A model generated the notes under the pieces. The model searched no databases. It had not been told where the DNA came from and was given only the letters and a program-made list of their open reading frames with translations. From Bispira polyomma (taxonomy: Eukaryota), in contig OZ287751.1 in NCBI GenBank assembly GCA_965649765.1, forward strand, positions 84,320,001 through 84,384,000: 64,000 nucleotides of DNA, given 5' to 3'. Positions 1 to 64,000 of the stretch are shown here, piece after piece. The position numbers and the translations under genes were made by a program. The first letter of the stretch is position 1. Every line of letters starts with the position of its first letter.

Positions 1-385
1 GGGAGAGTTGTTTCTTGTTTGGATAATTAGATTGATCTGTTGGGATAATGTGTTTGGAGATTATCTTGATATTATAAAATATTCTTCCCCCATTTTAATT
101 AATTAATGTGGCCTCTCTATTATCCGAACATAGTGAGGGAGTTAATTCTTCTTTGGATAATATAATGTTATCTGGCCATAGTGAAGGAGTAGGGTTTTGT
201 TTGGATAATTAGATTGATGTGTGGATATGTGTTGAAGAATATCTTGATATTAGATGTAATTTCATATGTCATTTTAAATGTCATTGTTCTCCCATTTTAA
301 TTAATTACTGTGGCTTCTCTATTATCCGAACATAGTGAGGGAGCTGATTCTTCTTTGGATAATTAGTTTGATCTGGTGGGATAAT
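1..385 (+). repeat. Degenerate tandem repeat, same family as the array at 60880-62200
   Basis: Recurring CTCTATTATCCGAACATAGTGAGGGAG and TTGTTTGGATAATTAGATTGAT blocks that also recur at 60880-62200. Confidence 0.85.
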
Positions 386-924
386 CTTGAGAGCGGTGGA
401 TCTTCATCCTGTGTGTTGAGATTTCCTGTATCCTCTTCTTCCAAACTATTGTCATTCTCTTCCAGAATTAGTGTCTCCGCATTACTTTTTCTATAACACC
501 ACATCATGCAGTTACATTTTATTAAATTTTTTGTAATTTAATTATGTTGTTCAGTAGTTGTTTTCTTGGATGCCAATTCTCAATCAGCGATGCCCATTTC
601 GCATGAATGCCTCGTCCCTACTACTTTCCTCAATGATGAGTATATACATACATACAGCAAAGAAAGGGTTGAATGTTCTTTATCTTCATCTCTGAAAAAT
701 ATGAATATGAATCACCATCTCTGGTTATTATCAGAAAGTTTGCCGTGCCATAGACGTTGGATACCGCGATGGAATTATATGTGGTCCAGATAAGCCCCAA
801 GTGGGGACGGGCATGGTAGATTTTTTTGATAAAAGATGAAACATTGTAATGTATTGTTGATTTACAAATGAAGCAGAATATTTGTTATGCCAATCAATAT
901 TTGGAGGGGCAGGAGTAGCAGTTG

Positions 925-1130
925 TAATGTCTTGCCAGAGTAATGTATTGGTGATGTAATTGTGATGTACGTCCTTGCAGTATCCACAGTAGCACTTGTA
1001 ATATATTGGTGATGTACTTGTGATGTACTTCCTTACAGTATCCAGAGTAGCAGTTTTAATATATTGGTGATGTAGTTTCTCACAAAGTCTTGCCAGAGTA
1101 AAGTATTGATGATGTAATTGTGATGTACTT
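925..1130 (+). repeat. Short degenerate tandem repeat (about 55-60 bp unit)
   Basis: Repeated TATTGGTGATGTA..TGTGATGTAC..CCTT.CAGTATCCA.AGTAGCA blocks. Confidence 0.75.
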
Positions 1131-1235
1131 TGTTTTGTTACAAATTAAAATAAAAGAGTTTGGATTTCAGTTACTTCTGTTATTTCATCTTATCTTTTTA
1201 TTAAAATTTTACCTTTGCAAACCAGAGGGCTAGTT

Positions 1236-1745
1236 ATTTGGTCTTGGGTTTGAACCCAGTTGATGGTGGTTGAGACAATGGCCATTTGAAACTTTTGAAA
1301 GTCAAATGACTAGTTCTTTGCTCCTGGGTTTGAACCTAGTTGATGATGGTTGAGATAAATGTCCCTTTGAAAATCAGATGACTAGTTCTTTGCTCCTAGG
1401 TTTGAACCCTGTTAATGGTGGTTGAGATAAATGTTCCTTTGAAAGTCAGATGTCTAGTTCTTTGCTCCTGGGTTCGAACCCAGTTGATGGTGGTTGAGAC
1501 AATGGCCATTTGAAACTTTTGAAAGTCTAATGACCAGTTCTTTGCTCCTGGGTTTGTACCCAGTTGATGGTGGTTGAGACAATGGCCATTTGAAACTTTT
1601 AAAAGTTAAATGACTAGTTATTTGCTCCTGGGTTTGAATCAAGTTGATGGTGGTTGAGATAAATGTCCCTTTGAAAGTCAGATGACTAGTTCTTGCTCCT
1701 AGGTTGAACTCAGTTGATGGTAATAAATTGCCCTTTGAAAGTTAG
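1236..1745 (+). repeat. Tandem repeat (alternating units of about 65-75 bp)
   Basis: About 7 copies of GACTAGTTCTTTGCTCCTGGGTTTGAACCCAGTTGATGGTGGTTGAGA. Confidence 0.9.
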
Positions 1746-1775
1746 TTATAAAATAAAACAACAACAAGAAGAAAT

Positions 1776-2500
1776 ATGGATACCTCACTCTGCAAATGTT
1801 GTGCAAGCTACAGCAAACTGTGTTTATCAGAGTGGCTACTTTTGGACCATGGTGCAACTTCCCACTGAGGCATCTGAACCTATTGACGAGGAGCCCAAAA
1901 ACATTTTCAACAACTCTCCTTGCGTGGGACAGGCGGTAATCTTCTCTTCATATGATATTGAAGTGAACCGCTTGTAGTTGAAGAACTGCAATCCACTGTG
2001 AGGGGGCTTTAATAAGGCAACGTGTTTCCCATCTATGCCACCAATACAATGGGAAAAGTTCCATCTTTTCTTGAAAAGTTCTGCAATATCAGTCCAGCCC
2101 TGGGGTGTATCCGGAGCAGATATAACTTCATCAAGGTATTCCGCCTCTATGGCATGGCAAGCTTCCCAGATAATCACAGACACTGTGTTGTGTGCTACAC
2201 GAAAACCATAGACCAGAGATTTGTAGTCCGAACCAGTAGCCAGGTACCTCAGGGTGATGGCCACCATTAACACTTGTTCTAGGGGAGCCCTTAAATTGAC
2301 CGTTTTCCTTCGCAGTCTTGGTTGCAGGCGTTGGACCAGTTCTCGGAACAGGATCAATCTTGGTGAAATTCTTATAACTGGCAGGTCCTCAGCCTCAAGC
2401 TTCGGTAAGGTGCTTGTAGAATCCAAAGAGTGGTCCTAAGTATCCAGGGCCTGGTCCACACCTGCCTCTGGAATTGCTCCAATACAAAGTTAAAAACCAT
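1776..2500 (-). pseudogene. Harbinger DDE transposase (HARBI1-like), frameshifted and internally deleted
   Basis: Start MVFNFVLEQFQRQVWTRPW (ATG at 2500), then ITLRYLATG, WNFSHCIGGIDGKHV and FFNYKRFTSI. After a deletion and frameshift it reads RLSHARRVVENVFGLLVNRFR...CCSLHNICRVRYP. Confidence 0.92.
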
Positions 2501-3082
2501 TGCTGAAGTTGTTGAAAAATCCAGTGAAAAGTAGAATGAAATTCGAATAATGAGGGAAAGTTTGTACGATCAACTCCTATATATACCCCCGAGAAACGGC
2601 TGCAAAAAAATACCTTGCATAAGTGAAACGTCCCACACATATTCGATGCGGGAGAAAGGCAATGTACGAAATGGAAGTGTGAGGGACGTAATAGGCTTAA
2701 TCCAAGCGTACTTGGAGCATGAGTGAAGCAGCTGAAGCGTAATAAACGCATCCCAAACGTAGTAAGCGGAATTAAAATGTAGGGGAAACGTGTGTAATAC
2801 TTGACCAAAACGTATTAAACATTTTTAAACGTAATAAATAACGTGTCGGGCGTGACAAGCATGATTAAAACGGCAGATAAAAATCACATTCCATGCGTGT
2901 CAGTATACGGAAGAAACGGGAAGAAAACTGATTAAACATGCCTAAAGCGTAATATAAGCGGCTTGGATGTAATTTTTGGCTTAGGCTCCTTTACGCTAAA
3001 CAAATTGTCTTCGTTTACTTGCGTTTTCTCACGATTGTCAAAAAAATGTAAGCAAAATGTAATCAGTGTGACCACAGCATTA

Positions 3083-5260
3083 CTGTACAACAGCAGCTCC
3101 ATTCATGATTCTGGCATCAACGGAAAGTAGTGGCCCAATTTGTGCGTCAACTTCAATGCATGCCAGTAAACAAAAAAAATGGGGCACATGGATAATTTTC
3201 ATGTTAAAATGATGCATCTAAATCACTATCCCGGTATTGCATTACAATATAGAGCTGTGAGAAGAGGGCTACATCAGTTTTTGATTGGCTCATGAAATGA
3301 TTTTGTGCATTCAATCAACACTGATTTGTAGTAGTGGTTGTACTGGGCAACGCCAATCTTTCCCACTGTTTGTACAGTGGTGACTACAGACTTATCCATG
3401 ACTCATCCATTCAAGGATTTCCCTTTTTATGGAAGATATTGATGATGTCTTGAGTTTGTTGCTTGAACGTTTTCTGAAAACCTTCTTCATGACGGCACTG
3501 GCTGTCATCTTCTCTGGAAAGGTACTGGTCCTCAAACTTTAGCAGGCTCTCCGTGTCTTTGATATGTACAGGAATCCACCGAGCCTAATTTGGTGATTAA
3601 AAGCCAAGAACCAAGGAACCAATGCCTTTAGACACTTCACATACATAGCAAAGTTTTGATCTCTATGCACCCTGGCAAAAATCAGTCCCAACAACTTCAT
3701 GTTCAAGATGGTATCCCAATACTTGAAAGAGGAGAATTTCTCGATCATGTTTCTTTTCTAGGGCCATTTACCCTCCACTGAGTGTGGCTCACCTGTGGCA
3801 TCATAAGAATCCTGTTGAAGTTTGGCTAGAGCCAAAGCAGTCAATTGATGAGCATGTCTTGTCCTTGTCAGATGGGCGACGCAGAGAAAGGAATCAGCTC
3901 TGCTTAGAGGTGACATCCCTTCCTGTGCTAATGCTGCTGTCCAGCCTGAACCTTCGAGGTAGTTCATGTAAGTATTACACAGTGCCATCTCAGTGTGGAG
4001 ATCCCCTATCATTATGACATACTTTTGTTCTCAATGTGTCTGAGTCTAGTTTTACTGGATATACTTTGCTGGGTCGTAAAGTGGAGCATCCACTGCAATA
4101 AATGGTATCTGTCCAGGGCTGAAGAATTCTGTAGCTTCTTGATGGATGTTTTCCATGTTTTATCATAGGTGCTGTTGCAGCCTTCTTATTGAGCGGAGGT
4201 GAAGCTGTGTCATCGTGGCCAGCAGTTCATTTGAGGTGCCGAGTGACTTAGCATGATAGGCTGACCAAGCCACAGTGTCACCCTTGTGTTCAAACATTTT
4301 GCATTGATGAGTTTTATGGCATGCTGCAACCAACCATTTTCTTCTGTCCTAGCTTCTTCTGTCCTGTGGGTACAGCCCAGATACGGTCTTTGTGGGTTAT
4401 TTGTTTGTAATCACTTTGTTTGTTCAAAGATGGACATGAAGAGAGCCGCTTCCGGTTCATCCCTTCGGCTGTCAGTTGAACACTGCCTCGACCCCGGCTT
4501 CTCACCACAGTATTGGTCTATTTTGTGGTTATTAAGTCCTGGCAAATACCAAGGTTTGTTGTTATTGGAAATTGGAACATACTGAATTCTGTTCCATAAA
4601 ATAACACTTGTGATTCAAGTTGTCTAGGGCGGCAACAGTAAATAGACCATGTTGTAGTTGAGAGGGGCAGACTACACCTTGCTTTTTCGTTCACCTTCAG
4701 ACAGATATTGCCAGTTGCTTTTCTACTTGCAATGTTCGGTCATAGCTGACGCTAAGAGCAAGCGCATACAGTTGAATAATAAACCTTTTTAACTGAATCT
4801 TGTGAGGATGCTCAATTGAACATTGACCAGCAATGGTGGTTCAGAGTGACATGATGTACATGTGCTTGATGCACGCTGCTTGCAGTTGAAAATGATAGAC
4901 TGAGAGATGGTGAGACCTTTTCGTGAATCTAATAGCTCTTGGTCTTTCAAATTTTCCCATTCAAAAGCATAGAGTCAAGCAATTTCAAATTACTAGGTAG
5001 TGACTTCTCTTGACATTCAACAAGGAAAGAACCATTAAATGGTTGCCGATCCGATGTGAATATATAGTGTCTAACTATGTTTGCAGCTTTTGCAAGAACA
5101 GCAACATCATTTTCATAGTTAAATTGAAATCTTGTTTCAACATTTGCTGCATGCCATTTGGGAAGAGATGATAATGACATTTTCCCATCATTTTGCTCCT
5201 GCACTTCTGGAAAATGTGCCAAGATCTTCTGTTTGAAGTGAACTTTGTTTTAGTGATGAG
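3083..5260 (-). pseudogene. Academ-like transposase, many stops and frameshifts
   Basis: ORF pieces 4947-5222, 3758-4012 and 3539-3748, plus intervening frames, are colinear fragments of one large protein. Confidence 0.7.
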
Positions 5261-5587
5261 GTGAGCTGTTTGTGAATAAATCTGCCATATTAAAGCACAA
5301 CTTAAGACACATATCTTAAAATAAATACAAGTTGTCAATAATAGGCAAATCAATATCAAACATAATTTCTACTATTTTACTATCTAGTAATGCTTCCTGT
5401 GAACTTCTAACTGTGATAATTGGTAAGTTATCCGAGTAAAGATGGTTTTCGACATCACTGTGAATGACTCATTTAATGTAAAAATGCAATTTTTCGGTTT
5501 TTGCCAATAAATGGTAAATGGTTACAATATTAAATTGTTAAATGCCTCCCACCCCAAATCCATTACTTATGGTCTAATAAAACAATA

Positions 5588-5744
5588 CGTCAGGTATATT
5601 AATACAATAAACACTAGAGCAATGTTTCACAACTTTATTATGTCCAAATATATGTATATTTCAAAGTCACGGCGAACAACACAAAGTAAACAAACCAAAG
5701 ATACCTACTAAATGCCGAAGGACACAAACCACAATAACGTGGCG
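5588..5744 (-). repeat. 3' LTR (part matching the other LTR; may extend to about 5890)
   Basis: About 160 bp closely matching 11132-11290. A possible true end is CTGATA at 5890, followed by a short pyrimidine run. Confidence 0.85.
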
Positions 5745-6491
5745 CAATGCTTACTTTCTTCTCTACCGATAACAAGATAATATTACAGATTAAGAGAACT
5801 AACAACATCAAATAAGTATACATTCAATGAGTAACTCAACTGTTGTAATTAGTAATTACACTAGACATAAGTATTAACTAAAGGCTGATACATCCTTCAT
5901 TAATAGAAATTTTCAGGGGGGTTTTTAGAATGACTATGTTAAAAATTACATACAGACAGTAGTGAACAGCAGTGTAATTAACCTGATGAACTAGAATTAA
6001 CAAATGATGTTTGGACATTAGATTACTTTATTACAAAGACTAAAAATACTAGTTGCAATGTGACATGTAAGATACAACAAATTTGGTAAAAATAAACTTA
6101 AATAGTGTAAACATTACTAGTATGGCAGTTACAAATGAAAGAAAGGCTGTACAGTGTCAAATGTCTAAGCATTGGATTACTTTATGCACAAACATATATA
6201 ACCAAGTCTTGCTAGGCGAATAACATTTGGACAGAAACTTAAGCTAAAGTCCAATAGGTGAGGCCATTATCCTCTTAATGACTATAATGTAGGTTTGTGA
6301 CTTGGCCATAAGTAATGGTAGCTATGAGAGAATGTAGTCATTGAGGTGTCGTGAGGACGCCAAGGCCTACGAGTACGTGAGTCGGGGAGGCCCGTATTGG
6401 CAGGGTGGCTGTCAGTGGAGCTCTTTGCAGGCGATCGCGGTTCAGCTATTGAGTCATCAATAATGGAAGTAGAGGGAGGCGGTGCCTGCTC

Positions 6492-9400
6492 CTACAGTGC
6501 ATGTTCGTCTGGTACAAAGCCGGCACAATGTAACGGAATGCGGGCAGATGACTGATATGCATCTTCAGATGTGTCGCTTGCATAAGGATCCAAGCCATTA
6601 AAGGTATGACCATGAGAAGAGAGGTGTGATGTGGGAACGAGGTAAACTTCGCTGTATTTCAGCTCATAAGATTTGGCACGGAATTGAGAACCCAAGAGCT
6701 TCCTTGCCCACAGACAGGTTTTGTCCAAAGAGGTTACAAGATACTTTTCCATTGCTGTGTGTTTACTACCATCCTGTTTTACGTACACTAAATCACCCAC
6801 TTTAACATCAGCCTTTGTAGCCAACCTTCCACTGGGTAGCTTGCTAAGGGCACTAGACGGGTGGTTAGCCTTACGATTTGCTAGTAGGCGAGTATCTGCA
6901 AGGGTACCATCAGAGAAATTCAACTTATCGCCAGTGTAATTATCTCGTTGGAAGAGGATTTCTTTTTTACTGAGACCGCGATTGCGCACCCGGGTATTTA
7001 ATGTAGCAGTAATAAGAGCTAACTGATTCACAGGGCCACCTTCAGCATTGGCTATTTTCAATTTCTTTTCAAGTTCTTGAATTGCCTTTTCAGCTACAGG
7101 GTTTTTATTCTTATTTTTAACACGACCAACTTCATGTTGAGATGAGAGAGAGAGCAATCTTCGAGTAAACTGTTGAATGCAGATGCTCCATCAACACGAA
7201 TAGTACAGCCAGAGACATCTTTGAGATCAGTAGTTGATTCAATAATAGCCGTGCAGAGGCTGTTGGCTTGTTCATTTGAGATAATCCTTGTGATAGTGAA
7301 TGAAGAGAAAGTATCACGTATGAGAAATATTTTTTGACGGGCGCGGCACAATACATCACATGCAAACTGTAAACCTGGGCGAGTAGGTGAGGAAGAGGTA
7401 GAAAAATCTTCCATCTCTCGAGGTAATGAAGCAATAGCTGCACACTGAGCACACTGGTGAGATACAATGTAAATTTTTTTGTCCATATCCAAGGCAAAGA
7501 AGTACTGGTGACATAACTTTGCTAACTGAGATTTCCTTTGGTGATGTAGCTTGCAATGCAAAGCATTGAGTAGGCCTGCGAGGACATGATGTGGTATAAT
7601 GGTGAGTGATCTTGTCGGAGCAAAAGGAAGATCCTTTTTCACCACTAACAAGCCTTCATGGGCTAATGTAGCAACTCTGAGGTAGCGCTTGACATCTTCG
7701 ATCTTGCTACTTTTCCGATTTGGCCTAGTACCTTGAGCTAAGTGAACATAGGTGCGGCGGAGTGAAAGGCAATCCTGCTGCGTGGCATTCCAGGCAGCAC
7801 TTGATAGAAATGGCATTTGAAACCGGCCATTAATTATGTCGGAGATAACCAGCTTGGAGACTGTGATATGGGTGCAATCGTGAATGAATCGGCAGATTTG
7901 ACAGTCTTGAGTGTCACACTCCATTGGGTGGCGAGAGTGGTAGTCGGCGGGGAGATTTTTAGCTCCAGATATGTTCAGTAGGCTTACCTTAAAGCGACTC
8001 AAGGTGGACAAGAACGTGGACACGCGAGCACTTGAAGAGAACTCACCTCGACACAGCTTTCCATATGCCTGAACACAGTGGCGAGAATTGGTAAGGATTT
8101 GGACTACATTTTGAGATTCCAGGATGTATGCAGCCCAGTGGTTTATGGATGCACTGATATCTAGAGCTTCAATTTCACATTGTAACCAGTTGCGCTGATG
8201 TTACTTAAGCCTGGCTGAGTAGAAACCACCAACTAGCATTTGCCCGTTTGAACAGAACAGAACCGATTCCGCCAATAGAAAAGACACCATCATTGGTAAT
8301 GACCAGTCTGTCTTTTGGAGATGGTATCACTACTGTACGGGTGTCTTTGAGAGATGACTGAGCAGCAGCAAAATTTGATGACAGCTGACCATTCAATAGT
8401 TTTATGGGATTCTTGGCTGGCGGTAGCAGACTCCAGAGGAGAAAGTAGTGTGGAATGCATGCCTTAAGGTGTTTTAATGCTCCACACCATGAGCGGAGGC
8501 CTTTGACAGTCTTGGGCGGGGTGGCCTTGACTAATAGTATAATTTTGTGCGGAGAGGCCTGTATGCTCCCTGCAGACCAAATCCAGCCCAAGATAGTTGT
8601 GGTAATGGGACAAATGCAAGATACGCTCCCAGTTGACTAGAAGTTCAGCAATGGAGTTGGCTCCTGTGTAGAGATCATCAGTTATTTTCATGACTTTGCC
8701 TTGATGCATGAGGTCACCTATTACTCAAGATATGAGCTCATCTAGGTGCTCTGTAGAAACAGGCATACCCATGGCTGCTCGTGTGTAGACTCTCAAACCT
8801 TTAAAGCGGGTGAGGACTCCTAGGTACTTCATTGAAGATTTCTGCATTGGGAGCTGAAAAAACTGCTTAGTCAAATCAGTTTTGATGATATACTTGTGAC
8901 CAGCCAAAGAGCGCAGAACATTGTCAGTGGTGGTGATACACGATGGAGAGAGTTTTGTATATGAACCAATATTGTTGAAGGCGGTTACAAGGCAAAAGTC
9001 ATGTTCTTCCTTTTTGACCAAAAAACTGGGTGAGACATATTATATTTTAACTCCAACGTCTTCAGGATAAGCAAGAACGCCCAGTTTCTTAAGGTCATCC
9101 ATTTTGTCTTGCAGCAATCGTAACTTTTCAAAATTATAAGAGGGAAGCCTGGCCTTGGTGGGAGGAGAATCAACTGGGCCCATATTGATGAATGCACGTA
9201 CACGGCCAGAAGCATCATTATGTTTGTCAATATGCTTGTTGAATACCTCATCATAGTGCACATTGAGACGTACAAACAAGTTTTTTTCTGAAGGGGTCAA
9301 TTGATGATCAGGGTCTATATCAACAGCAGTAGAATGTCTGTCATTGATGCAACATGATGTATCCTGTGGATTAGCTTTGGTGCTATCCCTTGGGGAGGTA

Positions 9401-10080
9401 TAGGGCCTCTGAATATTTTGAGTGTCAGTGGAAAAATATACCTGAGCAACGTGTTGATGTTTCCTGATGGCTATAGGGTCACGGGATAGGTTAGCAATGC
9501 GTATTTTACCATGTACTGCAGAAGTGATTGCTGGTTGTAACCACAGGTGTGTGTTGGTGTCAAATCTGGGTTCAACTGCTATTGTAGTTGTATCTGAAAA
9601 TTCTAGAGGAGCTTCAACCTCTACAAAGTCTCCAGGAAACAGCGTCTGATGGGTAGGGGCTCTCAGCAGAAACGATTGTGAACGCCTTACTTCAGATGGG
9701 GTATTGTCTTTGCGGTTTGATCTATATGAGATAGTGTGTTTCCCCTGAATAATCATCCTGTCAGTTGGTATATTATTGTCTCTCATGGATGGGACACCAG
9801 CTAATATGTCACAATCCAAATCTGCTACAACAACTGCTTGCAGGTGAAATGATAGGGTCCCTATAGACAGTTCCACATGAACTTCTCCAAATGCTTTCAT
9901 ATGTGTCTTGCCGTCAGCTTGACTTGCAGAATGTAGTGTAGGAGATATTGGCATCTGTAATTTAACAGCAAAATCATATCTGATGAGTGAAGAGGTAGCA
10001 CCAGAATCACAAGTAATGATAACAGGAGTGTGATTGTAAAACTAGGAGATGCTGAGGTAGTGACTTTTTTGACTGTGGTA
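6492..10080 (-). pseudogene. Gypsy pol (protease, RT, RNase H, integrase), frameshifted
   Basis: Protease ITCDSGATSS near 9990-10020; RT YIIKTDLTKQFFQLP, YTRAAMGMP and KITDDLY; RNase H ITNDG and NLPADYHSRHP; integrase H-H-C-C (LHCKLHH...CAQC), FACDV, VDGA and AEKAIQE. Confidence 0.92.
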
Positions 10081-10106
10081 TTGTTCCCCTGACCATTATG
10101 GCCTAG

Positions 10107-11044
10107 TCATTCATCTCCTTCCAAGTCTAGGTCGTCAAGCTCTACGGAAATGCTTTCTTCATCCTCAGGGGATGAGTGTGTGTCTACTTTGAATAATTTA
10201 AGCATATCCCTTTTTTTAGCTTTAGAAATGTAATCACATTGGGAGACAGAGTGGCCAAAGTAAGGTCTTTTTTCAGCTTTACAAATTCGGCACTGAGGCT
10301 TTGAGTTGGCTGACTTTAGGCGTGTTTGAGGACCATACTGAAGTCGCTTCTTGTAAGGAGGAGGCCTTTTCTGTTTGTATGGAGTGAAGAATCGAGATGC
10401 CTTGACCTCGTCATTACGTAATTCCTCTAGAAAACCATCCAACGCATCTGCAATTTGCGGCTGTAATTCCTTCAATGTCATTCTCTGTAAATCGTAAGCA
10501 AATGTGCGTTGCACCAGTGCCGGAAGAGAGGGGTGGATGAGCTCCATCTTTTTCTGGTTTGGTGTCAATATGTTTTAGCTTGGAGTCCTTTCGCAGCAGG
10601 TTATCTTGCAAGTGTGCAAGGATGCGTTGGTATAACTTCTCCGGTCGTTCACCATCCTCCCATGTAATGGAAGAAAACTTCATAAACTGTGTTTTAGACT
10701 GTTGGAAGCCATAGTACTTTCTGATGAATTGCCATATGCTATCTATACTGGTACTGTTACGGACAATGTCAGTAATGAGGTACCCACTGTGTAATTAGGC
10801 CCAACATTTGCTCCAAGTGGGCAGCTTTCTGCTCCTTTGTCAGTCCCTCCCGATTGGTAAAGCCCCTAGAGGGATTGTCTGAGGTCATTCTCAGCCAAGT
10901 AGCACCAGTTTCAATGAATGGTTTATATTCCACATCCCTAGAAAGTGTATAAATAATATTGTGCTTCCAGCTGGTAAATGAAGAGAAGGATTCATCTTAA
11001 GTAAGCTTCCAGGGCTTGGGACCACATGCGTGTGATGTAGCCAT
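10107..11044 (-). pseudogene. Gypsy gag, disrupted
   Basis: ATG at 11044 (MATSHACGPKPWKLT*DESFSSF..WKHNIIYTL), then ERPEKLYQRI and a C-terminal zinc knuckle CRIC..H....C. Confidence 0.85.
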
Positions 11045-11112
11045 GACTGGTGATATATCTGGGAAGGTTATTTAGAAAACTCAGCTATAACAGTGTTTAG
11101 TCTTTCAGCATG

Positions 11113-11131
11113 GGTAAAACCGCTGTCACCA
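11113..11131 (-). promoter_or_regulatory. Primer-binding site (tRNA-Leu-like)
   Basis: Minus strand reads TGGTGACAGCGG immediately inside the 5' LTR. Confidence 0.8.
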
Positions 11132-11290
11132 CATCAGGTATATTAATACATTAAACACTAGAGCAATGTTTCACAACTTTATTATGTCCAAATATATGTA
11201 TATTCCAAAGTCACGGCGAACAACACAAATGTAAAGAAACCAAAGATACCCTACTAAATGCCAAAGGACACAAACCACAATAACGTGGCG
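11132..11290 (-). repeat. 5' LTR (probably truncated distally)
   Basis: Matches 5588-5744 and is adjacent to the PBS. Confidence 0.85.
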
Positions 11291-11955
11291 ATGAAACAAA
11301 AATGATGCTTTTGTCCAGTTATTCTCCTAAAAATTGCTGAGCTCTCTGACTATAGTGCCCGAGAGTGTGATTGGATTAAATATTGGGTTTTCTCTTTTTA
11401 TAAGGATTGGAATGTTATATATACAAATTCAACAAATGCCCATTACTAATGTTACTAATGTTTTTAATCGATCTTATATTATATAATTGTGGGAGTGATA
11501 GCAGATGTAAAAACGTTATCAGTGGTATGTAATTGAATTTTTATACTTAATTACAAATTTCTATTTTCTATTGCATTGTGTTATTAAATAAACACATCTG
11601 GAAATGTAATGTATCAAGTTAAACTAGTTAAAATATTCGTCAGTTCCAAGTGTACAATATATATGTTGAGACTTCTTGAAGTTTAAACCTTGTAGTAACT
11701 CAAGAATCAATAATCAATTAGTAAGAATCAGTAATCAAGACCTTACAGACTTTGCAGTCAATATAATACAGATAAAATGACAACTTGTGTTATCTTATTT
11801 GCATCATGGATACAATATGTTTAAAACTCATGATCAGATCTGCAGACCAGTATAATATTATTGTAAAGTAATTTAGAGATTATTTTCATTTGGCTCTGAT
11901 GTTCAACTACAAGTCTGTATAATACTTTAATGCGTGACTAGACTTTAGCTTAAAA

Positions 11956-14900
11956 ATGCTTGTAATAATTACCATAGTTGTTCTTTTGCAGCTGACATTA
12001 TATGGACAATTTGGCATTGCAGAAAAAGGTAATTGTATAATTTTTCAGTGCTTATTAATACTTTGTTTTACAATACAAGCAATAAATAAGCTTATTTATT
12101 AAGCAACAGCATCAATTTATTTTTTATAAATGTCTTAGTCACAGTTGTTTCTTCATTGACAGAAATTACCCAGGTGCATTCAATCCGTTCCAGGTGCACA
12201 CCATTTTTCTAAAAAAGTTTAACCATTACTGTTCATAGAGTAACCACATTATGATTTATTTAATATATATAATATCATAATCTTAATAATTCAGGAACAC
12301 TGTGAATAAATAAAGCTATAAAGATAGCAATTTTCACTTGTTGCAATTTTAATTGTGAGACATTAATGCAAATTTTGTACATTGCTGTCGACTTATTTAG
12401 TTTAATTGGTTTGGCAACAATAGAAGATATGACGCATCATCAATGAGACAGGGCACTGATTTCAATGATAAAGATAAGACATTAAGGTAATTGTCGACAC
12501 ACTGTCTCCTCAAAGGGCTGTTGTGGCATAGAATTTTGAAATTCCAAGACAATGGGAAGAACCTTCAGTGATTACAATATATTTAATGTCACTTGTTGTC
12601 AAGCCAATTCAACTATGCGGGATGGGGCCTCAGTGTTGAATATGTTGATGCTTGTAAACAAAACTGCTCAAGTCTGGTTTATTTTAATATATCAACGTAT
12701 TTAGTCATTCCTCCAAAGTCAGAACCGTATTACCTATTAACAACCTTCGGTTTATCTTGATCTTGACAGCATCTTTTTATTAGATTAACAGATTCCTGTC
12801 AGCATTTCAACACTCCTTGACTAGCTATCTAAAATAGCCTGAGGTATAAACATCTTGCCATGCTTCCACACATGCAATATATATGTTCCATAGCATTAGG
12901 CAATAAGTATAGATTTTTGCACTCATACATATTATTCAACATTCAACAAAGAAAATGTACTTTGCCAGAGGGATAAACATCTGAGCAAGTTTCAACAGCG
13001 GAATGATTTATATTGTACTGCATCAAACGTATAAACCATAACGTTTTTGTCCACAAAGGCATATATGTACTTAAAAATTAATGTTTTGGTCTCACAGTTT
13101 AGTGGTTTAGATTTTACAACCTTTGCCCACACAGAATGTTCAGACACCCCTGGGGCTTGGTGTGGTCAGCCAGCCTTTGATGAATGTCAGAATGGCTACT
13201 GGAACTATACTATAGACTGTGACCCATTCCTGGATGTGTGCTGCGTCCCCAACACCCCAATCACCACTACCACAGACCTCCCTACTAATGAGACTACTAC
13301 TGTCTGGCCAACCTCTATCCCTGGAGGTATTATTTTTAGAGCACTGCCTAGGGTAAACTCTAAGCAAAAGTCTGTTTTTCCAAGGTTTAAATGATGTATC
13401 ATTATCTTCTTTATTACACTAGTGTTATCTTATGTTAAAATACCATGGTCAGTATTTGTCAAAGGTCTTAAATTCAACTCAGAAATATATAAAATGGATA
13501 TAAAGGCTAAGTTACTATATCTTTTAATATTCTACATCTTTAAACTGAATTTAAATTAATGGTAACGTGTCCAGGGGTTTCGCCATTGATAAGGTAATCT
13601 ACAGATGTTGTATGTCACTTGAACCATTGGCTGAAGTTTAGGACCTTCAATAAATACAAGCTTTGGGAATGAGTTTACTTTAAGTTTGAAAATTTATTCA
13701 GCCACGTTTGGAAAACACGCCTAAATACTGCATAATACATGAAAACAAATTTGTGCAAAGTGTATGTACGTATTTGTGCTGTTTTAAAAATGATTGGGCT
13801 CAAAGTTTAATGCGTTATAGCTGCTCATTTACTTTTTGCATTTAAAAACAAATTTAGCTTTCATTTTTATAGTCATTTCTAGAAATCATTGGACAACATA
13901 TGATCCTATTTTGTATAAAACAAGTTCCAAGTCTTAGCAAATAAAATTGTTCAAAACAATACACAATACTATAAGACCAAAATTTAAGAATCAATTTTTG
14001 GTGTATAGAAAGAAAGATGTTTTAATTAGAGTGCCACATGTAACGGCCACACCAGTAAAATATTATGTAACAAAAACAAAATAATATAAGTTATGTATCA
14101 TTAACAAAAAAGACATAGCACAGCCAGCACAACTAACCAGGGCTTATGAGGCACTAGAAGAACAACTTATGAATATCAATATATGTTTACTTGACTTATA
14201 TTGATCGTACAGAAATGTTTAAAGAATACTTTTAATTGTTCATTGAAAGACAGAGTAAACCAATGAGCATGATTATTGTTCTTAGTTCTGTTATGTGCAT
14301 ACAAGGGACAGTGAAAGATAAAATGTATCCTTTCATTGACATTGGGATTATACCAACGTCCTATTTCATTTTGTAATGACAGTAGTGTTTAACCTGATTT
14401 TAAGTTTGGTGCCAAAATTATTTTTTCACGACCTTTGTCTCTGTAGTTTTTACATTTTTAAAATATACTGGGGACATATTATTAAATTCATTGTATAGGT
14501 TCAGACCTTTAAAAATGTTTTTCTTACATTGCAGTCAGAATACATTTATTAAATTACCATTTATAGATAAAGAATCAAAAATTCAATAATGGATAAACTA
14601 TAGTAGATAGAGCTATTGATGAATTTTATCAATTAGTACACTTTACCAGTAATACGTATTTTCCTCAGTTTACATAACATGGATGTCCTGTTGACCAGAA
14701 ATTTTTTGAGCTTCGATAAATACAGCATGTGGTTTTTGGTTAACTGGTTGTTGGTAATTTTAAAAGAGTAAAATGTGGTCTTCATTACTTGGTTTTGGCC
14801 TAAAACCATGTGGGTCTTCTGCAAAAATATGATTATTTTATAGAAAATCTGACATTCTGTAATTTAGTATAATTGTAAATAATTGAATCACAGTTGACAA

Positions 14901-17900
14901 TAAATGTATACCTCTATATCAGGTTGAATACCGTTTTGGTTTTAAAACTTCTATCACCAGAATGTGGTGTGGGTCCGGCACTAGACCACTATATTGTGGG
15001 AGGCGAGGAAGCAAAAAACCACTCCTGGCCATGGATGGTCTCTTACCAGTTGGACTACTTTGGCATCAATGACTGGCAACATTACTGTGGAGGTAGCTTA
15101 CTGACTGACCAATGGGTACTCACCGCTGCCCACTGCTATGTCAAGTCCGGCGAGTGAGTAGGGTTTACATATATTTGTAGTCTGTACTTACCTATTTCCG
15201 AAAGTTTATTGTCCAGAGTTTATATGGTATGCATACGTATTAAAGTAAATTTACTTATTACAACACTAAAAATTTTATTTCAATCTTCATTATTTACAGA
15301 ATTTTACCTACTAGCAGTCATGTTATTTGGTTTGTCACTATGGCCTATATTGACACTCATATATACATGGGTTTGAACTCAGCTTGGAATTCTAAAATAT
15401 CATCAGTTGTTGCCTAGAGAACTTTCTCTTCAATAAGGGAAACAATCATAGTTATTGGTGCTGGTTTGTCTGTGATTGTGATTGTGCAAGACAGTGAAAA
15501 CTAGCATTTTAAATCCTAGAAAATGGGGAAATACTGCACTAAATCAAGCTCTAAATAGAATAGACCTATTGAGGATTAGTAAAGTAACTTATAAGTATGG
15601 AATAATTAGGTACTATTTGTAGGACAATTAATATGATTAGGTATTATTTGTCGGACAATTAATATGAACTACTTACTATTTAAAAACCTGCATGGAGATT
15701 CTACATTTGCTGTTTTGGTATTATTTACTTGGATATGTAAACATAATTGACTTGATAAAGATACAAATTACATTAAACAGGTGTCATTTTGTTAAACAGG
15801 GATGACTTTCAGTACTTCCGGATTGTTCTGGGAATGCATGACAAGACAGAACCAGCACCATCTCAGATCATCATGCCAATTGAAAACATTATATATGTAA
15901 GACTTATTATGAAGTTTTAAAGACAATCATTGATGATATACTTTCTTCAATATTTTAAATGGTGTTTCCTATAATGAAATAAATAATCAAAAGATAATAT
16001 TGCAAATGGCACAATTTTAAATAGTGAATTCACCAATAGTAATAAACAAATAAGTAGTGAGCAATGCAAATAGTATTTTCACAGATATATATTTGCCTGA
16101 CTGGCTCTGTTAAATATAATGCCTTTCCTCCCTACCATAGTCATGTTAAAAGAAGAATTATTACTGCCCATGATAACATAAAACACATATTGGTGCTGAC
16201 CTATTAGTGTGTATCTTTGCAATATAACTTGTATATAATAAATAATATATATAGATATATACATTTTCTGTCCCTGTAAACTATACATTGACTTAGGAAC
16301 ATCCATGAACCTTGCAATTCTTTGTTGATAACTTAAGCATCCAGAATATGACCCTGAAGTAGATGGTTCACCAAATGACATAGCACTAGTTAAGATGGCA
16401 GAACCAGTGGAACTGATTAAAGAGATATCACCTATTTGTCTGCCTGATTATGAAGAGCAAGACTATATGGATGAGAAATGTGTGATTACTGGCTGGGGAC
16501 TTACTAAAGGTCAGTTAAAACATAGTTTTTGATTTTTTTTTAGTTTAAGACAGTTTGACCAGCAGTTAACTATATCTTCCAAAATTTGTGGTGACCAAAC
16601 ACTCTATACCACTGTCAATAACTGTTAGTGTATGTACAGATGTATGTGAGTAGTGCAATTTTACATTCTCACCCGATTTTTTGCTCCTGGACGGAAATTG
16701 TAGGATTCGGAAGCTGCTAATCGTGCATCGCAATTGCAGTCTGATACATGTGAACAAATAAACAAAAAATTTGAAGGGAGAAAAACATTGTTGTCAAAAT
16801 TCGGACATCTGATTCATGCCTACATACACTTACATGTTTTACTATCATGTTGTGCTATTTTGCCATGTTGATATCTTTGATCCACATCCTTGTTACCTTG
16901 TTTTGTTGAAAAACCTACCTACAACATATTAACAATATAATATGATTTATACACACACAGCCAACGGAAAATAATAATAATAATCTGATAATAATTTCTT
17001 TGATATAGGTTCTAGTTAAATCACCTGTGTATATGTTTGATATACTGTATCAGCTTGAGTCAAATAAAATGTTTCCTATCGACTTGAAAAGACTTAATTT
17101 TGATCAAATCTATGGATACATTTGATTGACAGGTACTGGTGATGAGGATAAGTTGAACCAGGCTGAATTACCTGTAATCTCTAATGAGGAATGTGACTAT
17201 AAGTGGGAGGTAGGCTCTGGGAGAGTGGACCTAATCAAAGAAAATCACATATGTGTGGGTAATGGTGTGCCTGGAGCATGTAATGTAAGTACTTAGTTAT
17301 AAAGCTATATAGTTTAGGGGCCTTGGTGATGTAGTAGTCGCACTGTTGAATCTTGCCTCTGTGATTGTAAGTTAAAATGTTTTCTCTGGCCTGCATGTAA
17401 GAAACTTAGCTGTTGACCTGTTGCTTAGTTGGGGTTTAATGTGGCGTTCAACTCATTTTGTGCCATATCACAACTGGCAGTTTGTATAGATGTGATATGC
17501 GACTCTGCAAACCGGAATAATGCTATATCAACAGTGAAAATTCATAAATATTGTCCCTGAACATGCACAGTAGAGTAATATTTGTATATATTAATTACAA
17601 TTTTCACCAAATTATGGTTATCTGTTATAAAATTAATTTATGTTACGTTTGATAGGTGTCATATTTTACTGCCATCTGAGTTTCAGTTAGCTTCTTGAAA
17701 CATAGCTTCACATACCAATTAAACCTTATGTATTCAAGTTGTTAATTACTAAATAAGTAAGCTGATTAAATACATTAAAGGTATATTTAGTATACTGGGC
17801 TATTTCAGGGAGATTCTGGTGGGCCATTGAATTGCTATGTAAATGGCACCTGGCAACTTGCTGGTGCCACATCATTTGGAGCAGCCGGGTGTGAGGCTTT

Positions 17901-17973
17901 GGAGGCACCCAATGTCTACTCAAGAATCTCTCACTTCCTAGACTGGATAGAAGAAACCATAGCAAACAACTAA
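11956..17973 (+). CDS. Secreted S1A chymotrypsin-type serine protease zymogen with an N-terminal 6-Cys module, copy 1 (7 exons, 347 aa)
   Basis: Exons 11956-12028, 13135-13326, 14961-15153, 15800-15896, 16338-16509, 17133-17284 and 17809-17973. All introns are GT-AG with compatible phases and there are no internal stops. Signal peptide [22 protein letters not shown]; motifs IVGG, LTAAHC, NDIALV and GDSGGP; AATAAA at 17985. Confidence 0.95.
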
Positions 17974-18270
17974 ATTGTATTAACAATAAAGCTCATGTTT
18001 AATCAGCAGAGTTTACTCTAACTTTCTAATGCCTCCCTTTTCTGTTTCAAACTTAAGCTCTATTGCAATATGTTGTACCATTTTTACACTCCAAGATGCT
18101 GCTGCTTCTTAAATCTCGAGTAAAGTGGTATTCATGAAACGGTACCAGAAACATCAAAGATGTCACAAATGTAATTTTTTCTTTTGTTTCCCCATTCTCA
18201 CATTTATTATTTACGTTTGCTAACATTTCATAAAATCACAAATGGCATAATGCAAACCCAAACATATGAG

Positions 18271-18955
18271 TGTGACCGAGCCAGGTAGAAGAGGTATTTC
18301 CATCTGCACAAAAATATGTATTTTATATTTAATGCTTATAACGTTAAATGGTATCAAATGTTTTGTCTTATTCCTTTCGTTGAAATGGTTAAAGAATTAA
18401 AAATATCCAACCAGTAATAAGGAAGTTCTCATTCTAATTGAAACGTCCACTAACTCTGTTAATTAAGAAATAACAAACCATGATATACGGTAACACGAAG
18501 GCAATATCAAGAGTGGTAAAAATTACTGTACATCAAAGGTTTGGAATCTGTCATTCCGATTCTAAAATGACAAACTAAATATGTACATGAATTCTACTGT
18601 ATTTAGAGGAATATTATAAGTTACAGGAGGAATTATTTTTCTCTGGGCATCAATCCTATTGATAAAAACGGCTCATGTGTATATGGTGAATTTTACCAAG
18701 GCTTTCGTCCAATCAGAATCACAAATATGCAGTTCAGGAATGAACACTTAAAATGGACAACTATTGATAGGAAAAATTGTTGTACAAGGCATTTATGTGG
18801 GAATCATGTCAGTTATTTGAGGTAGCTCATGTTTTACAGTAATATTACATAGCATATATCATGTTGAAAGTGACTTCAAATAAACCCAGATCAGTGCACA
18901 TTGTAGGTCACTGTAGACACCCTAGTTAGCCCGGCTGTCACTAGCTAAGGTCATA
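18271..18955. mobile_element. Possible old non-autonomous DNA transposon
   Basis: Imperfect inverted ends TGTGACCGAGCCAG and CTAGCTAAGGTCATA; lies between the two duplicated units. Confidence 0.3.
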
Positions 18956-20536
18956 AAAGTGGCACGAGGCATTCTTAAAATTAATTAGTTTTTATGTACG
19001 CCCTTTAGTCTCATAAGTGCCTAAGGATATATATGATTGACATAACCAATTGATGATGCAGCTGGTAACTGTTTCAGATCAGTAAAATCTGATTTGTTAA
19101 TTGCTACCTGTTGCTATGGTTTCACTTACCTGTACTCTTGTGGGGTGGGGGGGGGGGGGGGGGGCACTCAGGTACAAATCAAGTGAAAAACTTGTACCTA
19201 ACTTATAAATTTCATAAAATTCTGGGTTCCTAGAGCAGTTATTCATTACTAGTCAAATCAATACAAGGAGTAGTGTAAACTTTAACCAGAACAAAAATAA
19301 TTTCAAAATAGTTTTCTAAATGATGATCCCAATTGTTGCATGTTATACATCATTACATATATTCAGTTGCTTCACTTTCTTTGTTTGAGCCTTAAACTTA
19401 AAACCGATTTGTTCCACAAAACATACAGACATACAGTCTTGCCAAGTAATATTCCAACTGGGGAAATAAGTTGGCTTAGAACTGGACAGGTCAAGGTAAA
19501 GGTCAATCAAGAGGTAAAATAGGATTATGATACAAGAACCAAACCAAAAAACAATACAATGAAAAATAACGTTAAAAACTGTATGTTTAAACACGTTTGG
19601 GCATATCTCTAAACTACATAACAAGTATTTATAATATTAGTAGGATTAAAACACACAATATCTAGATATGGGGGGGTGGGGGTGGGGGTGGGTGGGGGGG
19701 GGTGGGTGTAGAGTTATCTCACAAACATTTTAATATGAACTAGTAATATAGGTAGTGACTATTACACGCTGTTTCAGCACCAAGGGCCGATTCAAAACAG
19801 CACCCTATTCAAAAGGTGCCATTTTCACGCAAAAATAATAATTATCTATAACGTACTCAGATTATATTAAAAATTTGTGTGGAAATATTATGTATATTCC
19901 AAAAAAATTGTCTGAGTAACTCATTTCAATAAAAATGGATTCAACTTGCCGCATCTTAAATTGGTACTTCTGTTTGTAATTTTTTTTTGGCTACCATCGT
20001 CAATGTGTTTTTTTATTTACTTTTCAATTCAAAGTATATAAGTAGAAGAATTAACCTATTAACAATAGTTATATGTTTTATTTGAGTGTAGAATAAATTT
20101 CCAATGTAATATCATATCATTGTGGGAGTGATAACAGATGTAAAATCTTATCAGTTGTATGTGATTATACTTAATGTCAAATTTTAATTTCCATAGCATT
20201 TTGTTATTAAATCAATAAAACTGGAAATGTGATGCATCACTAGCATCATTTATTACACATCAAGTTAAAATATTTAAAAGATTGGGCAGATCCAAGTGTA
20301 TATTTAATATATGTGAAGACATCTTGCAGTAACTCAAGAATCGCCAGTAATAAAGACCATATAAGTCAATGTAATACAGATAACATTACACTTTGTGTAA
20401 TCTCATTTGTGTTATGGATAAAATATGTTAAATCTCATGACAGTATAATATTCTCGAAAGATAATTTGGAGAATATTTTCGTCTGGAGCTAATGTTTAAC
20501 TACAAGTCTATATTATACTTTGATGCATGACTAGCA

Positions 20537-23500
20537 ATGCTTGCAATACTTTCTAAACTTGTTCTTGTGCAACTGGCATTATATGGAGAATTTGGCAATG
20601 CAAAAGGTAATTCTACAATTGATTAGCCCTTGTTCATACTCTGTTTTACAGTTACCAATATATAAGCCAATTTATTGAGCATTAGCATCAATTTTATAAT
20701 GTCTCAGTCACATTTGTTTTTTTTCATTACATAACTTTCTTAATTATCCAATGCATTAAATTCGTCTGCGAAAATTACCCAAGGCTCATCGTGACTTTTA
20801 GTTGATTCCAGGTGGACAGCATTTGCTAAGAAAGTCTCTTTGCTAGAAAGATTTTTATGAAGTCATCTACTTTATAGATTGATATAGAACATAGCATAAA
20901 GCCAAGTAAATCTTAAAAATAAAAAATTAAAATGGAGTAAATACAATTTCAGTTATAACGAAATTCTGTTAGAGAAGAAAAATATTTATGTATATGACGT
21001 GGGTATATTTGAAAACCATTTTCGGCGATACTTGTAAGAACTGATATATTTCTGGAACTAAAGCCGGAATGGGATTGTCCCCATTGTTCATGTGTAGACC
21101 TTGCGACAGTATGACAACACCCTGGAGACACAGCTGAGACAGTCATGACCACAATGTTGAGGCAGTATTGAGACAAAGATAGGACAACAGTACAACAAAT
21201 GGCGACAGATAGCGCTTTCATTTGTTGCATGACACTCATGATACCACTGTGATATATTCATGCGATTTTTGTACGATATTACTTTCACTCAACTGTTACC
21301 TACTTTGACTGGTTTGGAAACTATAGAAGACAATGATGCGTCATCAATGGCACATATGGTACCAACTTCAAAGACAAAAATGAGACAATAAGGCGTTTGT
21401 CTTCACACTACCTTCTCAAAGGGTTGTTGTGACAATCAAGAGGAGGCAACTATTGAAGACAAAAAAAGACAACAGAAAGACACCAATAAATTGATGGTGA
21501 CTTGTTGCCTAGACAATTCACCCATGTGGGATGGGGCTTTTGTGAAATATGTTTATGCTTGTTGAATCTAAACAAAACTGCTTAAGTCTGGTTTATTTCC
21601 ATACATCAAAGTATTTAGACATTCCTCAAAAGTCAGAACCGTATTACATAGAAACCAACCTGAGGCTGATCTTGTTCTTGTCAGCATTTAGTTCATTTTA
21701 TCAGATTAACAGGTTCCTGTGAGCATTTTCAACCTTTCTTCACTCTTTTTCTACATTGACTCCTTTCAAATAGCCTGGGGTTCAAACATCTTGCCATGCA
21801 ATAATTATGTTCCATAGCATTATGCGTAAATATAGATTTTAGCCCTCATACATATTATTCAACAAAAATGTGTGTTGCCAGAGGGATAAACATCTCTGCA
21901 AGTTTCAACAACTGAATAATTTCTATTGGAATGTATCAACCATAAACTATATCTTTTTTGTCCGCAAAGGGTAATACTCAACAGTAAAAACTTTGGTCTT
22001 AGTTTAGTGTTTTAGATTTTACAACCTTTTCCCACACAGAATGTTCAGACACCCCTGGGGCTTGGTGTGGCGATCCGCTCTTTGATGAATGTCAGAATGG
22101 CTACTGGAACTATACCATAGACTGTGACCCATTCCTGGATGTGTGCTGCGTCCCCAACACCCCAATCACCACTACCACAGACCTCCCTACTAATGAGACT
22201 ACTACTGTCTGGCCAACCTCTATCCCTGGAGGTATTATTTTTAGAGCACTGCCTAGGGTAAACTCTAAGCAAAAGTCTGTTTTTCCAAGGTTTAAATGAT
22301 GTATCATTATCTTCTTTATTACACTAGTGTTATCTTGTGTTAAAATATCATGGTCAGTATTTGTCAAAGGTCTTAAATTCAACTCATAAATGTATATAAT
22401 GGATATAAAGGCTAAGTTACTATAACTTTTAATGTTCTGCATCTTTTAAAACTGAAATAAAATTAATGGTAACACGTCCAGGGTTTTCGCCATTGATGAG
22501 GTAATCTACAGATGTTGTATGTCACTTGAACCATTGGCTGAAGTTTAGGACCTTCAATAAATACAAGCTTTGGGAATGAGTGTACTTTAAGTTTGCAAAT
22601 TTTTTTAGCCACATGGCTGGCTTTATTATTTTGAGTTGGAAAAAAGCTTAAATACTGCACAATCTGCCAGATTATTGTAATACATGAAAAAAGATTTGTG
22701 CAAAGTGTATGTATGTATTTGTGCTGTTTTAAAAATGATTGAGCCCAAAGTTTAATGCTTCATAGCTGCTTGTTTACTTTTTGCATGAAAAAAATTTAAC
22801 TTTCAGTTTTATAGTCATTTCTAAAAATGATTGACACATATATGATCTTATTTCGAATAAAAGAAGTTTGAGTCTGAGCAAATAAAATTCTTTGAAACAA
22901 TACTCGTTACTTTTAGACCAAAATTTTAGAATCAATTTTTTTGGTGCATAGAAAGAGAGATGTAATTTTTAACTTGATTTTAAGTTTGATGCCACCTGCT
23001 AAATTATTCTTCATTACCTTTGTGTCTGTGGTCTTTACATTTTAAAAATAAACTGGGGACATATTATTAAATTCATTGTGTAGGTTGCGACCTTTAAAAA
23101 TGTTTTTCTTACATTGCAGTCTAAACATATTTGTTAAATTAACATTTATAGTTAAAGATTTAAAAAGATTTGTTAAATTACCATTCATGGATAAACTATA
23201 GTAGATAGAGTTATTAATGAATTTCATCAATTTGTACACTTTACCAACAATACATATTTTCCTCAGTTTATATAACATGGATGTCATGTTGACTTGATCA
23301 AAAATTCTTTGAGCTTCAATAAATACAACAAATTTAACTGGTTGTTAGTAAATTTAAAAGAGTAAAATGTGGTCTTCATAACTTGTTTTTTGCCCAAAAC
23401 CATTTGGTTCTTCTGCAAAAATATGATTAATTTCTGGAAAATATGACATTCTGTAATTTAGTATAGTTATAAATAATTTAATCACAGTTAATAATAAACG

Positions 23501-26500
23501 TATACCTCTATATTTTGTTGAATACCAGTTCGTTTTAAAATTTCTATCACCAGAATGTGGTGTCGGTCCGGCCCTAGATCACTATATTGTGGGAGGTGAG
23601 GAGGCAAAAAATCACTCCTGGCCATGGATGGTCTCTTACCAGTTGGACTACTTTGGCTGGGATGACTGGCAACATTACTGTGGAGGTAGCTTACTGACTG
23701 ACCAGTGGGTACTCACCGCTGCCCACTGCTATGTCAAGGCCGGCGAGTGAGTAGGGTTTACATATATTAGTAGTTTTAATATACCTATTTCCGAAAGTTT
23801 ATTGTCCAGTGAGTATGGTATGCATATGTATTAAAGTAAATATTACTTATTACAACACTAAAAATGTTGTTTCAATATTTATTATTTACAGTATTTTACC
23901 TACTGGCAGTCATGTTATTTGGTTTGTCACTATGGCCCATATTGACACTTGTATATACATGGGTTTAAACTCAGCATGGGATTCTAAAATATCATCAGTT
24001 GCCGCCTAGATAACTTTCTCTTCAATAAGGGAAATTCTAGTTATTAGTGCTGATTTGTCTGTGATTGTGCTTGTGCAAGACAGGAGAACTAGCATTTTAA
24101 ATCCTAGAGAATAGGGAAATACTGCACCAAATCAAACTCTGAATAGAATACGCCTATTGTGGATTACTAAAGTAACTAAAAAGTTATAGATTAATTAGGT
24201 ATTAGTTGTAAACAGTAGGACAATTAATATGAACTACTTACAAATGAAAAACCTGAATGGAGATTTTACATTTGCTGTTCTGGTCTTATTTACTTGGATA
24301 TGTAAACATAATTGACTTGATAAAGATACGAATTACATTAAACAGGTGTCATTTTGTTAAACAGGGATGACTTTCAGTACTTCCGGATTGTTCTGGGAAT
24401 GCATGACAAGACAAAACCAGCACCATCTCAGATCATCATGCCAATTGAAAACATTATATATGTATGTTCCAAGTACATTATTTTTCCTTTTGTCAATACT
24501 TCAGATATGTAATTAATTTTTAAATGAGTATGTATGTTAAATGCAAGTGCTGTAATATGAGACAAGTTGAGAATGTGATAAAATAGTATTGTCAATTTTT
24601 GATCACATTTTCAATATTACACATATATCTAAGACTTATCATGAAGTTATATAGACAATCATTGATGATATACTTTCTTCAATATTTTAAAAAGTGTGTC
24701 TTATAATAAAATAAATAGTTAAAAGATAATATTTCAAATGAGACAATTTTATGCCATAGTCATGTTAACAGATGACTAATTACTTCTCTCTGAGCAAACA
24801 GGAATATAATAATATGATACACATATTAATGCTGACCTATCTCGCAAATCTGTTATGTCCAACTGCTGCCTTCTAGTTATTGTTAAACACCACACCTTTT
24901 CGTAAACTATTGTCATATTGATTTTTTACTGTGTCTTTATAGTATGCCTCACCAAATTATTTAAACCTTCTGTCATTATCGCTCACATACCTTGTTCCTC
25001 CATGGGAGTAGCCAGGATATTTCATTTGGTACTGACAAATTGAACCAATATATTAGGTTGTTTTTTGTCCTACCAAAAAATTCAATTGGTGGGGGGGGGT
25101 GGGGGTGGGGGTTGGGGGGGGGGGGTTGGGGGGTGGGGGGGGTGGGGGGTGAAATATAGTATTATAAATCTATATTACTACTAAAACAAACAGAATAAAG
25201 AGAATTTTTTTTTTTTTTCTAGTCATTAAATTGGTGGGCCTGGGCGTACTGGCGTTAACGGTAGCTACGCCCCTGTGCTCGCATACGTTTTTCTGTGAAT
25301 TTCGCATCCCCGTTTCCGCTATGTGACTTTCTCAAACATGTTTTTGGTCCTATAACTGTTTTACATACAATATTATACATTTTGCATTCTGCGACTGTCT
25401 GGCTGTAATTTGTTACTTTTTTTTACATTTGTGACTGTTTCTTGAATTTTTGAGATGTGGAAGTACTGTTTCGTACTGCTGCATTGCATGGTTTTGGCCG
25501 GTGTCAGAATACATGCATGGAGCGGCTGCTCACCTTCCAATACACTATTTCTTGACCAATTTGAACTTGGCCCATCTTTCCTTGCCTCCTTGGATAAGGT
25601 TAACACCTCATTTTTATGCTTTTAGCTACATATAACCCGCCGTCCTAACCCCCGTGTAAATAGTGTATGAATTCCTCTGCACTCTCTGCGGGGACGTCTG
25701 CATAAATCCTGGCCTCCAGCATCTATGCTTAAGATAGGTGCGTTTAACGCCCGTTTCTTACGGAACAAGGCGCCTGCTGCTATTGATTTGATCATAGCTA
25801 AGGACCTGGATATTGCTGCCATCTCTGAGACCTGGTTCAGCAGTAAGGATACCACATCTTTTCTGACTGATATAATTTCTCTGGGTTACAAATTCTTTCA
25901 GTTTCCCAAGTTGCAAAAACGCGTAGCAGGAGTAGGCATTTTTGTAAAAAATGTTCTCTCCTGTGAAATTCTAAAAAACAGTCCTATTTGTCTTTTGAAT
26001 CCATCACATGCAAAATTTCAAATGGTTATCACTCATTCCTGGTTTCCTCTTTTTACTGCACACCCATTGCTTCTGTAGCTACCTTTACTCAAGAATTTTC
26101 CGAATTTTTTGAGACCCTCAAGCTTCTTCCATCTGAAACTATCATCCTTGGCGATTTCAACATCAAGGTTGACATAAAAAATTCCGTAACAAAAGATTTC
26201 AACAATTTTCTCAACAATTTTGGTTTTTCACAGTTCATAACAAGTCCAACCCACATCCACAATGACATACTTGATCTGGTAATTGCAAGACCAAATTCAA
26301 ACTGATGGGATTTTGGATCATATAGCAACCTTTGCGTATTTAAATTTGCCGGTATCTGCCTCACAAAAACCTTGTCTGATAAAATACAGAAATATCATAA
26401 AAAGCATGATAAATTCAGAGACGACATCCTTGCATCAAAACTGATGAAACATCCATGCAAAAACGCTGAAGGCTCTGCTTACAATACAATAACAGCCTTT

Positions 26501-29500
26501 CTACTATCCTTGAAAAAGATGCTATGTGGGTATCTAAAACCCTTCTCCCAACAAACCCCCTTAAATAAACCAATGTCGCCATTACAGAGTCTAAGAGATG
26601 CATACGCCAATTCGAGCATCAATGGTGTCATTCTAAATCCTTGTTCGATAGAGGCTGTTACCGCATCGCCATAATTTCAACAGGCAAATATCTAGTGCCA
26701 AAAGGAAGCACTATGATTCTATCATCAGTGACAATCAAGACAATCCCAAAAGGCTATGTGCCTCCATCAACAAAATTCTGCATTGAACATCCGGGAAAGT
26801 TCTCCCCAAAAATCACTGTCTTACATTTTTAGTGGATGAATTTGAAAAAAATTTTAATCAATAAAATCAGCAACATTCGTGACGATGCATCATTTATGTC
26901 CTCCAACGCCTGGGTGTAAGGTTTCTAACCTGTTCCATTTCTGGACACTCTCCGAGCAGGATGTTCTATAACTCTTATTAAAAACTATTAAGCTCCTATT
27001 AAATCTTGTGAACTAGATCCTATCCCAGCAGTTATTCTAAATCAATGCTTTGATATTCTAGTCACAGACTGCAAATGTAACTCCCTTGATAAAAAAAAGG
27101 GCTCGATAAGAACCCGATCAAAAACTACAGACCGGTGTCAAACATCAGCTTTGCCTCAAAAGTTATCGAGAAAGCTGTACCACAACAAATTTCTGGGCCT
27201 CTACATTTTAGTCTTGATACACATCCTCTCAGCACTGTCATCAATAACCATAATATAAAGCACCGCATGTATGGCATGACACTCATGTCTATCTCTCTAG
27301 ACCCTCAAAATGCAAATAAAAATATTGACCTACTCACAGACTGTCTGTCTGCTGTCCAGGTGTGGATGAACTACTCCAAACTAAAACTAAACCCAGACAA
27401 AACGGAATTCATTCTCATTGGAAACAAGAAAACAGTGAATTCTTAAAATCTTTGTTTCCCATTTTCCTTCTGGGAAAAAACATTAAAATAATCTGAAACC
27501 ACCTGTCAATGGACACTGTGGCTAACACCCTTGTGAGCAGCCGCCTCGGCTACTGCAACTCTCTTCTGTTTGGAGTAAACAAGTCCAGTCCATTTAAAAC
27601 TACCTATGCAGGGTGATTTTTTGCCTGGGTGGTCGCACAGACATAACTCCTTACCTAAAATTTCACTTGCTCCCCATTACCTCTCGAATTTTGTTCAAAA
27701 TACACGTTACCACTTTTAAGGCTGTAGTCACTTAACAGTCTTGCTTCCTTTCTCTCCTTCAGTAACCGTAAGAGAGGCAACAGACTCTCTGTTTCTTCGG
27801 TCATACCCATCAGGAAGTTGGGATCCAGAGCTTTCTCCATTGCAGCTCCTTTGTTATGGAACAGTCTCCCAGTTGACCTCAGATCAATTGATACACTCAT
27901 CGGTTTTAGAAAAAAGCTTAAAACCTATCTTTTTAACCTTGCCTACCCACCTTAGATTTTCTCGAGCAACGCTCCTACTTTTTTCCTTATCACTTTGCTA
28001 TGCCCATGGACTTTACAATCTTATCAATGATTCTGCTGTTGCGCTTTAGAAAACGCCTAGCATCAATAAAGCGTGTTAAAAATTAATAATAATAATAATA
28101 ATAATATAATTGTGTATCTTTGCAATACAATACATATATGACAATTTTATATATATAATTTTTGTAACCCTACAAGCTATGGAACAAGGAACAAGTATAT
28201 TTATATCTCTAAGGCATCAGGCACATAACACGATTGGTATAAAAATATCCCACACATACCTTTCTCAGTGGGGTGTAGGACCGAACATACCATTGATTAC
28301 ATTGATGGAATTCCAGCAAATATAAGTATCTCTTGAAATACAATGATACAAGAAACATACTAGTTTAATTAGCCTAGTTGCATTTTATGTCCCTGTAAAC
28401 TATACATTGACTTAGGAACATCCATGAACCTTGCAATTCTTGTTGATAACTTAAGCATCCAGAATATAACCCTGAAGTAGACGGTTCACCCAATGACATA
28501 GCACTAGTTAAGATGGCAGAACCAGTGGAACTGATTAAAGAAATATCACCTATTTGTCTGCCTGATTATGAAGAGCAAGACTATATGGATGAGAAATGTG
28601 TGATTACTGGCTGGGGACTTACTAAAGGTCAGTTAAAACATAGTTTCTCATAACTGTTTTAGTTTAAGACAGTTTGACCAGCAGTGAACTATATGTTCCG
28701 AAATTTGTGGTGACCAAACACTCTATACCACTGTCAATGACTGTTAGTGTATGTACACATGTATACGGCCTACAATATAAGACGTCTAATTTGCGAAGTG
28801 AGATTTTTTTCAACCTCTCCACCCCCCCTCACACACACCCTCCTTATATAAAAATTATCACCCAATTTTTTGGCTCCTGAATGGAAAATTTTGGAAGCCT
28901 CTAAACGTCGCAATTTCCAATCTGAAAAAATAAGGAGAGAAAAAATTGTTGTCGCAATTCAGACATGTGATATTGGAGGCCACAAGCATGTGTACATACA
29001 CTTACATGTTTTACTATCATGTTGTGCAATTTTGCCATGTTGATATCTTTGATCCACATCCTTGTTACCTTGGTGTGTTGAAGAGCCTACCTACAACATA
29101 TTAACAATATAATATGATTTACACACACACAACTAAGGAAATATAATGTATATATGTATTTGTTTGATATACTGTATCAGCTTGAGTGAAATAAAAACGT
29201 TTCCTATCGACTTGAAAAGACTTAATTTTGATCAAATCTATGGATACATTTGATTGACAGGTACTGGCGATGACGATAAGTTGAACCAGGCTGAATTACC
29301 TGTGATCTCTAATGAGGAATGTGACTATAAGTGGGAGGTAGGCTCTGGGAGAGTGGACCTCATCAAAGACAACCACATCTGTGTGGGTAATGGTGTGCCT
29401 GGGGCATGTAATGTAAGTACTCATAAGACTATATAATTTAGGGGCTTTGGTGATGTAGAAGTAAGGCTGTCGAATCTTACCTCTGTGGTTTAGAGTTGTA

Positions 29501-30965
29501 ATCTTAGCTTTGCCATACATGTGGAAAAGTTGTCGGTAGAAGTGTTGCTTTAGTTGGGGTTTAATGTGGCATTTAAACATATTTGTACCATATCAAAACT
29601 AGCAGTTGATTGGTGGAGGGAACTAGAACAGAATAATTTTAAGGTCAACATTTCTGTTCTGCGAATTAGTCTGAGGCCAACTTTCACACAATCCAGTAAT
29701 GAAATTCAAACACACAACTGCAGAGGTATAGACAGAGAGCCAGGGTACAGCTGTTGACAGCAAGTGGTTGAAATCTTGACGAACTAATCTATACTAGTTT
29801 CCTTCACCAGTAAGTTGGCAATTGTAATGCAATACAAAGATGCCTCAAACAGTTGGAGGCTACAATAATGAGGAACACTATTAAATGGTAGTGAAAAATG
29901 ACAGAGCATTATGTCACTCTGCAAACTAGAAAAATGCTATATAAATAAGAAGAGTGAACTATTGTAGATATTGTCAATGATCACACACTTGTAGAATCAC
30001 TTTGGTATATATTAATTACAACTTCTATCTAATTATCTAATTTGTGATAATAGTTTATAAAATTTATTAATATTGCATTTGATAGGTGTCATATTTTACA
30101 GCCATCTGAGTATCAGTTAGCTTCTTTAAATATAGCGCCACATACTGATTAAACCTTTGGGGTTCCATTATAGTCGCAAAGAAATACAAATATAGATAAT
30201 GTATACATTTATTTCTAAGTCATTACTAAATTATACACACACAACAAGTTATAACTAAATATCAATTTATGTTCACAACCAATAGATTATTAGCTTATTT
30301 CAAATCAAAACATAGGATATGACTTTACTTTCAGATGATGTAAAATATATCTTCAGATGACATATACTTTTTACTTTGACCAGGAATAAGCAATGTATGT
30401 TACATTGCTGTGTTTGGTAAAAAATGGCAAACCAATTAAATGCTTTGTTTTTCCCCCATATATTGGGTTATCCACTATTAACACAGGTAAAAAAGGGATG
30501 GTGTTCAGCACCTAAATGTCATCATTCAAATTGTATTTTAAAGAGTAAGTATTCAATTTTGGTAGTTACGAATATGAGATACACTGCAGTAATTGATAAC
30601 TTTATTTCAGGTCATGTAACTTTTACATGTTGTAGAATCATTTACAGGATTGCTTAAATATGAAGGTCTTACATATCTTGATGACAGAAGATTAAAATGG
30701 GGTACAAATTGGGTCTTCCAAACCTGAATTTAGATAGTTTATTTAAGTTGTTATTTACATCAGTTAATTAAACATATTAAATGTTTATTTGTTATTTCAG
30801 GGAGATTCTGGTGGGCCATTAAATTGCTATGTAAATGGCACCTGGCAACTTGCTGGTGCCACATCATTTGGAGCAGCCGGGTGTGAGGCTTTGGAGGCAC
30901 CCAATGTCTACTCAAGGATCTCCCACTTCCTAGACTGGATAGAAGAAACCATAGCAAACAATTAA
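20537..30965 (+). CDS. Secreted S1A chymotrypsin-type serine protease zymogen with an N-terminal 6-Cys module, copy 2 (7 exons, 346 aa)
   Basis: Exons 20537-20606, 22040-22231, 23554-23746, 24365-24461, 28456-28627, 29261-29412 and 30801-30965. GT-AG introns, open frame and intact triad; exons 2-7 have the same lengths as in copy 1. Confidence 0.95.
24841..28110 (+). mobile_element. L2/CR1-group LINE in intron 4 of protease copy 2, decayed with internal deletions
   Basis: APE motifs [23 protein letters not shown] and [11 protein letters not shown]; RT pieces NYRPVSNI and [15 protein letters not shown]; C-terminal [25 protein letters not shown]; (AAT)n tail at 28085-28110. The empty site is visible in copy 1 near 16204. 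Confidence 0.9.
25001..25275. mobile_element. hAT-like MITE nested in the LINE 5' region
   Basis: Inverted ends CATGGGAGTAGC (degenerate) and GCTACGCCCCTG with an internal poly-G tract; no clean target duplication. Confidence 0.65.
29440..29810. mobile_element. Old SINE remnants in intron 6 (shorter homologue at 17317-17485)
   Basis: Degenerate tRNA-like head GGGGC.TTGGTGATGTAG joined to an inverted SINE-like tail TTGGGGTTTAATGTGGC. Confidence 0.4.
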
Positions 30966-31854
30966 ATTGTGTTAAAATAAAGCTCATGTTTAGGTCTAGT
31001 TTAATCTTGTACTGCCTCCCTTTATGTTTCAAACTCTGAAAAGTTAAGCTCTAGTACAATATGTTGTACCATTTTTACTCTACAAGATGCTGTTGTATCT
31101 CATGCAGGGGCTGTATTGTAAAAGTGAAAAAGTAGAACTTTCCTGACTTACACTTCAAATCTTAAATCTGAAGTGAAGTGGTATTCATGAAAGGTATTAA
31201 CTGAAAAATGACCCAGTACCTATACTTAGATTTTAAATAAGCAAATGTACCTTACATGTTTATAACTTTAAAAGATACACAGTTAATTTTGTGTTCAAGC
31301 TGATTGCATAGTAAGTACATCAAAATAGTGAGTACACATAAACTAAGAATTTTCTCTGAATAAGACCTTTTTGAGTACTTGTACCTTTCCTAACAAGAAA
31401 CGAAGTAAAACTTTTTTTATCTGATGGAATAAAAAATAGACTAATGGTTGGTTCAACAGCAAATCTTTTAATTTTTTAACAAAAAAGTAGATGACACAGG
31501 TCTTCTTTATTGTAGTGTGAGTGATGTTAAATCAGGGCCTTTCATTTCTGTGTTCGGGGTTTTCCATTGTTGGTTATCATAGACTTGTCTTGGCCACTTA
31601 ATCATTGGGTTAACTCTACCATATTCAAATCTGGTGTTCTTGCGTACTGAGTTTCTGTTAACAAATCTCTTTTCAGATCAAATGACACTTATACACAGCA
31701 ATGTTTCACTGATTGTTACTTATTCAAATTGAATCTTGAGCGGCTTTATCGTAATTTAACATTATATCCAAATGACTAAAAATATCTAGGGTCTTACTAT
31801 GTAGACAGAGGGGTTTCATTTCGACTGTGGTATGGTAGGCATTACTGTCAGAGA

Positions 31855-32297
31855 ATGACCATTCGCTCTCGTATTTTGTTCAAGATTCACATTACCACTT
31901 TTAACGCTGTAGTCACTCAACAGCCCTCCTACCTTGCTTCCCTTCTCTCCTTCAGTAAATATAAGAGGGGCAACAGACTGTCTGTTTCTTCGGTCAGACC
32001 AATCATGAAGGCGGGATCTAGAGCATTCTCCATTGCAGCTCCCTTGTTATGGAACAAACTCCCAGTTGACCTCAGATCAGTGGATACACTCATCGGTTTT
32101 AGGAAAAAGCTTAAAACCTATCTTTTTAACCGTGCCTACCCCCCTTAGCTTTTCTCGAGCAACGCTCCTACTTGTTTCCTGATGACTTTGCTATGCCCAT
32201 GGACTTTACTATTGGATCAATGATTCTGCTGTTGTGCTTTAAAAAATGCCTAACATCAATAAAGCGGGTTAAAAATTAATAATAATAATAATAATAT
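31855..32297 (+). mobile_element. 5'-truncated L2 LINE, same family as 24841-28110
   Basis: [31 protein letters not shown], a shared 3' UTR and an (AAT)n tail. Confidence 0.92.
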
Positions 32298-32499
32298 TAG
32301 GTTTATTATGGCTAAAAAGTAGTGTTTAATTACATTGATAATGTCATGAATCCATGATTTCTACAAATCTGCTTGTCAGACTTACAATTTTCTCTAGCTC
32401 CTGTTTAACCTGGGCCTCCCGCTATGTCCTATCAAACTGGAATCTCCCAGTGAGGTCATTACTTGCTCAGGTCTTCAACTTGCCCTTTTGTTTTTCTTT

Positions 32500-35460
32500 T
32501 ATAAATTGTATTTGTCAAAGATGCATGCATAAATCCAGTTATACAGTATCAAACAATAACTTTTACTCACATGGCTGTAAATAAGTATACATGTATATAT
32601 CATAAACACACATACCTTTTTTGTAGGGTAGGAATTGGAATTTCTGCGACATTAAAGTAAATACATTTTTAAAAGGTCTCCAGATTTTGTTGAATTTTTC
32701 TTTATCCTCCATTTTTTCATGGAGATTCGCTTGCTTATTGTAATTTTTGGTTAATTTGACTTTTAGGGAATAATATACAGTAATATTTGGGATACATTTA
32801 TTTACTGCACATGTGAAAATATAGAATTTTGTGATAGCAATAAATGTGTTGGCACAAGTACCACATGTGTCAATAGACATTTTATAAGGAAGATCCCTTA
32901 AACCCAGTATTCTATGTATTAATTGATACTAAAACCAGACCAAGGAATTGTCTTGTACAACATGAAACATGAGACAGAAAACTCTCCTCCATGTCACACT
33001 ATCAATGTATACTTCTAAATCTCTACTCAATTTTAGCTTATATTTACATTCCACCTGTTCCACATTTATCTTGTTATAAATAAATTTACAACCCTGGTTA
33101 CATTTGAATTTGAGGGACATGTGATGAGGGATATAAGGTTTTGAGAAAGAATAGTTTTTATTTATTAGATATCTTCCATCTTTGGTGAATCTTTGTATAA
33201 CAGATTTGAGTTTAAAATATTCCAGGAAGTTTTTTATGCGAAAACCATATTTTTTCTCTATTTTCTGCACATGCCCTATTTTTTTCCAATCCACACCATT
33301 TTAGTTTTGGCCATATTCATTTTCAACCGTGGTAAAGATCCAAACACTTCTAAAATATTTAGTATTTGCTGCAGGGAGCTCTCTAAACCATCCATAAAGA
33401 TTGTAGTGTCATCAGCAAATTGTGAAATTTTAAACTCTACTGAACCAATTTTTATACCCTTTACATTTTTATTGTGTTAAATCATTTTTCGCAGCACACA
33501 ACAGGAAGAGATATGGGGCAATAGGGTCTCCTTGCTTACACCCTTTCTCAATTGGGAAGAATTCTGATAGAACTCCTACTTCTAACACCGAAGCTGTTGT
33601 TCCAGTATTGAAAAAGAGTTATCTATGTTATAAAATCCTCACTAAAAAAATAATCCCTTAGAACATTATATATAACTTTCCATGACACACAGTCACACAT
33701 CTTTTCAAAGTCAATTAACATTAGCAGCCCATTAATATTTTTCTTTTCAGTGTAATTCATAATATCATACAACAACCTTATACTCTCTCCTATAAAGCTA
33801 CCTTTAAGAAATTCGGTTTAATATTGTGATATTAAGTGGGAAAGGAGTTTTTAATCTACTTGCAAGGACACTTGTTGCCATTTTATATAATACACCTGTT
33901 AGGGAAATCGGCCGCCAAGTTTTTAAGCTATCTCTTGCCTTGTTACCCTTTGGCAAACTATTACTGTCTGTCTGAGGGTATCCGGTAGCAGTTCTTGAGC
34001 ATAGCTTTCATTTAAGGCTTGGAGAATAAACATCTTTTGATCTTTCCAAAAGACCTTGAAAAATTCTATAGGTAACCCGTTTATTACCGGGGTTTTATTG
34101 TTTTTCATATTTTTGACTACATTACTGAATTCCACAGTACTGATTCGGCCATTTAAGCTTTCTGATTTATAGTTTGTGAGTTTTCTTTTGCTTAAAATTA
34201 ACTCTTCTAGGTTTTCCAGGTACTTGGGGTTTGATCTTTGAATGAACAAAGGTCTGCATAAAACTGTTTAATATGCGAGAGAATTTCTTTTTGGGTTTGT
34301 ATGACTTTTCCATTTGTTAGTGTAATCTTTTTAATAGTTTTATCTACATATTTGGTTTTTTATAGATTGCAGAACAATTTGGTTGGTTTTTCATTTAACT
34401 GTATATTTTGCACTCTTGACCTTATCATGTAACCGCTTAACTTTATTACTCATAGTTCTTGTAGTTTTTCTTTTTTTAAGATTATTAATTGAGCATTATC
34501 CTCATTATGTTCAGTCTAAAGTTGTTCAATTTCTCTAACTAACATATTTTCCTGTTGTGCATTGTGGTTTTAAATTACTTGCAAATTTGATGGTGTTGCC
34601 TCTCATGTATAATAAAAGCATTTTCAGAAAAAACATTATCAGTCACTATGAAATGTATTTCTGAATCTTTAACATTGTCAATATTTTCGGGGTGATAAAC
34701 TGATAAAGCATATTGTCTTTCAAATTTTTAATCCATTTATTCACATTTTCTACATAGTACATTTAATCTAATCTAACTTTTATAGCGCTTAATCTCTCCT
34801 TTTTAGTGATTCTAAGGCGCAAGACAGTATCCTTATTCAATTTGCATTTCTGTTAGACAAGCATGGGTCAGCACCTTCGAGACGCCGGGTGAATTTTGGG
34901 CTATGGTGGAAAAGCCTTGTCGAAAAGGTAGGTTTAAGTTTTTTTCTAAAAGATGTGAGTTAGTGCACAACGAATTTCGGCAGGTAATTTATTCCAAACT
35001 GTTGGAGCATCATGAGCAAAGCTATTGTTAAACTGTTTAAACTGTTAAATAGTATCAGTTTTTCGAGAGGACTGCAGTTAAAACGTCAAATTCCACTCCT
35101 TTTTGAATTTGTCAATTATCCATTCAAGCTCAATTTGTGAATAATCACTTCTATACCCCAGGAGTATTTTACAAGCATGGATAATGTCTATCAAATTGTT
35201 ATTACCTATAGCATAATCGAGTCTTGCTTGCTTAACCAGATTTCTTCGACACCATGAGTATCGCCTCAAATCAGGATTTAATTGCCTAAATATGTCACAT
35301 AAATTTAATACTTGCATTAAATTGATCTGTGCTGCCCTGGATTCAGGATTGCTCAAGTTAACATAATTTTGCGAATCCATCTTTGTAGGATATTGCAGAA
35401 AATCCATGACATTTGTGGGCAGGGGAGTACCAGGAAGTAAGTATGCTTCCAAAACTCAGG
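32500..35460 (-). mobile_element. Tx1/L1-group LINE ORF2, decayed
   Basis: YSW.RRN..KQARLDY, KNNKTP..NGLPIEFFKVFW, WRPISL, GCKQGDPIAPYLFL and SQFADDTT, with many stops. Confidence 0.88.
34764..35078 (-). mobile_element. 3' end of a second L2-type LINE family with a (TTAGA)n tail, nested in the Tx1 element
   Basis: Minus strand FNNSFAHDAPTVWNKLPAEIR..FRKK.KTYLFDKAFPP, followed by a 3' UTR and a TTAGA tail. Confidence 0.85.
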
Positions 35461-35639
35461 TTTAGCCTATAACAGACAAATTGTTATATATCAGTAAATG
35501 TGCTAGCTCTGATAGACATTTCTTTCAGTTAAAGTGTCTCCAAAAGCTCACATGCTCAACTACAGTATTTAAACTATGTTAATGTTATTGTTCAATTATG
35601 GTTATGTATTTTAAGATAGTGTTACATTTTTTTAGATGG

Positions 35640-38460
35640 TTCCAGATATATATCACAGCTGCTCCACTCTGCTCAGGCGAGGGCCAAGTTGGCTTTTAGG
35701 CCCCGTACCAGGGCCAACTATTCTTGTGTGTTTTATCATTTACTATATTTTTGTGTACAAAATTCAGTTCCACATCTCCAACTATTTTAGTACTTTTAGC
35801 CTATGTTGAGCATTTGGTCGTCATTGGGGTATCTTATTCTACCACCCAAAATTAGTTTTCGGCTGTTGAATATATTATTTTCAGGCGAGTTTGCTACTCA
35901 AAGGGATTCTCACTGTACAAGATAGGGTGAACACATATCACTAATGCGCCAGGTTCTGAAAGAAATGTTCTCTAGCTTTCTCCCTTCTCAAGGCCTTATT
36001 TTTAGTGGATTTATTTGGCTTAGTATTTAGTGTAACATTGTGTGTATGAATTTGATGAGGAAAAGCTGCTTTTGTGGAAACATTTCACGTTTTCACAAAA
36101 CCTAGCTTAGTTCTTCAGGTCAAATGGACTAAAACTATACAAAGTAGCCAGAACAGTCTGTAACTTAAACTTAGGGGTGTACAGGATATGTTTTTGTAGT
36201 GTCCAGCTCCTCTTATTGTTGCTTTGTTGTGGTTCCCTCTGACAGGGGAGGTTATAAATTAGTAACAGATGTTAAGGTTAAGGGTGTGTTAACGCAAATT
36301 TTACTGTCACTTGATGTTAATATGTTGGGATTTCATGCATTCAGGGGCTTCTCTCCTATTAAAAAAAATGTGCCTCTCCCCTTTCTTCAGGTACACATTA
36401 CCTCGACCCCTGATGCGGTCTGGGCCTATTTGCAATCAGGTCCTACCCTTGAGGCCATTACTCATGCTTTCTAAGATATCCTTTCAAAAAACAATATCAA
36501 TTATATTCTTGAGGTAATATTTCTTATTCTTTGTGTATTCACATCCCAAATAATTACACCTTTGGGTAGTTGAAATTGTTAGTACAGTCGTGTATCATGT
36601 GCAGTCCAAGATGGCCAACATGAAAAAATCATCAACCCTGATGATTTGTGGAGTTAGTAAAAAAAGTTAAGTGAAGTTATAACCCCTAAGGACAATACTA
36701 CTAAGTGATCAAGCATCATTGATTTCAACATTTATTACAAAACAACCAATTGGGCATATACATTTATAACCACCTACCTAACAAGATTATTTAGTAAGTT
36801 TACAATCGGTATAAAACACTATAAAGTATTACTAAGTTCACCCCAGTATAAAAAAATAGTTTAAAAAAAAAACAAGTGAAATTAAGGGTGGGTAAAGGGT
36901 AGTTGTTTTTCAGCACACTTCTGCACCCAGATCAAAAGTGAAGCGACCATCTGCTTGGAACATAAATATATGCATCAGTCTTCTCCAAGTTAAACTTGCC
37001 AGGAATAACTTACCCCACACAAGTTCACCATTCAACCATGCAAATTAGGAAGTACAAGGTTTAACGTTGTGACCATTAAAGCCGCTTACTAGTAGTATCA
37101 AAAGTTAAAGCCACTTGTAATAAAAATTTTGAAACCACCCACTATATGACAGCGATATGATAGTTATTTTTTGACAGAATTGAGAAAAGAGATAAAACAG
37201 TTACCACACATTACCATAATGTTACATTAATTACCCAGCTTAACAAGAAACTCACTACATCAGTAAAAGACAATTTTAAATCCCACAAGGCACTGTTATA
37301 AAAACTAATACAGCTAAAACATAGCATCCTTTAATTAAAATACTGTAACCGTTACATAAAACAAGTTTAACAACTATAATGCCTAAAAGAGAATGATACT
37401 ATATTACACGATACACATCTCCATAATGCACTCATTATATAATTCAACCAATTCAACATCATAATTATCATAATATACACCCCATAATGCACACATATCA
37501 TGAACTACCATATCATACAAACAAAACACAATTAATAAGGGCCATCGGGGCAGATCCTGTGGGCCCTGCCCTCAGAGCAAACTCACAAGTAATGGAATAA
37601 ATTGAATAAATATTAAAGTGTCTACAATAAAAACGATATCACAATCTTAAAGGCTGAAATAGAGCAGTGAATAATAGCTTTGAAGCATTTGGCAAAAAAG
37701 ATATAATCTTTCAATTGGATTTTCTCTCGTGGTGTTTAGGCTTCACAGGTGGGAGTCCTGTCTCACCCTTAAAATTATATTTTTAAGTTACCAGACTAAT
37801 TTTGGATAGGTACACTGCTTATGACATCATAAGAAATTCTTCCTGTTGTTAGCGGTTCAAATGTTTATACTGATTGTTTATTGGCTTATAGCTTGGGGTT
37901 ACCCCTGGTGTCTTATTAGTTTATCAGTTTAAAACTAAAAACTGAACCGTAAAGAAGTGCTAGAACTTTTACCCACCCAACCTGTTTGCCAGTGGTTTTA
38001 AATCAGTGGGCTTTTGCCTGTTAAGCTGTGTTGCCTAGTAACCGGGATGTAGTCGCCAGTGTTGGCATTATGTCAGTTGTTTTAAATTTTAGTTTGTTAC
38101 TTGATGTTTTACATGTGCAAAAGTATGAAGAGGGTTTTTATGTTATGTTATTATACTGTTTTACGTAGAATTGTCTATTACTTTATATATAGTCATGGTA
38201 ACACTGACGGGTGACGAACCTAAAATATAAAAGTATAGTAAAAAACTTAAGGTCACCTTACTGGGATGATTTAACCTAAACTTAAGGTCACCTTAGTGGG
38301 ACCTTTCAGTAAACTTAAACAAAGGTTTTGGTTAAGGTCACCTTAGGGCGGACATACAGTTAACTTTAGGTCACCATAGGTTGGTGATCAGTCTGCATAA
38401 ATTATGTATAATGTCAATGTCTGTATAACCTGTATAATCTTTCCTAATCTGTGAATATTT
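35640..38460 (+). mobile_element. Decayed DIRS/Ngaro-like tyrosine-recombinase retroelement remnant(s)
   Basis: YR remnant at about 35960-36474 (KALFL..., VKWTKTIQ, LGFHAFR, DAVWAYLQS) resembles the YR at 52300-53280. A downstream TTAAGGTCACCTTA array lies at 38240-38380. Outer limits are uncertain and more than one element may be present. Confidence 0.65.
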
Positions 38461-38467
38461 ACAGAAT

Positions 38468-38980
38468 ATAAGCTGTTTGTGAGGGCCATACTGGGATATA
38501 TGTACCCGAGGTTAGGTCAATATGGCTTGAGGGCCGCCAGGCCCAAAAGCCATATTGTGCTGAACAAGGTTTATATTCTGTTTATTATACCGAAGCATTT
38601 TTGAGAATTTTTGATAAAGACACTCAGTAGTCTTATAATAAGGGACCCGACGCCTATATTCGCGGAGCTCCAAGGTTTAGTAGCGCCCCTAACTCCTGTG
38701 ACAAGTATGACGATGGTAGGGGGTTTTCGGCCCATTTGCAATAATTTTATTAAAATTGCCTTAAGTGCTAGCTTTGATGTAATTTAAAGTTATATATGTT
38801 AAATATATGTATCCATTATTAAACTTCTGAAATATTACCACCAATGGTGCTTGCTAAACTTTACAAGTGATATGGCCCGCTGCAGTGATATGGCCCCCGA
38901 CTCCCGGGCCATATCGGGGAATATGTTATGTCACGTGATCACATTTTAACCAATAGGATTCACCGCCGAGATATAATAAA
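38468..38980. mobile_element. Non-autonomous Crypton-like element
   Basis: Hairpins CAATATGGC..GAGGGCCGCCAGGCCC..GCCATATTG and GATATGGCCC...GGGCCATATC; terminal TCACGTGA-CCAAT-ATATAATAAA arrangement; no TIRs. Confidence 0.5.
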
Positions 38981-39557
38981 TTGTAATATTAGAAATGTAT
39001 ATATTAATAAATCAGTATCCGCATATGAATCTATGATTTACCTCTTGATTTGGTAGGTGGGGGACAGAGACTCAAATAGTCTAATATTTGTATACCACTT
39101 CAAATGTCACTTTCACTCAGACAATGAATAAGCTTTGTAAAAAGATTTGTACTTGTGATACTAGTCTCTGTGTGCTTTTGACATGCACTATTATCTTCTG
39201 TGACTAGACTTACGAATTGCAGTATATTGCAATATATTGTAGTCACTTGTAAAATCTATGTTTGCTCCAATTGGACGTCTATAAAGTTACATCAAAGACA
39301 TGTTGAAACACCAAAAAATTACTGTTTTTTTTTTGTTGGTGACCATTGTATGTGTACTTGTGTAATACTGGAATAGTGATGATCGTTTTCAAACTGAACA
39401 AGACTTGCCAATAAGGAACATGGACCAACAAGAAACCTCTCGCAGAGGGACTAAAGAGCCCAAAAATGTCTTAAGGTGTACGCAGACGTTTTCTGGCACT
39501 GGATATTATAGATTTTGAGTTGTTTAACCATTTAAAAACTTTTATTTGGATAAAATA

Positions 39558-41283
39558 ATGCCTCTTAAAGTGATAACTAAAAAGGGAAAGGGGAAGGGGA
39601 AGAAGAAGGGAGAGACTGAGGAACTTCTTCTGTCTTAAGAACCCATGTTTCTGGAAGAAACTGAGGTGGCTGGGTCTGTGAAAAATATTCCAGAAGCCAT
39701 TATCACAACTGAGACTAGTGGCACCACTTAACCAGAAGGTACACCAGGGACAGGGACAGTCACAACTAAGGGAGGAGCCATCATTGTCACTACAGATACT
39801 GAAACCACTCTGGTGAAGGAGACATTTGCCTCAGGAAGTGTGGACCCGTACCTCACCAATCCCTTCCAGGGTATGATGAGGAGGAGGATGAATATGAGGG
39901 GGCCAGCAAGAAGCCAAAGGTCACTGACCAAATGTCAGAAAAGCAAAAGCAGCAATTGGTGGACTTCTTTACGGTACAGCCTTTGTTCAATGACCGGTCG
40001 CTGCGAGACTTCAAGAACAGGGCCCAGAAGCCTCTGGTGCTGGTTAAACAAGAAGATATTTTGGGGCTCACCAGATAGTTGCATTTATATCTAATTCAAA
40101 TTGTGATTGCATATATTTCAGGTTTATATTGGGCTTAGATTATAATGTGTGTAGTTTTAAGAAGGTTGTCAAAAGTCAAATGTTGTGTAATTATGTAATT
40201 CAGTTCAGCTTTAAAATATCAAATTACCGTCCATAAATTTTTTTCATATAATTTTGTTATCCAACTTGTTGCTAGTAATAACTTAAATTGATGTATAATT
40301 AAAATTGTGGCTGCATGTATTTCAGCTTTACATTGGGTTTAGATTGTATTTAATTTTTAGAAAGTTGTGAAATGTCAAATATTAATTAAAATTGTGGCTG
40401 CATGTATTTCAGCTTTACATTGGGTTTAGATTGTATTTAATTTTTAGAAAGTTGTGAAATGTCAAATATTATTCTTCAGGTTCTTGCTGGTAATAACTTA
40501 CATTAATGTATAATAAATACCTAATTACAAGTGTAACTGCATGTGTTTTAGCTTAATAGTATTATTGGATTGACCAGTAACCAGTAATTGTGTATTATAA
40601 CGTTTTGTTTACAGGCCAGAGCTATTGCTGTGACTGGGTTTATTATGTACTTATCCAAATATTTACCCAATACTTACTATTGTACTTAACAGCTGTACTT
40701 GTACCTTTTCATTAGGTTATCGGATTAACATGTGGTTCCAGTCCATGAGGACTATATATATGGAAAGCTAAAAAAGAAAACAAAGTCCAGACAGGCAAAC
40801 AAGGCTCCAACTGTGTGACAAAGATGGACACTAGCATCATTCAAATTCCAAGAGGCGTATCTGGTGGACCATTCTGAGAGTTCAAGGCTGGGGCTTCTGC
40901 CTCCCCTGCCAAACATTGATGACTTGGATGACGATATCTCCAAGCTAGCCACAGCTCCTTATTTTGACGTCAGGGCGGAGTCAAGTCCAATGCACCCCAA
41001 CCTTTCCGATTCCAGCCATGCTGGTCAGACCGGCCCCAGCCAGTGCAGAGCTGCCCAGGGTTCAAGACCAAGGCCACCAAAGGCTACTGGCCAGAGGGTG
41101 GACGATGCCATAATACAGCTGGCAGACCATTTTGCCATCTCTGAACGCAACGATCTGGACAGCTACCAAGGCCAAAGGATACCTCAAACTCAGCCTACTC
41201 AAACGACTAAGGCCGGCAGTGCAGTTGTGGTGACATATATCCTCTTGACTGACCAAAGTAGTGGTGGCCACGCACAACAGTAG
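39558..41283 (+). pseudogene. Myb/SANT (MADF) DNA-binding protein of Harbinger B, 2 exons, disrupted
   Basis: Basic N-terminus MPLKVITKKGKGKGKKKG; MSEKQKQQLVDFFTVQPLFNDRSLRDFKNR; exon 2 from 40716 reads MWFQSMRTIYGKLKKKTKSRQA..*QRWTLASFKF. Confidence 0.82.
40297..40470 (+). repeat. Exact direct duplication (about 87 bp) in the MADF intron
   Basis: AATTAAAATTGTGGCTGCATG...GTCAAATATT occurs twice in tandem. Confidence 0.9.
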
Positions 41284-41504
41284 AGGGGGGACATCGTTGG
41301 TGATAGTGTGACTGTTATGGGGTTGGGGGGGGGGGGGGGCGTAGTTGAAACTATGTTCTTTGGGCATGTGACAATTCTGACTGTGACCTATGCATGTATG
41401 TTATATTTAAGTGGATGTTATTTGTTAACTAAATTAATTTTATGTTATTTACAGGCTTTTTATACTTGACATAAATTAATGGATTCAAAATTTACCTTTA
41501 TGAA

Positions 41505-41730
41505 ATCAAATTGAACATTTCAAAATTTAACTTGAACATTTTGAACATGACCTTTGGTGTATAACTTGAATGTTTCCAACTTGAACTTTGGTGTATAACT
41601 TGAACATTTTGAACTTGACCTTTGGTGTATAACTTGAATATTTTGAAATTGACTTTTGGTGTATAACTTGAAACATTTTGAAATTGACCTTTGGTGTATA
41701 ATGTGAACATTTTGGATTCAATCTTGACCT
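41505..41730 (+). repeat. 34-bp minisatellite
   Basis: AACTTGAACATTTTGAACTTGACCTTTGGTGTAT, about 6 copies. Confidence 0.9.
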
Positions 41731-41799
41731 TTTGGAGATTGATTTTGTGGCTGTGCTAAGCTTATAGTTAGCCCTGGTCTTACAGACTTAGTCCACATT

Positions 41800-42058
41800 A
41801 AATTTATTGTTTAGAAATCAGACAAGGTCAAGCTCATACTCTTAAGGTCAGCACAAATGTTGACTTCAATTAAGAAATGTTGTGAAGTGTGAAGCTTATG
41901 GTTTACCACAAGATTTATTATTTGGAAATCAGACAAGGTCAAGCTCATACTCTTAAGGTCATCACAAATCCCAACTTCAAACAATAAATGTTGTAAAGTA
42001 TCATGCTTAAGGTTTACCACAACATTTATTATTTGAAATTCACATAAGGTCAAGCTCA
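41800..42058 (+). repeat. Tandem repeat, about 110 bp, just over 2 copies
   Basis: GAAATCAGACAAGGTCAAGCTCATACTCTTAAGGTCA recurs at 41814, 41925 and 42034. Confidence 0.85.
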
Positions 42059-42062
42059 GCGT

Positions 42063-42886
42063 CTACTGTGGTAGTAATGTCCTAATGTCCTGAACATCAT
42101 CTGGAAGTGGCTCAGCTGGTGGTAGACCCAGTGTGTTATTGTCCAGTTTTGTTTTCAGGTCCGAGTTGTTGTAGATGGAATAATTCAATGTTGAACCGTT
42201 GCCACCGATGTTTACAAAGATGAACCGGTAATCGACCACACCAAGCAGGAAGAAGAAGCCTGTGTAGTTGTAATACACCGAGCCAGAGTTCTTAGGAGCC
42301 TTGATTGCAATGTGTTTTCCGTTGATTGCACCCACAGCATAAGGAAAGTTCCATTTGGTTGCAAATCTGTCACTCACTGCACGCCAGGCATCTGGAGTTG
42401 TGGGTAGATTCACCAACTCAGCACTGTATTCTTCCAATATGGCCTTGCATGTCTCTTTCACAAAAACAGAAATGCTGTTGTGGGGCACTCTGAAGGCATA
42501 TCTCAGGCTGTGGTAGCTGTTACCCGATGCTGGATACCTCAATGTGATGGCCAACTTCATACCAGGCTGTAGGGGAGGCCTCCAGTTGGTGTCCTTTTTG
42601 GCCAGGCGGGGGGGGGGGGGGGGTTATCCTGTCCTGCAACTCTCGGAACACAGCTGGCTCCATCCTCAGGTAGTTCACCATGTGATTTTATCTCCAGCTC
42701 CACCATAAGGTTGCCATAGTCACCAAACTGCAGGCGCCTGCTGATCCAGGGCCTCACCCAGTACTGCCTGTCCCTTTTTCGCCTCCTCCTCCTGAGGTAG
42801 GCCAACAACACTAGGCCTGCTGCCTGCTGCCGATGCCATCTCGCCGCCATGATTTGACCTACTGCTGCTGGACCAAAAAATGCCAT
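42063..42886 (-). pseudogene. Harbinger DDE transposase, family B, frameshifted, C-terminal half deleted
   Basis: YWVRPWISRR, KLAITLRYPASG, WNFPYAVGAINGKHIAI, YYNY.GFF and VDYRF. Confidence 0.92.
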
Positions 42887-43699
42887 TATAATATTTTATG
42901 CATTTACTATCTAACTACTATCTATCTAGTATCTATAACTACTATGTTTACTGCTCAATAATCAATAATGATTTCATACTGACAGCTATAGCATTGCTAC
43001 CCCTACCAATATCCTACCTATTGCCACTCCTATCAATATGCTCCCCGAGGGATGGCAAAACGTTGACTAGTCTTTGCCGACAATCGCACAGAGGTATTGG
43101 AAAGTCGCCGATCATCACACAACCGATCTCTACAGATCGCCAGAGTGGTAGGCAACTGGTGGCCTACCCCAAAAAGCTGAATTTATGTGTGACTGCTACA
43201 AAAAAATCAATCACCAGTGATCGGCCATTTTTTTTCGATTTACAGCTCGCAGCAGCTCTGCAACCGGTTGGTACGTCTGTGTGACTGGGGCTTTACATAG
43301 TAAATATATGCAGTTAATTTGTGATAATAATTTAGAGGGATTAAAAAACTATCATGTAGGAGATATTCCAGTATAATGGAAGAAGCACTGACATTCAGGT
43401 TAACCTTTAACAGTAACCAAAGTTATGTTTTTAATTCGCCCCGAAAGGCACCAACTATTTCACAATCAACAAAAAATTGTTTTTTTAAATTCAACGCAGA
43501 AGACACAGTTGGGATTAGAACCTATCTCTCCTTTTACTAATTGAGCATTTGTTCACAATGTTCTGCTGAAAATTCGATATTGGAGTCAGATTTCCACCTA
43601 TTTTCACTTTTTTCTGTTTTTTAATTTTCTTCCCAGAATGAGTGGTATTTAAGCATGTTATTGTAGTAATTGTTCAAAACCTTATAGAAATTTTTTTTT

Positions 43700-46600
43700 T
43701 CATTTTTATTTCTTTTAATGTTCCCTTTTTAATAATTATTTTGCAGGCAAGTGTAGGAAACGGGATTAAAAAACTACACTGACCTGTTACAATTAACATA
43801 TAGTTTACTATCACATAGTATATTTATAATAAAATGTAACCACATTTATCACTACTTATCAATGTATCAAAAAAAAACCAAAAAAAACCAAACACCTTAA
43901 TACTATTATTATTCCATTAATACTTTCCATCTATCCCATATTTTACTGAAATGAGCAAAATTTGATTTTATCTTAGCAAGCATTTCCTGCTCTTTATATA
44001 TACATTTAAATACCCTTTGTAAAATACAAAAATACATTTTTTTATTTAATTTAGCATATTGAAGAAGGTAGTATTTTGTCGCTAATATTATTGTATTAAC
44101 TGGTATAAAGTTTTGATCAAAAGGGATAGCCCATTATAATAAAGTAGTCAATAAAAGTGATTCTTATGTTCAAAAAATTTTAAATCCAGCTTATTATATG
44201 GTTCCATATTTCATTTGACACATTACATTTTGCAAACATATGGATAATTAATTTTTCTTCTAAATTACATAGTCTACCATTTGCACTTGCCGAAATGTTT
44301 ATCTGTTTCAGAAAACGTCTAACTCCTATACAACGTATTAGTTTACGGTATTCCAGCCAAATTAAAGCATTATCTATCACAGTTTTAAAACAAATTCTGT
44401 ATGCAAACTTTATATAAAGCTCTACTACCCTTATTATTTTTAGAAAAAATTCTTATATGAGACGGATGGACTGGCCTCAGAAAGTGGCTTTCATTGTCAT
44501 TATTTTTTAATGTATTTAAATACTTATTTACCAAAGATTTAATTCTATAATACTCCAGATAGTTCACTTTTATCAAGTCAAATTTAGCTTTTATGTCTTC
44601 AAAATTTAGTACCTTTCTTGACTCCAGGTCCACTATATCCCCTTTGTAAATTACATTCTTTTCAAACCAATGTGGGAAGAATAGAGGAGTACTTGTTAAT
44701 CTATGGTTCTACCAGAGAGGACTGGATAATCCTTCCTCAAAGGTTTCAGGGTTCAGTAGGTAACATAGTGATAACCAAGTATATGTATAACATTTGTCCA
44801 AAATGGATTTTTTACATCTGCAACTACTTTTTGAAGCCGTTGTAAACCCATCTGACATATATTATCAGTATGCATTACAGAGCTTTCAAGTAATTTTACT
44901 GAGTTTGCCTCTGAATCAAAAATTACTCTGTTCACCCAGGTGGCCTTTATTGCCTTGATATAATTTTGTAAGTTTACAATATTTAAACCACCAACCGAAT
45001 AGTATTGGGTACATTGAATTCTGCTAACCTTGTCAGACTTATTATCCCATATAAAGTTGAAAATTACCTTAGTTATTCTCTCTATTAATTTAATATCTGG
45101 TGTTGGAAGTGACATAAATAGATGGTTTACTTTATTTAGAACAAAAGTTTTGACAATTGATATCTTACCCAGTGGAGTCAAACTCCGTTTTTTCCAGTTT
45201 ATCAGGGTTTTTCCTATTTCTTGCAGACATTTAGTGAAATGTATAGATGTAATATCCATTAAATCTACTGACAATTCCAGTCCTAATAATTGGAAAGTAT
45301 CCATATCCTAACACAAAGTTTTGCCTACATAAGTTTTTTCTTACATTTTCATTTTTTTTTTCGATCCAAATCAGTTTTGTTTTCTTAGTATTAATCTTCA
45401 AGCCGGATAAGGAACCAAATACTTCTAATTTATTTAAAGCAGCCAACAGAGAGCCCTAAATTAATCAAGAAACAATGTAGTGTCATCAGCAAACTGTGTC
45501 AACTTATATTCATATTCGTCAATAAATATGCCCTTAATATTGTTATCATTTTGTATTAATTTGCACAGAACCTCGGCACAAATAATAAAAAGATAAGGTG
45601 AGATTGGATCTCCTTGGCGACAGCCTCTCTGTATTTGAAAAAATTCTAAAAGCCACCCGCACTGTATAATAGCTGCACTGATATTATGATTAAATAAATT
45701 GATCCATTTTATTATATCTTGACCAAAGTTAAAGAGTTTAAAGACCTTATTAATAAATTTCTAAGAGATTGAGTCAATAGCCTTTTCAAAATCTATGACC
45801 ATCAACAATCCATTTTTCTTGTTTACTTCACAATGGTGCATTAGATCGTAAACTAGTCTAGTACTTTCCCCAATAAATTTTCCCTTAACAAACCCTGTTT
45901 GAGTATTTGAAATAATGGTGGTCAATATTTTAATTCTATTTGCAATACATGCCAATGCGAGCTTATATATTACACAAAGAAGTGATATTGACCTCCAATT
46001 TTTTAAAAACTGCCGTGGTTATTATACATTGTCCAAGGGAAAGTGACAATTCTCTTGTCTCAAAACTATAATTCAGACTTTGCCAGATAAAATATTTCAT
46101 CTGGCAAAAGACTTTTAAAAACTCGGCATCAATGCTTGGTGTCTTATTGTTCTTCATTTTGAAAAGAGCTTCTGATAGTTCCATCAAGGTGATTTCCCCC
46201 TCTAGAGCTAAATTTTGATTATCATCTAATTTATTCAGTTTTGCATCTTTAAGCAGTGATTCAAGGTCAATGTGAGCTAGGTTTGAATCTCTATTGCTAA
46301 ACAAATTTCTGTAAAAGTTTTTGACCTCTACTAATATGCCCTTTTGGTCAAGTAAGGTCACATTAGTTTGTACTTGTGTTATAGTTTTTTCCAGAAATTT
46401 TTTGTTTTCCAGGGAACAGAAGTATCTAGTTGACCTTTCACCTTCAGATAACCATTGCCATCCTTGACCTTACAATATGACCATTTAGTTGAGTTTCTCT
46501 CTATTCTGTTAACTCATGCTTTTTTCCCCTAAAAGTTCCTGATTATCAGTGCTATGAGTACATTCATTAACTCCTGGTCTGGTATTTGTTCAAGATTATC

Positions 46601-47500
46601 ATATTTATAAACTGGAACTGCATATCAAGCTTTCTCTTCTTCTATTACTTATTAATTAGGCTCATATAATCCTCATTTTTCAACAGGCTTACATTAACTT
46701 TCCAGATACCCCTTCCTTTTTAAAATTTGTTCAGAATTAAGTTCAGTTCTAAAATTGAATGGTCAGTTCTTTACCCTGGTAAAATATCAGATTTATGAAT
46801 TATATCAGTTTTTAACACATTTAATACCAAAAAATAATCAAGCCTCGCCTGTTTTAAGGGGTTCTTTTTCCTCCAAATGTATTGCCTCTTGTTCGGATGA
46901 TTTAACCTATAACATTCAGTTAACCAAAAAGTTTGAATCATCTCCAACACAGCCCTACATAACTTTGGGTTGTTGATGCTCGTGTAGTTCATACAATCTT
47001 TTTGTGGATGAAGCACTAAGTTAAAATCTCCAAATACAACTGTATATTGCTCATCATTTCATTCAATAAATCCAGCCACCTGCCTAAAAAATTCAGGGGA
47101 GTCCATATTTGGAGCATATAGGCTTGTGAAACGCATTGAAAATGTGCTTAATTTTAAATCCATGACAAGTGGATTTCCTTTTGTATCCTTGAACATTCAA
47201 AGTTATTGTTAATCAAAATTGCAACTCCTCTGCTATTTGTATTATAGCCGTTAAGTATACATTCACCATTCCAGATAGATCGAACCATCTTTTCATCTTT
47301 TTGTACCAAATGTGTGTCCTGAAGGCAAATTACACTCGGGTGTAAGTCTTTTAAGTATTGTAAAACATCTATTCTTTTTTTTTTATCTTGTAAGCCTTGA
47401 CAGTTTACTGATAACACCTTCACTGTATCAAAATGACCTCTAATAGGGCTCTGAGCTGACCGCTTCACACAATTCAAAGTAAGACTAAATACAATTACTG
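43700..47500 (-). mobile_element. Tx1/L1-group LINE, near-complete decayed ORF2
   Basis: APE SVNCQGL, ICLQDTH, GDFNL and KQARLDYFL; RT QTGFVKG.FIGE, DFEKA.DSIS, GCRQGDPISPYLF and QFADDTT; W..RSLTPLGKI; T-rich (minus-strand poly-A) end near 43690-43730. Confidence 0.92.
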
Positions 47501-47779
47501 AACTACATTCATATGAATAGGTTACTGTTATATTGATCATTTTAACAACAAATACAGCCTCTAAACAGTAAACTTGCATAACTATGTGAATAAAACGGTT
47601 CTTTTTCATTTGTTTCAAGAAATCATATCCTATACACAATGTACAAAAAAATAAAAAAATATAAAGCCAAAAAATAAAGTGATTCATCAGAGTTACTGGC
47701 TGATCAAGTGTAAGCCAGAGATACATAACATGGTCTTGTGGGTTTGTCAAAAACATACAAATGTAAAAAAAATTAAGTT

Positions 47780-48852
47780 TTTTTTTATTATTACTATTAG
47801 TTTGTGATAGCTACCATCTTCTACATATTCAACATAATTATCACACACTTGTAGAAATCTTGACAGCCTTTTTGGATTTTTGTATAAGTCCAATTTGGTT
47901 TGGGATGTATGATTTTAATCTAGCTAAGCATTGTTCCATATTGAACTTTCTCAAATTTATCTTTATAGACTTCATAACTCCATAATAATCTGAAAAAAAA
48001 GTTTTTAAGTTGTAATGATTTGACAACTGATGTAATGACATGAAGTTACCATTATTAATAATTAAATCAAATTATAATGCCTTTGTTAACCCAAGTTGGC
48101 AGAAACAATTTAGGCGTATGTAAACTACAATTAAACCATAATGGCTGACAGATTTCCATCTGTACATCTGAAAGTGGCATATTTTTCAACATGCATCCCC
48201 ATGAAAATAAAACATCCTTTCACAAATTGTTGGTCGTTTTTAATGAAATATTTTTGGTATAGTGTGGGCCAAGAAAAAATATTTTTTAAAAAAAAATTTA
48301 TGCAGTAACATGTGATCTTCACCAATGGTGCTTCATTGTTTCTGTATAATCTACATATACATGTATAAATGTGGTCAAATTTATCATTTTTAAACCACCA
48401 CTAAAATATTCTCTTGTTAGTTTCACTCTATTTTATCTAGCTTATTATCCAAAATAAAAAGGAAAAAAAATCTGTTTTTTCAAATTTTTCTGTATGTGGG
48501 CTTTGTAAGATAATAAATAGATCATACAGTGCAAAGGTTTTTATTACAGTAATTTTACTGATAGTTGTTAAGTAGAGATGGCTCCATTTGTTTAATAGTA
48601 TTTCGATATCTTGATCTATAATATCATCTAGATCTAATGAGAACTTTATTGCCAGAAGAGTAAAATCGTTTTCACCCCATATAAAGTCTTTATCAGTATC
48701 AAATTTCATTCTTAAGTTTCCTATTTACAAATCTATATCAGCTTAGCTTTGTCTGTGTTAACCCTTAGACCAGATGCTGATCCAAATACGTCAAATGTAT
48801 TCAGAGCAGCTAAAATTATTCCATCTAATTTAAAGTAGTATCATCAGCAAAC
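47780..48852 (-). mobile_element. Tx1/L1-group LINE fragment, 3' part (continues at 58881-59270)
   Basis: QFADD at the 48840-48855 junction, SGLRVNTDK and W....LT..SKITVIKTF. Confidence 0.8.
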
Positions 48853-50160
48853 TGTAACAAACAGGGTCCTCAAAAACAAATTTCCGAGATTTCTGAAACA
48901 GACGTTTTTAGTATTTTTCCAAACATTTAAACTTGGGGTTTTAGACGTCGCCATCCCCTTTCCAGATGTAAACAAACAACTTCATGTAAAAAGATAGTGG
49001 AAAGAAATAGAGAGATAGAGAGTTTGGCGGCTATGGGACGCACAGTGAGATACATCATAGCCAATAGGTGTCTTGCTAGGGGAGATAGCAGATCTAACCT
49101 GGAAGGCATAGTGCATTACATCCAATAGATAAGGAGATCAAGGATCACATGGGCAACCCAAGCTGTGAATTATAGGGCCATGTTTTCTCTTTGTTCTCAT
49201 CCTCACTCGCTATTTGGTGGGTAGGTTTGGGAAGAACAACCTGGTCTCATTTTTATTTATTAGGAGGGACCACTACACTGTTGGGCATACAACTGCTAGG
49301 GGGTTTGTATATCTAATCTCAAGAGACATTCCTCTGAGATGGTAGCAGCAGTCACCGTGGGCTGACCCCGGTAGTTCTGGATGGTGCATTAGTAGGTGAA
49401 TGTACTCATCCAAAAGTTGTTCATCCATTAAATTTTTCTGGTTCATTAATCACTGGGGTAGCCTGTCATTGGGCTCACTTTCCTGAGGGCCCATCCTTGG
49501 GGGTGAAAGATCACGTGTGGACTTAAAACATTGAGCAAGAGCAATGAGCAACCCTCCACATATTGCCCCAATTTATTTGGTAACTGGCTTAAGGCTTAGG
49601 GTTCGTACCACCAGGCTAGTCTTGGAAAATTATTGTACCTATATATTGTATATTATCGTGTAGTATAATATTTGATTCATGCACACCTTTCATGTTAATT
49701 TATTCCAGTGGGTACAATTAGGTCAATTGGTAAACACTACATTTTAAGTCTTGTGAGGAGTTTAAGAGTATTTCAATTAAAATGTTGATTATATATTTGA
49801 AGTATAATGTTTTAACCTCATGAATGTAAGTACATTTTAACCCTTATTGTGTTTTGTTGTATGGTGTGGGTTCCATGTGTCCTCTTTAAAATGGTTATCC
49901 TGTATGTAAATATTGCCCCATAAATACTAACCATAGAGCTCTATGGATGTGGTACAAACCACAATTCAAGACTAGGTATGTCGTATCAGGGCACAACAAG
50001 TACAGACTTGGCTCTCTCTCCACATTACTATAAGTAATCATATAGGTTTTATTATAAATTATCATATTTTATTATTCTCCTTACTAATGTAAAAGTAATC
50101 TCCTTACTAATGTAATAGTAATTACATACTATAAATTTCAGGTTTTGTTATTAATTCCAC

Positions 50161-51220
50161 TTATTGTATCCACCGATCCGGTGGATACTTTGGTTTAGCG
50201 TGCACTACGCTGCCGCCGCAGCCGCCGCAGAAAGATTTTCGCCGTTAACATTCTCAGCGAAAAACTAGACCAGCTAGGCTCACCAAATTTGCAGGATATC
50301 TTCATTGGGAGGTAAGCTTCTATGCAACTAAAATTAGCCTCATTCTGAAAAACAAAATGGCCGTCATCGGCATTTCTTTGAAAATTATCCATCTTTTTCC
50401 ACTGGCTGGTTCTCGTAACTAGAAGGTTAAATCCCTTCATAGGTGATATGTACAACACATATATATGTTCTCTATAAGCATGCAGACATTTGACCTTGAA
50501 GCTTTTCATTCAAGGCCATCTACGGAGTGCCAAAGTACACCACATAGCAAACTTTAAAAGTGCCTATATCTCCCTTATTATTGGTCCTACAGATTTGACA
50601 TGTGAAGCCTACCTATAGGAAATCATGGGCTAGGAATCTTCTGATGTGGTCAGGTTTGACCTTGGATCCCCCATTCAAGGTCAAACAAGGTATCCAAACT
50701 TAAAAGTGCTTATAACTCGCTTATTATTGGTTCTACAGGTTTGGCATGTGAAGCCTACCTATAGGAAATCATGGGCTGGGAATCTTTTGATGTGGTCAGG
50801 TTTAACCTTGGGCCCCTCATTCAAGGTCAAATAAGGTATCCAAACTTAAAAATGCTTATAACTCGCTTATTATTGGTCCTAGAGGTTTGCATTGTGAAAC
50901 AAAATTATAAGTAATCATGGGTTGGGAATCTTTTGATGTGGTCAGAATTCACCTTGGGCCTCTCCATCAAGGCCAGACGAGGGTAGTTAAACTTAAAAGT
51001 GCTTATAACTTGCTTTTTATTGGTCCTACAGGTTTCCAATGTGAAACCAACTTATAGGTAATCATGGGCTGAGGATCTTCTGATGTGGTCAGATTTGACC
51101 TTGTGCTTCTCCTTCAAGGTTAGACGAGGGTAGCCATAGCTTGAGTGCTTCCTGCCTAGGGTGCTCTGTCTTTCTGGTGGATACAAATATGCATCAGTAC
51201 TCCGATGAGCTAGGCTAATT
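50161..51220 (+). mobile_element. Non-autonomous Helentron (HINE/DINE-like) with an internal 146-bp tandem array
   Basis: 5' palindrome GTATCCACCGATCCGGTGGATAC, GCC microsatellite, about 4 core repeats (50500-51135), 3' subterminal repeat GGTGGATACA, terminal hairpin CATCAGTACTCCGATG, and T-rich flanks. Confidence 0.85.
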
Positions 51221-52171
51221 ATTACTTGAATTTAGAAAATCGTCTTGCAAATTCACTGTTTGTTTGTTTGTATGTTTCACTAAACTTATATTCTTAATTA
51301 TTGTAAGTGGTATCCTTGTATATGACTTAGGATTCTGGAATCTGTGGTTTCCCTTTTATATTTTCTTTTCTTCCTGTTTTATCTTGAATGTAAATAAGTG
51401 TCACTGTCTTCATATAATTTTCCTTGTTCAAATGATTTTAATTAAGTTTTGTCACTCACATTAATTTGAAACTTTCCTTTATTCAATGTTTTTCGTTATT
51501 CCTGGTTATTGCTTTAATTAAATTCTGGCACCTACGTTTTATTTACTAAATGTACTCACCCTTAAATGATTCCTGTATGTGTGGTTTGTGCAAATGTTTT
51601 TGTTTTAATTATATAATGTTCTTACAATTATTCCATAAATTAAAGTTTCAAAATATGCACAGTCAACGTGGCCACCCCTGAGTATTGTGCAAAGTGATAT
51701 AGACAATAGAATGAAATGCATTGGCGTATCTCTTTGGACATTTATTAAATACAAATCTACACTAACATCTATTGTTAACATAGTTAGTACATTTTACATA
51801 TTTCATTACATCACAACCGTAACCTTGCAAATTTAAGGTCACCACATATATAAACATTATACAGTTAACCTTTACCTTAGGCAAAGAAGAGGGTGACTTA
51901 AGGTCACCTTAAATTAAATTTACAATGATGATTTTTTTAAAACATTTACTTTTAGGTTTGAAGAGGGGTGACTTAGGGTCACCTTAAAATAATGTTAAGC
52001 AGATGACTTAAGGTCATCCTAAATTATATATCTGATGATTTTTACAAATAGCCACTTGTTAAGGTGACCTTAAACATTACCTTGACTTTAAGGTTAGCTT
52101 ACAAGTTTATGTTTAGGTTACCTTAATGTGTAACCTTTTAAGGTAAAGGTGAAGTTCTATTTTAAACTATA

Positions 52172-52231
52172 AGATAGAAGATGCCTAGCATCAATAAAGC
52201 GCGTTAAAAATCTATAATAATAATAATAATA
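52172..52231 (+). mobile_element. Extreme 3' stub of the (AAT)n L2 family
   Basis: GCCTAGCATCAATAAAGCGCGTTAAAAAT plus (AAT)n, matching 28055-28110. Confidence 0.85.
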
Positions 52232-52299
52232 AAAGATAGAAACTAGCTTACAAAATACTAGAACTATGTACATATTACAATGCCCAAACGCCATAGAAT

Positions 52300-53280
52300 T
52301 TTTAGTGTAATATTATTTTTTGTAGGGACTTAGCTACTGTTAAAGAGGCATTAGGAGTTGACTGCAGATAGGCCCATACTGCTGATGATCGCCAACCACC
52401 ATGAGCCATGATGGATTGCCAATCCACGTTAAACGTCAAACGCTAGAGTTGCCCCAGAACGTCTAAATGCATGAAAACCGAAGGACAATGTGCACCCCAG
52501 GGGGTTCAAGCCTAAAGAGACTATAATTTCTCTTAATACTTGCCGCACTTTGAAAGCTGTGAGGGGCACTAATTGCCTGTTGACTTTATACATAAAAACT
52601 GGAGTTTCTTTTACATTTTTGTTTATTTTAAACATTACCTTCAGTGCTGCCACGGGGCATAACACAGATGATCCTAAAGCAGGCAACTGCACCACATGAA
52701 ACTGATTATATTTTTGTAAATTCTTAGCCCACCTGAGGACAATGTGCACCCCAGGGGGGCCCCATATAAAATCTCCACACGTTAAGTGTCTTTGAGGGTT
52801 AAAGAGGGAAATACTAGTGGGGACTAAATTTGATAATCTTAAAAATCCAAAGAAAGCAGTTGCAAATAGTGCTTTATAAACGTATGCATGTGGAAAAGCA
52901 GAGGCCTGGTGAAGGATGGATTTTAGAACAGGAATGGTTATGATGCCCTTCAACCTGGGTGTATAAGGGGTAGATAACGTAAGAGATTTGAAAAATAGTT
53001 TTAGCTGTGCATGAGCAAAGACATGCACAGGAAAATTCCACAAGTAGAAATAGTACTTGACTGCTGATAAGTAGTTTTGAATTGAGGGGGGTTTGAGCCT
53101 CTGTTGTGCGAGATATTCACAGAATTGAAGGATAAACTGCAGGGACACCAGCTACACAGCTCCAATGAATACAGCAAAAGCAAGAAAAAGTCTTATACAA
53201 TTATTGTAGGCCTGCAGCGTCTTGAGAGTCATCGCTGACTCTAGCCTAGCGTTGGCTGCTTGAGATAGGAGAATTTGAAT
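52300..53280 (-). pseudogene. Tyrosine recombinase of the Ngaro-like element (frameshifts near both ends)
   Basis: SIQNYLSAV, AFFGFLRLSNL, LCPVAAL and FHAFRRSGAT, then in a shifted frame HGGWRSSAVWAYLQ. Confidence 0.93.
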
Positions 53281-53294
53281 TGGTGTACCTGAAA

Positions 53295-55826
53295 TTAAAA
53301 ATCAGTATTTAATGTGAAATCGCCTTGGCTGACTTTCCACCACTTTTTCTGCACAACTTGCTCATGGACTCTGCTGTTTTTGTGCCCTGGAATAAACATG
53401 CGCGACAAGTAGTCAGCTTGTACATTTTTAATGCCAGCGATATGGACCACATCCAATTTTATGTTATTTCTAGCACTTTCTAACCAGATGGATCTTGCCA
53501 TAATACCAAAGCCTGTGTCATAGAATCTACTAGAATTTAACCCTGCAACAACAGCCCCATTGTCACACTACAGCTTTACTGTACAATTTTTGAAACATTT
53601 ATCCCACACACGTAATGCCACCAAAATATTCCACATCTAAAAATGGACAATTCCGAATGACTCAGGTTTGTGTTCTGGTAAAGCTGCGGCATAGACATTG
53701 TTCGCCCACATGGCCCCAATACCAACCAGTGAAGCCTCTACATATAGTTCCAACACTGGCTCTTTCTTGAGATGCATCTCAACCACCCCATTAAAATCAC
53801 CCAGAAATTCGTTAAACCATTTCAAATCAGCCTTAAACCCTCTAGTTAGTTTAATACTTTTACTAGGATAGGTTTCCCTGAGCAACTTTAGCATTCTATT
53901 TAGAAACAATCTAGCGTGAGCGACACAACGATGTATGTACAAAAGTTTTCCCAAAATTGATTGTAAGTCTCTTCTATTGCAGTTTTGCTTTGCTCGCCAT
54001 TGCTTACACATTTCCTTTATTTGGTTTAATTTCTCATCCGGTATTTTAAGGGTACCCTTCTTAGCATTGACTAGCATTCCCATGCATATGACCTCTTCTG
54101 CCGGGGGAAATACTTTCTTGGGATTTATCGGTAAACCAAGATGCTCTATCAATTTGTACAACTCCTCAAATGAGTTTTGGGCTCTACTACTTTCTTCTAC
54201 GGCAACTAGATCGTCGATGTAGTTCCAAATTTTGTAGTTTTTAGTCTTTATTAGCCTGCGCATACTATTGGTTACTCACTCACAAACCGCCATACCATGT
54301 TTGTATCCCATCAAGACTGCAAGGTCTATGTAGGTTTTTTCACGCCATTTCAGGCCTGTATATTTGTAATCACCCGGGTCGATTCTCAAATTTCAAAAGG
54401 CCCTCGAGAGGTCCAGCTTGTACAATTTTGCTGTAGGGCCAATTTTGTTAATTTGGTCAACCAACATGTCTATGGTGGGTAAAGTTAAAACAAAATCTTG
54501 TCCATCATATCTGCCCTCTGTTACCATGCTGTTAACTGACATAGCGTCATGCGGCCAAGATAGGTCCACTATAAGTCTTCTAGAATTGTCATCCTTAGGC
54601 CTAGTCATGACAGGGGAGTAGTGCAAAGACGTATATGGCTTTTCACTAAAAGAACCTGCTATCGTCTTATGTAACCTTTCCGTAATGAAGTACTGGTCAA
54701 TACTATCTGGGAACTTAACTGCATTGTCGTGGTTCTTGACATCATCATTAAATTTAAAGTGTTCATGCATCATGTCCAGAGGGAAGCCAAACTCTAAGTA
54801 CTTGGGAAGTAACCTATCTTCATCCCTCATTAATACCTGACACCACGTAACCATGTTGAGTTCAGAAGGGACAGGTGCCCGAGCACCCAAGTAATTAGGA
54901 CCCCCCCAGTCACCCACCACTTTGTGTGCCTCAAGAGCCCATTGCTCTAGCGAGTTAAAGTCAATTGGATTGGTATACGTGGGTGTACAACCCACCAAGT
55001 TAAATATACACTGAAAGCCAAAGTTGTTACTTGACTTGCCATGCACTCGGTCTATACAACTCTTACTAATTCCCTTAATTGGTTGACACTCCACTGCGAC
55101 TACAGAGCGGGGAGAAAGGGTTTTTTGAACACTGGTGTCACTCTGTGAACTAGCCTCTTCAAATGAGGCGATTAGGGGTTCGCCCTGACAATTGACTGAC
55201 TGACTTCGAGGGGGAGAAACCCTGTTTCCATTGTTCACTATGTTTGTTGTATCTGTCAACATCGCGCCCCATACCTCAGGAGGGGGGGAAATAACTGCCA
55301 CCCTTCTACATTTGACATGACTCGCTAACTTGTCCTTGTTAGGACACTCGTTGAACTGTTTTTGTTTACTACTACTGTTAACTTGTTTACCACTTTCTTT
55401 TTGTAAACTTTGTTTGTTAGAGTTTTGCAAAGGACTAATTGGTTTGTTAGTATACTTTGGCGGGAATCCGCCTATACAATTTCTGGCCATTTTCCCGCTC
55501 TTTTGCAAGGGTGGGAAGCCCACTTCATATGTGCACTTTTTAACATCACCACTTCTACTATTTAATACACACTTTTCGCTTGCCCTCTGGACAAACTGTT
55601 TACCATTTCCACTACACATATTATACTTTGAAATCATTTTTGCATTTTTATTTACATTTAAAACACTTTTTTCACCCTTCTTATGACCCACTTGGTCATA
55701 GAGCAAGGTACTACAACTATCATGACTTTTACAGTTTCTGCTCTCATGTGTGCTATAACTTTTCGCCCCAGGTTCCCTAACTTCACACATTTTTGAGCCC
55801 CTACCAAAGCCACTGTTCCAAAACAC
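53295..55826 (-). pseudogene. RT / RNase H of the Ngaro-like element, few disruptions
   Basis: RRLIVDLSWP, YKLDLSRAF, NYIDDL, LQSILGKL, EAS..GIGA and HIAGIKNVQADYLSR. Confidence 0.93.
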
Positions 55827-55844
55827 TCTAGTTTTTACTGGCTG

Positions 55845-56906
55845 TCAGTTTTGATTAGTCCTACTGAAATCCCGTGTTTGAGCAGTAGTTTTTCCACAAT
55901 CTTTCTCCCTATGTAATTGGATTTTCTTATTTTGGTTAAAACATTTCGAACAGGCATGTTTTATTATCATGGAGCCAAAGATGTGATCATCTGACTGGCT
56001 ACATGTCCCTTTGTTGTATGCACTACACATGAGCACAGAATTTTTGGGTTTCCCTTTTTGTGCATAACTGCTACCCTGGGCTGAGTCATTAACAGAAGTG
56101 TCTTTAAGAGTACGTTGTGTTAAACGGGCTCTGAGGTCGTGTATTTGAGAAAAGTTGCTCCAACTAGCTTTTCCCTTTTCAATTTCTAGCAAAATTTGGC
56201 AATGCTCGCTTTTGACTGTAAACCACGAGGTTTCTAGACCGTCCCTCATTAATTGCATTCCATATTGCAACATATTATCTCGCACTTTTGCATCCTTTTC
56301 CTCAAAAACACAACCCAAGTAACCCTGGAAAAACATTAAAGGGGTGAGGTCTTGATAAGATGGTTGCTTTTTACCTGTTGCATTGAAGCAAAGCTCACGG
56401 GGCCAATTAATTATTTGTTTCACTGAATGTTCATTAGTACGTTGAAGCCCTGATTTAAGTTTCTTACCGCTATCAGGTGACGTGTAGTACTGGGATCTGT
56501 TCCTCTGTAAACGCTTATCCACTTGTGCCTGGATCATCTCATTTGACTTCAGAAATCTCTGACTGGGCAGAATCACTTCATCTGTATCCAGATCGTCGTA
56601 GTTCGTCACATACTCTGGATCAAAGGCGAGGTCACCTTTTTTACCCTGTCTTGTCTCAGATTGAGACACGTACAGTTCATCAGATTGAGCCCGGTAACCT
56701 TGCTGTGCTAGAGAACTATGTGAGGACACATCCTGTGCTAACATTTTAGTCCGTTTTAAAGTCCCCTGCTCTTTTTTAACCTCACTCATGTCATTCTCCA
56801 GCTGATTTAATTTATCCAGAATAATGTTCAGTTTGTCTCCCACTAGTACCGGCTCCCCGGCTGGGGTGTCTGTCCTGCTACTCTGCTTCTCCGTTATACT
56901 GGTCAC
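55845..56906 (-). CDS. gag-like ORF1 of the Ngaro-like element with a C-terminal Cys/His finger (true start probably near 57050)
   Basis: 353-aa open frame upstream of pol with a coiled-coil N-terminal part and CSAYNKGTC....H.......HACSKC.......H....C. Confidence 0.8.
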   Translation of the reverse strand: MTSITEKQSSRTDTPAGEPVLVGDKLNIILDKLNQLENDMSEVKKEQGTLKRTKMLAQDVSSHSSLAQQGYRAQSDELYVSQSETRQGKKGDLAFDPEYVTNYDDLDTDEVILPSQRFLKSNEMIQAQVDKRLQRNRSQYYTSPDSGKKLKSGLQRTNEHSVKQIINWPRELCFNATGKKQPSYQDLTPLMFFQGYLGCVFEEKDAKVRDNMLQYGMQLMRDGLETSWFTVKSEHCQILLEIEKGKASWSNFSQIHDLRARLTQRTLKDTSVNDSAQGSSYAQKGKPKNSVLMCSAYNKGTCSQSDDHIFGSMIIKHACSKCFNQNKKIQLHREKDCGKTTAQTRDFSRTNQN

Positions 56907-57667
56907 TTCTCATGTAGCTCGCTGCGCTTGACGTCGGCCCCTAGTGGCTGGAGTGCTGGCAACAGTAATATCCAGTTTACACTGTCTCCCCACAGGTCGT
57001 GAATGAACTATGTTGCATCGTTTGCAGTATCCCGTTTTTGCTGCCATTATGTATATCTATAATTGTCAATAATTGTCTATGAATCTGTAGAAATATAAGA
57101 ATGGATTCTGCAACTTATGCTTGCAAGTGAGAGGAACGTATTTACGAATTTTGTGGATTTCAAAATTCACAATATAGTGAAGAAAGAAACACGCGTGGAT
57201 ATAATTAGTATACGTCCCCTCGCAATCAGGCTAGCAAGCCATTATAAGCATAAATAGCAGATTCCAAGAAACAGCTCTCTCTCCAGTAACACTTTAATGA
57301 CACAGGAGACCCTGAAACATGAGGTTTTATACTCCCATTTCGTACCGCAGAGCACAAACCATTTTGGGCGATCACATAATTATAGGTTAAGGGGTGAAAG
57401 GGTTACATGATCTTTAAGGTGTGGCTGCTCTGACTGACACGAAGTGCTGCACAGCTTCTACACAACGTTTCTCTTGTTGTCACCTGAGATATCATAATTT
57501 TACCTCTTTCCAAATCCTATGTGTTTAAATGTTTCGCCAAGTTTTGGGTTTAAATTAGTGTAAATATCAAATTGTCTTCCATTTTAAAGTATATTGTTTT
57601 CTGCATACATCAATGTTTGTAAATAACTTTATTCCATTATATTCATTTAGTTCTTTATTATGTTTTG

Positions 57668-57911
57668 GAGGGGTTGCGCTGGCATGAGGATTAGCAAGAT
57701 TTGCCCTTCACAATAACTAGTCTCTCACCTCTGGGATTGGCTGGCGTGGGTTCGACTCCTGTCGATGCCTATGTGGGAAAGGTGGTAGTTCCTTACTGTG
57801 GGCCGCTGGTTTCAATGCAGAACCAACTGTATGCAGTGTTTCCTCCAGCGTTTCCAACTACCCAATATAACGTAAACTAGAGTGGACGTTAAATATCCCA
57901 ATTCAAATAAA
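57668..57911 (+). mobile_element. tRNA-derived SINE
   Basis: A-box-like TGGCATGAGGATTAG, B box GGGTTCGACTCC, central GGTTTC..TTTCCTCCA and tail GACGTTAAATATCCCAATTCAAATAAA. Confidence 0.8.
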
Positions 57912-58226
57912 TTGGTCAGTGTTCATTTGTATGTTGGTGGCGGCTACCAGTGGTCGTTCACATTAAAAATAATATGTCATGATACCTCTTTTGGCAACTT
58001 TTGGTATTTCACTCACACTTAATTACCTATACATTGTCTACACATTATACAATGAAGCATCTAACCGGTTATTCATTTTCATTAACACAAAGTTAATTAT
58101 TATTATTATTACCTCTTGTGTTTCACTTGACATGTGCTTTAGTATTATTGATTCAAAGTGGTTAATTAATGCAACCTTGACATTTAAGGCAAATGACCTG
58201 GAGCTGTGTTCACAAACCTGTAAATC

Positions 58227-58310
58227 TATCTAATCTAATCTAACTTTTAAAGCACTTATATCTTTGCTAGCAGATTCTAAGGCGTATGAGACAGAAAATC
58301 ATTTTGACAA
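58227..58310 (-). mobile_element. 3' stub of the (TTAGA)n L2 family
   Basis: TCTAATCTAATCTAACTTTT..AGC.CTT..GATTCTAAGGCG matches 34764-34830. Confidence 0.8.
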
Positions 58311-58793
58311 TTTCATATAGCCATTGGACGTACAGGGTCATATATTCCTAGTTAATTGCCAGTGTGTCCTTCTGCAACATACCTTCTACACAAACTATCA
58401 CCTATCTCCTCCACAAGTAACTTTCGTTGTTATTTCCTTGTTAATGTTAAGTAACCTCAGTTGACAGTACATACTATCTAAAAACATCACTGTAAGAAAG
58501 TGGCATCTATATCGCAATATCTTATTTTGCCCACGTCCTCCACTCTACAGAGTAAGGTCATACTACCAGGGCTAGAGGTTTAAGTTTACCAGTTAAGTTA
58601 AATATATTAGAGTGTCACCTATAAGGGAGGGGTTGGTGAAAGTTAGGTATTTAGAGTACTCTGGTTATTCACCTGGGTAGGGGCTCGGTTGGCAGTTGGT
58701 AAGTTGTATTTGCCAGTAGAGTCTGGGTTGTCATAGAGTACCAATACCGGTGGGCATGGGCTTGCCGGATTAATTTAAAAGACCTAACTTACA

Positions 58794-58803
58794 TGGTGGC
58801 AGC
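58794..58803 (+). promoter_or_regulatory. Primer-binding site (tRNA-Leu-like)
   Basis: TGGTGGCAGC directly after the LTR end ...TTACA. Confidence 0.7.
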
Positions 58804-58880
58804 ATAAGGTAAATCGTTTTTATGTAAAATATGGTCCCCTTATCCATCTCCTCTCGACCAGCGTGAGCCAGGCAGCCTTT

Positions 58881-59270
58881 GGGAGCGTCTAAACAAGTTT
58901 ATATTCTACACTTTTTGAAATTGTTATGCCATTTATTGAAACATCATATTTTATCATTTGAAACATAATTTAAGAGCATAGAATGAAAAGATATGCTGAA
59001 ATTGGGTCCACTTGTCTGCAACCTCTTTTTATTGGTATAAATTCAGATAAAAAACTACACTGAACAACAGCAGCCTTGATAATTTTATTGAAAACATGTA
59101 TCCATTTGATAAAATTTTGACTAAAGCCACATATTTGCAAGGTATGGTAGAGAAATTCCCATAATACAGAATCAAAGGAAACCAATGAGTATTAGTTGGC
59201 CAGAAATATTCTCTGTTTTTATTATATGGATTATGTCGTATATTAGACGTGTATTTTCTTTTTATAAATC
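58881..59270 (-). mobile_element. Tx1/L1-group LINE fragment, RT 5' part
   Basis: SFDSVLW, GFSQNFIKWI, GCRQVDPISAYLFILC and EYKL, leading into the QFADD at 48855. Confidence 0.85.
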
Positions 59271-59481
59271 CTGGAAATAATTATGATGTGATGTTTTACA
59301 TATATCCTTCTGCTCATACTACTACTCATTGGCTAATAACATACACCTTATCCTTTACTTCCTTCCATTTTAACAGTCCCACGTTCCATTGGTGTCATCT
59401 TAATCTGTATCACAAACTTGGTTGAAAGACGGTTACTATATAAAAATTTTACTTTAATAATAATTTGTTTCCACTCTATAG

Positions 59482-60024
59482 ATAAAGATTGACAACCTGG
59501 CAATACACAGTTGTGGGCCCTTAGCATTGGATGTAGAACAAATGACCAAAGACAACATCATTCTGTACAACAGGCTTCCAAAATGTGGCAGTAAAACGCA
59601 AATCTCTTTGATAAAAAAACTAAGAAACAGAAATAGCTTTCACTACATGCATTCTGCAATCTACGGAGAGAGGTACATAAGTGTAAAAGAACAGAGTAAA
59701 TTAGCAAACAAAGTGATGGCATTAAAAACTCTGCTTGTCTACGGCAGACATATTGCACTCTTAAATTTTACTCGGTTTGGTTATGACATGCCTATATATT
59801 AACCTTGTCAGGGATCTGGTGGACAAATTTGTGTCAAAGTTTTACTATAATAGAAACATCCATAACAAAAAGAGCCTGCAATACTGGGACCATCAACTCA
59901 CTGTCAATCAGTGCATAGAACAGAATTTCACTTAATGTATAGTACTCAACACACAGACAGAGACATTCATTTTGATCCCTTTCTTTTGCAGCCATGAGGA
60001 TTATTGCAGGGTTCTCTCGCTTAA
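59482..60024 (+). pseudogene. Uronyl/heparan-sulfate 2-O-sulfotransferase-like (Sulfotransfer_2 family) pseudogene
   Basis: 5'-PSB motif ILYNRLPKCGS and RHI.LLNF..FG...PIY; frameshift at about 59800; NLVRD..DKFVS.FYY; an in-frame stop near 59934; IPFFC.H...C; then cut by the Harbinger insertion. Confidence 0.85.
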
Positions 60025-60599
60025 TGCCGTGGTCACACTGAGCTTACGCTTCGCTTACACTTTGCTTATGCAAAAAAATGGCAAACGTAGCCACTGCGTA
60101 AGCATTTGCACACCAAACGTAAAAAACATATGCTAACGTATGCTTGTGTAAGACCAAAATGGACAAAAAATTGGAAAATTTGAAAAGCGTCTTTTTTTTG
60201 GACTGCTCGAAATTTCTTACGTTTTTGAAATTTTGACCATTTGCGTAATGAACAGTTTTAAAACGTAATTAAAACGAAATTGAAGCGCATTTTGCAGAAT
60301 TGAACGTGATCAAAGCGGCCCTAAACGTGTTAGACCTATGTGTGATTTACAAGACGTTCCATTTGGTATGAGTCGTTTATTACACATTGTACCCATTTTT
60401 ATAGCCGTTTCTGGTCAAAAATCAATATTTTCGTTTGACCTGTATTGCTTAGGTACAGTACGCACACCCCGTTTGTTATTTCATTTAACCGGCATGCTAT
60501 TTCGTTCAACCCGTTTACCAAGCCGTTTACATATTTTCATTACGTCCAATACGCTTCCATTTCGTTCACCACGCTCTTACTTCGTTTGATTTGCTTGTG

Positions 60600-63366
60600 T
60601 CGTCACAATTTCTTCAAGAAACTTGCTAAAAAGAGGAGCCAGCTTTTCAAATTGACCCACACACAAGAGGATTTGTTGGATTGGTTGAAGGAAACCCCAG
60701 AGTTGTGGTCACATGCAGCTGCGTATGTACGTGCATATCCAGCAGCCAGAAAAGATGGCAATGTGGTCGCAAAAACCAGTCAAATATGGCAAGACTGGTG
60801 AATTTATAATATTTTACCTTGATTTACCTGTAATTATAATGTATTTTACAACCTCGGTTAACTGTTCAATTTGAGGGAGTAAATTATTGTTTGGATAATT
60901 AGATTTACATGGGTATAATGTGTGGGAGATTATCCGGTTATTATATGTAATTTTATATGCCATTGTTCCCCATTTTAATTAATGTAGCCCCTCTATTATC
61001 CGGCCATAGTGAGGGAGTAGGCTCTTGTTTGGATAATTGGATTGAAGTGGGGAGAAGTGTTGGATATTATCTTGCTATTATATCTCATTTTATATGTCAT
61101 TTCAAATGGCATTGTTCCCCCATTTTAATTAATGTAGCCCCTCTATCAGCTGGCCATAGTGAGGGAGTAGGCTCTTGTTTGGATAAATAGATTGATGTGG
61201 GGAAAAGTGTTGGATAATATCTTGCTATTATATCTCATTTTATATGTCATTCCAAATGGCATTGTTTTCTTATTTGAATTAATGTAATCCCTCTATTATC
61301 TGGCCATAGTGAGGGAGTAGGCTCTAGTTTGAATAATTAGATCGATGTGGGGAAAAGTTTTTGCAGATTATCTAGATATGATATATCATTTCAAATGTTA
61401 TTGGTCCCCCATTTTAATTGATGAATATTATGGCCCTCTATTATCCGAACATAGTGAGGGAGTGGGGTCGTGTTTGGATAATTAGATTAATGTGTTGTGG
61501 AAATGTGTTTGTATATTATCTGGATATTATGAAATATTCTTCCCCCATTTTAATTAATGAATGTTGGCCCTCTATTATCTGAACATGTGGGGAAAAGTGT
61601 TGGATAATATCTTGCTATTATATCTCATTTTATATGTCATTCCAAATGGCATTGTTTTCTTATTTGAATTAATGTAATCCCTCTATTATCTGGCCATAGT
61701 GAGGGAGTAGGCTCTAGTTTGAATAATTAGATCGATGTGGGGAAAAGTTTTTGCAGATTATCTAGATATGATATATCATTTCAAATGTTATTGGTCCCCC
61801 ATTTTAATTGATGAATATTATGGCCCTCTATTATCCGAACATAGTGAGGGAGTGGGGTCGTGTTTGGATAATTAGATTAATGTGTTGTGGAAATGTGTTT
61901 GTATATTATCTGGATATTATGAAATATTCTTCCCCCATTTTAATTAATGAATGTTGGCCCTCTATTATCTGAACATAGTGCAGGAGTGGGGTCTTGTTTG
62001 GATAATTAGGTTGATGTGTTGTAGAAATGTGTTTGCAGATTATCTGGATATTATGAAATATTCTTCCCCCATTTTAATGAATGAATGTTGGCCCTCTATT
62101 ATCCAAACATAGTGAGGGAGTGGGGTCTTGTTTGGATAATTAGGTTGATGTGTTAGGATAATGTGTTTGCAAATTATGTGGATATTATGGCATGTTCCAT
62201 TGCATCCTTTTATCTACAGGGGAACAATTGCTGCAGTGGTGGACAAATCTTCGCAACATCTATGGCCGCAACACAGACATTCCCGCCTCTGGATCTGCGC
62301 CTGCAAAACACACGATGAGGGTGAATTGGGTTCTGGGAAAGTGTGTCTTCCTGAGTGGCAACATCGTGCGGATGAACACTCTCTTGAAGTACGACCGGAC
62401 CAAGTTATGGGTCAGTCCATCATTCACTGAGCAATCCATTGAGCAATCCACTGAGCAATCAAATGATCCATGCAGTCAAACAGGATCCTTGAATGATGGG
62501 CAAGGGCAGGATGAACGCACCCAGATTCGCAGCTGTCAAGGTCTAGTTCGCAAACACCCAAAGGATCAGGTGCTCGCAGCTCTATGAGTGACTCAATCAG
62601 TGGTAAGCTATTGCAACAGCTGAATGACACTACACACCTGCAGCTACAGATGAGTGACTACTTCAAAGAGGTCAGGAGCAGGCAAACCGGTCGTCGTCTG
62701 CAATTTTTAAACATGTTATGTACAGATGCTGAAGCCATCGAGTATTGCTACTGGTTAGAATGCATGTTGGCTGTGGTTGATATGTACCTGCTGAGGTCCC
62801 CTCGGACACCCAAATTTCCACGACCGTTGGCCAGTGTAACCTTGTCTAGCATTTCAAAGGCCAGCGGAATTGTCAAAGTGAACGAGTGTTTTTCAGAGCC
62901 AGCCTCACCAGGATGGCTTTCGATGGAGATGTCACCCGTGGACATGTCTATGTTATGTAACGCTTCTACCTCTACCTCAGCTTCAGGTTCAGGCATGTTA
63001 AAGGACAATTCTTTGTTGGACACCCCTGCTCGACCTGATGTTGTGTCTACTTTCTGCACTACTGATGTTGTGTCTACTTTCGGCAATACTGGTGGTGTGC
63101 CTGGTGTGTCTACTTTTGGCAATATTGGTGGTGTGCCTCGAGTGTCTGCTTTCTCCAATGCTGTAGGTCTGCCACGTGTGTCTCCTGTCTCCAATAATGG
63201 TCGTGTCTCTGCTTTCTTCAATGCTGGTAGTGTGCCTTCTGTGTCTCCAATTATGGTCGTGTTTCTGCTTTCTCCAATGCTGGTGGCGTGCCTTCTGTGT
63301 CTCCTGTCTCCAATGATGGTCGTGTCTCTGCTTTCTCCAATGCTGATGTTGGGCAAGTGTTCCTAA
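60600..63366 (+). pseudogene. Myb/SANT (MADF) protein of Harbinger A, 2 exons, disrupted
   Basis: Exon 1 LTHTQEDLLDWLKETPELW (donor near 60798); exon 2 from 62220 EQLLQWWTNLRNIYGR..SGSAPAK.T.R..WVL..C.FL; Ser/Pro-rich repetitive tail. Confidence 0.82.
60880..62200 (+). repeat. Intronic tandem array, about 128-bp unit, about 10 copies
   Basis: CCCTCTATTATCYGRMCATAGTGAGGGAGT..TTGTTTGGATAATTAG recurs about every 128 bp; includes an exact 390-bp higher-order duplication. Confidence 0.93.
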
Positions 63367-63589
63367 ATACTGAACAGCAACATTCTAACCTTGCTCAAGG
63401 TAATCAACAGTCGAGTAGCTAACCAGGTGGGAGATGTACTAGCAACAGCAGATGACCCTGGCATCATCTCCATTGAAAAGTTGCCAAATTTAGTGGTTTG
63501 TCATTACTTTCTAGTTTTAATGATATTGTTATATGATTTTTGGGTCCTAATTATTGGTTTATATTTATAACAATAATGTTGTAGTCTTT

Positions 63590-63810
63590 GTGTGACCCAA
63601 TTCTAATCAAAGGGTGGTATCACCATTGGGTTTGAAATGCTTTTTGGCATTTTCAAAGTTGGTCATGAGCTTTAACCATCCTTGTGGTTCTTGTTCTCTG
63701 GAAGTGTCTATGCATTCACATCCAAGTTGTTGTTTAATAAGTAATGACATGAAGTTGTCATCCACTGTATTTCCACCCCTTTCGTGGACTACAGTATTAA
63801 CAGATATTGA
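63590..63810 (-). pseudogene. HSPA12 (atypical Hsp70)-like gene fragment
   Basis: Minus strand ISVNTVVHERGGNTVDDNFMSLLIKQQLGCECIDTSREQEPQGWLKLMTNFENAKKHFKP resembles the HSPA12 pattern DITVHE...GG..VD..F..LL..IFG..FI..F....P..W..LM..FE..K. Not in the ORF track because it has no start codon. Confidence 0.62.
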
Positions 63811-64000
63811 AATATGTCATCGTTCTAATTAGATTGTTATATGGTTTAATAGTTATAATTATTATTTTATGGTTGTATTAAAAACTTTTGTGTTTTTAAT
63901 ATTGTTGAGTCTGTGGCCAAAGTTAGTGACCTTTCATAAGTTGAACCTGTAAAGCAGTAACGTTATTGCTGAATAATATAATTGAATGACATTGTTGAAT

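Follow-up and report, generated by a model that had tools for sequence, protein, structure and literature searches.

The question raised by this locus of Bispira polyomma is what a short six-cysteine module, ending in two adjacent cysteines and placed in front of a chymotrypsin-type catalytic domain, represents and what it does there. N-terminal disulfide modules, such as the clip, kringle, apple and CUB domains, determine the place and the time of action of extracellular serine proteases. The window, that is, the whole stretch of DNA analysed here, covers 64,000 nucleotides of contig OZ287751.1 (positions 84,320,001 to 84,384,000), and the coordinates given below count from its first letter and lie on the plus strand. 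A preliminary description had placed tandem secreted proteases at 11956-30965, with seven exons and an exon-shuffled, defensin- or clip-like module that could mark an undescribed immune, clotting or secretion cascade, and had considered it the best candidate in the window for a novel system. Sequence searches and folding used single exons or modules and were carried out exon by exon.

The seven exons were recovered, with the correction that the span holds two tandem genes and that the seven-exon description fits each of them, gene 1 at 11956-17973 and gene 2 at 20537-30965. Gene 1 has canonical splice sites and consistent phases at all seven exons. Exon 1 (11956-12028) carries the start codon and a hydrophobic signal peptide of 24 residues and ends in phase 1. 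Exon 2 (13135-13326) agreed with the preliminary description, as it is a real coding exon of 192 nt with an AG acceptor, a GT donor and phase 1 at both ends, which is the symmetric exon-shuffling type; it encodes the six-Cys module (13137-13244) and a Thr/Pro stalk (13245-13325) that contains the glycosylation sequon NET. Exon 3 (14961-15153) encodes the propeptide, the Tyr/Ile activation bond (14990-14995), the IVGG N-terminus and the catalytic His in AAHC (15131-15133). It is followed by exon 4 (15800-15896), by exon 5 (16338-16509), where NDIAL holds the catalytic Asp (16377-16379) and SPICLP contributes a Cys, by exon 6 (17133-17284) with the S1-pocket wall, GACN and, by hand alignment, the Gly at 189, and by exon 7 (17809-17973) with GDSGGP, the catalytic Ser (17815-17817) and the stop codon TAA.

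Gene 2 has the same layout, and every exon is open. It consists of exon 1 (20537-20606; signal peptide of 23 residues, phase 1), exon 2 (22040-22231; 192 nt, phase 1-1), exon 3 (23554-23746; DHY/IVGG activation site and catalytic His), exon 4 (24365-24461), exon 5 (28456-28627; catalytic Asp), exon 6 (29261-29412) and exon 7 (30801-30965; catalytic Ser and stop codon). QPA in loop 2 of the gene 1 module is changed to DPL in gene 2, the stalk is the same in both genes, and the intron before exon 5 of gene 2 is enlarged by a non-LTR retroelement. A third complete paralogue is sited on another chromosome. Both this paralogue and L007, an orthologue from a different assembly, have the exon structure and the DHY/IVGG site of the window genes. 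In the L007 orthologue, as in the three paralogues, exon 2 is open, and purifying selection acts on it (dN/dS 0.12-0.44). Because the exon is kept in the third paralogue and the orthologue at these dN/dS values, and because its profile found relatives down to E 9e-18 among 1.84 billion proteins, exon 2 is not a chance reading frame.

It might still be argued that exon 2 stays outside the main transcript, as a skipped exon or a pseudo-exon, and that the genes make plain chymotrypsinogen-like enzymes. Exons 2 and 3 both start with AATGT after a phase-1 intron, so exon 1 could be joined to exon 3 in frame, and skipping would regenerate Glu-Cys-Gly. However, the exon has good splice sites, it is open in all four genes with dN/dS well under 1, and the same architecture is found in annotated proteins of other species and on an intronless transcript-like contig of 1161 nt, also from another species, in which the module, the stalk and the protease lie in a single ORF. 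Exons 2-7 of gene 1 align in order to this contig and exon 1 is unaligned; gene 2 exon 4 did not reach the cut-off in the same alignment. We consider general skipping of exon 2 barely credible, and skipping in a minor alternative isoform possible.

In both genes, IVGG and the catalytic residues His57 (AAHC), Asp102 (NDIAL) and Ser195 (GDSGGP) are intact. A per-exon scan matched exons 3, 5, 6 and 7 to the Pfam Trypsin family (PF00089), exon 6 scanned alone giving 18.8 bits, just short of the cut-off of 20.6. Both genes are predicted to encode intact secreted S1 proteases of the chymotrypsin/elastase type. The solved structures nearest to the catalytic domain are pancreatic elastase (1bru) and chymotrypsinogen C (1pyt), and plasmin is also near. 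The vertebrate chymotrypsinogen, CELA and CTRC proteins share with the products of the window genes the CGV-type propeptide start, the ten Cys for five chymotrypsin-type disulfides and the triad, whereas the window genes add the exon for the module and stalk and have Tyr in place of Arg before the activation bond. In known protease cascades, the P1 residue of the activation site is Arg or Lys. With an elastase/chymotrypsin C-like catalytic domain and Tyr at P1, the immune, clotting or secretion cascade suggested in the preliminary description found no support.

Hand alignment placed Gly189, Gly216 and Asn226 in the S1 pocket. Such an open pocket would suit Tyr or Leu at P1, so that mutual activation, by the enzyme itself or among its paralogues, would be possible. 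The catalytic region holds ten Cys, which are likely to pair as in chymotrypsinogen; the Cys of ECG and that of SPICLP are both among the ten and would be bonded to each other (Cys1-Cys122). If the ten are paired in this way, the six Cys of the module would pair among themselves.

The module encoded by exon 2 has 36 residues with the spacing C-x7-C-x7-C-x10-C-x6-CC, and the phase-1 intron enters one codon before its first Cys. The gene 1 module contains no Lys or Arg and six Asp/Glu, in agreement with the acidity noticed before, and the net charge of the window's modules is -6 or -7. Acidity is general in the family: of its 23 modules, 20 have a net charge between -1 and -9. A Thr/Pro stalk of 27 residues follows, and exon 3 then opens with the (E)CG propeptide before IVGG. 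The module is acidic and aromatic-rich and, judged from sequence, probably has three disulfides, and the stalk is probably glycosylated.

The profile search found the module on proteases of Owenia (an annelid) and Watersipora (a bryozoan), and more weakly on proteases of Lingula, Dreissena and Haliotis. The relatives with an organism name are all lophotrochozoans and include no arthropods, which fits the non-arthropod origin suspected at the outset. The Owenia proteases carry one or two copies of the module with a mucin-like STTQA spacer, two copies being present in P0002 and P0017, and many relatives have eight Cys through an extra N-terminal Cys pair. In another predicted ORF, P0013, the module is followed by a long Ser/Thr-rich region with no protease, and this ORF is taken to link the module to mucin-type proteins. 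Among the names that databases give to relatives are 'elastase-1-like', 'chymotrypsin-like elastase 2A' and 'fibrinolytic enzyme isozyme C'. Proteins of the family carry only 'uncharacterized' or 'elastase-like' labels in the databases.

None of the 23 modules matched a Pfam family above the cut-off, CLIP included. Hevein/CBM18 (PF00187) was considered, as the 8-Cys relatives show CC-x5-CG, and was rejected because there was neither a PF00187 hit nor a structural match to hevein. A word-index search with the P0009 module region returned P0009 alone, comparison of the module with PDB sequences gave chance matches only, whether one sequence or a profile was used, and nothing usable came from an atlas feature search for which the window's module served as query. 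In the literature, we found no specific description of a defensin-like or clip-like protease module in lophotrochozoans. On these comparisons, the module is an unnamed family carried by annelid, bryozoan, brachiopod and, more weakly, mollusc proteases. It occurs across lophotrochozoan proteases, frequently with eight Cys, and is not unique to this genome.

AlphaFold2 with an alignment of 23 sequences gave a pLDDT of 88 (86-88 for the five models), and this run superseded an earlier one with three paralogues only, in which the pLDDT was 69 for one model and about 46 for the other four. The model is an all-beta, three-stranded sheet with strands at 8-10, 20-27 and 34-38 and a hairpin in the 10-residue Cys3-Cys4 segment. 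Foldseek found nothing for the three-paralogue model and no significant match for the 23-sequence model. In the VIA structure search, 17 of the 22 matches were defensin-fold peptides and none was a clip domain. All matches were weak in absolute terms (Z 2-3.6), and the defensin-fold ones (Z 2.1-3.2) included crotamine (3.2), platypus DLP-1 (2.7), the C-terminal domain of oyster big defensin (2.6), AvBD11 and hBD-2/4/6. Matches to beta-defensin clusters in the atlas had a TM of 0.53-0.54, and the small match ranked highest by Foldseek was the sea anemone peptide tau-AnmTx Ueq 12-1 (PDB 5lah; TM 0.56, Z 2.6, rmsd 1.8). Z values of 2-3.6 are usual for 40-residue domains, yet they would also fit a common small-sheet arrangement. 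The module is predicted to fold as a three-stranded sheet of the beta-defensin type, with low absolute match scores. The defensin part of the preliminary description was thus borne out as a predicted fold, while for the clip part there was no CLIP profile match and one weak language-model lead.

The beta-defensins and the big defensins' C-terminal domain (PF00711, PF13841, PF14862) have in common with the module the six-Cys framework ending in CC and the predicted three-stranded antiparallel sheet, and the structural matches of the module are almost solely of this fold. On the other hand, the module is acidic and fused to a protease, whereas beta-defensins are cationic, free secreted peptides; its loop 2 is 7 residues long, where the beta-defensin consensus has 3-5; and the extra N-terminal Cys pair of many relatives is unlike beta-defensins. 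The Defensin_beta and Defensin_big profiles gave no hit for the window's modules, and a search of the window's genome with Defensin_big (PF14862) also gave none. The Dreissena module had a sub-threshold Defensin_beta match (E 0.013, 15.9 bits against a cut-off of 21; E 0.075 for the trimmed module), and Meleagrin matched weakly to full-length P0066 (E 1.5) and to one member of the module alignment (E 0.027).

These likenesses could mean that the module is an exapted defensin which is still a host-defence peptide, released from or displayed by the protease. In addition to the fold matches, oyster big defensin among them, there are reports of big defensins from sabellid polychaetes, bryozoans, brachiopods and bivalves, groups that carry the module, and a phase-1 intron immediately precedes the Cys domain of big- and beta-defensins as it does that of the module (PMC7203481). 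An anionic defensin-fold peptide is also on record, as Ueq 12-1 has a beta-defensin-like core with additional disulfides, including an N-terminal one, and weak antibacterial activity (PMC5450702); it is a free 10-Cys cnidarian peptide, and its likeness to the module lies in charge and structure. The intron position is not specific to defensins, and we noted that no dibasic or other release site lies between the module and the stalk. The module is predicted to stay tethered. Phase 1-1 is the commonest phase among shuffled extracellular modules generally. The module is acidic family-wide, with -6 to -7 and no Lys or Arg in the window, and therefore a membrane-active defensin role is unlikely. 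Taken with the empty defensin profile searches for the window's module and genome, this makes a surviving defence peptide very unlikely.

Arthropod clip-domain serine proteases (CLIP, PF12032; CLIP_1, PF18322) include easter, PPAF and the horseshoe-crab proclotting enzyme. The six Cys of the clip domain are paired 1-5, 2-4, 3-6, and its fold is mixed alpha/beta with a long, partly helical Cys3-Cys4 segment, as seen in the PPAF-II and PAP-2 structures. The layout proposed for our proteases is also that of clip proteases: both are secreted zymogens in which the signal peptide is followed by an N-terminal module of six Cys that closes with CC, a Pro-rich linker, a linker Cys (in our case the putative tether), an activation site and the S1 domain, and the two-module Owenia proteins may be compared with dual-clip proteases. 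The module follows the clip pattern in position, and it could be a true but very divergent homologue of the arthropod clip domain (a short 'proto-clip'), with the proteases acting in an extracellular immunity or clotting zymogen cascade and the module contacting an activator or cofactor. Arthropods and molluscs are reported to have clip proteases, which turn into enzymes of two disulfide-linked chains (PMC8611957), and the Cys arrangement of clip domains is that of beta-defensins (PMC11335235). In a language-model search with a relative's module, the CLIP and CLIP_1 clusters were hits 1 and 3, a lead only, because the scores were 0.78-0.80 and 0.80 was also attained by a third of shuffled proteins. 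In hhalign, Cys2 to Cys6 can be matched to their counterparts in ant clip domains, but with a probability of 0.7-1% and against a profile that is shallow because the search with an ant clip region yielded only 13 close proteins, all from ants. No CLIP hit at E<=10 was obtained among the 23 modules, the window's included. The CLIP (PF12032) search of the window's genome gave three matches barely above the cut-off; the two inspected were retroelement ORFs and spurious. Moreover, the module is 36 residues long, whereas ant clip domains measure about 50 from Cys1 to CC, its Cys3-Cys4 segment has 10 residues in a predicted strand/hairpin against 22, the model lacks the mixed alpha/beta fold, and P1 Tyr with an elastase/chymotrypsin-like catalytic domain differs from the P1 Arg/Lys of clip proteases. 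The layout may be called clip-like, but the profiles do not place the module in the clip family, and true clip homology seems doubtful.

It is also conceivable, although still unlikely, that in lophotrochozoans the module corresponds to the arthropod clip domain, in a minimal beta-defensin-like form. A big-defensin/beta-defensin-type exon would then have been shuffled via phase-1 introns into chymotrypsin-type zymogens before the protostome divergence, and the arthropod clip domains would be its elaborated descendants.

We favour the reading that the two genes probably encode secreted, elastase-like S1 zymogens with an inserted binding or regulatory module of defensin fold, which would remain tethered after activation. 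A phase 1-1 exon would have entered between the exon for the signal peptide and that for the propeptide, adding the 36-residue module and the roughly 27-residue stalk to the zymogen. Cleavage between Tyr and Ile-Val-Gly-Gly would activate the enzyme, and the Cys1-Cys122 bond would keep the module and stalk covalently on it. As for function, we tentatively suggest that the module may be a non-catalytic binding or targeting domain which, on its mucin-like stalk, holds the elastase-like enzyme on glycan, mucus, matrix or a protein partner. The stalk, the architectures of the relatives and the digestive-type catalytic domain are what point to mucus or matrix. In such a role, the module would be a functional analogue of the clip and other N-terminal protease modules and not an antimicrobial defensin.

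These results define an unnamed, short, acidic protease module with no Pfam match and a predicted beta-defensin fold, which is kept on proteases of the elastase type in several lophotrochozoan phyla. It offers a testable case of a defensin-type fold as a tethered, non-cationic accessory domain of a protease, and a handle on the old question of the kinship of clip domains and beta-defensins, which have one Cys framework. If the module were indeed the lophotrochozoan counterpart of the clip domain, it would tie defensins concretely, in evolutionary terms, to the domains that regulate protease cascades in invertebrates, and would predict that zymogens of annelids, bryozoans, brachiopods and molluscs are regulated through defensin folds.

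The window carries two genes arranged head-to-tail on the + strand. Gene 1 is split into seven exons (11956-12028, 13135-13326, 14961-15153, 15800-15896, 16338-16509, 17133-17284 and 17809-17973), with GT-AG borders at all introns and phases 0/1/1/2/0/1/0, and its exon 2 of 192 nt is in phase 1 at both entry and exit. This exon encodes a 36-residue six-cysteine module (C-x7-C-x7-C-x10-C-x6-CC) followed by a Thr/Pro stalk, and exon 3 opens with (E) and ten residues before the |IVGG site. All three catalytic triad motifs (AAHC, NDIAL and GDSGGP) were found in gene 1, and Pfam Trypsin matches fell in exons 3, 5, 6 and 7. Gene 2 (exons 20537-20606, 22040-22231, 23554-23746, 24365-24461, 28456-28627, 29261-29412 and 30801-30965) has the same architecture, and its reading frame is open throughout. 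The searches were run exon by exon or with the sequences of relatives. Both gene models agreed with the preliminary description of a 192-nt phase 1-1 exon that encodes the six-Cys pattern and the stalk ahead of an ECG...Y|IVGG protease.

A third complete paralogue, also of seven exons, is located on another chromosome of the same genome (G000:C3:89168000-89187999; L014 and L015). Its module has 35 residues, as loop 3 is shorter by one; the DHY|IVGG site is retained, and the introns are much longer. The orthologue L007 belongs to a different assembly, where its contig spans 3.5 Mb; it has the same exon structure and keeps the DHY|IVGG site. Pairwise dN/dS of exon 2 was 0.12-0.44, in the module and the stalk alike. 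A 1161-nt contig without introns, obtained in a sequencing run of a different species (L006), holds a single ORF for signal peptide, module, stalk and protease; its protein, P0009, aligned collinearly with gene 1 exons 2-7, with gene 2 exon 4 under the cut-off and exon 1 unaligned. Exons 2 and 3 both start with AATGT, so that skipping of exon 2 would preserve the frame and yield a plain chymotrypsinogen-like precursor. Such in-frame skippability is the signature expected of the insertion of the module into a phase-1 intron.

When a profile built from the modules of the three paralogues was searched against 1.84 billion representative proteins, 16 matches reached E<=0.001, 12 of them real, and the organism-named ones belonged to the annelid Owenia fusiformis. 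Further Owenia proteins and a protein of the bryozoan Watersipora subatra ('elastase-1-like') came from a second search together with a local HMM scan, which also detected the module at lower scores in proteases of Lingula, Dreissena and Haliotis. The module is thus not unique to this genome, and the earlier proposal of exon shuffling is upheld. In the majority of close relatives the Cys number eight (C-x2-5-CC-x5-CG-x6-C-x9-10-C-x6-CC). The window's subfamily jointly lacks the first of these and the second Cys of the CC pair, which suggests that the two are bonded to each other. In O. fusiformis P0017 (552 aa), a spacer of STTQA repeats (~120 residues) lies between two copies of the module, which are followed by the protease, and P0013 (296 aa, a predicted ORF of an ENA contig) has the module and then a long Ser/Thr-rich mucin-like region without a protease. 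These two architectures hint at an association of the module with mucin-type glycoproteins.

The two copies of exon 2 showed an uneven divergence. Six of the seven nucleotide differences are packed in 12 bases (13164-13175 in gene 1, 22069-22080 in gene 2), which give GQPA and GDPL, respectively, in the Cys2-Cys3 loop, and the rest of the exon with ~190 bases of the downstream intron is identical or nearly so. GDPL is common to gene 2 and the L007 orthologue. The pattern looks like the outcome of gene conversion that spared a small patch, or else of a micro-conversion or a complex mutation. Intron 4 is ~4 kb in gene 2 versus 441 nt in gene 1, enlarged by a non-LTR retroelement fragment (about 24750-28380) with endonuclease-like ORFs at 25725-26305 and more ORFs to ~28050; around 25100 there is a low-complexity tract rich in G. 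By appearance, the minus-strand ORFs of 304, 309, 221 and 153 aa just upstream of gene 1 (6492-10568) resemble LTR-retrotransposon gag/protease/integrase, those of 239, 208, 477 and 353 aa on the minus strand (52429-56906) a tyrosine-recombinase-type (DIRS/Crypton-like) element, and those at 1836-2426, 42063-42560 and 44753-47756 are transposase- or LINE-like.

The AlphaFold2 model of the module from a 23-sequence alignment (pLDDT 88; all five models 86-88) contains three strands (residues 8-10, 20-27 and 34-38). They fall at Cys2, ahead of Cys4 and at Cys5-Cys6, the placement of the strands in beta-defensins such as hBD-2. Foldseek with this model returned nothing significant. An exhaustive VIA structure search gave 22 chains at Z>=2, among which 17 are defensin-fold peptides, including crotamine, platypus DLPs, the oyster big defensin C-domain, AvBD11, hBD-2/4/6, crocodile and consensus beta-defensins, alpha-defensins, SCRiP1 and Ueq 12-1, and none is a clip or hevein chain. 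The Atlas search found two beta-defensin clusters (TM 0.53-0.54). In absolute terms the VIA scores are low (Z 2.1-3.6), which is normal at 40 residues; the beta-defensin-like fold proposed earlier is therefore likely, not certain. In big defensins and beta-defensins alike, a phase-1 intron reportedly lies just 5' of the exon for the Cys domain, and reports of big defensins come from sabellid polychaetes, bryozoans, brachiopods and bivalves (PMC7203481).

At the sequence level, the window's modules and the 23 aligned modules had no Pfam family match at E<=10 beyond stray sub-threshold ones (among them the Dreissena module with Defensin_beta at E 0.013 and one alignment member with Meleagrin at E 0.027), CLIP was absent from all of them, and PDB sequence searches with the module found nothing. 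The only Pfam CLIP matches in the window's genome (22-23.5 bits, barely above the cut-off) have stop codons inside; the two that were inspected, L011 (C2) and L012 (C9), are spurious and sit in ORFs of retroelement-like character. Short Cys-domain profiles call for care on this genome. The clip arrangement of Cys resembles that of beta-defensins (PMC11335235), and clip proteases, known from arthropods and molluscs, are converted to disulfide-linked two-chain enzymes (PMC8611957). The window's module is similarly N-terminal to an S1 domain, with a putative disulfide tether, but matches no CLIP profile. Comparison by hhalign with one clip domain and with 13 ant clip domains gave probabilities of 0.7-1%, with the limited power of a shallow clip profile, and brought the Cys into register only through large gaps. 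When the module of a relative was the query of a language-model feature search, clip clusters ranked 1 and 3 at scores of 0.78-0.80, which shuffled proteins attain one-third of the time, making this a lead only. Taken together, the clip-like layout of the earlier interpretation stood, as did the defensin-like fold and exon shuffling, but clip membership was not established.

The module is acidic, as had been noted for the window; its net charge is -1 to -9 in 20 of the 23 family members (-6 and -7 in the window's modules), and the family is rich in aromatic residues. These properties argue against a membrane-active defensin function. An anionic defensin-like core with additional disulfides has a precedent in Ueq 12-1 (PMC5450702). 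In the catalytic region, ten Cys occupy the chymotrypsin positions, the propeptide Cys and the SPICLP Cys among them, and after cleavage at Tyr|Ile a Cys1-Cys122 bond would keep the module and the stalk on the enzyme. The S1 pocket residues by hand alignment (Gly189, Gly216 and Asn226) are consistent with a P1 residue of Tyr or Leu, so activation of the zymogen by itself or by a paralogue is plausible. The closest solved catalytic domains are those of pancreatic elastase (1bru), plasmin, factor XI and chymotrypsinogen C.

A role in immunity or clotting, as part of a cascade, would be possible only by analogy with clip. Our literature search, with most subscription journals outside its scope, found no description of the module. 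We regard the module as a further case of a known kind, the N-terminal disulfide modules that are tethered to S1 zymogens, here from a lophotrochozoan family that is undescribed. Because of the nearest catalytic structures, the mucin-like stalk and the architectures of the relatives, we favour the reading that the module may serve in binding or targeting while tethered to an elastase-like enzyme that is secreted.
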